From IMG/VR virus record IMGVR_UViG_3300032242_000965, positions 24,101 through 88,100 of that record: a DNA stretch of 64,000 nucleotides. The stretch is one strand, 5' to 3'. The stretch comes from a virus. Each line of letters opens with the position of its first letter. Positions within the stretch are counted from its first letter, which is position 1. A model generated the notes under the pieces. The model was not told the origin of the DNA, made no database searches, and saw nothing but the letters and a program-made list of their open reading frames with translations. The position numbers were made by a program, and so were the translations under genes. Positions 1 through 64,000 of this stretch are shown piece after piece.

Positions 1-603
1 ACCACCTTCAGCAATATGTCTTGCATAAACACGTGCTAGTCCTGGCTTAGTTGTTGGTGCTAAAAATCTTTCACCTAGTGCATTCTCAATAAAGATTTGA
101 TGAATGTTGCGGTAACGTTGTTCACCTTCTTCAATATTACGATTATGTTTAATGATAATCTTACACTCAGGGATGTTATCACTATAACTAGCCTTCTTAC
201 CCATTGGGTAATAGCCTTCTTCTAATTTTTTACTATGTTCTCTTTTAGCCATATCATATTCCAAGTTGTCCATATCATCTAATTCAAAACTCTTTGTTTT
301 ACCAAATGTCATTTGTCTTAGTGCAGGTATTAATTTATTCCATGTAACTTCACCGTGTTCGCTTTTACTAGGACTATTGCGTATAACGTCACTATAGAAC
401 ACTTTCATTTGACCCTCATTGTCTAAACTAATTGCGGCTGTACCGTAGTTTTCCCCGTCTAATTTAAACTGAAACTCAATAACTTCAGCCTCATCAGGAA
501 CACTTACCTCTTTACCATTTGTGGATTTAAGTATAGGATCATATCCATTACTTTTCAAGTAATTGTATATGTCGTTTTTAGTTTTGTCTTGGTTTTTTGC
601 CAT
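1..603 (-). CDS. Conserved jumbo-phage protein, truncated at window edge (MAKNQDKTKNDIYNYLKS...ARVYARHIAEGG)
   Basis: ATG at 603 and open frame to position 1; TAAATA motif upstream; lies downstream of terminase; absent from the ORF track because it has no stop in the window. Confidence 0.75.
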   Translation of the reverse strand, partial: MAKNQDKTKNDIYNYLKSNGYDPILKSTNGKEVSVPDEAEVIEFQFKLDGENYGTAAISLDNEGQMKVFYSDVIRNSPSKSEHGEVTWNKLIPALRQMTFGKTKSFELDDMDNLEYDMAKREHSKKLEEGYYPMGKKASYSDNIPECKIIIKHNRNIEEGEQRYRNIHQIFIENALGERFLAPTTKPGLARVYARHIAEGG

Positions 604-624
604 AATTTAGTCTCAATACTATAT

Positions 625-2172
625 TTATGCGAATACCGCAAAGAAGGGTAAGGGCATGATAATTTCTTGGTGATCTCTAATATGATTCTCTAAATCTACA
701 TTAAAATCACTTAATTGTTGCATAACTCTAACTGATAATAACGCAGCCATAACCAAATCGTCGGTTTCACCCAATTTAGCCTCATAACTAGCACCCTTAG
801 CAACAAAGGTCTTTAGTTCTGATACTAGACTTTTACTGTTAATTGTTAGTTTCTTACTTTCTAATAACGCTTTGAATTTAGCACAAGCTGCTAACTTACT
901 CTTGTTCGTAGTAGTGAATCCTTTGCGCTTTTTGCCCGGCTCACTAATGAAGTTACCTACAATGTTTTGCTCACCGTATTCAGCAAGTGACACTAATGCC
1001 GCTTCACCCACACTATTATTTTCGATACTATAATAGATATTTCTTGGTTCTGTTGTACAGTCAACTATGTACTTGTTTATTTGTGCTATTAACTTAACCT
1101 GACTTTGAATGTCGGTTTTATTATGCTTCCACTCACCTACTTGTGTAGTGGTGTTTGCTTCAAAGATTTGTATACCTGCTGGGTCACCACCTGTACCGAT
1201 ACTAGGATCTAGTGTGACAACATATATGTTACCCTTTTTAGGTGTCTTATACCAACGTATTTGTCCTTGGCGCAATATAGGCTCAGTACCTTCTAACTCA
1301 ATAAGTGTGCTAGGATTTATTAATGTTTCATCAGCAATAATGAATTCGCAATTCATCTCTCGGCGGAATCTATCTTCGCCAAGTTGAGAACGCATTTCAT
1401 CAGCCCACTTTTCATCACGTTCAGGATGAGCATGCCATGTTGCTTTATATGCTCTGAATCCGTTTACACCTAAATCAGTTGTGTTACCGAATTCATCTTC
1501 ACACTTGTTTGCACCCTTCCAAATCAATGCGAATTGGTCTTCGTCACTGTTTGGGGTTGAAGTGATAATTGCTTTACCACCAGTACTCAATGTAGGAGTA
1601 ATAGATGTCCAGAATTCTTGTGCAATAGTAGGTCTTACGAATGCAAACTCATCTAAGTATAATAATGAAATAGATAGACCACGACCTGTGTTTTCTGTTG
1701 TAGTAGCACTAACGATACGACTACCATTATCAAATGTTAAACTACCTTTGTTATAATCAACTGCGCCTGCTTTAATGTGGTCGGGGCAGTTCTCATACGC
1801 ATAGCGAACACGTTGCATAATCTCTTGTGCACCTGCATATTTGTGTGCGGCTATTAATACAGTACTATCTGGTACAAACATCGCATACCAAAGTAAGTAA
1901 CCTGCGGCACTAGTTGACTTACCTGTTTGTCGTGCCATTAAGTTAATGCTGAAACGATATTTGTGATATGTTTCAATTAAGCCACGTTGAAAGTCCCATG
2001 GGTGATAGTGCATACTACCACGTGTTGGGTGCTGAATCATAAAAAAGTTATCCATGAAGTATAGATAACCTGTGTCTGGGTCACAACACTTGATATAGTC
2101 TTCTAAATCCTTATCTGTCTTAAACTTAGTTTTCTTATAAGGAGTTTTAACTAGTGTTGGGGTGTCTGCCAT
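625..2172 (-). CDS. terL: Terminase large subunit (T4 gp17-like)
   Basis: Walker A ARQTGKS, Walker B LLYLDEFAF, coupling motif ITSTPN, RNase H-like nuclease residues (LDPS..., IENN, DDLVMA). Confidence 0.95.
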   Translation of the reverse strand: MADTPTLVKTPYKKTKFKTDKDLEDYIKCCDPDTGYLYFMDNFFMIQHPTRGSMHYHPWDFQRGLIETYHKYRFSINLMARQTGKSTSAAGYLLWYAMFVPDSTVLIAAHKYAGAQEIMQRVRYAYENCPDHIKAGAVDYNKGSLTFDNGSRIVSATTTENTGRGLSISLLYLDEFAFVRPTIAQEFWTSITPTLSTGGKAIITSTPNSDEDQFALIWKGANKCEDEFGNTTDLGVNGFRAYKATWHAHPERDEKWADEMRSQLGEDRFRREMNCEFIIADETLINPSTLIELEGTEPILRQGQIRWYKTPKKGNIYVVTLDPSIGTGGDPAGIQIFEANTTTQVGEWKHNKTDIQSQVKLIAQINKYIVDCTTEPRNIYYSIENNSVGEAALVSLAEYGEQNIVGNFISEPGKKRKGFTTTNKSKLAACAKFKALLESKKLTINSKSLVSELKTFVAKGASYEAKLGETDDLVMAALLSVRVMQQLSDFNVDLENHIRDHQEIIMPLPFFAVFA

Positions 2173-2173
2173 T

Positions 2174-3583
2174 TTATGCTACTGGAGTTACAGTTACAAT
2201 AACACTAGGACTTGCTGGCATAGCAAAAGGTGATGTTTGTGCGGCTTGTGCTACTAGTTTTATGTGACCAACATCAGGGTTAGAACCTACTAATGCCCAA
2301 TATACTTCAATATAATCATTTGCCGCCATTGAAGGTACTATTGTATCATTAGTAAACCATATATTTGTAGGATTATTGTTTAATGTTATACTATCTTGAC
2401 TGTATGCAATATCACTACCGTTCTTTCTAAACCATGTACTTAATACTACTGTTCCTCCACCGTTTTGGTATACACCTAATTGTGCCTTAACTGCATACGT
2501 ACCTGCCTTATTTACAATAATTCTACTATTAGATGTACCGGTACCTTTTGTTATACCTAAATTGGCAATAGTAGTATCAAACAATATCGGTGTTATAGTA
2601 CTAGCACTTGTAGTAATGTTTGCTGTATTACCAAAAGAACCATAATTGATTGCATTAACATTACCGGTAATATTAACATTACCTGTAACAGATAAGTCAC
2701 CATTAATTGTAGCACCACTAGTATTAAATGTAACTTGTTTTTGAATTGTATTTGAACCAGTTGGAGTTAGCCAAAATTCAATACGACTACCTTGATTAGT
2801 ACTAGTTTGATTTTCATCTGCAATCATATCCATTCGTGTTGTAGAGATTGCAGGCCATCCGCCAGTTGCATATGGTGTAGCACCATAACGACTAATAACA
2901 TCATTGTTTAATAACTGACTTGGGCTTGCACTAGTACCATTATAATGACGACCAATAACAGCCGCATAATTGTTAGTACCTACACCATCAATATAAACTC
3001 TTGCAGGATTAGTAGTTTGACCAGTTATACTTAACATGACACCTGGATTCTGTGGTGTTATGCTAGTACCATCAGCAGTAATTGAAATAACCCCGCTAGT
3101 TGCTGAGCCGCCGGTGTTACTAGTAACTACTAAATTACCTTTAACACTTGCTTTGTTATTTGTAACTTGAAATACGTTACTTACTCCAGTAACAGATAAA
3201 TTAATATTACCGCTAGGTGCTAATGTTAGTGCTGTACTTCCTGATATTAAGTTTGCTTGTAATCCTGCTGTACCGTTAAGTTGTAATATACCATTCGTTA
3301 CTGTTAACACCCCTACATTAGCACTATTAGCAGTATCTTCCATACGAATACTATTTGGACCCATATACAAGTCAGCCCATTTCTTAGTAGGTGTGCCTAA
3401 TGTATATGCGCTACTAGCTGTAGGGATAATATTTCCAGTAATATTCATATCAGTGCTAGTGATATAATTCTTTATAACTGTTCCATTTGCAGTTTGTGTT
3501 AAGCCGGTATCGTCTACTAAAAAGATTGTAGTACTTGATACTGCATTTATTACTGGTAATTCTGTTAATTTTTTATTTGCCAT
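2174..3583 (-). CDS. Fibre/adhesin-like virion protein with C-terminal C1q/BclA-like jelly-roll domain
   Basis: N-terminal MANKKLTELP motif; T/N/G/S-rich beta repeats; C-terminal SRIIVNKAGTY...DYIEVYW. Confidence 0.7.
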   Translation of the reverse strand: MANKKLTELPVINAVSSTTIFLVDDTGLTQTANGTVIKNYITSTDMNITGNIIPTASSAYTLGTPTKKWADLYMGPNSIRMEDTANSANVGVLTVTNGILQLNGTAGLQANLISGSTALTLAPSGNINLSVTGVSNVFQVTNNKASVKGNLVVTSNTGGSATSGVISITADGTSITPQNPGVMLSITGQTTNPARVYIDGVGTNNYAAVIGRHYNGTSASPSQLLNNDVISRYGATPYATGGWPAISTTRMDMIADENQTSTNQGSRIEFWLTPTGSNTIQKQVTFNTSGATINGDLSVTGNVNITGNVNAINYGSFGNTANITTSASTITPILFDTTIANLGITKGTGTSNSRIIVNKAGTYAVKAQLGVYQNGGGTVVLSTWFRKNGSDIAYSQDSITLNNNPTNIWFTNDTIVPSMAANDYIEVYWALVGSNPDVGHIKLVAQAAQTSPFAMPASPSVIVTVTPVA

Positions 3584-3584
3584 A

Positions 3585-3737
3585 TTATTCTACTATTAAT
3601 TGATTTCCGTTATCATCTGTTAAAAACTCACCCGCATCTGTGATTAACAAATCATTGTTATATACTTCAGCCATGCTTATGGTAATGCCAGGAGTACTGC
3701 TAATACCAGGTTCGATTACTAAATATGTTCCACTCAT
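3585..3737 (-). CDS. 50-aa protein MSGTYLVIEPG...LLITDAGEFLTDDNGNQLIVE (not in ORF track)
   Basis: ATG 3737 to TAA 3585; TATAAATA 4 nt upstream; fills the gap exactly; resembles 9811..9981. Confidence 0.7.
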   Translation of the reverse strand: MSGTYLVIEPGISSTPGITISMAEVYNNDLLITDAGEFLTDDNGNQLIVE

Positions 3738-3794
3738 GCTTTATTTATATCCCAATTATTCTTATTTTTAATAACTTATATCTTTTAATTTCTG

Positions 3795-6700
3795 TTATAC
3801 CGTCTTGATTCCAAATACTGCCCAGTTATAACCATCACTCCATACATCCCAATATTGTGTAGTAGCTTGTGCTAACACTTTGGTACTTGCAGAACTACCG
3901 CTTGGACCATAGAAGTTACCTGCTGGTGTACTTAATGTAATGTTTTGTGAAGTATTTTGCCAGAATCTATAACCTATACCTGAGTTAGCAGCCTGTGTTG
4001 GGTCTGGTAGTGTAACAGTATATGTACCTGAACCAGCAAATTCAATAAATCCACTAGCATCTGCCACTGTCAATGTAGTAGTTGTAGTAAGCACTCTTGC
4101 ACTCTTTCGTATGCCACCAGTAACAGTCAAGTTGCCACCAACTGTGACATTACCAGTTGTAGTCATTGTATCAAGTGTGTTGAGGGCAAAGGCTTGGTTA
4201 ATCTGTGTAACTGTGGCCCAACTGTAGTTGGCTATCACACTTGCGTATTGACCATTAACATTTCGTAACACAATAGTTTGATTAGTATTTGGTGTATATA
4301 CTATTGATAATGGCACTGAACTAACTTGAGTGGTGGCTAAAGTAGCAAATCCCAGTGCTGTGGATAACGCAGTTCCTGAAACAGAGTCAACCCACTGGTA
4401 TCCTAAATAATTTGAAGCACCAGTGACAGCCAATACCGCAGTTAGGTTATAAGTAACACCAGAAGTTAAAGTCCATACGCCAGTTGAAGTATTGTACGGC
4501 ACAGTACCTGTGGCACTTTGAAATACAATATTAGTCGGTGTTCCTGGACTGCCAATGACCTGATTTGATGTCAAAGTCACGCTACTGTATTGATTGTTGA
4601 CCGTGCCAGTAGCAGTGGCTTGAATTGCTATTTTAGGATTAAGTTGTTTGATTGTAGCTCTGGTTCCAATTGCTAAAACTGTACAAGTCCCGCTGCCGTC
4701 TGTGGCTCTTAGTTTTACTGTTTGATTAGTATTAGGAGTATAGATAAGTCTAGCACTACTTGAATAATTGTCATTTGCTGTCCAAGTTGCAGGAACAGAT
4801 ACACCAGAACTACCTGTGCTAGTTGCGGCACCGTTTGATGTATCAAGTTGAGCATTGGTTGTAGCATCTACCCAACTATACCAAATAAATGCACCGGTAG
4901 AAGTAAAAGTATTAGTACACAATGTTGCCTCTAATAGATATGTTTTACCTGCGGTTAGTGTGAAGATATTGCTGGCGTATGCGATACCACCATTTGTCGC
5001 AGTTGTTACATTGAAATTAATATCAGCATTTTTAGCAACAAAAGTTTGGTCTGCTGATTTTTCAACCTGTATGTAATCTGGATTCACTGTACCATAAGTT
5101 GTTGGCTGACCGTTGACGATAACATTACCAGCGTAGACATTGCCTTGCCCACTACTACCAGCAATCAAGTTAGCACCAGTAATGTTGCCAGTAGCAGTGA
5201 GATCGCCGCTGGTGGTGTTAATTGTCACCCGTGCTGTAGCATCTAATGTTGGAGAGAACACAATGTTGCCTGTACTACCAGCTGTGCCATTACCAGTCTG
5301 AATATAACTAGTAGTGCCGGCAGTGACAATTCTAGTCTTAGTAGCTGTAGCATTGGCTATGTTGCCTAATGTCAATGCACCATATCCTGCAATCTCTGCG
5401 TTAGAAGTTAAGTTACCACCAGTGATTGTGCCTGTTACATTTAAACTAGTTAATGTACCTGTGCTTGTAATGTTAGGTTGTGTATTTGTATATACAGTAC
5501 CTGCTATTGTTGCATTACCCACTTGACCTGTTACATTCGCACCGGTAATACTAGTCAATCCACTACCAGTGCCTGTTGTTTGTAGATAACTAGTTGCAAC
5601 AACACCACCTAAGTAATTTGCATTGTTTGCATTTGCTACCCATCCGGTTACATTTGCACCAGTGATAGAACTTAATAATGATCCATTACCTGAATGATAA
5701 TTAGCAACTAACAGATTACCTAAACTAGCATTACCTGATGTTAGGTTGCCAGTATAAGTTGGTAGATAAGCAGAAGTATTTGAGTTACTATAGAATGTAT
5801 CAGTAATACCATATCCACTTATTGTTGTTGGTTTACTTGATATATTAGTCCAAGTAACAGCATTTGCTGTATTAGCCCAATTAGAAGTAATTGCATAGTT
5901 GACATTACCGGATACATTGGTACCAGTTATTGCATTTGCTGTATTAGCCCAATTAGAAGTAATTGCATAATTCACATTACCACTAACATTAGTACCAGTT
6001 ATTGAGTTGGCAACATTAGACCAGTTACTTGTTATTGCATAATTGACATTACCGGATACATTACCGCCGGTGATACTAGTCAATAAACTACCGTTACCGC
6101 TAAAATAATTACTCTTTGTCAGATTACCTAGGTTTGCATTACCTGATGTTAAATTACCAGTGAACGCAGCCATTGCAGTATTTGCTCTGTCTGTAGTATA
6201 ATATAGGTTAGTACCTTCAGTCAAATTAGTTGTAGTCTTTACGGCTAGTCTGGCGTCGAATGCAGTATTGGATCTTACATCTGTATAGTATAAGTTTGTA
6301 CCTTCACTTATATCTGTTGTACTTAATGTAACTGCACCTGTTTTAGTATTAACACTTGTAACACCACCTGTAACAGTAATAACGCCAGTTGTATTATCAT
6401 AACTACCGCTACCAGTTACACTTATCGCAGTTCTTGCTCTAGCATTTGTAAAGTATTTGTTAGTGCTACCTTCAGTTACATTGTCTGTTGTCTTGATTGC
6501 TAATCTATTGTCAAATGCGGTATTAGCCCTGTCTGTAGTAAAATATAAATTAGTAGATCCCTCAATAAGATTATCGGTTGTTTTTGCAGACAATCTATTA
6601 TCAAAAGCAGTATTTGCTCTTGCAGTTGTAAAATATAAATTAGTGCCTTCAGTTAATTCTGTAGTATTGATTGGTATATTGATATATGTGCCACCATCAC

Positions 6701-7064
6701 GTGTTTGTTCCCACTTTTGTGTTGATTCATTCCAACGCAATGCGGTGTTTGAACTAGATCCTCTACCAACGACTATACTGGCGTTTAAGGTAGGTGTACC
6801 AGTAGCACCACTGTTTAATGTTATTTTATTATCTGTGATGTTTTGAACACTAGTATTAGTAATTGTTTCAGTGCCTGTAACGTGTAAGTTATGAAAGGTA
6901 ACATCACTTGTAGTATCCAAACTTTGATTAGGTTTACCGGTAACATTGGCATATGCTACTGTATTTGCAGTATTGGCAATATTAGCAATAACTGCATTAC
7001 TTACAGTAACGTTTGAAGTACCTGTTGCTTTTGGTACTAATTTATAATCTGATAAATCTGACAT
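3795..7064 (-). CDS. Long tail-fibre-like protein with several internal repeat blocks
   Basis: TTxxxxEGxxNLYFTxxRA repeats, 24-aa GNVNYAITSNWAN repeats, a duplicated jelly-roll-like domain, C-terminal T4 gp34-like TVTLP...WSDGYNW domain. Confidence 0.8.
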   Translation of the reverse strand: MSDLSDYKLVPKATGTSNVTVSNAVIANIANTANTVAYANVTGKPNQSLDTTSDVTFHNLHVTGTETITNTSVQNITDNKITLNSGATGTPTLNASIVVGRGSSSNTALRWNESTQKWEQTRDGGTYINIPINTTELTEGTNLYFTTARANTAFDNRLSAKTTDNLIEGSTNLYFTTDRANTAFDNRLAIKTTDNVTEGSTNKYFTNARARTAISVTGSGSYDNTTGVITVTGGVTSVNTKTGAVTLSTTDISEGTNLYYTDVRSNTAFDARLAVKTTTNLTEGTNLYYTTDRANTAMAAFTGNLTSGNANLGNLTKSNYFSGNGSLLTSITGGNVSGNVNYAITSNWSNVANSITGTNVSGNVNYAITSNWANTANAITGTNVSGNVNYAITSNWANTANAVTWTNISSKPTTISGYGITDTFYSNSNTSAYLPTYTGNLTSGNASLGNLLVANYHSGNGSLLSSITGANVTGWVANANNANYLGGVVATSYLQTTGTGSGLTSITGANVTGQVGNATIAGTVYTNTQPNITSTGTLTSLNVTGTITGGNLTSNAEIAGYGALTLGNIANATATKTRIVTAGTTSYIQTGNGTAGSTGNIVFSPTLDATARVTINTTSGDLTATGNITGANLIAGSSGQGNVYAGNVIVNGQPTTYGTVNPDYIQVEKSADQTFVAKNADINFNVTTATNGGIAYASNIFTLTAGKTYLLEATLCTNTFTSTGAFIWYSWVDATTNAQLDTSNGAATSTGSSGVSVPATWTANDNYSSSARLIYTPNTNQTVKLRATDGSGTCTVLAIGTRATIKQLNPKIAIQATATGTVNNQYSSVTLTSNQVIGSPGTPTNIVFQSATGTVPYNTSTGVWTLTSGVTYNLTAVLAVTGASNYLGYQWVDSVSGTALSTALGFATLATTQVSSVPLSIVYTPNTNQTIVLRNVNGQYASVIANYSWATVTQINQAFALNTLDTMTTTGNVTVGGNLTVTGGIRKSARVLTTTTTLTVADASGFIEFAGSGTYTVTLPDPTQAANSGIGYRFWQNTSQNITLSTPAGNFYGPSGSSASTKVLAQATTQYWDVWSDGYNWAVFGIKTV
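5862..6063. repeat. About 3 x 72-bp tandem coding repeat (VSGNVNYAITSNWANTANAITGTN)
   Basis: Near-identical units starting near 5862, 5934 and 6006. Confidence 0.85.
6180..6670. repeat. Five degenerate copies of T(T/D)xxxEGx(x)NLY(F/Y)TxxRA fibre repeat
   Basis: Visible in the translation of 3795..7064. Confidence 0.8.
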
Positions 7065-7082
7065 TCCCTATTCCTTATTTTA

Positions 7083-9809
7083 TCAATAAACTCTCCATGT
7101 AGTGCCGTTATAGAACAATCCAAAACTTTGATTGTCAACACTTACTGTCATATCACTTGCTGATCCCATAATTGTTTTACCGTTTCTAGCAATTACTAAA
7201 TTGTGCGTAGAATAAGAACCCCCGGCGCATGCAAAATATATTGCATCACCCGTTGATGGACTTGATGGTAATGTTGCTGTTACTATGTTTGATGTTGTAT
7301 CAACTCCATATCTTCCACCAACAGTTGCACTAAAGTCTGTTGATTTAATATCGAAAGGTAATTCAACTTTTATTACAGGCTTATTGTTATTATCTAAAAT
7401 ATTACCATCTGCAGGTAATGTTAGATTACCGTTTTGTTCAAAGATCCATATATTTTTACTACCAGTTGGATGATTAAAATTAGTAGTCAATTCTACTGCT
7501 TCAGAACCAATAATAAGTTGTGTAGTCTTTTGACCAACATTACTGTCGTAATTTACAAATGATAACCCTGTACCACCACCTGTTGTTGTATTATAAACTT
7601 CAAAGTTTAAGTCGTTACCTTCTTCTGCAACAACATCACCGGGAACAGTTAGTGTACCGTTATTATCAAATTGCCAAGTATGTTCAATACCACTAACTGA
7701 CCCGCCATCATAAACCTTGATGTTTGCACCGGTCGTTGTTGCATCAATAGTAGTAAAAACATTGGGTTCGTTTTGATTACTTACTGATTGTAAACGTGCC
7801 TTAGAACTATAACCGGCACTCATGGATTGTATTACTAAATCAGTATTATATCCTCTTATTATAGAATTATCCGGTGTTTGTAATGTTTGATTATTAAACT
7901 GCCAAGCATAATATGAACCTTGAATATCTGTTTCTATCTTAAAATTATAATTATTAAGACTTGTTCTTGTTAATACATTATTGCTACCATCAACTATAGT
8001 TTGACGAACTTCATTTCCGTTACCGATTGGATCAACTGCTGTAATAGTAACATTGTTTTCTGACTTGCCGTATATGATTCCATCAGTAGCAAAGTTCCAT
8101 ATCATGTTATCATTGTCTACTCCGATAACTACATTACCACCTGAACTTGTAACATTAGCATAACTAGTACCATTGGTAATTAAGTTAGTGTTGGCACTAA
8201 CACCACTACTACCATATAAACTACCAGTTACCCCAATACCATCACCATCAAAGCCACTGCTACTGTGACTGCTACCATATCCACCCTGTCCACTAGTACT
8301 AATAGTATTGAAATTAGCATTTGTAACAAAGAAGCCAAAAATTCCATCTTGATAAGTTACAACATACTCACCGCCGCCTACCTCACTTGAACTAGATACT
8401 ACGTCACCATTGTTATAAGATATCTCATTTGCTATGTTAGTGTTGATATAATTAGCACTATCATATTCATCATTTCCGCCGTCATTAATATAATTGCTTG
8501 GCCAATTACTTCCATCAAAGAATTCAAAGTTTGTTTTTACACTAGGAATGATTGACTTAAAGTTATCAAAGTTGTTATAGAACAAAGATTTCATAGTGGC
8601 TATATCATTATAAGAATAACTGCCTGGTGTATTACCGTCTATGATAACATTGTCAATAACAGATTCTACAAATTCTCTTAACGCAACTGTAGAAGTCTGT
8701 GTAACATTATCACTAATGACAACTAACATTACTACAATATCGCTACCTGCTAGGCCCGTTACTTGGAAATCATCACTACTTGTTGATGTATCAATAGTAC
8801 TTGTAGGTGTAACGGTATCTTTATAAATTACTAGTTTGTTAATTGGACCATTAGGATCACTGTAGTTATCATACATACTACCATAATGCGCTCTAAAGCC
8901 CTTATATGGTTCTAGTAATGTTGATCCGCCACCGCCTCCAGCTAATAAATCAGTGCCTGATGTGTCTCTGATTGTTTTGCCTATAGGTAATATTAGATCA
9001 CCGTCATGACCAAACTTCCAACGATGCCCAGTACCCGGTATATCATCGGGAATATTATCATTAGTTCCAATAGTTATATCACCGTCAGTTGTTGTACGAA
9101 CATACTGTGAATCATTACCTACAAACAAACTTGTTATTTGTAAATTACCAGTAGTCAGATGTAAGTGGTTGCCTTCACCACCGGCATTTGTTGGATATAC
9201 TACTAATTTTTGATTAGCATCACTGCCGTCAGCCGGAGTTAACACTATTGCCGTACCAACACCACTTGGGCTAGTAGTTTCATTAATAGTACTACCTGTA
9301 GGTAGATTTAAGTTACCATCTTTATTAAATGTCCAAGTAGAAGTAGTACCACTTCCATAAGAATTAGCAGTTTGTAATCTAATATTACCGTCGATGGTTA
9401 TCACTTCAAAGTCACTAACTTCCTGTGGTGTAATATTAAATGTTTTATGACCTGCATTATCTGTTGTTTGAGAAATGTTGGCACCATTTGCTAATTCTAA
9501 AACAGCATCATCATGGAAAGTCCATCGATATCCATTGACTTGAACAGCCGCATTACCATTTTCTACCCAAATATAACTATCATTGCTTTCTAATTCAACA
9601 TAGTTACTACCTACGATATTAACAATATTATTACTGGATCCGATATTATCACCATTGAATGTAATATTGCCGGTGTCAATACCGCCTGCATAGTTTTTAA
9701 GTTGAAGTGCAGTTATTTTGTAATTATTGCCACTGTCTATTACTGGAAGTTCTGTACTATCTACTATACTAGATAGTGAACTCATTTGTGATATTTTTAT
9801 ATTTGCCAT
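7083..9809 (-). CDS. Fibre-like virion protein
   Basis: N-terminal MANIKISQM motif; about 7 WxFxxxGxLxLP repeats; C-terminal gp34-like VDTT...TLPSSPSTGD...YNGTTWRV domain. Confidence 0.75.
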   Translation of the reverse strand: MANIKISQMSSLSSIVDSTELPVIDSGNNYKITALQLKNYAGGIDTGNITFNGDNIGSSNNIVNIVGSNYVELESNDSYIWVENGNAAVQVNGYRWTFHDDAVLELANGANISQTTDNAGHKTFNITPQEVSDFEVITIDGNIRLQTANSYGSGTTSTWTFNKDGNLNLPTGSTINETTSPSGVGTAIVLTPADGSDANQKLVVYPTNAGGEGNHLHLTTGNLQITSLFVGNDSQYVRTTTDGDITIGTNDNIPDDIPGTGHRWKFGHDGDLILPIGKTIRDTSGTDLLAGGGGGSTLLEPYKGFRAHYGSMYDNYSDPNGPINKLVIYKDTVTPTSTIDTSTSSDDFQVTGLAGSDIVVMLVVISDNVTQTSTVALREFVESVIDNVIIDGNTPGSYSYNDIATMKSLFYNNFDNFKSIIPSVKTNFEFFDGSNWPSNYINDGGNDEYDSANYINTNIANEISYNNGDVVSSSSEVGGGEYVVTYQDGIFGFFVTNANFNTISTSGQGGYGSSHSSSGFDGDGIGVTGSLYGSSGVSANTNLITNGTSYANVTSSGGNVVIGVDNDNMIWNFATDGIIYGKSENNVTITAVDPIGNGNEVRQTIVDGSNNVLTRTSLNNYNFKIETDIQGSYYAWQFNNQTLQTPDNSIIRGYNTDLVIQSMSAGYSSKARLQSVSNQNEPNVFTTIDATTTGANIKVYDGGSVSGIEHTWQFDNNGTLTVPGDVVAEEGNDLNFEVYNTTTGGGTGLSFVNYDSNVGQKTTQLIIGSEAVELTTNFNHPTGSKNIWIFEQNGNLTLPADGNILDNNNKPVIKVELPFDIKSTDFSATVGGRYGVDTTSNIVTATLPSSPSTGDAIYFACAGGSYSTHNLVIARNGKTIMGSASDMTVSVDNQSFGLFYNGTTWRVY

Positions 9810-9810
9810 G

Positions 9811-9981
9811 TTAATTTTCCGTTACGAATCCATATTGGTCATCTTCAGTAGTAATTATATTATTTGTCTCATCTAAAATATAGTTGGAATAAACCGGTGG
9901 GTTGAAGATATCATAATTTAGTAATTGCATACCGCCGGATAATTTAACCCCGTTCAATACTAAAAGTGTACCGGAACTCAT
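9811..9981 (-). CDS. 56-aa protein MSSGTLLVLNG...YILDETNNIITTEDDQYGFVTEN (not in ORF track)
   Basis: ATG 9981 to TAA 9811; 1-nt gaps to both neighbours; resembles 3585..3737. Confidence 0.7.
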   Translation of the reverse strand: MSSGTLLVLNGVKLSGGMQLLNYDIFNPPVYSNYILDETNNIITTEDDQYGFVTEN

Positions 9982-9982
9982 T

Positions 9983-10282
9983 TTATTTTTCCGTGTCCAT
10001 TATAACGATAGTCATTGTTCCATCTGACGCTTGATGTGTCATACCGGCTACCTTCCATCCCGGAGTAGTTTCAAAGATATATGCTTCACTACCTGGCATT
10101 GCAAAGCTAGCAATATTTGCAGTTGGATTAGTCCCGAATTGTAACCAATGATGGTCACCTGTCAATGTTATAAGAACTTTACGTGCATTGATTGCCGTTG
10201 ATTGTCTTGAACTTGTAGTAGTTGCAACTGTCTGCCATCTTGGTGCGCCGTTACTAAAGTATAGAGGTATTTTGTGATCCAT
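9983..10282 (-). CDS. Hypothetical protein, possibly a small beta-sandwich virion protein
   Basis: ORF track; tight packing with neighbours. Confidence 0.6.
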   Translation of the reverse strand: MDHKIPLYFSNGAPRWQTVATTTSSRQSTAINARKVLITLTGDHHWLQFGTNPTANIASFAMPGSEAYIFETTPGWKVAGMTHQASDGTMTIVIMDTEK

Positions 10283-10283
10283 G

Positions 10284-10565
10284 TTATTTTCCTATTGGCT
10301 TTTCGCCGGTTAAGTATGGTCTACTAAACCATAGTTGAAACCATTCTTTGGTTCCGGGTTGTATGTTGTTTTTCTTCATCAACAAACCCTTTTCGTTTCC
10401 AGTAATACTTATATTACTTTCTTCCCCTATCACCTGACTAGTAATTCCGCTAAGTTTTTTTAAGTCTTCTAGGGTTGTGTCTAGGTTCTCTTGATGTGAC
10501 GGAATGGATTTAAGTTTATTAAATCCATTCATAAGTTGTTTTTGCTTATATACATCAAAGGACAT
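10284..10565 (-). CDS. Hypothetical phage protein (IQPGTKEWFQLWFSRP motif)
   Basis: ORF track; TAAATA 4 nt upstream. Confidence 0.7.
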   Translation of the reverse strand: MSFDVYKQKQLMNGFNKLKSIPSHQENLDTTLEDLKKLSGITSQVIGEESNISITGNEKGLLMKKNNIQPGTKEWFQLWFSRPYLTGEKPIGK

Positions 10566-10580
10566 GATGTATTTATCTGA

Positions 10581-11273
10581 CTATTTGATGTCTATCGGTC
10601 TTGTCTTAGTAGCAACAATAGAATAATATATCTCAGGAATAGCAGCACTTTCGTCAGTCTGTGGGTTCTTTACAGTTAAATCAAACTTCATATCATTGAA
10701 TTTGTCGATTCTAAACCCAGTACGTTGCAATAATGCGGCTAATTGAATGTTACCCATAACACTATAATTTTCAGCATTAAATTCGTGTTTTCTGTCATTG
10801 TTCTCGGGTGCAGGGACCTCAATATATATCTTGCCATTTAATTTCAATAATCTGTTATATTCAACTAATGTGAAAATAGGATATGGACTAGTTTGTAACA
10901 TCTGACGCATATAGACAAAATCAATAGTTTCGTCATTAAAACCGTCTTTCTGTGGTAAAAAGGTCATATCATAGTTTTTTACACTATGCCCTTTATTTCT
11001 ACAGACTTCTGTATCTTTATCATTCAATGTTATACCCAACATGTTAGTATAACCATTTTCTTTCATTTTGTCTAAGAAGTAACCCTGACCACATCCAATA
11101 TCTAATATCGCAGCACCCTTAGGAATATTCAAAGGATCAATATGCATTTCAATTGATTTTTCAATAATGGCTTTGCTAAATTCAGGAGACGGGTCAGTTG
11201 ACATAACAGTATAAATCCATTCATTGAAGAACTTCAATTTTACTAAGTCAAGTGTTTTGTTAATGTCAATCAT
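10581..11273 (-). CDS. Class I SAM-dependent methyltransferase
   Basis: Motif I ILDIGCGQG; post-motif RLLKLNGKIYIEVP. Confidence 0.85.
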   Translation of the reverse strand: MIDINKTLDLVKLKFFNEWIYTVMSTDPSPEFSKAIIEKSIEMHIDPLNIPKGAAILDIGCGQGYFLDKMKENGYTNMLGITLNDKDTEVCRNKGHSVKNYDMTFLPQKDGFNDETIDFVYMRQMLQTSPYPIFTLVEYNRLLKLNGKIYIEVPAPENNDRKHEFNAENYSVMGNIQLAALLQRTGFRIDKFNDMKFDLTVKNPQTDESAAIPEIYYSIVATKTRPIDIK

Positions 11274-11329
11274 TTATTATCCTATAAGTTAATGATATTA
11301 CTTATCTGGATAATAGAGTGTTATTATTT

Positions 11330-11716
11330 TTATTTGCTGAAGCCTTTGAAGCCTAATACTGGGCTGACTTTATGAGTATCGCCTGGCTCACTACTCTTAC
11401 CACGCTTTGCCATTTTATGATGTTCGCTTGGAATAGTCTTAAGTGCAGATTGAATCATATTATGTTCTTCATCTGTATATGGATGATAACTATTGAACTT
11501 CTCTACTGGACTAGCCGCGTCCATTTTAACTTTTTTAGTAGACTTGCCATCTGCCATAGCCATTGCCATGCCTAAACGATTTTGATGGTAAACACGATCG
11601 TATCCACCTACGTCACGTGCAATTATACTGCCACCTGTACCGGTAGCGTTTTCATGGTCTTTGTGCATTTTACCACGAACAGGGCCACCTTCAGTTATAA
11701 ATTCATTTGCTCTCAT
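11330..11716 (-). CDS. Hypothetical protein, likely head-associated
   Basis: N-terminal MRANEFITE fits the (I/L)xE prohead-protease cleavage pattern of T4-like phages (inference). Confidence 0.6.
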   Translation of the reverse strand: MRANEFITEGGPVRGKMHKDHENATGTGGSIIARDVGGYDRVYHQNRLGMAMAMADGKSTKKVKMDAASPVEKFNSYHPYTDEEHNMIQSALKTIPSEHHKMAKRGKSSEPGDTHKVSPVLGFKGFSK

Positions 11717-11717
11717 A

Positions 11718-12539
11718 TTAATTATCTATCTCATATGATACTAAGTGAATAATAGGATCATTGAATTGGGGACTTACCATTATTCTTATGTTACCAAAGA
11801 ATCTATCAACATTGTAAGTTGTTACCGGTAGTACTCCGCTAAAGACTGTACTATGTGCAGTATATTTAACAGTGGCTTCGTCACCTGTCAATATTACATT
11901 AAGTACTACCGACTGTGTATAATTGGTACCTACTTTTCTACTTGAGGTTACTTTAAATGTAGCACTAGTAAATCTTGCGGTTGGTACCTGATATATAACT
12001 TGATTAGGGGTAGCGTCAGGTGTTGTAGTTTTAAAAGAGCCAATTATTGAATTACCATATGCAAGACTATTACCTAAGGCAGTATCACCAGTAGTAATAA
12101 GATTTCCACTTACCTGAATGTCATTTAATCCTGCTAAACTAATTTTAGCACCGGGACTACCTACAATAGAGAATGATATTACATTTCCCGATTCTGAAAG
12201 ATTAACATTGCCTAAATCAAGACCATCATTGCTTACATAAATTTTATGTATTGGATTAGCACGTGTACCTATATCTACGGTTGATCCATTAACCACACTT
12301 ATATTTGAATTAAACTGTAATCTATTGTTAGCAGTATCAAAGTATAAATTAGGGCTACCGGTATATGTATTTGCTGTTTTGAACTGTAGTGACCCTTCAA
12401 TTCCTGATGGAGTAGGGAAACTAAAGGATGCTAAAGAAGTAAAATTATTATTGATTTTATCAAAAGCAACACGTAACGGATCACCTGTACCATCGTTAGC
12501 AAGTGCACCTATATCAATTAAATCGACTGGGATTGTCAT
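11718..12539 (-). CDS. Baseplate/fibre-attachment protein with T4 gp9/gp10-like N-terminus
   Basis: IDIGALANDGTGDPLRVAFDKINNNF motif. Confidence 0.75.
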   Translation of the reverse strand: MTIPVDLIDIGALANDGTGDPLRVAFDKINNNFTSLASFSFPTPSGIEGSLQFKTANTYTGSPNLYFDTANNRLQFNSNISVVNGSTVDIGTRANPIHKIYVSNDGLDLGNVNLSESGNVISFSIVGSPGAKISLAGLNDIQVSGNLITTGDTALGNSLAYGNSIIGSFKTTTPDATPNQVIYQVPTARFTSATFKVTSSRKVGTNYTQSVVLNVILTGDEATVKYTAHSTVFSGVLPVTTYNVDRFFGNIRIMVSPQFNDPIIHLVSYEIDN

Positions 12540-12622
12540 ATTTTTATTCCATTAATAATATATTTATCTTTTATTGTCTGGGCACGATATTCCGCTAAAT
12601 ATATGACTTTAAAGGAGTTTTT

Positions 12623-13441
12623 ATGCGTAAAATTATGTTGTCATTAACACTATTATTAGTAAGTTCAATGACATTTGCTTGGACACAACGTCCACCACAG
12701 GATCCACAGACATGTAAAGTACATGCACCATATGGATTTCCTCAGTCTGTAGGAGTAAATCCTATTTGCCGTCAAGCATATCTAGTTGGATATGATGCGG
12801 CTGCTAAATTACCAAGATTCGTTACTTACGAATTATTACCGCAAAATGCACTAGGATGTGTTGCACGTACTAACGCATTTGCTGCCGACCAATCAGTTCA
12901 AAATGGTCCTAGACCAGATGATTATGCAGGTACAGGATATGACAAGGGTCACATGGCTCCAGACGGTGACTTGAGTTGGGATACACAAGTTGAGTTTGAG
13001 AGTTTCTTAATGACTAACATGAGCCCTCAGGCTGGTTCATTGAATCGCGGTATCTGGAAACTATTAGAAACTAGTGTACGTGGTTGGGTCGTTCAAGGTA
13101 ATCAAAGTTATACAATTTATGTTGGTGGAATATATAATGCACAAGACAAGAAAATTGGTAATGGTGTAGTTGTTCCTCATGGCTTCTATAAGATTGTTAT
13201 TAACAACAAAACAAATGAAATTGCAGGTTGGGGATTCCCTCATGTTGCACCCTATCCCAACTTAGGTAATGACTTAACTAAGTTCCGTATGCCAGTTGCA
13301 GACATTATGAAGCAAGCAGGTGTGCAATATGCATTCCCTCAAGGTGCTAAAGAAGTGCAACCAGGTAAAGAATGGCCAGTAAACTTTGGTGATTTGACTA
13401 AAGCAAAACGTGCTAAGTGCCCGGGCTCTAAAGACGATTGA
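12623..13441 (+). CDS. Secreted DNA/RNA non-specific endonuclease (NucA/EndoG beta-beta-alpha-Me family)
   Basis: Signal peptide; YDKGHMAP active-site motif; TNMSPQ...LNRGIWKLLE; SD AAGGAG; TAAATA upstream. Confidence 0.9.
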   Translation: MRKIMLSLTLLLVSSMTFAWTQRPPQDPQTCKVHAPYGFPQSVGVNPICRQAYLVGYDAAAKLPRFVTYELLPQNALGCVARTNAFAADQSVQNGPRPDDYAGTGYDKGHMAPDGDLSWDTQVEFESFLMTNMSPQAGSLNRGIWKLLETSVRGWVVQGNQSYTIYVGGIYNAQDKKIGNGVVVPHGFYKIVINNKTNEIAGWGFPHVAPYPNLGNDLTKFRMPVADIMKQAGVQYAFPQGAKEVQPGKEWPVNFGDLTKAKRAKCPGSKDD

Positions 13442-13457
13442 TTAATTTTAATCCAAT

Positions 13458-13484
13458 AAAAAAGCACCCTAGGGTGCTTTTTTT
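13458..13484. terminator. Bidirectional intrinsic terminator
   Basis: AAAAAA-GCACCCTAGGGTGC-TTTTTTT between convergent genes. Confidence 0.85.
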
Positions 13485-13498
13485 GTGCCAGTAATTAA

Positions 13499-13714
13499 TT
13501 ACTTGGGTGCAAATTTTTCACTTGCAGTAAAGCCTAATCCGGCTACTACTATATACATCAATGCGTTTAACATTGGTGCATCTATTTTCAAATCATACAA
13601 TAAGTCACCAATTGCGGCAGCGCCTATTAATAAGAATGATAATAATGTAATAACTCTTTTGCTACTAATGCTATCATTAGTACCATCACTTAACATACTT
13701 TTTAACCAACTCAT
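13499..13714 (-). CDS. Small two-TM membrane protein, holin-like
   Basis: SSKRVITLLSF...GLGFTASEKF; likely start MSWLKS at 13714 with GGAG SD. Confidence 0.6.
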   Translation of the reverse strand: MSWLKSMLSDGTNDSISSKRVITLLSFLLIGAAAIGDLLYDLKIDAPMLNALMYIVVAGLGFTASEKFAPK

Positions 13715-13716
13715 AA

Positions 13717-13860
13717 TTATCTCCAAAAGAATAATATTGCTTTTAACTTGTCTATATACTTTTGTAAGTACTTAGATTGAAAGTCTTTTGCATATTGTGG
13801 TTGAGGAAAGTTCCAACCAATAAATGCACCGATTGCTATATAAATTAATGTCTCTATCAT
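13717..13860 (-). CDS. 47-aa membrane protein MIETLIYIAIGAFIGWNFPQP...
   Basis: SD AAGGAG, ATG 13860, TAA 13717. Confidence 0.7.
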   Translation of the reverse strand: MIETLIYIAIGAFIGWNFPQPQYAKDFQSKYLQKYIDKLKAILFFWR

Positions 13861-13870
13861 AACTAACTCC

Positions 13871-14461
13871 TTAAATTGGTAACCAGAGCCATAAACCTTG
13901 GCTCATTAATAAAAATCCAACCGCACATACTCCAAAACTACCCCAGAACAACGGCATACTAACTGCAAGAATACTTGCTGATAATAATACGATTGCTAAC
14001 TGATATGCAGTACTTGCATAACTCATCCATGGGCTACGTACTTTAGCTGCGTCACGGTCTGCTTCTAATTTCTTAGCACGTGCCATAATATCTTTCATAC
14101 CGTCTTTTGGTTCGTTCTCATAACGGTCAATCTTAGCAGTAAGTTCTTCTACACGTTTCTTGTCACCTGCTTTTTGTGCATCATATAATGCATACTCAGC
14201 AGCGGTTTTCTTAATACTCTTTGCTTGGTAGAAACTCCACTCAGATCCTGCTTTAATTGTATTACCTAGAATAGTACTAGAATATGTACCACCAAAATAA
14301 GCATTGATTGCTAGTAATAACGCAAACACGTTAATTACCATACCTGCTTTGTCTTTGATTTTTGCTTCACGTTCGCTACGTGAGCCTGCAGGTGGTTTAA
14401 CTGCATTTGGGTCTTTTGGTTGTTTGTTGACTAGGTTCAACATGCTATCTATTAGTGCCAT
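13871..14461 (-). CDS. DUF4337-like membrane protein
   Basis: WSFYQAKSIK motif, coiled coil, QLAIVLLSASIL TM segments. Confidence 0.7.
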   Translation of the reverse strand: MALIDSMLNLVNKQPKDPNAVKPPAGSRSEREAKIKDKAGMVINVFALLLAINAYFGGTYSSTILGNTIKAGSEWSFYQAKSIKKTAAEYALYDAQKAGDKKRVEELTAKIDRYENEPKDGMKDIMARAKKLEADRDAAKVRSPWMSYASTAYQLAIVLLSASILAVSMPLFWGSFGVCAVGFLLMSQGLWLWLPI

Positions 14462-14476
14462 TATATTCTCCTTATT

Positions 14477-14734
14477 TTAGGCTAAACTTGCTAGATTAAT
14501 CAAACCGTTTATAGCGGTATTCATTAATAATAAATTTTCTTGCTCTACCATGTGTTGATTAATATTCAACTGACGTTGTATATCTTTAACTAACTCTATA
14601 TATTCTTCTTTACTAATTTCCCCTCTCATACACATATCTGTATATTCATGTACCTTTGCAGCCGCATCAGTTACATCAGGGTTTCTACTATTTACATTTG
14701 CTAATTCTTCTTGGTGTTGTTGTACAGTACTCAT
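14477..14734 (-). CDS. Hypothetical protein
   Basis: ORF track; ATGA overlap with upstream gene. Confidence 0.65.
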   Translation of the reverse strand: MSTVQQHQEELANVNSRNPDVTDAAAKVHEYTDMCMRGEISKEEYIELVKDIQRQLNINQHMVEQENLLLMNTAINGLINLASLA

Positions 14735-15132
14735 CTTGGCTTCTTTCCTTCGCTTTGTTGCATTGTATTTGCCGAGTCTTCTATATTCTTAAACTTAATT
14801 TTACAGAATACAGGGCTCACTGTTCCACTATCATATTTGTCTGATAATCCTTTTACCATATCATTCAACTCAACTGTTGCTTGTTGTATTGGTTTATTAT
14901 GAGGTAAGTGTTCTGCATAGTGCATTAGAAATACGCTAGTATATGATAGTTCTTTTGCTAATCTTTTTGATTCTACTGGGTCACTACATTTATCTTTTGC
15001 AACACCTGCTTTAGTTCTAATCTCAGTTATTAACTTATACTCATTATTATCATACTTCATTAGATATGCATCTAATGCATCGTTAAACGTAGCGCATCCA
15101 GACAATAATAGAACTAATAATACTTTCTTCAT
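14731..15132 (-). CDS. Lipoprotein
   Basis: MKKVLLVLLLSGC lipobox. Confidence 0.75.
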   Translation of the reverse strand: MKKVLLVLLLSGCATFNDALDAYLMKYDNNEYKLITEIRTKAGVAKDKCSDPVESKRLAKELSYTSVFLMHYAEHLPHNKPIQQATVELNDMVKGLSDKYDSGTVSPVFCKIKFKNIEDSANTMQQSEGKKPR

Positions 15133-15431
15133 TTGATGCTTTCAAATATATTTTTCTGTATCTGATACCATTCAATCCATGTGTCAACTTTAACTGCACA
15201 TTCATAATATGTTGAATAGTTAATCGTAACTGTTTTTGCTACATCGCTTAACTTTGAACTATCATCTAGTTTCTTTAGATTAGGACAACCTTCCATCACA
15301 ACTTTACTTGGTGCTTCTGGGAAGCTCCTGCTAACTGGAACACTAGTGCAACCTGCTAATACAAATATTACTAACATGATGAGTAATATAAGTATCGTTA
15401 CTGATTTAACTACTTCATTTTGATTATTCAC
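15129..15431 (-). CDS. o-spanin (Rz1-like) lipoprotein
   Basis: Lipobox LAGC, Pro-rich segment, C...NYxxYxEC motif; directly follows i-spanin-like gene. Confidence 0.7.
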   Translation of the reverse strand: MNNQNEVVKSVTILILLIMLVIFVLAGCTSVPVSRSFPEAPSKVVMEGCPNLKKLDDSSKLSDVAKTVTINYSTYYECAVKVDTWIEWYQIQKNIFESIK

Positions 15432-15868
15432 TTTGTCTTCTCCGCTGAGTCGTTGTGTGCTTTTACAAATTCTTTAGGAATTACACATTGGTTATCATAC
15501 TTAGTTACTTCACGGTCTATGTATTGTTTTACAACTAAACCCTTTTCACGGATAATCTTTACTTTTTGTTGTGCTTTATTATCTAACTGAGAATTAGCCT
15601 GCTTGGATTGTTCTTCTGCTTTTGCTACTTTGGCTTCCATGTCATGTACACGCTTGCGCCATTCCATTTCAGTACCATAACCGCCTGTAAAATAGACTCC
15701 CACTAATATAAAGAATAGTGAAAGAACATGAAATATTGGTCTATAGGGTATTAGTACAGGAACTAGTGCTAAAAAGAAACTAGCCATATATATGACTATA
15801 CCAGTTGCTATAATAGCAAAGATAGCCATCTGTAAGAAACTGTCGGGGATTAAACTTAATAAGAACAT
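15428..15868 (-). CDS. i-spanin (Rz-like) with N-terminal TM helices
   Basis: TM segments, coiled coil, C-terminal CVIPKEFVKAHN; likely start at 15868 (MFLLSLIP). Confidence 0.7.
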   Translation of the reverse strand: MFLLSLIPDSFLQMAIFAIIATGIVIYMASFFLALVPVLIPYRPIFHVLSLFFILVGVYFTGGYGTEMEWRKRVHDMEAKVAKAEEQSKQANSQLDNKAQQKVKIIREKGLVVKQYIDREVTKYDNQCVIPKEFVKAHNDSAEKTK

Positions 15869-15896
15869 ATCTGTATTTATGCAGATATTATCCAAA

Positions 15897-16103
15897 TTAT
15901 GTGTATTTTAGATTATACCAAAGTAAATTTTCTTCTGTAAATTCAGCCTCAACTACTACTTTATATCCATACTGATCTCCTATTCGTATATAAAATACAG
16001 GAGTTTTAGTTGAATGTTCTTTGACCCATTTACAATGGTCAGTTTTTTCCCATTCGGCTAATGGGAAGGCGGCATAAAGTTCAGGATCTTCAACATCACC
16101 CAT
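15897..16103 (-). CDS. Hypothetical protein
   Basis: ORF track. Confidence 0.6.
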   Translation of the reverse strand: MGDVEDPELYAAFPLAEWEKTDHCKWVKEHSTKTPVFYIRIGDQYGYKVVVEAEFTEENLLWYNLKYT

Positions 16104-16120
16104 GTTGAATTGATAGACAA

Positions 16121-16993
16121 TTACACTGCCATTTCTGCTTTTATTTGTTGGTGACTGTTGTAATTCTGTAATTCTATATCTCCCATTGTAAACTTATTAA
16201 TATCCTTAATGTCAGGATTAAGTTTTAATGTTGGTAGTGACAGTGGATCACGTGTTAACTGCTCACGAACCTGGTCAATGTGCATTTTATAGATATGTGT
16301 ATCACCTGTACTAATAATTAATTCACCTACAGTCATATCACAGCATTGTGCAATTAGATGTGTAAGCAATGCATAACTAGCAATGTTAAATGGGAGTCCT
16401 AAGAACACATCAACACTACGTTGATACATATGACAACTTAATTCATTCTTGCTATTCACATAGTATTGACTCATAACGTGACAAGGTGGCAATGCCATTT
16501 GGTCTAGTTCGCCCACGTTCCAGGCATTAAGAATATGCCTACGCCCATTAGGATCTCGTTTAAGTCCTTCTATGAGATTTGCCAATTGGTCAACGCTATC
16601 AGGTTCATATTCACTACTACTAGTCCAGCGTTTAAGACCTGTTAACCAAGTACGCCATTGAACTCCGTATACACGACCCAAGTCACCGTCAAATTTAGCC
16701 TTATCTCTCCAGTAGGGAGCATATGCATTTGGTGTCCATATTGTAACCCCGCCTTTTTCACCATGTGTGATTTCTGCTAGTCGGCGTTCATCACCTGATC
16801 CTTCGATAAACCAAAGTAGTTCACCTACACAGGATTTCCATGCTAATTTCTTTGTGGTTACGGCTGGAAAGCCCCTACGCAAATCAAAGCGAATACTACG
16901 TCCAAACACACTAATAGTGCCAATGCCAGTTCTATCATCTTTTGTTTCTCCGTTATCTAATATATCTTGTAATAAGTCTAAGTACTGTTTCAT
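16121..16993 (-). CDS. thyA: Thymidylate synthase
   Basis: DRTGIGT, ELLWF, catalytic ALPPCH, YQRSVDVFLGLPFNIASY (Asn specifies dUMP). Confidence 0.97.
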   Translation of the reverse strand: MKQYLDLLQDILDNGETKDDRTGIGTISVFGRSIRFDLRRGFPAVTTKKLAWKSCVGELLWFIEGSGDERRLAEITHGEKGGVTIWTPNAYAPYWRDKAKFDGDLGRVYGVQWRTWLTGLKRWTSSSEYEPDSVDQLANLIEGLKRDPNGRRHILNAWNVGELDQMALPPCHVMSQYYVNSKNELSCHMYQRSVDVFLGLPFNIASYALLTHLIAQCCDMTVGELIISTGDTHIYKMHIDQVREQLTRDPLSLPTLKLNPDIKDINKFTMGDIELQNYNSHQQIKAEMAV

Positions 16994-17286
16994 AATTTAC
17001 CTAACAATTTATCTGTCTCAGGTTGTACTGTTTCAGCAATAGTTTCTAAATTTAGTATAAATTCAAAACTGTTGATAAGAGGATCTAACTCAGTTAGTTT
17101 ACGTGAGATGACCTCTTCAACTTCGTCAGGGCTTAGTCCTTGTTTGAAAAGAGATTGTATATTAATAGTATGCTGTTTTTTACCTACCATTCTAACTACA
17201 ATCTTTTTAACAAATTGTACGGGAACTCTACTCTTTTCTACATCCTCTAGAATATGTTCCCACTTACTCAAAAAATCAGGTGACAT
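16990..17286 (-). CDS. Hypothetical phage protein
   Basis: ORF track; overlap with thyA start. Confidence 0.7.
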   Translation of the reverse strand: MSPDFLSKWEHILEDVEKSRVPVQFVKKIVVRMVGKKQHTINIQSLFKQGLSPDEVEEVISRKLTELDPLINSFEFILNLETIAETVQPETDKLLGKL

Positions 17287-17293
17287 TATTGCC

Positions 17294-17992
17294 TTAAATA
17301 GTTACAGTTGCCTTTGCAGGACGACCGCGCTTTTTAGCAACAGGTGCTGATGGTGTAGTAGTTTGTGTTGTGGTTGAAATACCTAACATCTCATTAGCCT
17401 CTTGTTGCAATCTTGCACTTTCTGCTAACAAACCTTTTGCTTCTGCTTCCATTCTTGCCGCTTGTTGTTTTAGATTATTTGCTAATGCAGTATCACCTAA
17501 TATACCTGGCACATCTGGTACACCAACTGGCGGTGTTGTTTTTGCGGCTTCTTTGTTACGCATACGTTGTGCAACTTGTTTAGAACTTTGTAATCCTAAA
17601 CTTTGATCCATTTCGGCTAACCGCTGTACAGCCTCTTCACCTTGTTTCATTTCATCTAAAATCTTATTCAACTCATCTAATTTAATTTGAGTAGAAGGAC
17701 TAGGTGTCATTACAACTTGATTAGTTTGTACTTTCTTTAGTAAGCCTTCTTTATGAAGTACTTGTAAAATAATTTTACCATCATTTGTATGAGTACGATT
17801 TAATGCATCGGCTAGATTTTCACTATTTTGCCCGATATCACTTTCAATACATTTCATTAATGGATCATGTATATGTCTGTTTAATGATTCAGTATATACT
17901 GCTAATGCCATGTGGTCTTCACCTGGTACTTCTCTGAATACAACAGCAATCTTGCGATCACCAATTTTTCCTACGTGTCTTAAAAAACTCAT
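17294..17992 (-). CDS. Hypothetical protein with coiled coil and C-terminal AT-hook-like KKRGRP
   Basis: ORF track; SD AAGGAG; TAAATA upstream. Confidence 0.75.
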   Translation of the reverse strand: MSFLRHVGKIGDRKIAVVFREVPGEDHMALAVYTESLNRHIHDPLMKCIESDIGQNSENLADALNRTHTNDGKIILQVLHKEGLLKKVQTNQVVMTPSPSTQIKLDELNKILDEMKQGEEAVQRLAEMDQSLGLQSSKQVAQRMRNKEAAKTTPPVGVPDVPGILGDTALANNLKQQAARMEAEAKGLLAESARLQQEANEMLGISTTTQTTTPSAPVAKKRGRPAKATVTI

Positions 17993-18054
17993 AATGTTCT
18001 CCTTATGCTTTATAAGCTATAGCAATATTTAATTGATATTAGGTTATCCAAAAA

Positions 18055-18303
18055 TTAATTACTGCCAGCCCAACGCAATTCATATATCATTGCTTCTTTT
18101 GGATCTTCAAAGTAAATATAATAAATATCCAACAGTAGATTAGATATATCCATCGATGTTCCAAATCTACCGTATAGTTTTTTTACTACCCAAAGGTAAG
18201 ATTCTTCAGACATACTAGTAGTAGCCTTTACGAAATGTTTGGGTATGCCACCTTTTACTTCTCTGGTACCAAACCAACTTTGAGGATCAATTTCTCTTTT
18301 CAT
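18055..18303 (-). CDS. Hypothetical phage protein (FEDPKEA...LRW motif)
   Basis: ORF track. Confidence 0.65.
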   Translation of the reverse strand: MKREIDPQSWFGTREVKGGIPKHFVKATTSMSEESYLWVVKKLYGRFGTSMDISNLLLDIYYIYFEDPKEAMIYELRWAGSN

Positions 18304-18523
18304 CTTTTATTAAATTATAAACCATGATTGCTTGATTGAGTATATCACGTAATGCTACGTTTGTCTTAGCCTTTCGGCGAATCTCACCCCACAATTGGTC
18401 TTCTTTAAGTTGTTCATGTAAAGACTTTTTCTTTTCAGAAATGGAAACAAGTTCACGGTCAAGTGAACCTGATTCTCTTTTATAAACTGTTTCACCTTTA
18501 TCCGGTGATTCAAATACACTCAT
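18287..18523 (-). CDS. Hypothetical phage protein (FESPDKGETVYKR motif)
   Basis: ORF track. Confidence 0.7.
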   Translation of the reverse strand: MSVFESPDKGETVYKRESGSLDRELVSISEKKKSLHEQLKEDQLWGEIRRKAKTNVALRDILNQAIMVYNLIKDEKRN

Positions 18524-18543
18524 CTAGTCAACTCATCTAGTCA
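18518..18543. repeat. Perfect 13-bp tandem duplication ACTCATCTAGTCA at a gene junction
   Basis: Read directly from the sequence. Confidence 0.85.
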
Positions 18544-18943
18544 ACACATCTAGCATCTTATATTTTTCGTAGGCATCAACTACAGCAGGATTATTATTAT
18601 TAATTGTAGGCACTACTTGCCACCATAATTCATCACCTACTCGAAATGGGTGATTATAACTCGCGGAGCCGACAAATGTTCTTGGTTGGTGAATCTTACC
18701 TCGATACCAAAGTCGTTCTGCTAACTTTAAGACTTCTTCTAAATCATAATCACCTATTTCATAACGGTCAGAATTTCTTGCACCTATATTACCATATGTA
18801 TGATATTGTTCTACTACAGCCACAAACTTTTCATAGTCAGGACAATCAGTACGTGTTACAATGAACATTACCTCATCCTCGGACACTTCACCTGCTAACA
18901 GACTTTGTAAGCATCCGCCTAAACTTGTACCGATATACATCAT
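18533..18943 (-). CDS. Hypothetical protein
   Basis: ORF track; ATGA overlap. Confidence 0.7.
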   Translation of the reverse strand: MMYIGTSLGGCLQSLLAGEVSEDEVMFIVTRTDCPDYEKFVAVVEQYHTYGNIGARNSDRYEIGDYDLEEVLKLAERLWYRGKIHQPRTFVGSASYNHPFRVGDELWWQVVPTINNNNPAVVDAYEKYKMLDVLTR

Positions 18944-19263
18944 ACGATTACAGGCCTTTTTTCTACTCGGTCGCTATAAATTTTCTGTCCATTAGCACGA
19001 ATAAAATCCACAATACCTTGAGGTGCGGTTTCAAATGCTGATTTAATTGATTCCTCAGTTAGTTCATCATCTGCATTGAATGCATAAATTTCATAATGAC
19101 GTTGAGGGTTTGATTGCGCCCTTATTGTCATTATACTAATGTTAGGGTAAATAGGAAGTGGCACACCCTTAAGAGTATTCCACATTATTTGTTTCTCAAG
19201 GTCACTATGACAATACAAATATTCAAGACCTTGATTATCCCACATTGCGAGATATTGTTTCAT
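18940..19263 (-). CDS. Hypothetical phage protein
   Basis: ORF track. Confidence 0.7.
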   Translation of the reverse strand: MKQYLAMWDNQGLEYLYCHSDLEKQIMWNTLKGVPLPIYPNISIMTIRAQSNPQRHYEIYAFNADDELTEESIKSAFETAPQGIVDFIRANGQKIYSDRVEKRPVIV

Positions 19264-19365
19264 TTATTCACCGTTAGATTCAAAAAACTTTTGAAGAATT
19301 TTTACTATCACTAGTATAATACATACCGCCGCAAGACATTCTAATAAAAAAACGATTACTGGCAT
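19264..19365 (-). CDS. 33-aa single-TM peptide MPVIVFLLECLAAVCIILVIVKILQKFFESNGE
   Basis: SD AAGGAG, ATG 19365, TAA abutting the next ATG. Confidence 0.55.
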   Translation of the reverse strand: MPVIVFLLECLAAVCIILVIVKILQKFFESNGE

Positions 19366-19376
19366 ACACACTCTCC

Positions 19377-20663
19377 TTATTGTTCATCGTATAATGCAAA
19401 TGTTCCGAATGGGGGATTAGGATTCTTGTCACCATGAATGATCCAAGTAGTATCGCAATACTCTGCATCACCCCAAGAGCCACAAGGGTAACCATCAGTA
19501 AACACAATCAAACGTTTTGGTTCGATAGCACTTTCTTTTAAGTATGTAAAGATACAATCAAAGTCAGTGCCACCACCGCCCATTACTTCATAGTTTTCAA
19601 TCAAGTCCATGTTGTCACTATGAAAGTCTTTTGGGTTGTACGTTTCAGTATCAAAACAGAATACATGAACTTTGTAGCCATCAAACGAACTCATCATGCC
19701 ACCAATTTCACCTAAAAAAGCCTGTGCTTGTTTATTTGAAATTGAGCCTGACATGTCGATAGCAACAACTACGTCAATCTCTTCACCTGGTGTCATGCCA
19801 GGCATGATAGCATCCATGTGCCAACTTCTACGTGAGGGACGCATCCAAGAATAGTCTGTGCGAATAGCACTAGTCAAGTTTGTTTGAATCAACTCACGCC
19901 AGGGCATGACTGGATTAGTATGTTGTTGAATTAATCGTTCAACACTCTTAGGTAATGTACCTGCCTCTGCACTTTGTGCGGCACTGATAATTGCTTGCTT
20001 GATTTCTTGACGGGCACGTTCACGTTCTTCAGGTGTCATTTGCTTAGGGCGCTTGCCTTTGCCTTTTTTCTCACCGTCGTTACCTTCTTCACCGTCATTA
20101 TCACCATCTTCACCATCCATGTGATCGTCCAATAATTGTTCAATCAAATCATCGATGTTGATTTTCTTAACATTCTTCATTAAGTCATCATAGATTTCTT
20201 CTGCAGGCTTGCCATCGTATTTTGTTTCATATAAGCAAGGCACAGTAGTAATGAATTGACCTACATGATGACGTTTCAAATCAGCATTGACTGCATAGTC
20301 ATCAGCAATGTTCCACATTTGCGGATCACGTTCACCTCTACGACCCATATGGTCATAAACAACGTGTAATACTTCATGACCAAATAAGAATTCAATTTCT
20401 TTTGGCTTTAGCATTTTAATAAAGCGACTATTGTAATAGAATGTAATTCCGTCAGTAGCGGCAGTAGCACACCATTCGTCAGCATTTACCAATTTCATTC
20501 GTGTAGCAAGATTACCAAAGAATGAATGACGCAACAACAATCCAATACGTGCACCTACTAATAGTTCACGTGCCTGTGCATCAATCTTAGGGTCAGTAGG
20601 ACCAATTAGATTGTCAAATTTACTACTACGTTTTTTCTTAGTTGGGCTGATTACGTCACTCAT
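19377..20663 (-). CDS. DUF2201-type metallopeptidase/vWA domain protein
   Basis: TAATDG, HEVLH (HExxH), acidic linker, MIDAS DMSGS, GGGGTDF, VFTDG. Confidence 0.9.
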   Translation of the reverse strand: MSDVISPTKKKRSSKFDNLIGPTDPKIDAQARELLVGARIGLLLRHSFFGNLATRMKLVNADEWCATAATDGITFYYNSRFIKMLKPKEIEFLFGHEVLHVVYDHMGRRGERDPQMWNIADDYAVNADLKRHHVGQFITTVPCLYETKYDGKPAEEIYDDLMKNVKKINIDDLIEQLLDDHMDGEDGDNDGEEGNDGEKKGKGKRPKQMTPEERERARQEIKQAIISAAQSAEAGTLPKSVERLIQQHTNPVMPWRELIQTNLTSAIRTDYSWMRPSRRSWHMDAIMPGMTPGEEIDVVVAIDMSGSISNKQAQAFLGEIGGMMSSFDGYKVHVFCFDTETYNPKDFHSDNMDLIENYEVMGGGGTDFDCIFTYLKESAIEPKRLIVFTDGYPCGSWGDAEYCDTTWIIHGDKNPNPPFGTFALYDEQ

Positions 20664-20688
20664 AGATACTCCTTGTTACAATAACTAT

Positions 20689-20717
20689 ATTATACACTAG
20701 TATTTAATTATTGTCAA
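20689..20717 (-). promoter_or_regulatory. sigma70-type early promoter
   Basis: TTGACA-N17-TATAAT, perfect consensus, upstream of the vWA gene. Confidence 0.85.
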
Positions 20718-20884
20718 TTCAAACTTAAGCCACGAAAACCTTTATCAAAGTAAATCATAGCATATGGTTGGGCACTTTCCAAATGATAAAAGGTTTCACC
20801 TTGACCTTTTGTCCAACCTTTTGCACGGACACGTTGACCCAATGCATAAAAATATTTCTTACCTGAGAGACTAGTATGTTTCAT
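20714..20884 (-). CDS. Small hypothetical protein (MKHTSLSGKKYFYALGQ...)
   Basis: Likely start 20884 with AAGGA SD, downstream of a terminator. Confidence 0.6.
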   Translation of the reverse strand: MKHTSLSGKKYFYALGQRVRAKGWTKGQGETFYHLESAQPYAMIYFDKGFRGLSLN

Positions 20885-20898
20885 TATAAATCCTTTAG

Positions 20899-20935
20899 AA
20901 AAAAAGGGCGAGAACATTCACACTATTCCCGCCCT
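20899..20935 (-). terminator. Intrinsic terminator after MoxR gene, preceded by a second hairpin at 20941-20958
   Basis: AGGGCGGGAATA-GTGTGAA-TGTTCTCGCCCT followed by a T-run. Confidence 0.75.
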
Positions 20936-20970
20936 GTGAACGGTGCGTTTAAGCACCGGGAGTCAGTGGA

Positions 20971-22071
20971 TCAGTTGCCTGCTTCCACAATATATTTTCC
21001 ATACTTCTTATGGAATTCATCAAAGTTCTTCAATTGAGTTGGCTCAATTGGTAACTCATAAGTCTTCAATGCAATCTTAGCACCCATAACTGTCAACTCT
21101 GTTTCAAAGTTGTTCATCATGTAAGTGAAGAAGTTTTCAGCCATTTCATGGAACTGTTTGCTGTTAACTTTCTTGTTGGTGACTGAATCTTTCAATTCGT
21201 AGCACATAGAAATTGTCAATGAGTACATTGCTGAAATTTCTTTTACTTGCAAGTCTTTAACTTTGCCTGATAAAATATCAGTTGGCTCAGGCATCTTACC
21301 TGCAATCTTACGATGAGCCATAAACTTAACTGCTAGACCTTCACCAATAGCACCTGCCACTAAATTGAATTGTGTGTCAACATCCATGTTGTCTTCATCA
21401 TTCAACAAGTCACTAACGAAACACCAACTACGAGGTGTTGCAAATGCACGTGAACTAGATTTGGCATCAAAGTCATACATATCATTCTTTGCGAATGACA
21501 AGTAACCAACAACGTCTTTGTGAATGTTGTTGTTCACAGCCCATGTCTGCCATGATGTAAAGTCAGGGCGCATTTCTAAGTGAATGAAACGATTAGCAAG
21601 GGGCATCGGCATACGATAAGTAACACCTTTGTCGCTATCACGATTGCCTGCCGCAACGATTACAACATTATCAGGCAACTTGTACTTACCTACACGGCGA
21701 TTCAAAATAAGTTGATAGCCCGCCGCTTGTACTGCTGGGGGTGCCGAGTTCATTTCATCTAAGAAAAGAACTACAACTGGATATTGACTTGCTAGTTCAT
21801 CACTAGGCAAATCTACAGGGCTAGCCCAATCCATCTTGTTGATATCTTTATTGAAGAATGGAATACCACGAATATCAGTAGGTTCCATTTGTGCCATACG
21901 CAAGTCAATTACATGACCTTTTAGTTCATCGGCAATTTCCTGCACGACTTCAGATTTACCGATGCCGGGAGGGCCCCAAAGAAAAACGGGACGTTTAGTT
22001 TTGAAAGCACTTAGAATTGCTTTGCGGGTTTGTACACTAGTGATAGTGTGATTGTCGCTAACTGATGCCAT
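20971..22071 (-). CDS. MoxR-family AAA+ ATPase
   Basis: Walker A GPPGIGKS, Walker B LFLDE, AAGN sensor, LANRF arginine finger; adjacent vWA partner. Confidence 0.9.
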   Translation of the reverse strand: MASVSDNHTITSVQTRKAILSAFKTKRPVFLWGPPGIGKSEVVQEIADELKGHVIDLRMAQMEPTDIRGIPFFNKDINKMDWASPVDLPSDELASQYPVVVLFLDEMNSAPPAVQAAGYQLILNRRVGKYKLPDNVVIVAAGNRDSDKGVTYRMPMPLANRFIHLEMRPDFTSWQTWAVNNNIHKDVVGYLSFAKNDMYDFDAKSSSRAFATPRSWCFVSDLLNDEDNMDVDTQFNLVAGAIGEGLAVKFMAHRKIAGKMPEPTDILSGKVKDLQVKEISAMYSLTISMCYELKDSVTNKKVNSKQFHEMAENFFTYMMNNFETELTVMGAKIALKTYELPIEPTQLKNFDEFHKKYGKYIVEAGN

Positions 22072-22113
22072 TTATGACTCCTTTAAAAATGACTTGTTGA
22101 CTTAAGAAACTCT

Positions 22114-22142
22114 ATTCTATAGTAAAACTGATTTATTGTCAA
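22114..22142 (-). promoter_or_regulatory. sigma70-type early promoter
   Basis: TTGACA-N17-TAGAAT. Confidence 0.8.
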
Positions 22143-22594
22143 GGCTTACTCATACTTTGGGCAACACTTTCTAATAGTGCATTTACCAATTCACCTTCTC
22201 GGCGAAAGGCCTCACGTTCCCAAGGACGCTTATGATACACTACCGAATACTGTTTACCTAACCAAAAACGCTTATGTTTACCGTTACGTGAAATTTCGGA
22301 TTTATAATGACCACGAATATATTGTTTAGCATGAACCATTTCATGCGCCAATGTCAATAACATTTGAGGTAACTTTAACTGGCTATCAACTACTACAGTA
22401 ATTTCATTCTCACCTGTTTTACTTGCAACACCATTATTACCATCACGTTTGCGTAAATTTGGTGCACTACAAACTAGTAGGCTATATTTTGCTTTATTAA
22501 GGTTTAAGTATTTTGCATAAAACTTTGCAGTCTTATAGAGTAGTAGAACTTTTTCAGGATTTGTATTACCGTGGGCTAGAATTTCAATTTTCAT
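22139..22594 (-). CDS. Zincin-like HExxH phage protein
   Basis: LAHEMVHAKQ...PWEREA. Confidence 0.75.
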   Translation of the reverse strand: MKIEILAHGNTNPEKVLLLYKTAKFYAKYLNLNKAKYSLLVCSAPNLRKRDGNNGVASKTGENEITVVVDSQLKLPQMLLTLAHEMVHAKQYIRGHYKSEISRNGKHKRFWLGKQYSVVYHKRPWEREAFRREGELVNALLESVAQSMSKP

Positions 22595-22596
22595 AA

Positions 22597-22887
22597 TTAA
22601 GCCCGATTGTCACAATATTCAAACAGAATCCATTTAGCACGATTTAGTGCTTGACGAACATCCTCAATGACCATAAAATCATAGGCGCCGTTGTTGTCAT
22701 ACGCAATCATTTCCTGACAATCAGACATGATACTAGCCGCCATCATAGCAGGACCACTATGACGAAAAGTAATGCTTTGTTCAACTGCCTCACGCATTTG
22801 GGCTTCGGTACAGCCATACATACGAATCTCACGTTTTTGTTGCATGTCTTTAGCAACACCTTGGGCGATAGCAACATCAACTGTCAT
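22597..22887 (-). CDS. Hypothetical early protein
   Basis: SD AAGGAG; sigma70 promoter upstream. Confidence 0.7.
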   Translation of the reverse strand: MTVDVAIAQGVAKDMQQKREIRMYGCTEAQMREAVEQSITFRHSGPAMMAASIMSDCQEMIAYDNNGAYDFMVIEDVRQALNRAKWILFEYCDNRA

Positions 22888-22916
22888 ACGTACTCCTTTA
22901 GTTAATCAATACATGT

Positions 22917-22945
22917 ATTATATACTGTAATGGATTTATTGTCAA
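22917..22945 (-). promoter_or_regulatory. sigma70-type early promoter
   Basis: TTGACA-N17-TATAAT. Confidence 0.85.
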
Positions 22946-23046
22946 ATCCCAAAGTGAAACAAAAAGTAGTACTTTTGTTATAAATATGTACTAAGTATTA
23001 ATGCAAACGTATAATTAATCGGTATTATATAAGGTTAATGTAATAC

Positions 23047-23301
23047 TTAGGACATCAACTTAGCCATTAACAACAATTTTTCTAAGTGGTCAATGGCTTT
23101 GTTGATTTTATCTTTTTGTTCATTACTATAACTAGTATGGCGTGTTCGCCTTGCTTCAACTTCTAATTTACTAAGTTGACCGACCATTGTTTCAATATTT
23201 TTCAACATCTTACGTAGGTCGGGATTATACGATATACTGTTAAGTTGAATAATTAATTCATTACTCACGTTATCCCAGTCCAATGATGTTTCTATTTTCA
23301 T
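23047..23301 (-). CDS. Hypothetical coiled-coil protein
   Basis: ORF track. Confidence 0.65.
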   Translation of the reverse strand: MKIETSLDWDNVSNELIIQLNSISYNPDLRKMLKNIETMVGQLSKLEVEARRTRHTSYSNEQKDKINKAIDHLEKLLLMAKLMS

Positions 23302-23438
23302 TTATCTTTCGTAGGTTCTTCTTTCTTAGAAACCTTTTGAATAGGTTCAGGAAAGTAGGGTTCGATGATATAGTGATTACTTGTCCACCAGCCAAGTCCT
23401 GACAATGCTCCGATTACTATATATGTTGCTATAAACAT
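23298..23438 (-). CDS. 46-aa membrane peptide MFIATYIVIGALSGLGWW...
   Basis: Overlapping start/stop junctions on both sides (TAATG, ATGA). Confidence 0.6.
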   Translation of the reverse strand: MFIATYIVIGALSGLGWWTSNHYIIEPYFPEPIQKVSKKEEPTKDK

Positions 23439-24082
23439 TATTTCTCCATTAGTTTATTAACGAAATCTAATAATAGTGTATGATGTGTACCGTGATGATA
23501 CTTACCCTTCATCCAACTATAACTATCATACCAAAACTGTTCACTCTCTGGGTGACAACCTATTAGACCGATTCTATTTTGAATAATAGCCATCGGATCG
23601 TTATTACTATATGTAGCAATAGTTTCGAACTTCAAATTATTTCCTACTAATGCACAACCATCATACCAAAACATATTCATAGGTGTATCTTGCCAAGTAA
23701 CTGATATATTTTTAGCATGTGGTCTTCTTGTATCTGTGCCGGGGCGGCTTAAATATTGCACAGCATCAACACCATCTAGTATATTAAAGTAGTGACTGCC
23801 GGCCCAGTATGCACCCATGCATATACCCAAATAACGTCCACCTTTGTTAACGAAATCACGTATTGCTTTTTTGTTGGGCTTTAATAGTTTATCATATGTA
23901 TCACTATCACCAAATCCACCGGGGAAAGCAACCATATCAACATCATCAAAGAAACCCTTTTCCATTTCATTCTTTGAGAATAAACGGAATTCATAATCCG
24001 AGGATAGTGCTTTGATTATTCCGTTTCCAGACTGAACCGAGCATCTTGGATCATGCACGAAAAGTGCTATTTTTGGCTTCAT
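23438..24082 (-). CDS. BPL-N / class I glutamine amidotransferase-like protein
   Basis: FPGG oxyanion strand, YLGICMGAY nucleophile elbow, HPE; likely start MKPKIAL at 24082. Confidence 0.8.
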   Translation of the reverse strand: MKPKIALFVHDPRCSVQSGNGIIKALSSDYEFRLFSKNEMEKGFFDDVDMVAFPGGFGDSDTYDKLLKPNKKAIRDFVNKGGRYLGICMGAYWAGSHYFNILDGVDAVQYLSRPGTDTRRPHAKNISVTWQDTPMNMFWYDGCALVGNNLKFETIATYSNNDPMAIIQNRIGLIGCHPESEQFWYDSYSWMKGKYHHGTHHTLLLDFVNKLMEK

Positions 24083-24083
24083 T

Positions 24084-25073
24084 TTACACCAGATGTTGTT
24101 TGAATATTTGCCAGGCATTAGACCAACTCCAACGCTGACTTCCTTTTTCTACTACATCTCTATTTAACCCCAAGCAACGATCCACTGCTATTTTCAGGTC
24201 ATCATCCATGAAACCTGTTATCCCGCTATCAATTACATCTAATGGACCGTCTGCAGGATATGCTGCAACGGGAGTTCCACAAGCCATTGCCTCTATCATC
24301 ACTAATCCAAATGTTTCCCAACGACTAGGAAACACAAATACTTCTGCATTAGCGTAATACTGTGCTAATTCTCTACCTCTCTTAGCCCCTGCAAAATGTA
24401 CGTCGGGGTACATCTTTTTATAAGTTTCTAACATAGGACCATCACCTACCATAATCTTTAAATAATCCGGATAGTCTAATTTAAAGAAATCCTCAAGATT
24501 CTTTTCTTTACTAACACGACTAACACATAAGATATACTTAGCAGTTGTTTTTTCTCTTAAATCAGGTGTAAAGATTTCGCGGTCTACTCCTCTAGTCCAA
24601 CTAACAATCTCACCATCAAACCCATGACTATGCAAATCTTTAACCATTGTATCTGTAGTAGTTAATACTTTACCTGCATGTTTATGAAACCAACGAACAT
24701 ATGCCCATGTAATAGTTTCAGGTACACCTATTAGTTTCTTTATACCTTCAGGAAACTTAGTATGGTAAGCAGTATTGTACCTAATACTACGTTTTGTAAG
24801 ATATTTTCTAGCAGACAAACCAAGAGGACCTTCTGTGGCGATATGGATATGATCCGGGTTAATCTCCTTAATCGTCTGGCCGATTTTCCTGGGGTAGGTA
24901 ATCTTGACTTCATTGTACATAGGGCAATCAACATAGCCGTACCTCCCGGGGTCAATATATACAACATTATAACCATCAAGAACCGCACACGCCTCAATGT
25001 TTTTGTATGTAGTAACAACGCCATTTATTTGATTAGGTAAGTTGTCTGTTACTATTAATATCGTCTTTGTCAT
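24084..25073 (-). CDS. GT4 glycosyltransferase, Agt-like (putative glycosyl-diacylglycerol synthase)
   Basis: TDxxxxQINGVV, HIATEGPLG, YHTKFPE, RGVD, RVSKEKN, ETFGLVMIEAMACGTPV. Confidence 0.85.
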   Translation of the reverse strand: MTKTILIVTDNLPNQINGVVTTYKNIEACAVLDGYNVVYIDPGRYGYVDCPMYNEVKITYPRKIGQTIKEINPDHIHIATEGPLGLSARKYLTKRSIRYNTAYHTKFPEGIKKLIGVPETITWAYVRWFHKHAGKVLTTTDTMVKDLHSHGFDGEIVSWTRGVDREIFTPDLREKTTAKYILCVSRVSKEKNLEDFFKLDYPDYLKIMVGDGPMLETYKKMYPDVHFAGAKRGRELAQYYANAEVFVFPSRWETFGLVMIEAMACGTPVAAYPADGPLDVIDSGITGFMDDDLKIAVDRCLGLNRDVVEKGSQRWSWSNAWQIFKQHLV

Positions 25074-25821
25074 TTTCTTTAGTCCATGTTATTATTTCCC
25101 AGGTACCTTCCCAGGTTTCTACTAATGCTGTGCAACTTTCTACCCAGTCACCATCATTCATATAGACTATATCATCTACTAATTTTATTTCAGCATGATG
25201 AATATGACCACAAATTACACCGTCAAATCCCCTTTTCTTACAGTATGCTATAAGATTTTTTTCAAATTGGAATATGAAGTCAACTGCTTTCTTTACTCTT
25301 CCCTTAAGATATTGGCTAAGACTAAAGTACCCAAAACCCATACGATGGCGTAGCCAATTGAATTTAGTATTGAACGAAAGAATGAAGTCATATGCTTTAT
25401 CTCCTAAGAATGTTAGCCAAGGTGCTAATCTTGTTATACCGTCAAACATGTCGCCATGTATAACTAAGTAATGTTTACCATCTAATCCTATATGTTCACA
25501 TTGATTACAGACTTCAACATTACCAAAGCCAATATTATATGGCATTAGTGGTCTAAGAAACTCATCGTGATTCCCAGCAACATAAATAACTCTGGTACCA
25601 CGCTTACTATGACCAAGAATACGGCGAACCACATTTGTATGCGATTGTTTCCATCGCCATTTGTTTTGTTGAATTCTCCACACATCTAGTATGTCTCCTA
25701 CTAAGTAGAGAGTATCACATGTATTATGTTTAAGGAAGTTGTTTAATGCATCTGCCTTGCTATCACGTGTACCTAAATGTACATCACTAATAAAAATTGA
25801 GCGATAGGTTCTCTGTGTCAT
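25033..25821 (-). CDS. Metallophosphoesterase, PlcP/LpxH2-like (putative phospholipase C)
   Basis: FISDVHLG, YLVGDI, GNHD (His rather than the Arg of LpxH GNRD), HGD, GHIH, NDGDWVES; likely start MTQRTY at 25821. Confidence 0.85.
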   Translation of the reverse strand: MTQRTYRSIFISDVHLGTRDSKADALNNFLKHNTCDTLYLVGDILDVWRIQQNKWRWKQSHTNVVRRILGHSKRGTRVIYVAGNHDEFLRPLMPYNIGFGNVEVCNQCEHIGLDGKHYLVIHGDMFDGITRLAPWLTFLGDKAYDFILSFNTKFNWLRHRMGFGYFSLSQYLKGRVKKAVDFIFQFEKNLIAYCKKRGFDGVICGHIHHAEIKLVDDIVYMNDGDWVESCTALVETWEGTWEIITWTKENDKDDINSNRQLT

Positions 25822-25853
25822 AACAATATTTATCGGATAAATCCATGATATAT

Positions 25854-25872
25854 TGTGACAAACGTGTGACAA
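25854..25872 (-). promoter_or_regulatory. Pho-box-like direct repeat TTGTCACA-CGT-TTGTCACA
   Basis: Two GTCAC half-sites at 11-bp period about 33 nt upstream of the PlcP-like ATG; resembles the PhoB consensus CTGTCA(T/C)-N4 repeat. Confidence 0.7.
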
Positions 25873-25875
25873 TGG

Positions 25876-25895
25876 AAAACCCTCTAAGAGGGTTT
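25876..25895 (-). terminator. Hairpin terminator insulating the Pho-box-like promoter
   Basis: AAACCCTC-TTA-GAGGGTTTT. Confidence 0.6.
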
Positions 25896-25915
25896 AATAA
25901 AGGAATACAATAAAT

Positions 25916-26167
25916 TTATTTTTTTGTTTCTTTTACTGGATGAGGCTCTTTACTGATTGGATCAAAATGGGGTGCAATACGTTCCATTTCTTCCGGTGTA
26001 GCAAAACGTTTAGGTTCTGTCAATGTATTTGGAAGCCATAATTGTACAGGTTTCCAAAATTTATGAATGAGGTTATTAATCACAATAACCCCTGCAACTA
26101 CAACTGTAAATCCTAGCATAGTCAATATACTACCTGCTAAGAATACTGCGGCTTGATCCATATCCAT
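25916..26167 (-). CDS. Single-TM membrane protein
   Basis: ORF track; N-terminal hydrophobic helix. Confidence 0.7.
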   Translation of the reverse strand: MDMDQAAVFLAGSILTMLGFTVVVAGVIVINNLIHKFWKPVQLWLPNTLTEPKRFATPEEMERIAPHFDPISKEPHPVKETKK

Positions 26168-26168
26168 A

Positions 26169-26297
26169 TTAGATAGTCTCGTAATCTTCTTTGCCTACAC
26201 CGCACTCAGGGCATAGAAAGTCTTCAGGTAAATCTTCCCATTTACCTTCTGTTTCTTCATCGTGGATGTGTCCACATACTACGCATATATGTTCCAT
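26169..26297 (-). CDS. Rubredoxin, 42 aa (MEHICVVCGHIHDEETEGKWEDLPEDFLCPECGVGKEDYETI)
   Basis: CxxCG and CPxCG pairs; TAATG coupling to rubrerythrin; missed by ORF track. Confidence 0.9.
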   Translation of the reverse strand: MEHICVVCGHIHDEETEGKWEDLPEDFLCPECGVGKEDYETI

Positions 26298-26749
26298 TAT
26301 TGGACCTCCTGTAACATTCTTTGATAAGCACTGGCATGACGTTCTTCAACTTTCTTTAGTGCGGCAAAACGCTTTTCTGCCTTTTCTAGTAGTTCAATAA
26401 ACTCACGTGCATGTTCTTTGCTTTCTGTGATTTGTTCTTCGGCCTCTTTAGCGGCTTCAATGTTACCTTCACTCTCAGCGATTGCTTGGAATTGTGGGTA
26501 CATTGTAGTGAATTCATATGTTTCACCGTCGATTGCTTTTTGTAAACATTCTTTTGTACTTGGCTTACCGATTAATAACTCTAGGTGTCCCCAGGCATGT
26601 TTAATCTCTTGGTCTGCTGTATGTTCAAAATGTTTTGCTACATCTTCAAAGCCTTCTTCACGTGCGATACGTGCAAAATAGCGATACTTGATGTGAGCCA
26701 TACTTTCACCTGCTAATGCAGATTCTAAATTTGCTAATGTTGCTGACAT
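26297..26749 (-). CDS. Rubrerythrin (diiron ferritin-like domain)
   Basis: ALAGESMAHIKYRYFA, EIKHA, GETYE, ESKEHA. Confidence 0.9.
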   Translation of the reverse strand: MSATLANLESALAGESMAHIKYRYFARIAREEGFEDVAKHFEHTADQEIKHAWGHLELLIGKPSTKECLQKAIDGETYEFTTMYPQFQAIAESEGNIEAAKEAEEQITESKEHAREFIELLEKAEKRFAALKKVEERHASAYQRMLQEVQ

Positions 26750-26758
26750 GTTTTTCCT

Positions 26759-27007
26759 TTATTTAATTTCTGGTAATCTTTTGATACTCTTGTGTTTGAC
26801 AATTATAACATTGTTAATTTTATTTTCAAACATAATGGGTAAATCTAAATGAACCGTTACATAAGGTCCATCGACTGGGTTTAATTGTGTATCATTGCCT
26901 ATTGTGCCCATAAACGGGATATCATTCCATGTACCTGTAACACGATCACCAATATTATATTTACTTTTGTAGGTTACTCTATCAAAATAATCTTTTAGAC
27001 TTGCCAT
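26759..27007 (-). CDS. Hypothetical SH3-like protein
   Basis: ORF track. Confidence 0.65.
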   Translation of the reverse strand: MASLKDYFDRVTYKSKYNIGDRVTGTWNDIPFMGTIGNDTQLNPVDGPYVTVHLDLPIMFENKINNVIIVKHKSIKRLPEIK

Positions 27008-27008
27008 A

Positions 27009-27956
27009 TTATATCCTTCTTTTATTAAGAACTACTTCAGGAGCACAATGACAACCTAGTTGTCTACATATTACAGGTTCAATTACTGGGTTAAAAACTT
27101 CAATGAAGTTCTTATCGTGTATTGAATAGTAATCTCTTTTACCAAATAAGAATTGCCCACATGTTCCTGTAAGACAACCATTGAAACTTATAAAAAGGTA
27201 ATTAACACCTAATGTACAACTCCATCCTACAAAGTTATTTAATGAATGCATGATAGGATAGTTTTCGTTTTCGGGTTTTACTATACTACCATTATCAAAT
27301 AACAATGAGATATGATTTGTTACACTATTGGTTATACCCTTTTTGTGATTCAATACATATTCAGATTGTGACGTAGTATACTCTATTTCTCCATTAATGT
27401 AAACTGGTTTGGAACTAAGAGAAAAATCAACACCCGATGATTTCAATTCGTCAACTATACTAACACACTTATCCCAATGTGTGTGATCCATTAATACATT
27501 CACACCAAATGTAACATTCTTATCAATTAGTATTTTAGTTAACTCAATAATATGGGAAACATCCACTTGTTCATGGTGTACGCTAACACTAACATTATTA
27601 AACAAATGCCCATACTCTTTCCACCAACGTAATGTGCGTGATCCATTAGTCATTATCTTTATTTCACAACCTGTATGTTGAATTACATATTCTAAAAATT
27701 CTTCAATGTCAGGCCATAATGTAGGTTCTCCGCCACCTAATACTAACTTAATATGTTCTATATTTTGATTGTTGCGATAATAGTTAATCAAATGAACCAT
27801 GTTCTTTTTTACTATATCAACATCAGGCCAAGGCATGACACCAGTATTACATCCTGGAAAACAGTACCAGCATTTGTAATTACATATATCACTAGGTGTA
27901 TAACTAATCTCTAATGAGTTAGTTGCCTTAGTGTTTTTAATTTCTATAAGTTTCAT
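27009..27956 (-). CDS. Radical SAM protein with C-terminal Cys (SPASM/twitch-like) domain
   Basis: CNYKCWYC, GGGEPT, TNGS; C-terminal cysteines. Confidence 0.85.
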   Translation of the reverse strand: MKLIEIKNTKATNSLEISYTPSDICNYKCWYCFPGCNTGVMPWPDVDIVKKNMVHLINYYRNNQNIEHIKLVLGGGEPTLWPDIEEFLEYVIQHTGCEIKIMTNGSRTLRWWKEYGHLFNNVSVSVHHEQVDVSHIIELTKILIDKNVTFGVNVLMDHTHWDKCVSIVDELKSSGVDFSLSSKPVYINGEIEYTTSQSEYVLNHKKGITNSVTNHISLLFDNGSIVKPENENYPIMHSLNNFVGWSCTLGVNYLFISFNGCLTGTCGQFLFGKRDYYSIHDKNFIEVFNPVIEPVICRQLGCHCAPEVVLNKRRI

Positions 27957-27960
27957 AAGG

Positions 27961-27983
27961 AAAAAGGCTCCGAAGAGCCTTTT
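27961..27983 (-). terminator. Intrinsic terminator after porin gene
   Basis: AAAAGGCTC-TTCG-GAGCCTTTTT. Confidence 0.85.
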
Positions 27984-28001
27984 ATGAAAGATTTCTAAAT
28001 T

Positions 28002-28547
28002 TTAGAAACCACGTGTATATGCTACTGCAACAACTTTTTGATTATTGTCACCGTTAACACGGTCATACTTCAATGCAACTGTATCTTCTTTGCTTAATGC
28101 ATAAGCCAAAGAATAACGTGCTGTATGTGTTTGGTCATTGTTTTGTGTGCTATCAAAAGCAGAACGGAAACGATATCCAACTTTAGCAGTTAAACCAGCA
28201 ACACCCGGAACTGCTACTGCAATACCTGGCTCAACTGAGTAGTATGTAAAGTCTGTAGTATTAGTATACTTTTGACCAACTGCAGCACGTGCATATAAAC
28301 CAACTGGGCCATTAACTGTAGCACCTGCTTCTAAGCGTGTGCTTAGTGCGTTAGTACCTTCAGTTTGTGCATTAGAGAAAGCCAAGTCACCAGCAAAGCC
28401 ACTGAACTCTTTCTTTACGCCCAAAACATATTGTTGTTGTGCGGCTGCACCTGCGTTGTTGATATGTTGACCTTCAACTGTGAAACTATCTGCGGCCATA
28501 GCGCCAAATGCAGCTAAAACCAATGTTGCGATTGCAATTTTCTTCAT
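28002..28547 (-). CDS. Outer-membrane beta-barrel (porin-like) protein
   Basis: Signal peptide, amphipathic beta strands, C-terminal YxxxF (AYTRGF) BAM signal. Confidence 0.8.
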   Translation of the reverse strand: MKKIAIATLVLAAFGAMAADSFTVEGQHINNAGAAAQQQYVLGVKKEFSGFAGDLAFSNAQTEGTNALSTRLEAGATVNGPVGLYARAAVGQKYTNTTDFTYYSVEPGIAVAVPGVAGLTAKVGYRFRSAFDSTQNNDQTHTARYSLAYALSKEDTVALKYDRVNGDNNQKVVAVAYTRGF

Positions 28548-28620
28548 ATTTTATTTCCTTTTAAATTATGTTTTTTTAAAACATAGCCTAATATTTAGCG
28601 CAAAAAGATTGCGTAATATA

Positions 28621-28905
28621 TTAAGTGTTATCTGGGGGTAACCCATTACTATGTCTGTCACGTACTTCATCCAAATCTTGGAACATTCTTTGCTCTTGTG
28701 TGGTTAATTCCTTGAATGTTTTTCTAGGATTACCACATAAAGCGCATTCTGGATTACCGCAGTCCATAGCGTGGTGTTTAGCAAACTTATGAGGTTCTTT
28801 AACGTCCATTCCATGTTCTTTAGCAATCTTAGTTTGCTTTTTAATAGCGTTTTCATCTTGGTGTAAACGCTTAGAGTGTTTGAATTTGTCTTGTTCGGTG
28901 CTCAT
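28621..28905 (-). CDS. Hypothetical Zn-binding protein (HHAMDCGNPECALCGNPR)
   Basis: ORF track; likely start MSTEQ at 28905. Confidence 0.65.
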   Translation of the reverse strand: MSTEQDKFKHSKRLHQDENAIKKQTKIAKEHGMDVKEPHKFAKHHAMDCGNPECALCGNPRKTFKELTTQEQRMFQDLDEVRDRHSNGLPPDNT

Positions 28906-28924
28906 AGTATAATAATACACTAAA

Positions 28925-29635
28925 CTATGTTGCTTGTCTAGCCTTTGCTAGCCCAAATACACTAAATATGGTCAACCACATATAACCTATATCGAATTCA
29001 TACCACTTCTTAGAGAGACGGGTACTCGCTGGGTCCAAATGGTGGTTGTTGTGCAATTCTTCACCACCAATAATAATACCCCAAGGACTAATATTACGAC
29101 TACAATCTTTAGTTTCGCCATTTCTATATCCTATAAAATGTCCAATGCCGTTTATAACTCCGGCTGCCCAAAAGGGTATCCATATCATTTGTATACCCCA
29201 TATCAATATTCCCCAATATCCAAATACTAACGTATTGAACACAAAGAGAATGCCAATGCCAAGTCTGGAGTGAGGAGTGTATATGTTGTGCTCCATCCAA
29301 TCAGAAGGAGTACCAACACCGTATGTATCAACCATGACTTTATCTTTTGATGCTTCATTATATAAAAATGCTCCTTTAAAGAAAACTCTTTTTATCCCAT
29401 ACACATGTGGGCTATGGGGGTCACCTTCTACGTCACTGTATCTATGATGCTTGCGGTGTATTGCTACCCATTGCTTTGTTACCATGCCGGTAGTAAGCCA
29501 CAACCAGAAACGCATAAAGTGACTTAATATAGGGTGAAAGATTATTCCTTTGTGTGCCTGGCCTCTATGTAAGAATAGAGTGACACAAATGATAGTAATA
29601 TGTGTTACTATCAATGTATAGATTAGATATGTCAT
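28925..29635 (-). CDS. Membrane fatty-acid (delta-9 acyl-lipid/acyl-CoA) desaturase
   Basis: His boxes HRGQAH, HRKHH, HNNHH; DPHSP; GEELHNNHH. Confidence 0.92.
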   Translation of the reverse strand: MTYLIYTLIVTHITIICVTLFLHRGQAHKGIIFHPILSHFMRFWLWLTTGMVTKQWVAIHRKHHRYSDVEGDPHSPHVYGIKRVFFKGAFLYNEASKDKVMVDTYGVGTPSDWMEHNIYTPHSRLGIGILFVFNTLVFGYWGILIWGIQMIWIPFWAAGVINGIGHFIGYRNGETKDCSRNISPWGIIIGGEELHNNHHLDPASTRLSKKWYEFDIGYMWLTIFSVFGLAKARQAT

Positions 29636-29666
29636 ACTCTATTTAGTTAAAAGAGTATGATTTTGG

Positions 29667-29828
29667 TCATTTCTTAGGTTTATTACAGTTTGGATCTTTG
29701 CAAATAGTAGTTCGTTTGGTATCACAATCAGGGCAATTCTTTATAGTTGCACGACTAGGCATATAACTTACCTTTTCATACTTACCCGGTTTATCATTTT
29801 TGCTATAACACATTGTAGACTCTTGCAT
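29667..29828 (-). CDS. Small Cys-rich hypothetical protein
   Basis: SD AGGAG before MQEST; CPDC and CKDPNC. Confidence 0.5.
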   Translation of the reverse strand: MQESTMCYSKNDKPGKYEKVSYMPSRATIKNCPDCDTKRTTICKDPNCNKPKK

Positions 29829-29877
29829 AAGAACTCTCCTATACATATATAACGCGGTAGCAATAGTTTCCGTTGAC

Positions 29878-29901
29878 AAAAGGAAACCTGCCGAAGCAGG
29901 T
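29878..29901 (-). terminator. Terminator at 3' end of tmRNA coding piece
   Basis: ACCTGC-TTCG-GCAGGT-TTCCTTTT. Confidence 0.8.
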
Positions 29902-30300
29902 CCTGAGTTTCTGTTACGAGGTATTTCTTACCCTAGGATGCTTTTATCAAGCAGCCAATGCGAACTGTGAGTCGTTTGCTTTTACTTTTTTTGCTTCTTC
30001 GGTCGGGTCTAACGTCTTTCTATGCTATGGGCATAGCGACTATTACTTTTCCCCCAACCCTAACGGCTTCTACATTGCCGGACTGTCCATTTCATTACTC
30101 TTGACCCTGTCGAATCTAGGTCAGGCCCATCAAAAACATACTATGGTCTATCCGCACTTATAGGTTTCCCTAGAGTAATCCGGTGTACCAGCCCTGATCC
30201 CAACCTTTCGATTTTGTAGAGATTTAAGTATGTTTATGGTGGACCTGGCGGGATTCGCACCCGCGTCCAGAATCCTTTTCAATTCACTTCATACAGTCTT
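29878..30300 (-). ncRNA. ssrA: Circularly permuted (two-piece) tmRNA; tag ANDSQFALAA
   Basis: On the minus strand the acceptor piece ...GGACGCGGGTGCGAATCCCGCCAGGTCCACCA (3' end 30237) comes before the coding piece GGGCCTGACCTAGATTCGAC... (5' end 30128); 7-bp acceptor stem with G3-U70; tag frame 29979-29947 ending TGA TAA. Confidence 0.93.
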
Positions 30301-30306
30301 AACTTG

Positions 30307-30312
30307 TATTTA
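30307..30312 (-). promoter_or_regulatory. TAAATA late-promoter-like element upstream of tmRNA
   Basis: Same motif as upstream of virion genes; about 6 nt before the predicted tmRNA 5' end. Confidence 0.6.
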
Positions 30313-31581
30313 ATCACAACTAAACAATTCTGTAAACATATTTTGGACATATTGACTGTTGTTCTTTCTAAAGACCCAAACAGGTTCTATAAATACACCG
30401 TTCTTACTATTGTCTACAATATTGTGAGGTCTTACTTGCAATCTCATTCCAATCTTACCCAAATAGTGTGCATTTGGGTATGTCAAAATATCGTCAACCA
30501 TATCATCGCATAAGTTCAATCGTGTACCTTTTGCGATTCTAGGTTCAATGATATTAATCATCATATATGCATCATCACGTAATGTATCCCAAATCATGCG
30601 ATTCACTTTGAAAAAGAAGTCATTTTTCCAACTATCAAATGAGGGATATCTACTATAACTCTGTGTCTCACTATTGTTACTTGCATAGCGTTCTGTTTCA
30701 TAGTACGGAGGACTAGTAAAGTAAAAATCAAATTCATTATGATGCTTACTCCAATCTACATCTTCACTAGGTAGATTATATATTGTTACTGATTTACTAC
30801 CAACACAAGTAAAGTAATTATCATATTCTGTTAGTATAGGAGCATGTCCTAACAATCGTTCATACTCAATGCATTGTTGTTTATAAGTATTATAAACTTC
30901 TGGATTAGGATCACATCCTACGTATTTCTCTGTACATCTTGTACCATAGAATCCTGCAAGTCTATCTCCCCAACCACAACTAGTATCTAGTACGTTGACT
31001 GCATCATGTTTTTCATACAATGCTTTTGCAACACTAGGTTTGAATTGTGTTGCAGTATATGTACCAATTCTAAATCCTTCACGGAACATACTATCGTTAA
31101 TATCTCTATTAGCAATGACACCTAATCTCCAGAACTGCCAATTCATCTTTTTTAGTTGATCCATACTATGCCAAATATCCCAGGGACTAGATACAAGATT
31201 ACTACCACACTTCATACGATTTTCTTGTTGAAAGTAATTGCTAACACTATTATAAACGTGTGACTTATCTATAACACCTAATGGGTTATCTTCATACTTA
31301 TATTTGTAATCAACTTTTTCTAATACAACATCAAAGTCTTTATATTCACCCATCATTGATGTATTACGAAACTGTAAAAACAATTCGTTAAGTTCACTTT
31401 TTTCAATGATTCTACTTGGGAAAGGTATGTTGTTACTAGTGATATATTCTGCTAGTGTGTCTCTGATATCTTCTTTGGAATATAGTTGTATAAATTCTTT
31501 CCAATCAACATTACTAATATTAGGTATTCCCCTACTATCGACATGAGTTTGGATATAAGTTAATACGGATTGGTTGAGCAT
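30310..31581 (-). CDS. DNA amino-methyltransferase (m4C/m6A)
   Basis: Motif I VLDTSCGWGDRL, motif IV FTSPPY; upstream TTGCAA-N17-TACAAT (31588-31616). Confidence 0.8.
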   Translation of the reverse strand: MLNQSVLTYIQTHVDSRGIPNISNVDWKEFIQLYSKEDIRDTLAEYITSNNIPFPSRIIEKSELNELFLQFRNTSMMGEYKDFDVVLEKVDYKYKYEDNPLGVIDKSHVYNSVSNYFQQENRMKCGSNLVSSPWDIWHSMDQLKKMNWQFWRLGVIANRDINDSMFREGFRIGTYTATQFKPSVAKALYEKHDAVNVLDTSCGWGDRLAGFYGTRCTEKYVGCDPNPEVYNTYKQQCIEYERLLGHAPILTEYDNYFTCVGSKSVTIYNLPSEDVDWSKHHNEFDFYFTSPPYYETERYASNNSETQSYSRYPSFDSWKNDFFFKVNRMIWDTLRDDAYMMINIIEPRIAKGTRLNLCDDMVDDILTYPNAHYLGKIGMRLQVRPHNIVDNSKNGVFIEPVWVFRKNNSQYVQNMFTELFSCD

Positions 31582-31617
31582 ATTACTATTGTAACATACT
31601 AATTTGTAATTTGCAAA

Positions 31618-31800
31618 TTATTCTTTAGTAGTCTGGTGACAACTACCCACAAGTGTTTTATGTTTGGCTTTGTATTCTTGTCGTTTTTGTTCTGGTGCCT
31701 GCTGACACTCTTGCTTAGTTTTATATTTTGGTGATTCACCGGACTCAGGTGTAGGGCCTAATATGCTGAATGTTAATACCCATAATAAATTCTTGACCAT
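31618..31800 (-). CDS. Small hypothetical protein
   Basis: ORF track; YKTKQEC motif. Confidence 0.55.
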   Translation of the reverse strand: MVKNLLWVLTFSILGPTPESGESPKYKTKQECQQAPEQKRQEYKAKHKTLVGSCHQTTKE

Positions 31801-31910
31801 ATTGCAATTTAGTCACCCATTGTGTCGTTATAGTTTATTATCCATACTACTGCTATTGCACAGATTAAAGTTATTATGGCTTCAAAATATTCCATGATGA
31901 ATTAATTATT

Positions 31911-32291
31911 TTATAATCTTTCAAGTGGATCCCAAGCCAATGTACTATCATTCCAATAATATTGTATTGTGTCGGTAGACGGGGGTTGTGGTATTGGGGG
32001 TTTCCAAGTCCAATCTGAACTATCCATTGACCAACTGGCATATGGTCTTAATGGATAAAATACATCATTTATTCTATCATACTTTCCACCAATTATTGCA
32101 CTATTTCCCCTAAGCGGTTTACCACCATCCGGTTTGCCGTTTACATCATAATGCATATTACGTCTTGTAAATGGATCAGTTTCTATCCAATTATGCGGAT
32201 CCCCAAATTTACCGGAATCAATAGTATGTTTATCACATATGATAATATTAATCACAATGTTATTGTCGTTGATTTGTGCAAAATGACTCAT
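31911..32291 (-). CDS. Hypothetical protein of the type often paired with Gly-rich fibres (MSHFAQI...WKPPIPQP...YWND)
   Basis: ORF track; characteristic motifs. Confidence 0.7.
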   Translation of the reverse strand: MSHFAQINDNNIVINIIICDKHTIDSGKFGDPHNWIETDPFTRRNMHYDVNGKPDGGKPLRGNSAIIGGKYDRINDVFYPLRPYASWSMDSSDWTWKPPIPQPPSTDTIQYYWNDSTLAWDPLERL

Positions 32292-32303
32292 AAAATTAAA
32301 AAA

Positions 32304-33419
32304 TTAAAAAGTAATAGTTTGTGAAGAATCGGTTATTGCATGGAACCATCTTTTACTAGCACCGCTTCCACTACTAGTAACTGTGCCACCAGTTAATGCT
32401 CGTGCAGACCATACATATGAGATAATAACTATACCTTGATATCCAGAAGTAGTATCTAGTCCACCATTTTTACTTGAACCGCCACCGCCACCTGAACCAT
32501 AATTTGTAGCATTTTGTCCCGGGCCATTACCGCCACCGCCAGAGCCGCCGGTGCCGCTATATGAACCTCCTCCGCCACCTGCGTAGGTTACACCATCTGT
32601 CCAAGTTAGTCCTGGTCCACCGTTATATCCTGAATTAGGTCCGCCTGCGCCACCACCTCCACCAATGCCTCCACCGCCACCATCATTTCCATATGCAGGT
32701 TGATTGCCAAAATTTCCAGATGTAGGTTTTGGTTGTGTTGAATAGCCGCCGCGTGGGCCACCTGATCCTCTATGACCTGAACTGCCGCCACCAGAGCCTC
32801 CATCACCACCAGCCATATCGTCTGAGCCTCCACCTAAGCCGCCGCCTATTGCAGTATAACCAAATGCAACAGTACTTCCGCCGTTACCCCCGACACCTCC
32901 GGATCCTATAGTAAATGAATATGATCCTCTAGGAAGATTAAAATTCGCATCAATTAAACCACCGGCGCCACCTCCACCGTTTTCCGCATTATTATCACTA
33001 CCTTGACGAGCATGTCCACCGCCACCACCGCCAAGTATTAATACATTTACAGGAAGTGGATTAGGTACACAAGTATTAGAACCATATGTAATATCTGTAT
33101 AGGTACCGTATGTGCCGTCATTTTTTATAGTATATAAATCAGAACCTGAGCAAGTTGCAGCTGGTTGTCCAGTTACCGAACCATATGGTTCGGGGCCTGC
33201 TTTGCCACGTAGTTGACTCATTGAAATATTAGTTCCAGACGGTGAGGCAGCACCACCATTATTAGCTAGTCTTCTGACTAACGGGTCATTAAATGATATA
33301 GGTAATAGAACATTATTAACTGAGTAATTGGTATCCCCATTACTATTTTGAGCGACATTTAATACTCCTCTAACATTGGAAATTGATAACGCTGCTGGGG
33401 AGGCTGTGGTTGTAGTCAT
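32304..33419 (-). CDS. Glycine-rich virion/adhesin protein
   Basis: Extensive GGG tracts, YAGGGGG, GYQGIVIISY; TAAATA 5 nt upstream. Confidence 0.75.
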   Translation of the reverse strand: MTTTTASPAALSISNVRGVLNVAQNSNGDTNYSVNNVLLPISFNDPLVRRLANNGGAASPSGTNISMSQLRGKAGPEPYGSVTGQPAATCSGSDLYTIKNDGTYGTYTDITYGSNTCVPNPLPVNVLILGGGGGGHARQGSDNNAENGGGGAGGLIDANFNLPRGSYSFTIGSGGVGGNGGSTVAFGYTAIGGGLGGGSDDMAGGDGGSGGGSSGHRGSGGPRGGYSTQPKPTSGNFGNQPAYGNDGGGGGIGGGGGAGGPNSGYNGGPGLTWTDGVTYAGGGGGSYSGTGGSGGGGNGPGQNATNYGSGGGGGSSKNGGLDTTSGYQGIVIISYVWSARALTGGTVTSSGSGASKRWFHAITDSSQTITF

Positions 33420-35361
33420 TCATATATTTATCACAGTAATGCTGGTACAACCATGCCCAGTCATAAGTTAACATGAGTTTTTCTAATCCCCCGTTAACAG
33501 AATCATAGTATTCCATAGCATTTTTTGCACCTAGAATACTCATATTTCCATAATTACCATTACCCACTGTACTCCAACACTCTAGTCTATGCTTGGATTC
33601 CTCATCATTATAGTATTTCAACTTAATACATTCTCTGAAACTAGTTCTCCAGGTATCATATTCGCTTGAATTATATGTGCTAACACCGCTGTTAATTTTT
33701 ACTACTTCAGTGGGACTATCCATAGTATAATCTAATCTCTTGACTTCGGTATTCAATGTAAGTTTACGATTATTTGCTACTATTGCTTGATGTCCATATT
33801 CTAATCCATTGACTGGGTTGGTGCAAGTAAAGATATAGTGACGACTAGATTTCATTCTATTTGGTTGCCAACTAAAGTCAAAGTCATCATTTACTTTTAA
33901 CTTAGCGTTAACTAAAAAGTACCATGGTGTGGTTGATATATTTGCTGCGGCATGTTGGCTTTTAACTCGACCAACAACTCTATCAATTCTATGTATCTTG
34001 TTAGGTAGATTCTTTGTAATCTCTACCAAATGATTATAGTTGTCTTCAGCACAACTCTCCCCATTACTAAAGAATACAATGTCTAATGGTTCTACTTTAG
34101 TAGGGTATCTATGATAAAAAACTTCATGGTAGTCTGATAGTTTATCATATAACTTATAAACCACATCACTGGGTACTATTGCTTCACATTCATTGAGTAT
34201 ATGTAGATATGGTTTGTTTTCAGTATTCGGTAGTATATTTTTATAATCTAATGTAGGTGTACCTACATAAAAATGTACGTACTTACATGAAAACTGATGA
34301 TTTACTACCTCATCAAATATACTATCTATGCATGGTACTTGATTTATAGATAGTTTAGCAACTATATCAGTCATATATTTTGTACCTACACTATCACGTT
34401 GCCTATAGATAATTGTAGGCATACTCTCAGGAGTAAAATATTCATTACCAAATACATATGTATATGGTTCTTCCGTTTCATCGGGGTGCCAACTATAATC
34501 AAAATCATTTACACATTCTACAACTCTAAACTTTTTTGGCATAGGTAAACGTGTTGCGGTTTGTATATCACAATATTTCTTAACAGTGGCATTACGCATA
34601 CTATATATTGGTCCACCTGTCTTTTGCCATTGTGTGCCGAACTCATACATATAAGGTGGTTCAGTATCATCTGGATGCCAACTAAAATCAAAACTATCCA
34701 TGTCAATGCTTTCAGGAATAGTCCATCGTCTTAAACTAGGTAATCGGGTAGCAACTTGAATGTCATTATATTTTATAACTGATGCATCATCAGGTGTATA
34801 TCTTGGTCCACCTGTCTTTTGCCATTGTGTTCCGAACTGATGTATCAGACTAGGCTCATGTGGATGTGGTCTCCAACTATAATCAAAGTCTTCACTAATA
34901 TCATCTGGTATATACCAACGTTCTATTTCAGGCAATAACATTGCCTTGATATCATACATGTATTTCTTTTCTGTTGCACCTTTAACACGATATTGAAATG
35001 AAGGCATGGTATCAACATCATACCATTGATTACCAAATACATAGATAAAGGGTGGCTCGGTATCGTCTGGGTGCCAACTATAGTCAACTGTACAGTTATT
35101 GATTAATGGACGCCAACAACGATTATTAGTATCAGGCAGTCTTCTTGCTATCTGATGGCTTTGATATTTGATACCTTCACTTTCAGGTATAACGAATCTT
35201 GGTCCACCTGTCTTTTGATGTTGTGTTCCAAACTGATGTATATAAGGTCTATCATATGGATCCGGGCGCCAAGTAAAATCAAATTCACTTGTATCTAAAA
35301 AATCAGGGACTTCCCAATATCCTTGCTTGAACAATTCAAGTCTACGACTAACATCTATCAT
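33370..35361 (-). CDS. Repeat protein with C-terminal degenerate GT-A-like domain
   Basis: Five (F/V)D(Y/F)(S/T)W(H/R)P..P..(H/Y)xFGxQ repeats; C-terminus paralogous to 39184..40149. Confidence 0.7.
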   Translation of the reverse strand: MIDVSRRLELFKQGYWEVPDFLDTSEFDFTWRPDPYDRPYIHQFGTQHQKTGGPRFVIPESEGIKYQSHQIARRLPDTNNRCWRPLINNCTVDYSWHPDDTEPPFIYVFGNQWYDVDTMPSFQYRVKGATEKKYMYDIKAMLLPEIERWYIPDDISEDFDYSWRPHPHEPSLIHQFGTQWQKTGGPRYTPDDASVIKYNDIQVATRLPSLRRWTIPESIDMDSFDFSWHPDDTEPPYMYEFGTQWQKTGGPIYSMRNATVKKYCDIQTATRLPMPKKFRVVECVNDFDYSWHPDETEEPYTYVFGNEYFTPESMPTIIYRQRDSVGTKYMTDIVAKLSINQVPCIDSIFDEVVNHQFSCKYVHFYVGTPTLDYKNILPNTENKPYLHILNECEAIVPSDVVYKLYDKLSDYHEVFYHRYPTKVEPLDIVFFSNGESCAEDNYNHLVEITKNLPNKIHRIDRVVGRVKSQHAAANISTTPWYFLVNAKLKVNDDFDFSWQPNRMKSSRHYIFTCTNPVNGLEYGHQAIVANNRKLTLNTEVKRLDYTMDSPTEVVKINSGVSTYNSSEYDTWRTSFRECIKLKYYNDEESKHRLECWSTVGNGNYGNMSILGAKNAMEYYDSVNGGLEKLMLTYDWAWLYQHYCDKYMNDYNHSLPSSVINFQC

Positions 35362-36836
35362 GTGTGTACTTTAATACCATACATCTTTTCAAAACGTCTT
35401 GCGTCACCTTTGTCGTTGACCATAGGCTCACCACGTATGTTTAAACTTGTATTAAGTAACATAGGACATTCTGTCATTACATACCATTTTTCAAGGAGTT
35501 CTCGTATTCCGCTTCCATCATTAGGGACAGTTTGTACACGACTAGTCCCGTCAACATGAACGATAGCAGGAAATAAGTCAGGATTCCTACAAGTAGCGAC
35601 TGATTGCATATACCTACTGTTATTGAAACCACGAGGCATAACAAAATACTGATTAGCATACTCTTCCAGAATAACTGGCGCAAAGGGTCTGAACTTTTGT
35701 CTGCGTTTAATTTCATTTACTTTCTCCTTAATTTCATTACCTCTAGGGTCTGCTAATAGACTACGATTACCTAATGCTCTAGGACCAAACTCTGCTCTAC
35801 CATTAGCAACACCTACTATGTCGCCTCTAAGCAAACTATCAAGTAATTTATTAACAGGATATTTACCTTTTATATCATATCCTAGAAATGCATCTTTCCA
35901 ATCAAGTTTATAATTGAAGCCTAAGGCAGCAGCACCTAAACTACTACCGGCATCCCCTGGATTAGGCATAATCCAAATATTATCAAAATGTTTACTTAGA
36001 TATTGGTTTGCTACACAATTTAATGCAACACCGCCACCATATACTAAATTTCTACTTTCACCGATTATTCTAGCACGTTGCATTACATTATGAATCAATT
36101 TTTCAACTATATATTGACTACTTGTTGCAATATCAATATTGTCTGCACCTTCTAAAAAATCATCAGACACACCTATGTGTAGATTATGTTTGAATTCTAT
36201 GTCTGTACTAGAAATCAATAATTGGTCATACATATCTATGTATTCAGACATGTCTCCATATGCAGCCATGCCCATTAGAATATATTCTTCTTCATTGGGT
36301 TTTAGTCCCACACGCTTAGTCATTGCACTATAGAATAGTCCTATACTGTTTGGATATCGTTGACTCCATAACTTAGTGTAATTAGGGCCTTTATTAGTAT
36401 AACGTGCATCCCAAATACTAATAGTATCGAACTCACCTATAGCATCAATAATAACTACAGTAGCATCAACAAAACTACTAGTTTGAAATCCTGCTGCCGC
36501 ATGTGTCAAATGATGTCCATGTGTATGTATTTTTCTATTCTCAAACATATTGTGAATATCATTACCTATAATATTCTTGGCAAATAATGTATTGAATCTA
36601 GGTTTCTGTCCTGCACGTAGTTGACGTAGGTATTTTAGTGTTGGGTTTTCATAGTAATGAAGTTCATAGTCATCACTAATATATGACAATGCATCCTCTA
36701 CTAATCGTGGGTGTAGATTCTTATCATTTTTAATCTTGCTGTATCGTTCACTATGCCCGGCAAAAACTATGTTGCCACCACTGATAACACTTATACTAGC
36801 ATCGTGAAAGCCTGCGCTAATTCCTATGTAATCCAT
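35358..36836 (-). CDS. NodU/CmcH-family carbamoyltransferase
   Basis: HDAS, ERYS, HHLTHAA, DAIGE, GGVALNC, GDAG, EFGPRALGNRS, FRPFAP, HVDGTSRVQTV, LNTSLN. Confidence 0.93.
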   Translation of the reverse strand: MDYIGISAGFHDASISVISGGNIVFAGHSERYSKIKNDKNLHPRLVEDALSYISDDYELHYYENPTLKYLRQLRAGQKPRFNTLFAKNIIGNDIHNMFENRKIHTHGHHLTHAAAGFQTSSFVDATVVIIDAIGEFDTISIWDARYTNKGPNYTKLWSQRYPNSIGLFYSAMTKRVGLKPNEEEYILMGMAAYGDMSEYIDMYDQLLISSTDIEFKHNLHIGVSDDFLEGADNIDIATSSQYIVEKLIHNVMQRARIIGESRNLVYGGGVALNCVANQYLSKHFDNIWIMPNPGDAGSSLGAAALGFNYKLDWKDAFLGYDIKGKYPVNKLLDSLLRGDIVGVANGRAEFGPRALGNRSLLADPRGNEIKEKVNEIKRRQKFRPFAPVILEEYANQYFVMPRGFNNSRYMQSVATCRNPDLFPAIVHVDGTSRVQTVPNDGSGIRELLEKWYVMTECPMLLNTSLNIRGEPMVNDKGDARRFEKMYGIKVHT

Positions 36837-36837
36837 A

Positions 36838-36939
36838 TCAATATATAAATGGGTCTTTTTTCTTCAACTCTTTGAGTCGTTTACGATACTTATACTCTCT
36901 AAGTATATTCTGATATATTCTCTTAAAAAACTCAATCAT
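36838..36939 (-). CDS. 33-aa basic peptide MIEFFKRIYQNILREYKYRKRLKELKKKDPFIY
   Basis: ATGA overlap upstream, 1-nt gap to the carbamoyltransferase. Confidence 0.7.
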   Translation of the reverse strand: MIEFFKRIYQNILREYKYRKRLKELKKKDPFIY

Positions 36940-37769
36940 TTTATTACCTCAAAAAATTTAGTCACTACCGAGTCTTGGTGTAGATTTCCCGGATGCGATA
37001 TTATACCGTTTTTACCGTTCTTATGTTTATTCATATCTCTTGCACGATTCATATGTATAGATTCCGGATATTCAAAATTTTCATAGTACAGTGGGATATC
37101 TGCATAAACTGTAGGATATCTGTCAGTAAATTTACTTTTTTCCATATCCTGACAGGAACTCATTTCAAATAACGGAATATTTGCCAAATCACATATTAGC
37201 TTAATAGTTTTTCGAATGTTATCAAATCTATTGAAAACTTGATGATCCATAACAATAAAATCTTCATATGTTCTTTTCCAATGATTGTTTGTTATAAGGT
37301 TTGGTAACAAAAAACTTACACAGGTATCATCTAACCAGTAGAAATTACGATAGACTGGAGGCCAGTTTATAAAAACTACTTTTGGTTTCTTAGGTGCATT
37401 AGTCATTAAATTTATAAAATTATAATATACAAAATCAACACTACTACCACTTATACTTGCATTAACATAGTCAACATTAGCCTGTTGTGCTATTTTATAA
37501 AAAAATGTATCTGTTACATGTAACCCTATCCCAACTGTAAAACTACAACCGAAAAAAGCATAGTAGTTATCATAGTCAACATCTTCTAACTCTTTCATTC
37601 TATAACCCAATTTGTTAAACTTATATGTTATTGGGTTATTGTAGTAATACCAATCAGATCCATATAACTTCATATTACGATTATATAATTCTTCTGTGTC
37701 AGTCAACGCAAAGGGAATTTCAATCGAAATTAAGTCTATATGAGGTGATTTTAACAAAATATCCATCAC
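36936..37769 (-). CDS. SGNH-hydrolase-like protein
   Basis: FKFN/GYR, FGCSFT block I, NASISG block II, C-terminal HP. Confidence 0.6.
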   Translation of the reverse strand: MMDILLKSPHIDLISIEIPFALTDTEELYNRNMKLYGSDWYYYNNPITYKFNKLGYRMKELEDVDYDNYYAFFGCSFTVGIGLHVTDTFFYKIAQQANVDYVNASISGSSVDFVYYNFINLMTNAPKKPKVVFINWPPVYRNFYWLDDTCVSFLLPNLITNNHWKRTYEDFIVMDHQVFNRFDNIRKTIKLICDLANIPLFEMSSCQDMEKSKFTDRYPTVYADIPLYYENFEYPESIHMNRARDMNKHKNGKNGIISHPGNLHQDSVVTKFFEVIK

Positions 37770-39184
37770 AACCCTTTGAACTCATTATACATAGGAACTA
37801 ATTCAGGATATGTCTCAGTAAAGTTTGTTCCCCTGCGTCTATCATGTTCATCTACAAATGTAACAAAATCTTTACGTTTTGTATTAATGTTAACACTAGG
37901 AGAATTCAATTCTGTTTGTATAATATTATAAATTCTACGCAATTTGTAAATCTCATGTTCATAGAATCCTTTGTACTCTTCTCCGGGTACATTAGTTTCT
38001 TGATTATCTTCCATGAACTTAATTTGTTCTTCTACATAATGTAATAACGATTCTGGTATAATGTAACTTGCTTGATGTTCAGGGTGACGTAGATAAGGCA
38101 TATCTAGCACAATAGGAGTTCTATGATTTTGATATGCAACATGTCTATACTTCAATCTTAGTTGTAGCACATCATTTAGAAATTTAGTATAGCTAGGAAT
38201 GCTTAGTATATTATATGTACTCATTAAACTAATAGCAGCGCCGGGTACTTCATTAATCATGCGTTCAATGTTATGTAGCCATTGATTATAGTTCATTCCA
38301 TAACGTATATACTCAGCCTGTGCTCCATGTGCCTCTGCAGAGGTAAAAATTTGTAAATGCATTACTTTCTTACCCTCTTGTATAATCTTTAGTTTTTCAA
38401 TAAACTTATCATACAGTTCATCCGGCACATTCATATTAGTGTTTACACTAAATGTTAAATTGGGGTTAGGATTCTCAATGATATAGTCAAGTACTTTGAA
38501 TGTGTTTTTACTTAATAAAGGTTCTCCACCTGTAATACGAAACTGTTTTAATTCGTTATACATAGTAGGCCACCAACGCCAAAACGCTTCTACATAAGGA
38601 TTATCTTGATTGTTGGGTATAGGCATTTGTTGATTCTGTTTGAACCAATCTAAGTTATTAAATTTAGTTGTAGTAGGATAAGCGCCATATCGTTCAATTT
38701 CTTCCATCCATTGACTACTGATATTAGGACTACAGTAACTACATTTAAAGTTACACACACTACTGAAACTAACTTCTACATAACTAGGATCAACATTATC
38801 ATCCCAAGGCTTACTAGCAATGTCTTGTATATGACCATGTGCCCAAGTAGTGTCAGCACTTTTATAAGTTCTATCACTATATCTATTACCACTATCTTCT
38901 GCTCTCCAACAATAGTCACATTCGCTAGGACGCACGCCTTCAAGCATTAGTTTACGTTGGCTCTTTTTGAATTCTGTATTATGTAGTGCGGTTGGATTCT
39001 TGCGTAGTTCTTCTAATGGAACTACGTGTGTACCTGGGTGATGACAACTATGTGTATGTCCGTTTTGTAAGTGTAGTGTAACTTGCTTCCATTTAGCTAC
39101 ACAAAAACTAGAACTTACCTTGTTTAACTCAACATAAGTATTTTCTAAATGTTCTGCGTATTCTTCTTCTTTTGTTTTTTTCAT
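37766..39184 (-). CDS. Radical SAM protein with N-terminal twitch-like Cys domain
   Basis: N-terminal FCVAKW...SCHH...CDYCW; CNFKCSYC; TGGEPL. Confidence 0.85.
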   Translation of the reverse strand: MKKTKEEEYAEHLENTYVELNKVSSSFCVAKWKQVTLHLQNGHTHSCHHPGTHVVPLEELRKNPTALHNTEFKKSQRKLMLEGVRPSECDYCWRAEDSGNRYSDRTYKSADTTWAHGHIQDIASKPWDDNVDPSYVEVSFSSVCNFKCSYCSPNISSQWMEEIERYGAYPTTTKFNNLDWFKQNQQMPIPNNQDNPYVEAFWRWWPTMYNELKQFRITGGEPLLSKNTFKVLDYIIENPNPNLTFSVNTNMNVPDELYDKFIEKLKIIQEGKKVMHLQIFTSAEAHGAQAEYIRYGMNYNQWLHNIERMINEVPGAAISLMSTYNILSIPSYTKFLNDVLQLRLKYRHVAYQNHRTPIVLDMPYLRHPEHQASYIIPESLLHYVEEQIKFMEDNQETNVPGEEYKGFYEHEIYKLRRIYNIIQTELNSPSVNINTKRKDFVTFVDEHDRRRGTNFTETYPELVPMYNEFKGL

Positions 39185-40149
39185 TACCAACCTTCTAATT
39201 TTCTGATTATATCAATCTCTCTCACTAGAGGTCCTTGATTATATCTATCATTGTTATAATTACGTTTAAAGAATTTACTTTGCATTTTGTCAAAGGTGCA
39301 CATTGGTAATCCTAATTTATCACTCAACGGTACACCTATCATAGTCATCTCACGCATAGTATCTTTATCTTTATATTCTTCCCACATCGCTATAAAATTA
39401 TCAAACCATTGCACATTCTTTGCATCCCAATCTGTAAGCATAGTCATATATGTACCTAGTCTTGCACCGTAGATTGCCCAATCACCATTCTCTACATCCA
39501 TACCCACATTATGCCATATAGTTAAATTATTAAGATTGCGACCTGCAACTTTACGTTTAAAATCTTCTATAGATGGCTTTACTCCACCATCTAAGCACAT
39601 CTTTACACCTTCACGGAAGCCAGCACGCCAGGCTTGAAAGGGAGTATAGTTGGGATATGTCGTGCTATAACAATCATTCATACTCCAGTATAAAGTATTT
39701 TTATAATCTAAACAAAAGTCAATAGTACTATCATCACTGCCGTCGCTATTCTCATGTGTACGCATGTTCATTACATACTCTTTAGTCCATGAACTCATGC
39801 CACCATTACCATATACTAATCCATTAATGTTGTTAATTGCCTTCCAACGATACTGTGCTTGTTTGTATATAGGATCTTTGTCAGTAAAATCTAATACAAG
39901 ATTAAAGAATTTTAAATCAGGTAAGTTGTCACCGTCAATTAATATAAATCGTTCTGTGTCACTTGCTTCTGCCGCTGCCTTGTGTGCCGCGTCACTACCC
40001 TTAACACCATCAACCCTACGTGCCCATGGAACCATATTCTTTATCTTAACCCAGAATTCTTCTTTCTGTGGTTCATCATATGACAGGTATATACAATCTA
40101 AATCAGTAATATCAACAATGTCTTGGCTCATAGAATCTTTTCTTCCCAT
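39184..40149 (-). CDS. GT-A-fold glycosyltransferase-like protein
   Basis: LSYDEP, GVKGSDAAHKAAA, ILIDGDN (DxD), NGLVYGNGG, AWRAGFREG. Confidence 0.7.
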   Translation of the reverse strand: MGRKDSMSQDIVDITDLDCIYLSYDEPQKEEFWVKIKNMVPWARRVDGVKGSDAAHKAAAEASDTERFILIDGDNLPDLKFFNLVLDFTDKDPIYKQAQYRWKAINNINGLVYGNGGMSSWTKEYVMNMRTHENSDGSDDSTIDFCLDYKNTLYWSMNDCYSTTYPNYTPFQAWRAGFREGVKMCLDGGVKPSIEDFKRKVAGRNLNNLTIWHNVGMDVENGDWAIYGARLGTYMTMLTDWDAKNVQWFDNFIAMWEEYKDKDTMREMTMIGVPLSDKLGLPMCTFDKMQSKFFKRNYNNDRYNQGPLVREIDIIRKLEGW

Positions 40150-40406
40150 GTTATTGTTTCATCAATGTAGTTTTCATCAACTATAATGCACACATCTTCA
40201 ATGGCGCAAACTGTTCCTGTAATACCGGGAACTAATTTAATAACAATATTCTGAGGTTTAACTACTTTACCATCAATGACTTTTACATCTGTTCTACCTT
40301 CTGCAAAAGTTTGTTTATCGATTACTATATAGTTACCCTCGAGGTTCTCACAAGTATAACATATATAATCACCGTTGTCATCATAATAAAGTCTCAATTC
40401 AACCAT
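40128..40406 (-). CDS. Hypothetical protein
   Basis: ORF track; overlapping junctions. Confidence 0.7.
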   Translation of the reverse strand: MVELRLYYDDNGDYICYTCENLEGNYIVIDKQTFAEGRTDVKVIDGKVVKPQNIVIKLVPGITGTVCAIEDVCIIVDENYIDETITWEEKIL

Positions 40407-41157
40407 AATATTTCCCTAAAGTTTTACTAAAGTCTTTAATATGATAATGAAATGGGTAACGTTGTGGGAAAGTATTTACCTTGAAACTATCTTCAGTAAG
40501 TTCATATACTAGTTCATCTGTCCAATTGTCTCTTGTTAGATAGTTTACATGTTTCTTCATATGAACCATACTCATTTGTGTAAAATTGGATAGTGTGCAA
40601 TTTTCTATCCCAATAAGGTGTGCAGCTATACTATATACCCAATCAGTGGTAGCAGGTTCGTCACTGGCACACTTTAAGATTTTCTTATAGTCTTCCCAAT
40701 TTTCAAAAATATTCCTAACTAACTTATAGAAGTATTCTGCATTATCTGATTTTTTAAAATAAGTGATTGCATTATATACATCAGGTAGTTCATTGTCTAT
40801 AATGAATCCTCGATATGCTTTAACATCTGATATTTCATTTTTAAAATTACGGATAGTAGAGCATATTACTAAATCTTTTTGCATCAATATGTCCCACCAA
40901 TAGTCTATATTACTAGGTATAATCATGTCTGCTTCTAATTTGATTGTATATTCATATGGGCTAGCCTCATACACTTGCCAATCATTGATAAGTTTCCAAT
41001 CACTATCAGGTGCTAAATCACCATGTGGTAAATCAGTAATAATGGTTATATTTGCATCTGGCATTATTTTTAGAATGCTATCCTTTAATACTTCTGCACA
41101 ACTAACATAATCAGTTGACTTAGTATTTTGTGCCAGTATGACATAACCCCTATTCAT
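40399..41157 (-). CDS. GT8-like glycosyltransferase
   Basis: RGYVILA, SPYEYTIKLEADM (ExD), YNAITYF. Confidence 0.65.
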   Translation of the reverse strand: MNRGYVILAQNTKSTDYVSCAEVLKDSILKIMPDANITIITDLPHGDLAPDSDWKLINDWQVYEASPYEYTIKLEADMIIPSNIDYWWDILMQKDLVICSTIRNFKNEISDVKAYRGFIIDNELPDVYNAITYFKKSDNAEYFYKLVRNIFENWEDYKKILKCASDEPATTDWVYSIAAHLIGIENCTLSNFTQMSMVHMKKHVNYLTRDNWTDELVYELTEDSFKVNTFPQRYPFHYHIKDFSKTLGKYYG

Positions 41158-41938
41158 CTACTAACTCCATAAAGTTAGATTTGCTCATACAATGAAAATC
41201 TATATCTTTAACTATAATGTACTTTTTATCTTTCTTTCTTAATATCAGATAATCAGTATTAAAAGGTGTATCATTTACTCTATACGCAGTTGCTTCTTTA
41301 CCTAAATGTACTAGTTGCCATGGCATATAATCTTTCTGATTAAAGGTGTGCCCATTAGCAATATACAATGCTATAGTAATTGCATAATCATTACGATACA
41401 TACCAACTGAAAATCTATACAGGCTAGAATAGTGTTCATAGTTCTTCTGAACCATTTCTAAACATTCAAATATTTGCTTAACACGCTGTGTTTTACGAAA
41501 CACTAATACAGTAGCCCACATTGTAATAAAACTATATGGGCTTATAATTTCTCTTTCATCCACATCACTCATTAGAAAACTTACATCATATGCACACATA
41601 AAATCATCATACAAGTCAAATAATTTAAGTAATTGATTACAGTTAACTAGGTAGTCAGTATCAAGCACTATTGTTTCATCGTATGGAGTTAGTTCATATG
41701 CCTTATATCTACCTTTGTTAAGCCAAAGATTTTTACCTTTTCTATTAGCAGTATCTTCTGTAGTGATTATTACGTTATCAAATGCATAGTGTTGTACTTC
41801 AGGTAATGAATTTTTATTGGTTATTAATGTAGTTGGTAAATTTAAAAAGTATTCAATTCTTTTTGCTGTGGCTACTGCCATTTCATAGTAGTTGACATTT
41901 TCAATATTGAATGCAAATAATAATACACCACGGGTCAT
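41150..41938 (-). CDS. GT8-like glycosyltransferase
   Basis: RGVLLFA, TPYDETIVLDTDY (DxD), WATVLVF, YRND. Confidence 0.7.
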   Translation of the reverse strand: MTRGVLLFAFNIENVNYYEMAVATAKRIEYFLNLPTTLITNKNSLPEVQHYAFDNVIITTEDTANRKGKNLWLNKGRYKAYELTPYDETIVLDTDYLVNCNQLLKLFDLYDDFMCAYDVSFLMSDVDEREIISPYSFITMWATVLVFRKTQRVKQIFECLEMVQKNYEHYSSLYRFSVGMYRNDYAITIALYIANGHTFNQKDYMPWQLVHLGKEATAYRVNDTPFNTDYLILRKKDKKYIIVKDIDFHCMSKSNFMELVDE

Positions 41939-42240
41939 CTATTATTCTCTAACTCTTTTAACTCGTTATACCATTCTATCATAACAGTATTATGCGTATC
42001 TCTCAATAACGTGAGTAGTTTTTGCCTATTTACTTTGACTGGGTTTTCGTAAGCATCAATCAAAATCAATTCTTCTGATCCAGCATTGTCCACAAACACA
42101 AGAAGTTCAGGTGAGGCTTTCCAAAGACCACCTTGGCATGCTACCAAAAGTTTTGCTTGATATTTGTCTTTGAGATATTGCTTGGCACTGTTGTGCTTGA
42201 AACGCGCCTTTGTATCGGCTATTAGTTGTTTAGTATCCAT
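41935..42240 (-). CDS. Hypothetical protein
   Basis: SD AGGAG; TAAATA at 42256-42261. Confidence 0.7.
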   Translation of the reverse strand: MDTKQLIADTKARFKHNSAKQYLKDKYQAKLLVACQGGLWKASPELLVFVDNAGSEELILIDAYENPVKVNRQKLLTLLRDTHNTVMIEWYNELKELENNR

Positions 42241-42286
42241 AAATACTCCTAAAAGTATTTACTGAGAGTATACTAACCCGTAATTT

Positions 42287-43345
42287 TTAACTACCTGAGA
42301 CTGTGCCGTTGACTACGGGTGTTCCCCAAGATTGTGTCATGCCTACAGGTAATAAAGGTTTACGTACACTTAATGTAGTACTTGTACCGGCTGCTACTTG
42401 TAATCCGTTAGGTACCTGATCCCACAACACTTTAATTGTTATTACGTTACCGTTATCACCGTTAACACCTTGTTGACCGTTTGTTTTAGCACTTACTTGT
42501 ATGTAGGACCCATCATAATAATTATATCTTAATTCTGTAGAAGGTACGCTACCAACACTTTGTCTAAATATCACTTGGTCACTACTAGTCATACCATAGT
42601 AACCAATGCTTGATGACAAGTCATTGTATGATATGACTCCATAGCGTTGACCGGTAAATTCCTTAGGTACAGCAGTTGGGTTGGTACCGCCAACCTTAGT
42701 TACACCTTTGTATTCTACACCTACAATATTTATAGTCTCTACACTAGGACTACTAATTACTAATGTACCGGCGCTACTAGCAAGTTGACTCATTATTGCG
42801 TTAATTCTGAGTCCAGGTGCTGCACCAAATGTCAATGCTAATTGCCCACCTAAATTAAAGAAATATCTTGCCGCATCCCCGTTAGCAAATGTTACAATAA
42901 AAGTAAATTCTATTGCATCACGCCATGTGCTGCTATTGACTACTCTATAATCATTTCCAGCACTACTATCTCGCATTGCAGAATTTAAATGATTAGTATA
43001 TATATCCTTGACACTTTGTGTAATTTTGTACAAAGTATCATACCGAATTATGCCCGCAACAGCACCACTGACTACATTTGGAATTGTGATTGCTGATGTA
43101 GATATACCTAGATGTGTTTTTGCAGTATTAACTGCTGTAACTAAATTTGTCCATGCATCGAGTTTAATTCTATCATCTATTGCAATATTGGGTTCTACTA
43201 ATTTAGCAATAGGTGTTTGACCGTAACCAAATTTACCACTACCTGTGCCCCAAACTGTATTAAAAGCATTAGAAGATGTTGAAGTGGGCTCACCTATTAT
43301 TGTATTATAGTCAGCTGCCGATATTAGAGTTCCGATTCCGCTCAT
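42287..43345 (-). CDS. Virion structural protein (tail/baseplate-associated)
   Basis: ISAADYN...GYGQ N-terminus and FANGDAARYFFNLGG motif. Confidence 0.65.
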   Translation of the reverse strand: MSGIGTLISAADYNTIIGEPTSTSSNAFNTVWGTGSGKFGYGQTPIAKLVEPNIAIDDRIKLDAWTNLVTAVNTAKTHLGISTSAITIPNVVSGAVAGIIRYDTLYKITQSVKDIYTNHLNSAMRDSSAGNDYRVVNSSTWRDAIEFTFIVTFANGDAARYFFNLGGQLALTFGAAPGLRINAIMSQLASSAGTLVISSPSVETINIVGVEYKGVTKVGGTNPTAVPKEFTGQRYGVISYNDLSSSIGYYGMTSSDQVIFRQSVGSVPSTELRYNYYDGSYIQVSAKTNGQQGVNGDNGNVITIKVLWDQVPNGLQVAAGTSTTLSVRKPLLPVGMTQSWGTPVVNGTVSGS

Positions 43346-43354
43346 TGTGTATCC

Positions 43355-44584
43355 TTATTTGATAACGACTATAGCTAATAATAATTCTTCTGGTTCGATG
43401 TTTTTATGCTCCAATGCACGACCGATAGTGTTAAACATAGTTGCTTCACCTGGTTTAGCAGCACGTGCTAATCCATTACCTGCACTTACTAATCTCTGAC
43501 CCTTAACTACTTTACCGATAGTTTTAACTTTAACACGACCGGTTAATGCAATCGCCGGATGAGTTTCATCTGTACCTGCAGGACCATTCATTAAGTATGC
43601 AGCAGTATTACTAACAACACCAAATACGTTCTCGCTTAATTCATCAACTACTTTAGTAACTTCAGCGATACCGCCGATTTCAACGACCGTACCTGGATCA
43701 TATGTAGCATCAGCGTGGAAGCGTTCTGCTAAGTCAGCGTATGTTGCTTGAATTTGTGCACCATTAACTAATGTCCATGTACCTGAAATATCGCCGCCTC
43801 CAATTAAATGCGGTGTTGTAATTGAATTTACATTTAAGTCACCGTTAAATCTGCTAGGATACTGACCATTAGTCGGTGGATTACCACCATTCAAGTATCT
43901 ATATACGTTATCATTTGTATAGGTTCCACTTGGTGTATACGGCTGACCATTTGCATACATATACTTGTCACATCTGATACCATTTGTACTGTTTTGAGTA
44001 AATGAGATATTACCTGATTGAACTGAGAATGCGTTCCCACCTGGATTACCATAAGCACTCCATTCACCTGTTAAGTTACCTGAAGTACCACGTGAACCTG
44101 TAGTAATTACTTGTGTAGTTAAATTTGTAATGCTACCAGTAGTAAAAGTTGCTGAGGTTGCAGTAAATGTTTCAATTGTACCTAATCTAATTGAAAGTGT
44201 ATCGCCGGTGATAGCATGTGTTGATGATAAATTATTTGTTGTTACATTACCGGTAACAGTAAGATTACCCAATGTAGTAGTACCACCGCTGTTCGTACTT
44301 GCTAATGTCAACCATGCTACTGGATTAGTTGTGTTATCTGCAGGGCATACATTCAATGTACTTAACGTAGTATTGTACCACAACTGACCCTTTATTGGGT
44401 TTGGAGGAGGAACATCTGCTGCAAAATTCTCTGTAATTCTTACAAAGTTTGTATTGATTGCTTGTCCGTAGCCTGCATAGTTTCTACCGGGTAGACTCAA
44501 TGAAGTACTAACGCTATTGATGGTACCATCTTGTACTGTAGTAAGAGTGTTACCGTTGCTTCTTATAATTGTATATCCTGCCAT
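43355..44584 (-). CDS. Baseplate/tail protein with C-terminal autoproteolytic chaperone (peptidase G2/IMC-like) domain
   Basis: GRNYAGYG...ENFA...GQLWY N-terminus; YADLAERF, GTVVEIGG, FGVVS, IALTGRV. Confidence 0.75.
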   Translation of the reverse strand: MAGYTIIRSNGNTLTTVQDGTINSVSTSLSLPGRNYAGYGQAINTNFVRITENFAADVPPPNPIKGQLWYNTTLSTLNVCPADNTTNPVAWLTLASTNSGGTTTLGNLTVTGNVTTNNLSSTHAITGDTLSIRLGTIETFTATSATFTTGSITNLTTQVITTGSRGTSGNLTGEWSAYGNPGGNAFSVQSGNISFTQNSTNGIRCDKYMYANGQPYTPSGTYTNDNVYRYLNGGNPPTNGQYPSRFNGDLNVNSITTPHLIGGGDISGTWTLVNGAQIQATYADLAERFHADATYDPGTVVEIGGIAEVTKVVDELSENVFGVVSNTAAYLMNGPAGTDETHPAIALTGRVKVKTIGKVVKGQRLVSAGNGLARAAKPGEATMFNTIGRALEHKNIEPEELLLAIVVIK

Positions 44585-44613
44585 ATCTCTAGTTCTCCGA
44601 TTGAATATTTATC

Positions 44614-45234
44614 TTAAATTGTCACCAAGTTCGTTAGACTCTGTATTCTGATTGTATAGTCTACTTGAATTTGTCTGTTTAAACTTTTCTGTACAGGGTG
44701 AAAAATTACATGAGTTATTAACTTTGTTAATTCATTTCCCGCATCATCCGTTCCGTAATTTGCTAATAGTCCAAGTTCGTCAAATACGAAAGAACTATCC
44801 ATTGATGTACCGTTATCAAATGCATATTGACCAGTGGGCTCACCATAATCTAATAAACATTGAATAACTATATCTGTATAAACCTTACCAGTAGAATGGT
44901 TCACACTCATTTTATTTTTAATTGGATTACTATTCAAAATACTAGTATCATCAATAATCTTTGCGTATGTTTGATTATATAAACTAGCATTCTGTCCAGT
45001 TGTATTAGTTGGGAGATACGTAATAATACCTGTTTGGTCTACGCTACTACCACCATTACCTAATGCTAATCTAAAAATATTTCCTACTCCTCTACTACTC
45101 AAACTATCTGCAATTGCGATACTTATATTTTCATAATGTATAGCATTACTTCCGTCAAAAAAGACTTCATTGGTGTTTGGGTCATAGACTTTTAAAAATC
45201 CACGAATTTCTACTGGAATGTTAACATTTGACAT
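44614..45234 (-). CDS. Baseplate/tail structural protein
   Basis: NAIH, ALGNGG, FDELGL, THVIFHPVQKS...YTIRI. Confidence 0.7.
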   Translation of the reverse strand: MSNVNIPVEIRGFLKVYDPNTNEVFFDGSNAIHYENISIAIADSLSSRGVGNIFRLALGNGGSSVDQTGIITYLPTNTTGQNASLYNQTYAKIIDDTSILNSNPIKNKMSVNHSTGKVYTDIVIQCLLDYGEPTGQYAFDNGTSMDSSFVFDELGLLANYGTDDAGNELTKLITHVIFHPVQKSLNRQIQVDYTIRIQSLTNLVTI

Positions 45235-45389
45235 TAGTAATCGCCTCTTATTTGCACTAGTATTTCTTTAGTATTAGGATCAGATATCTTAACTGCTGAA
45301 CTAAATGCAAACCCGCCCTTTTCATCGACTGGGGCTTGTTTTTGTTCAGGAACTGATTGTTCTTTTGCTTTATCTAAATTTTCATTCAT
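45234..45389 (-). CDS. 51-aa protein MNENLDKAKE...KISDPNTKEILVQIRGDY
   Basis: TAAATA 4 nt upstream; TAATG overlap with the next gene; KISDPNTKE resembles KVYDPNTNE at the start of the next gene. Confidence 0.7.
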   Translation of the reverse strand: MNENLDKAKEQSVPEQKQAPVDEKGGFAFSSAVKISDPNTKEILVQIRGDY

Positions 45390-45403
45390 AATTTATTTAT
45401 CTT

Positions 45404-48400
45404 TTAATAATGTCCATATTGCAGAAATCTAGCAGCCGGGCTTGTACTAATCTGTAGAGGATCACCGAAATTGCTACTATAATTGATAGTATTCCAAACT
45501 TTTCCATAATACATTGGATCTAATACACGACTTGGGGTTAATCCATAAATCTCAGTATATTTTGAATTTAGTTGAATTACACCTGTACCCATAAGTCCTC
45601 TGGTCAATCCAGATAGTGTATTAGTAATCCTTACAGTACCTGTTCCAGTACCAATATGCATGGCTACAAATTTAATACCTAGTGTGTTACTTGGCGCCCC
45701 GATTAGCGTAAAATCAGTATTTCCTATTGTCTCAATAGTATATGTTGTACCAATCATAATATCAGTAACTTTTATTATAGGTTCAACCTGAGTAAAACGT
45801 ATTTTTTCTCCGTTTAACTCTAATATATTACCAACTGTTAATGTCACTAATAAATTTTGACTTAATGAAGCCTGCGAATTATCTACAAATACTAATGCTG
45901 GTCTACCATGTATAATTTCTAACACATATTTGGAACTATCTACATTACTACTTGAAGTTTGATTATATACAACAGTTTTCATAACTGAATTAATATTACA
46001 TTCAACATAAGCAAATATTGTCCCTGCAGTATCCATATCTACTATAGTAGTCTGGGTCACAGTATCTAGCAATTTACTCACATCATATACCTGTATAGAA
46101 GTATCGTTTGAGTTGAAGTCTTTGGTTAACCATGTTCCATCTCCGATATTTGTAAGGTAGACTGTTGATTTTCCATATTTGTCAATATCTATATTGAACA
46201 TCGAACTATTAGGAGTATCCCCATCAAGTGTTACTGTTATTAGTACGACATCATTTAAGTTTATGGTAGCATCGATGGTTAAATTATTTGAGTTATCATA
46301 ACTTAATTTATCCGACCCTATACGACTTCCATTAATAGTTACCCATGCCTTATTTACATCGGTATATAATATAGGATCCATATCTACGCCGTTAACGGGA
46401 TTACTAAATGGTTGCGGAATAGCAAATACGTTTTGATTTGCAGTAGCAACAACTTTCCTAGTTTGTATAAACAATCTATCAGTTTCATTGAACGTAGTAA
46501 CTGCAATAGTATCAGAAGTTATTGGACTTGTAGTTAATCTTAATTCGCCGGTACCAGAATCTATATAATAATCATTGTTTTGCATACCGAGTTTTGGAAC
46601 TAATCTTAATCCATTTTTCTCAACGATAGCATTAGCAATATTTAATTTACCTATGTTATTAGTAAGAACTATATTGTTAGAGGTACTATTGGTAAATGTC
46701 TGAGTCTCAGGAATACTATATGATAGTTCACCATAAGTATTTGCAGGTCTAAAATTACTTATACCAGTATCAAGTATTGTCCAAGTTATATAATCTGTAT
46801 CTTGATTATATAAAGTGTTGAACGTCAGTTTAGATAAATTAGTGTCTTCTATAAAGGTACAGTTGTAATCTGTTCGAAATGCCAACTTAACACCATTATG
46901 GTACACAACCGGTGGATTAACTAATGGTTGATAATATAAATTCAAATAAATTTCACTATGGTTAGTAGTTGAATTAGTTCTAAAAGGTATATGTTGTGAG
47001 TTTCCCCTAGCCAGTTGTTTGCCGTTTCCTACTTCATATACTTCTATCATTAATAGTTTGTTTGCAGGTAACGATGATGGGTTGAGAGGATCTAGTCCAT
47101 AATATGTGACTACTTTTGTAATCCAATTAATAGTATAGCCTGTGTATATTCTGTTGCCTAACTTAGTAGTGCTATCAATAATAAACACACTTACTTGTGC
47201 AGGATTTCTTAACAACCCATCAAAACTAACTGTACCAGTTGTACTAGTAACCGATTTCATTCCAAAGCTAGTATGCTGGAAGTATGCTTGTTGCGGGATG
47301 ACAGGAGTACTATCCCAATTTGATCCTGGCCCTGTCATTACCTTGATTGATAATGTTTCGGTGATGACCCCTGGTATTAATTCTTCTGGTCCGTAACCAT
47401 ATAAGAAATCATTTCCTGTTATAACACTATCTGGTTCTGCAGGTGTTAACATACTTATACTTGACCAAGTATTTGTATCTGAACTTCTTATGATAGTTGC
47501 ATTATCACCTACAATATAGTACCATGTGCCATCATGTGTAATATCATTCAATGTATCTACTGTCAATGAATTGTTTGTTTTATTAGACCAGGTAATACCA
47601 TCTGTACTAGTAATGATGGTCCCGTATTCTCCTACAAGTACAAATCTGCTATTTACATATGCGCCGGCTGTTAGATTACGTGTTACACCTGAAGAAGTTT
47701 GTACCCAGTTATGACCGTTTACACTATACCATACTGTTCCATTATTTCCTGCAATAACAATGATATTATCATTACTTACTACTGTGTTAATAGTTTCTAT
47801 GGTTATATAATCTTGTAATGTCCAAGTAACACCGTCTATACTTGTTATAACTATACTACAGGTAGTTACTTCCGGTGCGGCTGTACCAATACCTGACAAT
47901 ATTCTATTACCGCCACCAACTGCAATATATCCTTTGAATGCTTTGGTAGAAATCTCACTAATATTATAAATTATATTACGTGTTTTTGTACCAAAAGTAT
48001 ATTGCTTATTCCAAACAATTCCCTCAGCACTACGTGTAATAAACGATCCTACACCATAATAATATCCATCACTGCCTTGTATTATTTTATTCACATTGTC
48101 AGCAGGATATGATTCTGCGCTACTATCAAATGCATCATCATCAAAACCTACTTGGTCTAGTAATGTTGATTGACCTTGTCCTAACCAATCTATACCATTG
48201 TAACTCAATAAGACTGGATTATGCGCGGTTAGTGTTGAAACCAAATACTTGTCTTTACCATAAATTATACTTGTTACATTTAATGAATGTTCTGCTAATA
48301 TATGGTTATGCCATGTCACTCCATCTATACTGGTCATTAATATTGACTTGTCTGCACTTTCTCCAATTGCTATATATTGGAATTTATATGCACTTGCAAT

Positions 48401-51400
48401 CTTAGTAGATTCATTATAGTTAGAGGTTAATGTAATATGTGAATCGTCAGTAACAACATCAACTATATACCCGAAACCGTTAATAGATAATTTTGTACCA
48501 TGTGCTAATTCTTTGTCAAATAATGTACCATTACCAACAACATTTTTACTACCATGTGTCAATAACAATGATCCAGTTATCAACACCTGATTATTATTAG
48601 TAATAATTCCCTTGATACTTAATGTTCTAGGATATAGTTCTTGACCTTTCAATGCCACATCAATCGGAATAATATCTTCTGGGCTGAAACTATTACCATA
48701 GTATACTGTACCAGGATAACTTATACCACTAACTAATTGTGGTAAGTCTTTTGCCGGCATATTGATAGCAGGTTGATAGTAAGCCACAATTCTGTCTAAT
48801 GCATTTATTGACCTATCGTCACTTTGTAATAATATCCATTTAGTTGAATCAAATACTGTATCGTTGTTGCTTTCAATACAACGCCAAACTCTATCAGCAT
48901 ATGATACTATAGAACTAGTATCATACTTATAACTTAATCCAAGCATGAATGGTTCTGGTATATATGCAAAATCTGATATGTTTGCAGTATCTGAATTATA
49001 GTCTAATAGCGTAGCATCTTCACCGGTTATTAGATTAATAGATGTATTATCTACTAGATTATTATTATGTTTATAATTGAATTCATCATATGTCACGGGC
49101 TTCTTCATACCTGGGTCATGGAACACTTGTACTTGTGTTTCATTTATAGGTTGAATATAATAAATATCAAACACTTTAGGGCTGACTCCGATTACTGAAA
49201 CTGATGATATTCCACCAACTATGTGTGCGCCACCGGATGCTGGATTACTAATTGTTTCTACAGTTATTTGTACATCATTAACTCCAGCAAGTCCGCCTAA
49301 TGCTGATCCGGATACATTTATCACTTCACCTACATAATGCTGTGTGCCACCGTCAATAATTTTAACAAAATATGTTTGTGTTACATCATATGGATTAAAT
49401 CTAGGTTTATGTATTTCAATTAATCCTCCGTTTCCATTAGGATTGGATACAGAGGTTGGATCTGAATTATGATAGAAATATGTTTTGGCACCTTGAATTT
49501 GTCCAGGATGTAATCTACTAGGTGTATAATCTAATCTTACTATTACATTATTAGAACTATCATATGTTACCCCGTGATCCACAGTAGGACCTGAAATGGT
49601 TTCTGACTTTATAGGTAGTACTGCACCTTGCAAACTAGCAAAATTACTATCTAAAGCAACACCTTCAACAGTAATATTTTGTATAGAGCCTGTGGTTGGT
49701 GCTGGGTGTAAAGTATTAGTTACAGCTGATGCACGTGTTACTTTACCTAAATATGCTTCAACAATATTAATAGTTAAATCATTTGTTGTAGTACTACCAC
49801 CCAGTCTGTCACCTGATATCATTACAGTATCACCGGTTACATAATTTGTGCCAGGATTACCAATATTAATTGTTGCAGTATATTTTGAAACTGCATATTT
49901 TGCAAAATATATACCATCATCACCGGTATAGTCACTAGCCAATGTCATTAGTACGTTACTACTAACAGTACCCACAGTTGCTAAAGTATGTAAATGAAGG
50001 ATAGGACTACCATCAGTATTAAATTTGTCCTGAATTCTTATAACAAACTCAGGTAATACTTCAGTAAAGTTAGTACCTTCACATGTATGCTTAATACTAG
50101 TATCCGTGATTGTTTGGCTTACACTAATAGTACACTTAGATATATAACTAACACCTGATTTAGTACCAGGAACGTTTATATAATCGGTAATTATATAAGG
50201 TGTTACTCCACTAGCCGCAGTACTTGTAACATAAGCACCTATTTCTATAGTCCCTGAGGTTAGTTCTATTACATATAAATCTGTGCCATCAATAAAACAT
50301 TTGAACTCACAAGCAGATGCACCAGTCACTACATTACTACCTTTTGTAAGTATTAATACTTTACCTATGAAATCCTGGCTAGTTGTACTAACTGTCACAT
50401 TAAATCCTGCACCAGTGCCTACTCCACTAGTAGTATCTTGATTTAAGGGACCATAAGAAGTTGATACACTATCTACTACTATAAAGCAGTTATTTGTTCC
50501 TGTAATACCAGATAGTGTTGCACCAGGCACAGTAATTGTATCAAATACTTTATAGTTTTGTCCCCCGTCGGTAAGTTTTGCATTGTAACTTCCACCCAAC
50601 AATACATTAGTTACTGTGAGCTTTGCACCTGTTCCTACTGCACGACTAAAGATCCAATTAGAGTAGGTTCCAGATCCGTTAATAACATTAACATTAACCG
50701 TAATATTAGATCCATCGATGATGGTAATAATACCCTGTAAATTAATATTAGTGTTTGAGGTATAACTAATTTTTACTAACATCCCAACTTGATATGAACC
50801 GACTGTGTTAACCGCCCACGTTTGTAATGTAGTCTCTAAATGTATACTAGAACTTGAAGTTGTACCGGTATATCCTGAACCAGTGACTGCAACGGGGGTA
50901 GTTGAACCAGTAATATCAGTATACGGTCTTCCATGATATGCTACATCTACTGTTTCAGATATTGTTACATCACTACTGACTGCACTTATACCGAATTGAT
51001 TATACTTACTTCCCCAGAATTTATTAGGTTCCCACGGTACTATTTTTGAAACATAACTAGTTCTATCAAATCTTAATGTATTTGATATACCGCGAACATT
51101 TAGGTTGCTAGTGATTGCAATTGCACGTCCAGTTACACTGAATATGTATTCATTGCCGGTAAATACCTCAGTAATAGTACCTGCATGAAGTTTTATTCTA
51201 TCATGACCAATCAAACTAGCATTCAATGTTTTATGTAATGTTATTGATAGTAATTCAATATCTTCTATTTGTGCAATTACATATACATAATAGTAACCGT
51301 CTACGATAGATCCTTTACCGTTAACGCAAGATGATTTAATTAAGTCACCTGTTTGTAGATAAGTGCTAGGGACAATGATTGTATCATTAATAAAGTTAAG

Positions 51401-54400
51401 ATTGCTTTGTGCAAATTTTACATCATAACTACTAGTAAATCTAATTTCAGGAGTAACTGGATAATTCTCACCTGGATCTATTATATTGATAGATATAACT
51501 TTACCATCAGACATAACCGGTTCTAATACTGCTTCACGTGTTGGTGATGGATATATTGTAGTATCAATATGTGCAGTAATTTTGGGCGGGTCTATATAAC
51601 CTCTACCAGTTTCTAATACAACTACACCGGGTAGATCCATAGTAATAACTATACCTGGATAATGGTCTGATACATAAGAATTATTGATCCCTCTAGTTAA
51701 TCCTGACACCAATCCAGTGTCTCTATTAACAGTATTATATCCTATAATTTCACTATCAATATACAAGGTACCTGCGTCAGGCATACCTCTAGCATTATCT
51801 ATTAATAATGTATTACTAGTAGGTGTCATATATATTTTCAGTATACCTATCTCAAAGTTAGGTATATCTTTTAATGACAATCCATAATTACTATGCCAAT
51901 CAGTATAATTACTGTTGGTCCATATGCTATCTCCAATTGCATATTCATTCTTTGTATTGTTAGGATTTATAAAAGATAGTTGTGGACTTATAAATTTACC
52001 TGTTTTAGAATTATATATTGGATTAATATCAAAATCAGTCGTGTTTGAATATACATTATCAGTATGTGTATAACGCAAATCAAAATCTTTAATGACAGTA
52101 TGATATGGCTTAACTTCATTAATATAACCACTTAGAAGTGTTGTATTATCTACGTGGTAATTTACTTCTTGTTGCAAATCACGAACCGTATAAGTTACAT
52201 CTGCAAAACTAGTTTTATTTAACCATGGCAGATAGTTATTACCGCTTACATTTTCACTTTGTATATATTCAAACATCAGTATCAAACTCTTATTACGATG
52301 TTCTAATAGTGGACCAGTAAAGATTTGTTCATTTAATGCACGAATAATATAATATGTTTCTAGCGCAGGGAATGTATCGAAACTATCAGTGTCAAAGAAG
52401 TTGTCACCGAATCCAATCTTATTAGTTTGATAGTCCCATAATTTACTTGAGAACTGTATTGTTCCGTTTTGCAATCCTATACGTGTCCATGCACCGCTAG
52501 TGTATATGTATACTTCACGCTTTCCTTGACCGTTCTTAGCAACACCTACAATAAGTCCCTCTGTAGCAGTTAATTTGTATAAGTCTGCATACATACCAAC
52601 TTCAATTTTTGTTTTTGTCGTATCGTTATATCCAGTTGCCCACCAATAGATATTAGACCAATAACTACTAGTATCAAAATAATCACCCGACATGGCTAGA
52701 TATGTTAAATTACTAAACTCATTGATAGGATACTGAGCAAGAACTTTATTAGCATATCCTAAATAATTTTTTAATGCATTGAATCTATCAATAAACATAC
52801 TTTGTCTAGGTCTTACACCAATACCTGTTTGCATATAAGCAGGTAATGTATAGTTTGGAACACTAGAACCTATCAAGTCTACACCAGCAAAACTTTCTAA
52901 TAATCTATTATACAATCCTTCTGGACTATCATGTCCTAAACTATAGTTTGGTAAGCCTGGCAAGAAATCACTAGGATTATTATTTTGTATTAATTTGAAT
53001 TGATTCTGTATTACGGCTTCATTTGATCCAGAACCAAAACCTAAATGCATATTAGTATGCAAGCCGTTTATATAATCACGCACATTATACAATGCATAGG
53101 TATCACTACGTAATGGTGCCATGTATGAAATACCTGAATTTTGCGGACGAGTTATATATCTTTCTAGTATACTATCAGTTAATGTCTTATCACTATTATG
53201 TACTGCATTTGTATTTCTTACCCAGTAATAATAATTCTGTACTAGACTATTATTAGAATTAACTGCATATGTTGATGTATACTTTTGTAAATCGTATGGT
53301 GTTCCGGGTCCTGTATAGTTCACAGGAGTCACATCACTTTCTATCCAAGTATATACAGTTACATCACTACCAGGGAAAATTTGTCCCCAATACTTAGCGT
53401 TATATGCCAAATCATCCTGATGATAATTCAAGAACCTAGTAGTACTAGTATTGAACCATGTTTTACCAACTTGCTTGATACTCCAAATCATTGTACTAGA
53501 AACTGTAGTTCTATGATTATATCCGGCTGGGTCAGAGATTCCAATAAAGTCTAAATTCTCTCTTACCGCACCTAATAATTTACCACGTAACGGATCGATG
53601 TAATCTAAACTAACTAGATTTTCATCAGTAATGTTGTTATATAATTGAACTTTTTGAATCTTATCAATGTCAACTACATTTGTACTATTTCTATAGATAC
53701 TCCAGTTTGGTGATCCATATGCATTTTCATATACAGTAACTCTTCCACCAACTTGATCAGCTACAAAATTAGGACTACCTATTACAATAATGTTATCATT
53801 GAATGAAAGACTATTACCATACAAAGGCAATGCTCCATATACTGATATACTATCATTAACTGGTTGAGAATAAATGTATTCACCTGAGTTCAATAAACTT
53901 TCATTATATGGTTTGATATAATCATACATATAAGCCGCGCCTGCATTATAGAATACATCTTCAAATGTAGTAAGATTTAAATCAAACACAGTATTGTAAT
54001 GCATCTCGCTGCTTATCATATCAAAGAATGTACCAGCATAACGATCGGCTTTAGGTGCAGTAACTACAAAACTATTTTGTTCATTGAATGCCACTCTATA
54101 CCCAAACTGACTGTTATTCTGTACATGTGGTTCTCTGATAATTTGTGTCTTGGTATAAGGTGCTATACCCATTAGATAGAAGTAATTACCATTAAATGCG
54201 GTTATGTTAAGTTTATTATTATCAGCACCTAACTCAACACTTAACAAACGAATAACCAATCTGTCATCTTCAGTTACATATGCAAATATGTTCGGTACTT
54301 TAGTGAGATTAATTGCATTTGCAATTCCATATGCATCAAGACCATTAGTAAAATCTAGGAATACTGAATAACCATTAATAAACAAAATGGTTTTTGATAC

Positions 54401-57400
54401 TGATTGTCCACCTATAGTAATAGGTTGTAGATTAGCAACTATCTCGGCAGTTGCAAACCCATAACGTTTAGCTTCATTAGTAAAACGATATACTGCTCCG
54501 TTTTGACCTGGCTTAGTTTGGTCATATATTGCACCTACTATTACTTCACTACCGGTATTGTTGGTTGCTATGCTAGTTCCAAATTGTTGATTGGCTATTA
54601 CTCCGTCAATATTATCATAACTAGTCAATGATTGCATTAATACTAAACTAGGACTACTTACTGTGATAACATCACCTGCTTTAATACCTAATACTTTACT
54701 AAAGAATATTTCTGGGATCTGACCTGCATATCTAACATTATAGAATGTCTTTGACAATGGCTTACCGTTAAGAGAAATTCTAGTATGATCCATTAAGAAG
54801 TTATCTAATGGCCAAGGTAATGCAATTACTAATATATCTGGGTTATAGTCTAACTTGAATGTTTCAATTAATCTATCAAACGCCCAAACAATACCAACAT
54901 TAGGTGAGGGAGGAATAGTTTCATTATCTACTAATCTAACATGGTATGTAGGTGAACCAATGAATATCTTACTTGCATCATAATTAACAGCGATGCTTGC
55001 ACCAAAGTTATCATTGCTTTGGTACAATACTGTTTTCCATGCAATTGATGCCATTACAGGATCACTACTAGTTGGTCCGTTATAATTACTATCTAGTGTA
55101 ATAGTTTTTGTTGTAGTTCCAGTTATATTAGCTATAGTAAATGTATCATAATCTTCAGTATTAGTATTGTAAATTGTAATTGTGCCACCTTTCATATCAG
55201 ATATGATAGATAGTGAAAATGTTGCATCCAATGTTACAGCACTACTACCGTTAGTTACTGATACTAAAACTTCTCTAGGATTCTTCAAATCACCTGGGTT
55301 TTTACCTAAATAATAAGTGTCAAATGATGACATATTAATAGGTCCCATAAAGTTAAACTGGTTATTAACAGTGGCAATGAATATATTGTTAGATGCAATT
55401 ACATCACCGTTATTTAAATCTATTTCTTGTAAGTATGAAGATCCGTGATTTATATTTTTATTATCTATGAAATCATTTCTAATTCCAGCCAATTGATTAA
55501 TACTAAGACTATATCCTATACGTTCAACTGTATGTATTACTGTTTTATCTATAGTAGTAGTAACTATAATTTCTGAATCTTTAGCAGGAGCAACATCTAA
55601 TATAATCTTGTCTTTTACTAATTGATAATTAAATATGTTAGACCATATAATTTTTGCATTGATTGGGCTGGTTGTGGTGTTGCCCTTAAAATTACTGTCC
55701 AATGTTATAATTTTTGTTGGATTAGAAGCATCTATATCAGCGATAATAAAGGTATCATACTTGTATGTATTGTCATTATAAATTACAATCTTTCCACCTA
55801 TCATGCTAGTAGTAACTGCAATGTTGATTGTGGTTACTATATTACTATCGTTAGTTGCTGATATTAATATAGTTATTGGTGCAGACACTTGGATGTTGCT
55901 GTAATTTTTTGCAAGGTGTCCATAGTTACTATTGGGAATAGCAATATCAATTTTATTTCGCACTACTCCGGTTGGATCAGTAGAAGTCAAATCAAAGGTT
56001 GTTGTAGTACCATCACCAATTAAGGTATCTATAATAGTGTCAATATACTCGCTAGTTATTACAGTAACATAGTCAGGTAATAAGTTAGTATATGTCCATG
56101 CCGGAGTATTGACAGGGAAATATGGTTTAAATTCTAAATGAGTTGTTAGATATGTATAGTAGGTATCTAATGTCTTAAATAACAAATCATATGAAAGTGG
56201 ATTACAGTAATCATTGACATAAAACTTAGTAACATTTGTATTTAGGTCATATACATAGTTAGTCAATGTGACAAGATAATCTGTGTTATCATTAGTCGGG
56301 TCAATTGCTATATGTGTGCCAGGAGTTAATTCACCAGAAATTGAGAAATAATAGTTTCTACGTGTTGTGCCAAACGTTCTTAGTGACAGTTCAGGATTAG
56401 TAGTATCCAAGTCCTCAGCAGGTACATTATGTGCACCGTCATATGTCCATTGAATAGTTGCATTGATTGTTCCGGTAGGATCAGGATAATTGCTATCTAA
56501 TGTTATACTTTTAGTTGTAGTTCCAGTTATATTGGTTATATTAAAGGTATGACTTCCAATAGTAATTGTACTATAATTCTTCATGTCAGATATGACATCT
56601 GTGGAATTAGTAACTATTGTAGGAGAATATTGAGTTACACCTATTCTTAAATTAATTTTCTTTCCTTCAAACCCAAAACCTAATATTACAGAAGTATTAT
56701 ATTGTTTATATTGCAAGAATGTAATACGTTTGCCCTGTGGTATAGAATTTTTTGCGTTACCATCAACTACAAAGAATTTATCTAATGGATTTGTTGGTGC
56801 AGCAAGTTGTGATATTAATGGTGTATCTTGTTTATTACCTAATACTGGCAACAATGTATAATCAACTTGACGATGGAAGTAAAGTACGCTGTTAACTTTG
56901 GGTGCGCCTACAAACAAATAGTTGCTATCACCACTAAATGCCATACTAGTACCTGCATATGTACCGTTGACAGTTAATACTTGTTCTTCAACCAATGCCG
57001 CTACTTCTTGTAGTGATACAATTCTATAAACATATAATTTACTTACTGTGTCACTTGGCTGGCTTACAATCATAAATTCACTACTGCGAGCCATAGTAGT
57101 ACCAAAGCCTACATCTTTTGTGATAGTATCAATTCTAATAGTACCGATACCACTACGAATATATTTGTAGACTCTTCCTACTGGACCTAAATCAGGATCT
57201 ATATAGTTAGGATCACTTATGTAGTAACCCAATTGCGGTAGATATGCTACTGCACTACCTAATTTACCATTGTTGATGTTTGGTATTTCAAAGTTAACAT
57301 CATAGTAGTTAATATTCTTTTGATATACTGCCCAGTTATTAGTTGCGGTTTGGTCTACCCAAACTTTTGCAGTAGTATATTCAAAGTTTAATAATGGTAA

Positions 57401-60400
57401 AGTGTTTATCTTAGTAGGTGAACTTACTCTCATTGGCTGAAATCTATATATTAATACAGGATTATCAAACATAACTGTTGTTATATTTGATGCCAATGCC
57501 AAAGTAATAATTATAGATTTGTTATTTGATATTTGTTCTACTGTGTAAAAACCATTAATGATAGTATTAGTGTTTGTATCTTTATTGATAACAGCAATTG
57601 TATCATACTGTGATAATCCATGTGGTGTAGCGAAGTTTATTGTACATGTGTTATTCAAATTATTGACTAATGAAGTCATCATTAAGTCTAAACCTATAGG
57701 GGTATAGACATTCCAATCACCCTGTTTATCAGCAATCCAAATATAGTCATTCTTATAAATTAAATTTGTTACCAAATTACTAATACGTTCAACTGTATAT
57801 GAATATAATGTGATATCGTCCAAGTTAGCATACCCCGCACTTGGTAAACTAGTAATACTATTATCACCTATAGTAGGCAATACACTAGTAGTGTTTATTG
57901 TGCGACCGTAGTTTTTAATATTATATAATGGTACTTGTTGTTCTGCTATATCTACATTATTACCATTAATTAAACTTACGATTGCAGGATTACCTGTCAA
58001 TAGATTTTCATCTAATGTGAATTCTACAAAGTTATGATTTAGTACACCACCGTACTCACTATTCTTAATAGCCCAGTTTTCATTTATAGTATATGCTAAA
58101 TCATTATTCTGTATGGTAGCACCTTGGAAACTATTGATTATATCTAATGTTCCCTTTTCTGCAATCATATTTTTATAGATGTTAACTTGTGATATATCAT
58201 CTAGGTCGGCATCTGCTAGATAACTACGAGGTCTATAACCAATCAATGAGAAGCCTAACAAGTCACCGTCATTTTGAATATTACTTCTACGTGTATCATA
58301 GTAATATTCACTTTCACTTGCACGTGTATTTGGGTTAGCCAATATACCTGTATCAATCTTGTCATAACTAGTTAATGACCAGTCATTAAAATCAAACGTA
58401 TTAGTTGGAACGATAACTGTTTTATTAGCCATCCAGTATTTGCGCTTGTATATTACAATCGTACCTTTGGTATACTTTGTATTTTCTTTCCAATCAACTA
58501 CGTTGTTTTGATTTTGTATAAAGCCAGGTGCGTATAGTGTACCGTCCCATTGATTAGTCTTACTACCCTTAAGGTATAATCTTTGTTGACGCAACCCTGT
58601 AATTAAATTGTAAAGTACATCATTGAATACAGTTTCATTATCAAAAATAACGATATGTTCTGCAATACTAGTATCCGCACGTAGATAACTTATTGTATCT
58701 CCGTTAGTCAATATCTTCATCTTAAACGTTGTATCTTTACGATAGATAGCCAAATCATTTAAATTGACCGGTATTAGATTTTGATTTAATACAAAGTTAT
58801 TTTGAGTTAATGTGAATGGTTGAATAATTCCAATTGGTTTCTCAATATGGAATTTATTTGAACATGGATTCAAATTGATTACGCTTCCAACTTCCCATCC
58901 AGTCTGCACCCAATATAATACTTCTGCAATCATTTGATTCCAGTCTAGTACTGTATTATTTTCTACATCATCAAATATTACGCCCTGTGTTGTTAGATAA
59001 TTACCATAACTTGCTAGCAAGTTAGCCAAATCAGTTATATTTTTATATTCTGTACCATAACTAGTATATTGCACCTGAGTTGAGTATTCAGAGTATATAT
59101 TAACTTTAAGATTCAATACAGTTATTAACTTTTGTTTTGTAGTGTTAGTAGGTATACTTGAAATAAAATATGTTTTATTTTGACTATTACCGTATACTTT
59201 ATATCCATTGGTAGTCTTCTGTACTATAACTGAACTATAAACAATAGTATCATTTGGTTCATTTGTATATTGTAAGATAGTATAACTATCATCCGGTACT
59301 ATCAATGAACTATTAGTGCTATTAGGGGATCCTTTTTCTATATAAAAGTTTACTTTATTTTTATCTGTATATCCACTAACTCTATAACTTAATCTTACAT
59401 CTACATAGGTTATAGTATTAGCAACTTGTTGTGTACCAGGTAAGCCATATTGATTTAGATAGTCAATGATCCAATTCATATAACTATGAGCAGCACTATT
59501 GGCATCATTTCCATATAATTGAAGTTGTTGTCTACCCGTAGTTCTAAATCTATTGTAAACTAGATATTGATTAAACTCATAGTTATATTTGTATACATCT
59601 AAGTCTAGTCCTAATGTAAAGAATTGTGCTGGCTTTGCTAATGCAAATATACGCATTAGGTCAAATGGCCATGTACTACTCTTTCTATAACTATATTCAG
59701 CAGGACCCACGTCACCAATAACCCAATCATTGTTGAATGTTGTTTTATTGTAGTTACGTATTACTGATTCAAACGGGCTTAATAACTCGCCTCTACTATT
59801 AACTGGTAAAATACTTAATAAGTCAGGTCTTATATAATTTTTATCGATATATGACTCACCATTATTATATATGTAGCCGTTACTTAAATCAGTCCATAAC
59901 AATAGATTCTCACTAGTATATGGTCCTAATCCATAACGCTCGTCCCACCAAGTTGGCTTAACTGGTAACCCTAGCATTTCCCAAGGAGTTGCATGAGGTG
60001 TTGCGGTGTCATAGAACCATAAATATATACCTCTCCAGTAACCCTGTTTAAGTGTAGTGTTGTCTAATTTGTTTTTAGCCTTACTATAATTCCATGTATA
60101 TTCATTAGTGCTGTCATAGTATTGGCTTGCAGTATCAATGCGATTTAATCCAACCCAGTTTAAGTAACTGGTTTTGTATAACTGCATTATCTGGTCGTAT
60201 GAATAATCAGTAGTTCTAAATTGTCCTGGGAATATATCTGCATATACTATTGGAGTTTTAGCATTTACTTTAATGTTATTATAAATTCTACATTCAAATT
60301 CAAATAGTACTTTGTCTCTAAAATCTATGATATTACCATAATCATCAAATGTATCATACATCTTTGTAAGACTACCATCATGACCTTTAATGAAGTAAGT

Positions 60401-63400
60401 TGGTTTTAAGTATGTCTCGTCTAATATAATTTCTGGAATAGAGACAGGATACAATCCTACTTTACTAGGAGTACTAGGTACAAAACTACCATATGTCTGA
60501 CTATATTCTTTAACAGTAACTGTATCACCATCATTAAGTTTGGCACTTAGTACTAAATATGGTGCATCAGGGTTGACAAAATAATCTACACCCTTCAACA
60601 TTAAATTGTTTTGCATTATACCATTAACAAGTCTTGAAGAATATACTAATACTGATTCATAATTAGCATTGTTAAAGTCATAGACTTTTGATAATGGATA
60701 TACCGTATTAGTTACTCCCACAGCAAATGTATATGTATTAGATATTGCTGGTGTTTTACTAGGTAACATGTCACTCCAAAAGAATGGACTAGATTGTGAT
60801 TTTGCACTAGTAATTATATCTAATGCATCATCTAATATATCACTTGCGCTATCATATGGTGTATAATCTTGTGAGTTTACTGTATTGATTAATAATGATT
60901 TGAATTTTACATACTCAGTAGCATTATAGTTTACTCCATTAAAGAAGTTTGCTTCTTGTCTACGTATAAATGCTGCCGCCGTAACCATTGTAGCACTATT
61001 TTGAATAATTCTAGTACCGTATGGTACAGGATTACCCAAGTCTCTATAGTTATTTGCACCAAATGATTGACCGGTCAGTCCAGGAATATTGTTACAAATA
61101 CTCTTATAGTGACCTCTAATGTCACCTGCATTTATAGTTGTAACTTGATAATTGAATGGGTTCTGTTGTAAATTGCTAGGTACCTGATAGTAACCTATAT
61201 TGCTTACAACATCACTATATGCCAATATAGTTATCAGGTCGCCGGCTGCTAGTGTTTGAGTAATAACGACAACGGTTTGAGTATTAGTTACTGTTGTAGT
61301 ATATGCATCAATTCTAGTGTTATTTACATATACTACACTAACTGGCCATGCTGTACTCGTACTATCTCTTAATGGTACATCTAATGTAAATGTGTTAGTT
61401 GTGTTAATATTTGTATATGTATAATCAAATACTTGATATTGAAAACTAGTATCAACTGCGGTTTCCCAACCTAATTTTCTAACATAATTTGTTTTATTTG
61501 TATACTGATAGACATAACCGTAATTTACAGGTTCATTGATACTTTGTCCATTGGATACATAGTTGAACGATTGGCTGTTTAACGTAGACTCAAAGTTAAT
61601 ATCATTTAGATTACCCACACCGCTATATTGAATCGGTATTCCTAACACCGTGTCTTTAACACCTGATCCTACGCTATATTGAAATAATGTACAACCTTTA
61701 AAATCAGTACCTGGATAATAATTACCATCGCCTAAACTTATACCATTACTATCAAACAAATCAAACAACGGTGCTTGATTAACAGTAGTTTTAGTTTGAC
61801 TATTAACCCATCCGTCTACGCTATCATAATAATAATTATAACCTTTATTAGTAACTCCATTAACAATAATAACTTGGTCACCTGAGGTTACATCACCGTC
61901 GCTTGCTTTGGTTAATGTAATAACTCTACTACCATTAACTGTTGCAATATTGGCTACAAAAATTTTATTTACGACTTCTGGATTTCTATCTTTTGCAAAT
62001 ATAATTCTACATCCATCGAATAAACTTGAATTTTCGCCATCAGGCAAATATATATTAGGATCAATACCTGCTATAGTGTTTAGTGCATCTGTGTTAACTG
62101 TATCAATATAATCAACTGGTGTTTTACCAAAAGTACCATGATATATTAACTTTAAGTTTGGATAAAATTCAATAATAGGACGTGATGCTCTATTAGTTCC
62201 AGTAGTCAGTGCTTTGTTAACAATTGGACTTAATAGATTATTCTCTGATATTGTTTTTAGTACATCAACATGGAACCAGCGATTACCCCTAGTCCAACCA
62301 TTTCTATCGATACTATTACGACTAATTGTAATATAGTCAGGTGTATATGGTAGATTAATTACATCGCCAAACCCTACTTGGTCAAATCCACTTGCAGGAT
62401 CATCAAACGGGGCACTAAATTCCTGACTATATAATTCTGGTACAATTAATTCGCTACTGGGTATTAACTGTATACTTGTTCCAACACCTTCTACATAATA
62501 AGTATCGTGTAGATATTTTGTTGGGAATACTCTTCCGACAAATTTTACTCTTAATCCATTTGAAAATTTTATTCCATTTGGGCTTGTATATGCTTTTTGT
62601 CCAATAATATCAAGTACATCGATAACTGCTGAGACTGTATCATCTATAAGTTTAATCTTACCAAACTTAAGTGAGTTTCCCTCATCCTGATAATATAGTG
62701 TACTGATTGCAGAAGTATTTGATGGGATTAGTGATATCTCCCCATAACTATTCTTAACAAATTTTCTGTCTATATATTCTGTTCCGGCAGCAATAACTAT
62801 TGTAGTATTATCAGCAATAGGCATTAATGGTACTAATTTAATAACTGGATCAAATTGATCTCCAACTAATGTTATCTTAAATATAGTACTAGTTATTGGT
62901 TCTCTTATGAAGTTTTCAAAATTAACAGTATCAAAGTTATCACTATCAAAAAAATCACTAATTATTGCTCTTTCATTAGGATTAGTGCCATAGAACAATA
63001 ACGTTTTATCTGCAACATTAATTACACCGTCAATATTCTTAATATCATATAAACGTCTTCCGTGTACGTTGTCAAAACTCAATGTTGTTACTAAATCAAT
63101 AGGAACACGACCTGGATAATTATTATCATCTTCTGCATTGCTTGTAGGAACATTATAAGTAAATGTACCTGAACTGACACCGTTAAATTCTATGCCATTA
63201 ATTTCTCTTGTGCTGAAGTTTTTTCTATTTGGATCAACACCGTCCATACCTGGCAATGATTGTATATAAAATTTACTTTTTTCATCAACTTGAAACGTAT
63301 ATGTACCACCACGAACTAGTGTCAATGTTGGGTTCTCTGTTGGGAGTAATGATCCATTTACTTCAAATTGATATGAATTAACATTGGAAATAACTTTAAT

Positions 63401-63868
63401 AGTTGCTTCTTGTAATACGCTTGTAGTTGTAATGTCAACACTTTCAGGACCTTCTGGAATCCAATAGTATTGACCAAAGTTGATTAGTTTATCTAAGTCA
63501 ACAAAACTATCCCAACTATAGAATTCATTTTTAAATAAACTATTATGATTAGGTGTTAATCCGCTTTCTAATTTAATAGCGTCAATGATTCCCGGATATG
63601 TAATAGCATCGGTTACTTTGCCTGTTACAGGATCAGTAAACACTACAGTAGGTTCTAATTGATAGTTTCTTTTATCAACTGTTGGTTCTTCTACATACTG
63701 ATCGGTTGTTTTTACACCATAACCAAACTTACTGCCAATATAACCTTGTACTTTTCTAAAGTCTGGTGGTTGAACTAATTGGTCTAATGTCGCAGATAAA
63801 AACTGGTCGTTAGTGTTTGTTTGAAATATTTCTGGTAAGAAATCAATGGTTCTTATTCTTGTTGCCAT
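45404..63868 (-). CDS. Giant (6154 aa) virion structural protein, baseplate wedge/hub-like, with beta-propeller and fibre-like domains
   Basis: MATRIRTIDFLPEIFQT N-terminus; FG-GAP-like blades; SxDGxTW (BNR-like) repeats; VKPYH motif; uninterrupted ORF in baseplate context. Confidence 0.8.
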   Translation of the reverse strand: MATRIRTIDFLPEIFQTNTNDQFLSATLDQLVQPPDFRKVQGYIGSKFGYGVKTTDQYVEEPTVDKRNYQLEPTVVFTDPVTGKVTDAITYPGIIDAIKLESGLTPNHNSLFKNEFYSWDSFVDLDKLINFGQYYWIPEGPESVDITTTSVLQEATIKVISNVNSYQFEVNGSLLPTENPTLTLVRGGTYTFQVDEKSKFYIQSLPGMDGVDPNRKNFSTREINGIEFNGVSSGTFTYNVPTSNAEDDNNYPGRVPIDLVTTLSFDNVHGRRLYDIKNIDGVINVADKTLLFYGTNPNERAIISDFFDSDNFDTVNFENFIREPITSTIFKITLVGDQFDPVIKLVPLMPIADNTTIVIAAGTEYIDRKFVKNSYGEISLIPSNTSAISTLYYQDEGNSLKFGKIKLIDDTVSAVIDVLDIIGQKAYTSPNGIKFSNGLRVKFVGRVFPTKYLHDTYYVEGVGTSIQLIPSSELIVPELYSQEFSAPFDDPASGFDQVGFGDVINLPYTPDYITISRNSIDRNGWTRGNRWFHVDVLKTISENNLLSPIVNKALTTGTNRASRPIIEFYPNLKLIYHGTFGKTPVDYIDTVNTDALNTIAGIDPNIYLPDGENSSLFDGCRIIFAKDRNPEVVNKIFVANIATVNGSRVITLTKASDGDVTSGDQVIIVNGVTNKGYNYYYDSVDGWVNSQTKTTVNQAPLFDLFDSNGISLGDGNYYPGTDFKGCTLFQYSVGSGVKDTVLGIPIQYSGVGNLNDINFESTLNSQSFNYVSNGQSINEPVNYGYVYQYTNKTNYVRKLGWETAVDTSFQYQVFDYTYTNINTTNTFTLDVPLRDSTSTAWPVSVVYVNNTRIDAYTTTVTNTQTVVVITQTLAAGDLITILAYSDVVSNIGYYQVPSNLQQNPFNYQVTTINAGDIRGHYKSICNNIPGLTGQSFGANNYRDLGNPVPYGTRIIQNSATMVTAAAFIRRQEANFFNGVNYNATEYVKFKSLLINTVNSQDYTPYDSASDILDDALDIITSAKSQSSPFFWSDMLPSKTPAISNTYTFAVGVTNTVYPLSKVYDFNNANYESVLVYSSRLVNGIMQNNLMLKGVDYFVNPDAPYLVLSAKLNDGDTVTVKEYSQTYGSFVPSTPSKVGLYPVSIPEIILDETYLKPTYFIKGHDGSLTKMYDTFDDYGNIIDFRDKVLFEFECRIYNNIKVNAKTPIVYADIFPGQFRTTDYSYDQIMQLYKTSYLNWVGLNRIDTASQYYDSTNEYTWNYSKAKNKLDNTTLKQGYWRGIYLWFYDTATPHATPWEMLGLPVKPTWWDERYGLGPYTSENLLLWTDLSNGYIYNNGESYIDKNYIRPDLLSILPVNSRGELLSPFESVIRNYNKTTFNNDWVIGDVGPAEYSYRKSSTWPFDLMRIFALAKPAQFFTLGLDLDVYKYNYEFNQYLVYNRFRTTGRQQLQLYGNDANSAAHSYMNWIIDYLNQYGLPGTQQVANTITYVDVRLSYRVSGYTDKNKVNFYIEKGSPNSTNSSLIVPDDSYTILQYTNEPNDTIVYSSVIVQKTTNGYKVYGNSQNKTYFISSIPTNTTKQKLITVLNLKVNIYSEYSTQVQYTSYGTEYKNITDLANLLASYGNYLTTQGVIFDDVENNTVLDWNQMIAEVLYWVQTGWEVGSVINLNPCSNKFHIEKPIGIIQPFTLTQNNFVLNQNLIPVNLNDLAIYRKDTTFKMKILTNGDTISYLRADTSIAEHIVIFDNETVFNDVLYNLITGLRQQRLYLKGSKTNQWDGTLYAPGFIQNQNNVVDWKENTKYTKGTIVIYKRKYWMANKTVIVPTNTFDFNDWSLTSYDKIDTGILANPNTRASESEYYYDTRRSNIQNDGDLLGFSLIGYRPRSYLADADLDDISQVNIYKNMIAEKGTLDIINSFQGATIQNNDLAYTINENWAIKNSEYGGVLNHNFVEFTLDENLLTGNPAIVSLINGNNVDIAEQQVPLYNIKNYGRTINTTSVLPTIGDNSITSLPSAGYANLDDITLYSYTVERISNLVTNLIYKNDYIWIADKQGDWNVYTPIGLDLMMTSLVNNLNNTCTINFATPHGLSQYDTIAVINKDTNTNTIINGFYTVEQISNNKSIIITLALASNITTVMFDNPVLIYRFQPMRVSSPTKINTLPLLNFEYTTAKVWVDQTATNNWAVYQKNINYYDVNFEIPNINNGKLGSAVAYLPQLGYYISDPNYIDPDLGPVGRVYKYIRSGIGTIRIDTITKDVGFGTTMARSSEFMIVSQPSDTVSKLYVYRIVSLQEVAALVEEQVLTVNGTYAGTSMAFSGDSNYLFVGAPKVNSVLYFHRQVDYTLLPVLGNKQDTPLISQLAAPTNPLDKFFVVDGNAKNSIPQGKRITFLQYKQYNTSVILGFGFEGKKINLRIGVTQYSPTIVTNSTDVISDMKNYSTITIGSHTFNITNITGTTTKSITLDSNYPDPTGTINATIQWTYDGAHNVPAEDLDTTNPELSLRTFGTTRRNYYFSISGELTPGTHIAIDPTNDNTDYLVTLTNYVYDLNTNVTKFYVNDYCNPLSYDLLFKTLDTYYTYLTTHLEFKPYFPVNTPAWTYTNLLPDYVTVITSEYIDTIIDTLIGDGTTTTFDLTSTDPTGVVRNKIDIAIPNSNYGHLAKNYSNIQVSAPITILISATNDSNIVTTINIAVTTSMIGGKIVIYNDNTYKYDTFIIADIDASNPTKIITLDSNFKGNTTTSPINAKIIWSNIFNYQLVKDKIILDVAPAKDSEIIVTTTIDKTVIHTVERIGYSLSINQLAGIRNDFIDNKNINHGSSYLQEIDLNNGDVIASNNIFIATVNNQFNFMGPINMSSFDTYYLGKNPGDLKNPREVLVSVTNGSSAVTLDATFSLSIISDMKGGTITIYNTNTEDYDTFTIANITGTTTKTITLDSNYNGPTSSDPVMASIAWKTVLYQSNDNFGASIAVNYDASKIFIGSPTYHVRLVDNETIPPSPNVGIVWAFDRLIETFKLDYNPDILVIALPWPLDNFLMDHTRISLNGKPLSKTFYNVRYAGQIPEIFFSKVLGIKAGDVITVSSPSLVLMQSLTSYDNIDGVIANQQFGTSIATNNTGSEVIVGAIYDQTKPGQNGAVYRFTNEAKRYGFATAEIVANLQPITIGGQSVSKTILFINGYSVFLDFTNGLDAYGIANAINLTKVPNIFAYVTEDDRLVIRLLSVELGADNNKLNITAFNGNYFYLMGIAPYTKTQIIREPHVQNNSQFGYRVAFNEQNSFVVTAPKADRYAGTFFDMISSEMHYNTVFDLNLTTFEDVFYNAGAAYMYDYIKPYNESLLNSGEYIYSQPVNDSISVYGALPLYGNSLSFNDNIIVIGSPNFVADQVGGRVTVYENAYGSPNWSIYRNSTNVVDIDKIQKVQLYNNITDENLVSLDYIDPLRGKLLGAVRENLDFIGISDPAGYNHRTTVSSTMIWSIKQVGKTWFNTSTTRFLNYHQDDLAYNAKYWGQIFPGSDVTVYTWIESDVTPVNYTGPGTPYDLQKYTSTYAVNSNNSLVQNYYYWVRNTNAVHNSDKTLTDSILERYITRPQNSGISYMAPLRSDTYALYNVRDYINGLHTNMHLGFGSGSNEAVIQNQFKLIQNNNPSDFLPGLPNYSLGHDSPEGLYNRLLESFAGVDLIGSSVPNYTLPAYMQTGIGVRPRQSMFIDRFNALKNYLGYANKVLAQYPINEFSNLTYLAMSGDYFDTSSYWSNIYWWATGYNDTTKTKIEVGMYADLYKLTATEGLIVGVAKNGQGKREVYIYTSGAWTRIGLQNGTIQFSSKLWDYQTNKIGFGDNFFDTDSFDTFPALETYYIIRALNEQIFTGPLLEHRNKSLILMFEYIQSENVSGNNYLPWLNKTSFADVTYTVRDLQQEVNYHVDNTTLLSGYINEVKPYHTVIKDFDLRYTHTDNVYSNTTDFDINPIYNSKTGKFISPQLSFINPNNTKNEYAIGDSIWTNSNYTDWHSNYGLSLKDIPNFEIGILKIYMTPTSNTLLIDNARGMPDAGTLYIDSEIIGYNTVNRDTGLVSGLTRGINNSYVSDHYPGIVITMDLPGVVVLETGRGYIDPPKITAHIDTTIYPSPTREAVLEPVMSDGKVISINIIDPGENYPVTPEIRFTSSYDVKFAQSNLNFINDTIIVPSTYLQTGDLIKSSCVNGKGSIVDGYYYVYVIAQIEDIELLSITLHKTLNASLIGHDRIKLHAGTITEVFTGNEYIFSVTGRAIAITSNLNVRGISNTLRFDRTSYVSKIVPWEPNKFWGSKYNQFGISAVSSDVTISETVDVAYHGRPYTDITGSTTPVAVTGSGYTGTTSSSSIHLETTLQTWAVNTVGSYQVGMLVKISYTSNTNINLQGIITIIDGSNITVNVNVINGSGTYSNWIFSRAVGTGAKLTVTNVLLGGSYNAKLTDGGQNYKVFDTITVPGATLSGITGTNNCFIVVDSVSTSYGPLNQDTTSGVGTGAGFNVTVSTTSQDFIGKVLILTKGSNVVTGASACEFKCFIDGTDLYVIELTSGTIEIGAYVTSTAASGVTPYIITDYINVPGTKSGVSYISKCTISVSQTITDTSIKHTCEGTNFTEVLPEFVIRIQDKFNTDGSPILHLHTLATVGTVSSNVLMTLASDYTGDDGIYFAKYAVSKYTATINIGNPGTNYVTGDTVMISGDRLGGSTTTNDLTINIVEAYLGKVTRASAVTNTLHPAPTTGSIQNITVEGVALDSNFASLQGAVLPIKSETISGPTVDHGVTYDSSNNVIVRLDYTPSRLHPGQIQGAKTYFYHNSDPTSVSNPNGNGGLIEIHKPRFNPYDVTQTYFVKIIDGGTQHYVGEVINVSGSALGGLAGVNDVQITVETISNPASGGAHIVGGISSVSVIGVSPKVFDIYYIQPINETQVQVFHDPGMKKPVTYDEFNYKHNNNLVDNTSINLITGEDATLLDYNSDTANISDFAYIPEPFMLGLSYKYDTSSIVSYADRVWRCIESNNDTVFDSTKWILLQSDDRSINALDRIVAYYQPAINMPAKDLPQLVSGISYPGTVYYGNSFSPEDIIPIDVALKGQELYPRTLSIKGIITNNNQVLITGSLLLTHGSKNVVGNGTLFDKELAHGTKLSINGFGYIVDVVTDDSHITLTSNYNESTKIASAYKFQYIAIGESADKSILMTSIDGVTWHNHILAEHSLNVTSIIYGKDKYLVSTLTAHNPVLLSYNGIDWLGQGQSTLLDQVGFDDDAFDSSAESYPADNVNKIIQGSDGYYYGVGSFITRSAEGIVWNKQYTFGTKTRNIIYNISEISTKAFKGYIAVGGGNRILSGIGTAAPEVTTCSIVITSIDGVTWTLQDYITIETINTVVSNDNIIVIAGNNGTVWYSVNGHNWVQTSSGVTRNLTAGAYVNSRFVLVGEYGTIITSTDGITWSNKTNNSLTVDTLNDITHDGTWYYIVGDNATIIRSSDTNTWSSISMLTPAEPDSVITGNDFLYGYGPEELIPGVITETLSIKVMTGPGSNWDSTPVIPQQAYFQHTSFGMKSVTSTTGTVSFDGLLRNPAQVSVFIIDSTTKLGNRIYTGYTINWITKVVTYYGLDPLNPSSLPANKLLMIEVYEVGNGKQLARGNSQHIPFRTNSTTNHSEIYLNLYYQPLVNPPVVYHNGVKLAFRTDYNCTFIEDTNLSKLTFNTLYNQDTDYITWTILDTGISNFRPANTYGELSYSIPETQTFTNSTSNNIVLTNNIGKLNIANAIVEKNGLRLVPKLGMQNNDYYIDSGTGELRLTTSPITSDTIAVTTFNETDRLFIQTRKVVATANQNVFAIPQPFSNPVNGVDMDPILYTDVNKAWVTINGSRIGSDKLSYDNSNNLTIDATINLNDVVLITVTLDGDTPNSSMFNIDIDKYGKSTVYLTNIGDGTWLTKDFNSNDTSIQVYDVSKLLDTVTQTTIVDMDTAGTIFAYVECNINSVMKTVVYNQTSSSNVDSSKYVLEIIHGRPALVFVDNSQASLSQNLLVTLTVGNILELNGEKIRFTQVEPIIKVTDIMIGTTYTIETIGNTDFTLIGAPSNTLGIKFVAMHIGTGTGTVRITNTLSGLTRGLMGTGVIQLNSKYTEIYGLTPSRVLDPMYYGKVWNTINYSSNFGDPLQISTSPAARFLQYGHY

Positions 63869-63880
63869 TATCTGTGCCTG

Positions 63881-64000
63881 TTAAACTGAACTTGCGTTTG
63901 CACTACTTTGTAGTTGTGCAGGGGTTAATGCTGAAATTATTACTATATCTGTAGCCTGAGCGCAACTTACAAATATTTCATATGGTGCTGAACGAATTTC
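63881..64000 (-). CDS. C-terminal end of upstream gene, probably baseplate wedge (...EIRSAPYEIFVSCAQATDIVIISALT...)
   Basis: Open frame from window edge to TAA at 63881. Confidence 0.55.
   Translation of the reverse strand, partial: EIRSAPYEIFVSCAQATDIVIISALTPAQLQSSANASSV

Follow-up and report, generated by a model that had tools for sequence, protein, structure and literature searches.

A jumbo phage probably carries, in the locus described here, a bacterial plcP–agt lipid-renovation operon that would be induced by PhoB and would supply phosphorus. The locus encodes a metallophosphoesterase that, judged by its sequence, is PlcP and not LpxH, a predicted phospholipase C releasing diacylglycerol from phospholipids, together with an Agt-like GT4 glycosyltransferase predicted to glycosylate the diacylglycerol. 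PhoB-regulated plcP–agt lipid-renovation operons are known from S. meliloti, Phaeobacter MED193 and SAR11 HTCC7211 (PMC4796936); the PA3219/PA3218 pair of P. aeruginosa has been characterised (PMC8528852), as has the biochemistry of GTcp/Agt (PMC8231724).

The features collected in Table 1 lie in a window of 64,000 nucleotides, by which we mean the whole stretch of DNA analysed. The source contig, of 88 kb, corresponds to about 25% of a phage genome of some 350 kb, and megablast and blastn searches with the region plus a 20 kb flank found no close phage in GenBank. Along the minus strand the unit comprises, in order, the hairpin, the Pho box, GATAAATA and three coupled genes (plcP, GT4 and the BPL_N/GATase-like gene). 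Inspection of the open reading frames placed the plcP start at the ATG at 25821, rather than at the TTG at 25872. The metallophosphoesterase gene overlaps the GT4 gene, as the initial annotation had stated, the two sharing 41 nt at the plcP 3′ end. That annotation did not mention the third coupled gene, for which the ATG at 24082, 1 nt past the stop codon of agt, is the more likely start.

Table 1. Features of the lipid-gene island and its promoter region, in window coordinates
Feature	Position	Strand	Details
plcP-like metallophosphoesterase gene	25033..25821	minus	262 aa, Pfam Metallophos
agt-like GT4 (GT-B) glycosyltransferase gene	24084..25073	minus	329 aa, Pfam Glycos_transf_1 and Glyco_transf_4
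BPL_N / class I glutamine-amidotransferase-like gene	23438..24082/24118	minus	Pfam BPL_N 41 bits, GATase 23 bits
DesA-family fatty-acid desaturase gene	28925..29635	minus	236 aa, NCBIfam NF049918
Pho-box-type direct repeat TTGTCACACGTTTGTCAC	25855..25872	minus	TTGTCAC-ACGT-TTGTCAC, 11-bp period
TAAATA-type element GATAAATA	25827..25834	minus	5 nt 5′ of plcP ATG; T4-late-type or −10-type
Weak terminator-like hairpin AAACCCTC-TTA-GAGGGTTT	25878..25896	minus	Folding energy −9.7 kcal/mol, z −2.4

The phosphoesterase was 53% identical (E 3e-91) to the PA3219-type PlcP of P. aeruginosa, which is encoded beside Agt1, and about 47% identical to the PlcP of S. meliloti, while its match to an LpxH PDB sequence reached just 22 bits. 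It scored below the cut-offs of both LpxH models, NF003743 (47.6 bits; cut-off 134) and TIGR01854 (36.6 bits; cut-off 190). PlcP paralogues from five proteobacterial genomes gave 38–55 bits on the LpxH HMM, and four of those five genomes also contained a true LpxH at 218–335 bits. The metal-binding motifs of calcineurin-like metallophosphoesterases are intact in the phage protein (DVH, GD, GNHDE, HGD and GHIHH), and D13-x-H15, G42-D43, G83-N84-H85, H122 and G205-H206-x-H208 were invariant in an alignment of 45 phage and cellular sequences; where four true LpxH sequences read GNRD, the phage enzyme has GNHD. In a phylogenetic tree, a long branch with 100% support separated LpxH from the PlcP side, on which the phage proteins formed a monophyletic clade (97%) beside the cellular clade containing both characterised PlcPs. 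Because the phage clade falls outside the crown formed by the cellular PlcPs sampled, its substrate specificity could differ. An AlphaFold2 model (pLDDT 81) had structures of LpxH with lipid X as its best fold matches, and showed a helical insert at the position of the LpxH cap. The enzyme thus groups with PlcP by tree, identity and HMM score range, in agreement with the earlier suggestion, drawn from the GNHD motif, that it is distinct from LpxH.

A full-length comparison of the glycosyltransferase with P. aeruginosa Agt1 gave 37% identity, and 55 of 80 bacterial plcP loci had a GT4 homologue with 36–44% identity directly 3′ of plcP. We based the family placement on the separation of genome-wide scores: when whole genomes were searched with the phage GT4, Agt-like matches reached 243–263 bits and other GT4s at most 104. 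The Agt/GTcp clade is reported to share less than 25% identity with other GT4s, and to bear a signature composed of GRVAxEKN, FPSxTDTFG and a His-Asp dyad (PMC8231724). The corresponding phage segments read SRVSKEKN (a G-to-S change) and FPSRWETFG; the His of YHTKFPE is present, and the Asp of the dyad is Glu, as in MshA-type GT4s. Identity, neighbourhood and score separation all place the protein in the Agt-like subfamily that adjoins bacterial plcP, as had been proposed at the outset.

The gene pair is widespread among phages. PlcP of the phage type was found on at least 598 IMG/VR contigs, and a glycosyltransferase, either GT4 or GT2, lay directly 3′ of plcP in all 77 untruncated phage loci that we examined. 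About half of the related phages carry a 240-aa GT2 in place of the GT4; this GT2 partner, the desaturase and the other island genes were absent beside the 80 sampled bacterial plcP loci. The coupling goes as far as fusion in a Burkholderiales MAG, where the PlcP and GT domains form one 622-aa ORF. A word-index homologue search with the phage PlcP was filled by phage copies at 77–95% identity, with no cellular names. Homologues in cultured phages were found only in Pelagibacter phage Mosig EXVC030M (45%) and Synechococcus phage S-SRM01 (38%), and a literature search found no published description of a virus-encoded PlcP.

Two further genes accompany the pair. The desaturase, which has its own TAAATA-4 nt-ATG start, scored 389.9 bits on NF049918 (cut-off 400), covering model positions 9–241 of 385, and adjoins the plcP–GT pair in 14 of 80 related loci; it is a second lipid gene of the variable island holding that pair. 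The BPL_N/GATase-like protein falls into protein-atlas clusters made up mostly of viral BPL_N proteins, and the position and orientation of its gene near plcP vary among relatives.

The direct repeat upstream of plcP matches the pattern of PhoB promoters, namely two 7-bp CTGTCAT-like direct repeats with 4 bp between them. It is an exact occurrence of YTGTCAY-N4-YTGTCAY, the sole one in the window and in the 88-kb contig, where 0.02 per window would be expected by chance (2 of 100 shuffles contained the pattern), and it reads TTGTCACA twice when the A after it is included. The perfect 11-bp-period repeat of the initial annotation was thereby confirmed, and it proved to be conserved: upstream of phage homologues it is kept in 45 of 67 distinct regions, at two phased positions, as compared to 1.4% of shuffles. 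Upstream regions of cellular plcP genes are also enriched for the box (TGTCAY type). Many relatives have TGTAAY half-sites, which resemble OmpR- or CpxR-type sites as well. Across five related phage genomes, TGTMAY-N5-TGTMAY occurred no more often than a reversed-pattern control, implying that the box is specific to particular sites rather than being a common motif. One further box was found in relatives, 5′ of a gene whose Ala/Val/Glu-rich product has no known link to phosphate; this protein had no homologue in the source contig and no informative family match.

In canonical PhoB-dependent promoters, the box stands in for the −35, some 10 bp 5′ of the −10 element. Many relatives keep the canonical 10–11 nt between box and TAAATA, at plcP as well as at pstS, as against 22 nt in the window, one helical turn more; one pstS promoter has 21 nt. 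GATAAATA agrees with the T4-type late consensus TATAAATA at 7 of 8 positions, and most homologous loci have TAAAT at −10 to −14. A TAAATA followed after 1–8 nt by an ATG precedes six ORFs on the coding strand and none on the other strand, with 0.3 in shuffles; the element that had been noted 5 nt before the plcP ATG is hence both conserved and recurrent before other genes. Some 30 nt separate it from the downstream Shine-Dalgarno site in phage pstS promoters, which argues that TAAATA serves as a promoter signal rather than in translation. With the ATG only 5 nt past this element, the plcP mRNA is probably leaderless. TAAATA makes a poor sigma-70 −10, which we count against our preferred reading, and if it were read by a gp55-like phage factor, activation by PhoB would be hard to reconcile with it.

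The initial annotation had further described an insulating terminator hairpin and no clear sigma-70 −10, and both statements need qualification. A hairpin is indeed present (−9.7 kcal/mol, z −2.4), separated by 20 nt from the stop codon of an 83-aa gene upstream, and relatives have clear GC hairpins followed by T-runs at the equivalent position; however, that of the window is weak, has a short T-tract and was not called by a terminator scan. It may be a weak terminator-like element marking where a new transcription unit begins. As for sigma-70, a match does exist upstream of plcP (TTGTCA-16-TATCAT, 10 of 12 positions), but it is no better than those in shuffles of the region, and we rejected it as the plcP promoter.

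We consider it unlikely, albeit plausible, that the enzymes have been correctly recognised while the repeat is something other than a PhoB site, i.e., a target of another OmpR-family regulator or of a phage factor, or a half-site serving as the −35 (TTGTCA) of a constitutive promoter. The sigma-70-like match, the TGTAAY half-sites, the second site before a gene with no phosphate link and the non-canonical spacing to TAAATA in the window would all fit such a reading, and predicted phage Pho boxes are known to be unreliable, often failing in experiments (PMC10976474). Yet the two half-site variants both occur upstream of phage pstS, in identical geometry, and TGTCAY boxes are found at cellular plcP genes, while the sigma-70-like match equals shuffles. 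Host PhoBR control of cyanophage genes, for its part, has been demonstrated experimentally (PMC10976474).

The box-plus-TAAATA layout is common to phage plcP and pstS. When IMG/VR was scanned for the box plus TAAAT, pstS lay downstream in 11 of 31 cases, and these pstS promoters sometimes share a contig with plcP; in five loci pstS, preceded by the same box types, is directly upstream of plcP. A tblastn search with the Mosig PstS, too divergent a query, missed the pstS genes of the family, which were recovered only through the motif scan. A PF12849 search detected no pstS in the (incomplete) source contig or in four complete relatives; phoH was found in those four relatives, with no box upstream. 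Since plcP shares a control site of the phosphate-starvation type with pstS, the phage probably draws phosphorus from the host membrane.

On our preferred reading of the locus as a PhoB-induced lipid-renovation operon, transcription would begin past the hairpin, from a promoter combining the Pho-box-type repeat with the TAAATA element used before other phage genes. The most likely logic is that host PhoB would induce the operon in a phosphate-starved host, in parallel with the control of pstS in related phages. PlcP, with its LpxH fold, would then remove the phospho-head group from host phospholipids to give diacylglycerol, onto which the Agt-like GT4 would move a sugar from a UDP-sugar. The membrane would be kept intact as glycolipid, the phosphorus being freed as phospho-alcohols that host phosphatases would convert to phosphate, to the presumed benefit of a genome of about 350 kb. 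The initial annotation had put forward the same reading, and three of the checks it proposed (enzyme grouping, GT4 subfamily and conservation of the repeat in related phages) turned out in its favour. Several observations weigh against it: the Glu and Ser changes in the Agt signature, the position of the phage clade outside the cellular crown, the 22-nt spacing from box to TAAATA, the lack of genome-wide enrichment of the box, the further box before a gene with no phosphate link, the boxless phoH genes, the absence of pstS from the source contig and the four complete relatives, and the frequent experimental failure of predicted phage Pho boxes (PMC10976474).

The same enzymes could also serve another purpose, in which phospholipids are converted to glycolipids, with the help of the desaturase, as a remodelling of the envelope, and phosphorus release is incidental; possible aims are the exclusion of other phages or predators, membrane stability during a long jumbo-phage infection, or preparation for lysis. 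A fatty-acid desaturase in the same island is in keeping with this idea, and bacterial lipid remodelling is reported to change phage attachment and predator–prey outcomes (PMC9938194, PMC9804370, PMC9457565). Moreover, TAAATA looks like a late promoter of phages, and expression at that stage would be ill-timed for DNA synthesis. Nevertheless, the same promoter box precedes the phosphate-uptake gene pstS in phages, and several relatives, like Mosig, have pstS and plcP in direct linkage, which ties the plcP module to phosphate stress; we therefore regard envelope remodelling as the primary function as improbable.

That the phosphoesterase is LpxH acting in lipid A synthesis, with the GT4 modifying LPS, is very improbable indeed: automatic annotation labels the homologues “UDP-2,3-diacylglucosamine pyrophosphatase LpxH”, virome papers list lpxH under LPS biosynthesis, and LpxH, which provides the best solved-structure matches, shares the fold, the metal-binding scaffold and the helical insert, but the phage enzyme falls far under both equivalog cut-offs, has GNHD in place of GNRD, is split from true LpxH by the fully supported long branch, corresponds to a paralogue that LpxH-bearing bacteria keep separately, and is partnered with an Agt-type GT4.

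The resemblance of the phage locus to the bacterial plcP–agt operons extends to the same two families, their order and their coupling (through a 4-nt overlap in P. aeruginosa and a 41-nt one in the phage), and to a TGTCAC-type Pho box upstream in both. Some phage relatives pair plcP with another glycosyltransferase, reminiscent of cellular arrangement types 3 and 5. The phage version differs in residing on a jumbo phage, with proteins in a clade of their own, and in a promoter with a TAAATA element and a leaderless-type start; besides, its GT4 has Glu for the Agt signature Asp, GT2 replaces GT4 in about half of the related phages, and the island adds a BPL_N/GATase-like gene and a desaturase. 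Among cultured phages, Mosig EXVC030M shows ATAAATA-5 nt-ATG and 11-bp-period TTAACA repeats upstream of its “putative UDP-2,3-diacylglucosamine hydrolase”, and this plcP homologue is divergent from pstS; however, neither Mosig nor S-SRM01 has an annotated glycosyltransferase adjoining the plcP homologue. A functional parallel is with the phosphate-stress genes pstS and phoA of T4-like cyanophages and pelagiphages under host PhoBR (PMC10976474), in that a phage gene derived from the host Pho regulon stands behind a host-type Pho box, and relatives of the window phage carry pstS behind the same box. Those genes address external phosphorus, whereas the phage plcP–agt pair would tap a membrane store and rebuild the lipid; our literature search found no report of viral use of membrane phosphorus with lipid rebuilding.

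More tentatively, and at what we would judge a little under an even chance, a large and widespread family of jumbo phages, in fresh and marine waters, may draw on the inner membrane of the host as a store of phosphorus, through a leaderless operon, with a GT4 or else a GT2, that host PhoB would switch on under starvation to turn phospholipid into glycolipid. In metagenomes, all of the “viral lpxH” signal and some of the “bacterial” PlcP signal would then stem from this phage pathway, which would be the first virus-encoded remodelling of membrane head groups in prokaryotes. If the predicted activities hold, phages can mobilise host phosphorus locked in the membrane while leaving the cell intact, beyond importing phosphate through pstS. 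Such genes would constitute a new class of auxiliary metabolic gene, with a bearing on phosphorus cycling in phosphorus-poor lakes and oceans. The virome “lpxH” that is counted as an LPS-biosynthesis gene is probably plcP, and where PlcP abundance is used to gauge phosphorus stress in bacteria, phage copies may be included in the count. The conserved box–TAAATA–ATG layout, finally, provides a setting in which the action of a host response regulator on a leaderless promoter of phage type can be tested.

The phage phosphoesterase P0001 is, as predicted from its sequence and gene context, a PlcP. Pfam placed it in the general Metallophos family only, and it scored 47.6 and 36.6 bits with the two LpxH equivalog models, whose cut-offs are 134 and 190. 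Run on five proteobacterial genomes, the LpxH model picked up the PlcP paralogue at 38–55 bits, and four of the five additionally carry a true LpxH (218–335 bits). A tblastn against plasmid-labelled records brought up a P. aeruginosa gene, 53–55% identical to P0001 and directly upstream of a family-1 glycosyltransferase. This is the arrangement of PA3219–PA3218 (plcP–agt1), characterized through lipidomics and heterologous expression (PMC8528852), and the phage locus has the same pairing. The S. meliloti locus was about 47% identical. Among sequences of solved structures, the sole match was LpxH, at 22 bits; in the alignment, the GNHD of the phage protein and the PlcPs is replaced by GNRD in LpxH.

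The distinction from LpxH drawn in the initial annotation held in a maximum-likelihood tree of 69 sequences (quick method, LG+G4, SH-aLRT support; every second cellular and every fourth phage locus kept), in which a branch 4.84 changes per column long, with 100% support, set LpxH apart. Proteins of the jumbo phages grouped in one clade (97%) adjoining a cellular clade (93%) to which both characterized PlcPs belong. Mosig and S-SRM01 lay on long branches, their placement unsure. An AlphaFold2 model of P0001 (mean pLDDT 81) best matched LpxH–lipid X structures, with a TM-score of about 0.55, and is predicted to have two long helices (134–197, lower confidence) at the place of the LpxH lipid-binding cap.

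The GT4 encoded next to it, P0002, is by similar comparisons a predicted Agt-like enzyme, 37% identical to P. aeruginosa Agt1 over its full length. In whole genomes, Agt-like matches scored 243–263 bits and all other GT4s at most 104. Of 80 loci from alpha-, beta- and gammaproteobacteria, 55 have a homologue of 36–44% identity downstream of the plcP-like gene, in 49 cases on the same strand and no more than 400 nt away. Of the motifs known from SAR11 GTcp (PMC8231724), GRVAxEKN reads SRVSKEKN in the phage protein and FPSxTDTFG reads FPSRWETFG, so that the Asp of the dyad is Glu; the catalytic His is kept. In one Burkholderiales MAG, PlcP-like and Agt-like domains lie in a single 622-aa ORF, which could reflect either a genuine gene fusion or misassembly.

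All the elements initially claimed for the interval are present in the sequence. The hairpin is modest, however (−9.7 kcal/mol, z −2.4), and was not called by a terminator scan. A sigma-70 match does exist where no clear −10 had been seen (TTGTCA-16-TATCAT), but it is no better than those in shuffled sequences. The repeat is perfect, as described, and such a match without mismatches is expected 0.02 times per window by chance; with one mismatch allowed the expectation is 0.68, so a count of boxes is by itself insufficient for a Pho-box claim.

Features of the plcP unit, its surroundings and compared loci (window positions unless a locus is named)
Feature	Position	Strand	Remark
Hairpin	25878-25896	-	Precedes the unit
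Direct repeat TTGTCACACGTTTGTCAC	25855-25872	-	Exact match to YTGTCAY-N4-YTGTCAY
TAAATA-type element GATAAATA	25827-25834	-	Upstream of ATG at 25821
P0001, metallophosphoesterase, 262 aa	ATG 25821, to 25033	-	Opens coding part
P0002, GT4, 329 aa	25073-24084	-	41-nt overlap with P0001
P0003, BPL_N/GATase1-like	to 23438	-	Likely ATG 24082, 1 nt past GT4 stop
Rubrerythrin and radical SAM protein	26297-27956	-	Between desaturase and plcP unit
DesA-family desaturase, 236 aa	28925-29635	-	
Permuted (two-piece) tmRNA	29929-30329	-	Tag peptide AMPIA (ARAGORN)
Largest gene, one 6154-aa ORF without stop	45404-63868	-	
Ala/Val/Glu-rich acidic protein, ~217 aa	L087:1582-2235	+	
Ala/Val/Glu-rich acidic protein, ~217 aa	L089:780-1436	-	
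Ala/Val/Glu-rich acidic protein, ~217 aa	L207		
GT2 partner (example)	L089:1520-2242	-	
PlcP-like/Agt-like ORF, Burkholderiales MAG	L100:3001-4866	+	
Mosig pstS–plcP intergenic region	L001:4830-5000		

Conservation in related phages bears the repeat out. Among 67 distinct 100-nt regions upstream of phage plcP, 27 contained a perfect TGTMAY-N5-TGTMAY and 18 more had it with one mismatch (0.1% and 1.3%, respectively, in shuffled regions). The half-sites are TGTCAY in some phages and TGTAAY in others. The box has two positions, one starting at −38/−39 relative to the ATG and the other roughly a helical turn farther out, at −48 to −50, and TAAAT occupies −10 to −14 in most regions; in the window the box takes the farther position, 22 nt from TAAATA. 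Upstream of cellular plcP, a box with at most one mismatch occurred in 22 of 80 regions, versus 0.2% of shuffles, and the P. aeruginosa promoter has CTGTCAC half-sites. In pelagiphage Mosig, where the plcP homologue is divergent from pstS, the intergenic region holds TTAACA repeats of 11-bp period and ATAAATA-TTGAT-ATG, mirroring the window.

When IMG/VR was scanned for TGTCAY-N4-YTGTCAY-N8-22-TAAAT, 80 loci came up, and in 31 of them an ORF of 70 aa or more begins within 110 nt. Eleven of these 31 ORFs, of three sequence types, open with the N-terminal signature of PstS (all five scanned matched PF12849, at 116–132 bits), and three more are PlcP. Five of the plcP loci compared have pstS directly upstream, with a promoter made of a TGTCAY or TGTAAT box, 10–11 or 21 nt, TAAATA and an AAGGAGA-containing leader some 30 nt long; in one (L066) the box of pstS is almost the same as that of plcP. 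Since either box serves pstS, we conclude that TGTAAY and TGTCAY are variants of one class of site, and since TAAATA there precedes a leader with AAGGAGA, that it is a promoter element, not a translation signal. The occurrence of the layout before pstS ties it to phosphate genes. The pattern also precedes, in four IMG/VR contigs (L215, L226, L228 and L258), a small protein with a signal-peptide-like stretch (…LATLLIVPSLAFADE) and without a Pfam match; three copies are complete, at 121 aa, and that of L215 is cut off.

Other observations limit the PhoB reading. Across the genomes of related phages the box shows no enrichment, and their phoH genes lack it. A second site in relatives, with its own box, 10 nt, TAAATA and a Shine-Dalgarno leader, precedes the gene for the Ala/Val/Glu-rich protein, often beside the plcP–glycosyltransferase pair; this protein has no informative family match and no known phosphate link. 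Host PhoB binds some cyanophage promoters, but Pho-box predictions in phages often fail (PMC10976474). TAAATA makes a poor sigma-70 −10; a phage factor may recognize it, one for which no activation by PhoB is known. Six coding-strand ORFs of the window open with TAAATA, 4–5 nt and ATG (3747, 10575, 15879, 25832, 29645 and 45399, minus strand), which suggests, from sequence, several leaderless phage mRNAs from a T4-late-like promoter.

The source of the window is a phage. CheckV puts the completeness of the 88.1-kb IMG/VR record at 25%, so that the whole genome would be roughly 350 kb. Nearly every gene is on the minus strand. Thymidylate synthase and virion proteins are encoded, as is a large terminase that is closest, among cultured phages, to those of the jumbo myoviruses PA5oct, Phosso and Atu_ph07 (about 51% identity). 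The desaturase covers positions 9–241 of a 385-position model (389.9 bits, cut-off 400), and the radical SAM protein has weak viperin- or MoaA-like matches.

Copies of plcP 78–87% identical were present on at least 598 IMG/VR contigs, including complete genomes of 322–524 kb. Of the 80 compared loci, 77 reach far enough to show what follows plcP, and in every one of these it is a same-strand glycosyltransferase, the GT4 in 40 and a 240-aa GT2 in 37. The GT2, found among L006–L083, takes the place of the GT4; its best NCBIfam match, an arsenosugar/MftF-type glycosyltransferase, is far below cut-off, and it was not found beside 80 bacterial plcP loci. Around the pair, the desaturase, BPL_N protein, rubrerythrin and Ala/Val/Glu-rich protein are shuffled among related loci; 4 of the 80 have rubrerythrin near plcP. 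Among 50,697 GenBank phage records, homologues occur only in Mosig, S-SRM01 and two metagenomic records, all four without an Agt-type partner.

We found no description of a virus-encoded PlcP in the literature on PlcP with phages, viruses or auxiliary metabolic genes; virome papers enter this gene as lpxH, under LPS biosynthesis. As to purpose, the main alternative is that the module modifies the host envelope, phosphorus release being incidental. PlcP yields phospho-alcohols, so a phosphatase would still be needed for phosphate mining, the inferred purpose. A 350-kb genome contains about 7 x 10^5 phosphorus atoms, and phospholipids number roughly 10^6 to 10^7 per bacterium; phosphorus from the membrane could thus suffice for several to tens of such genomes.
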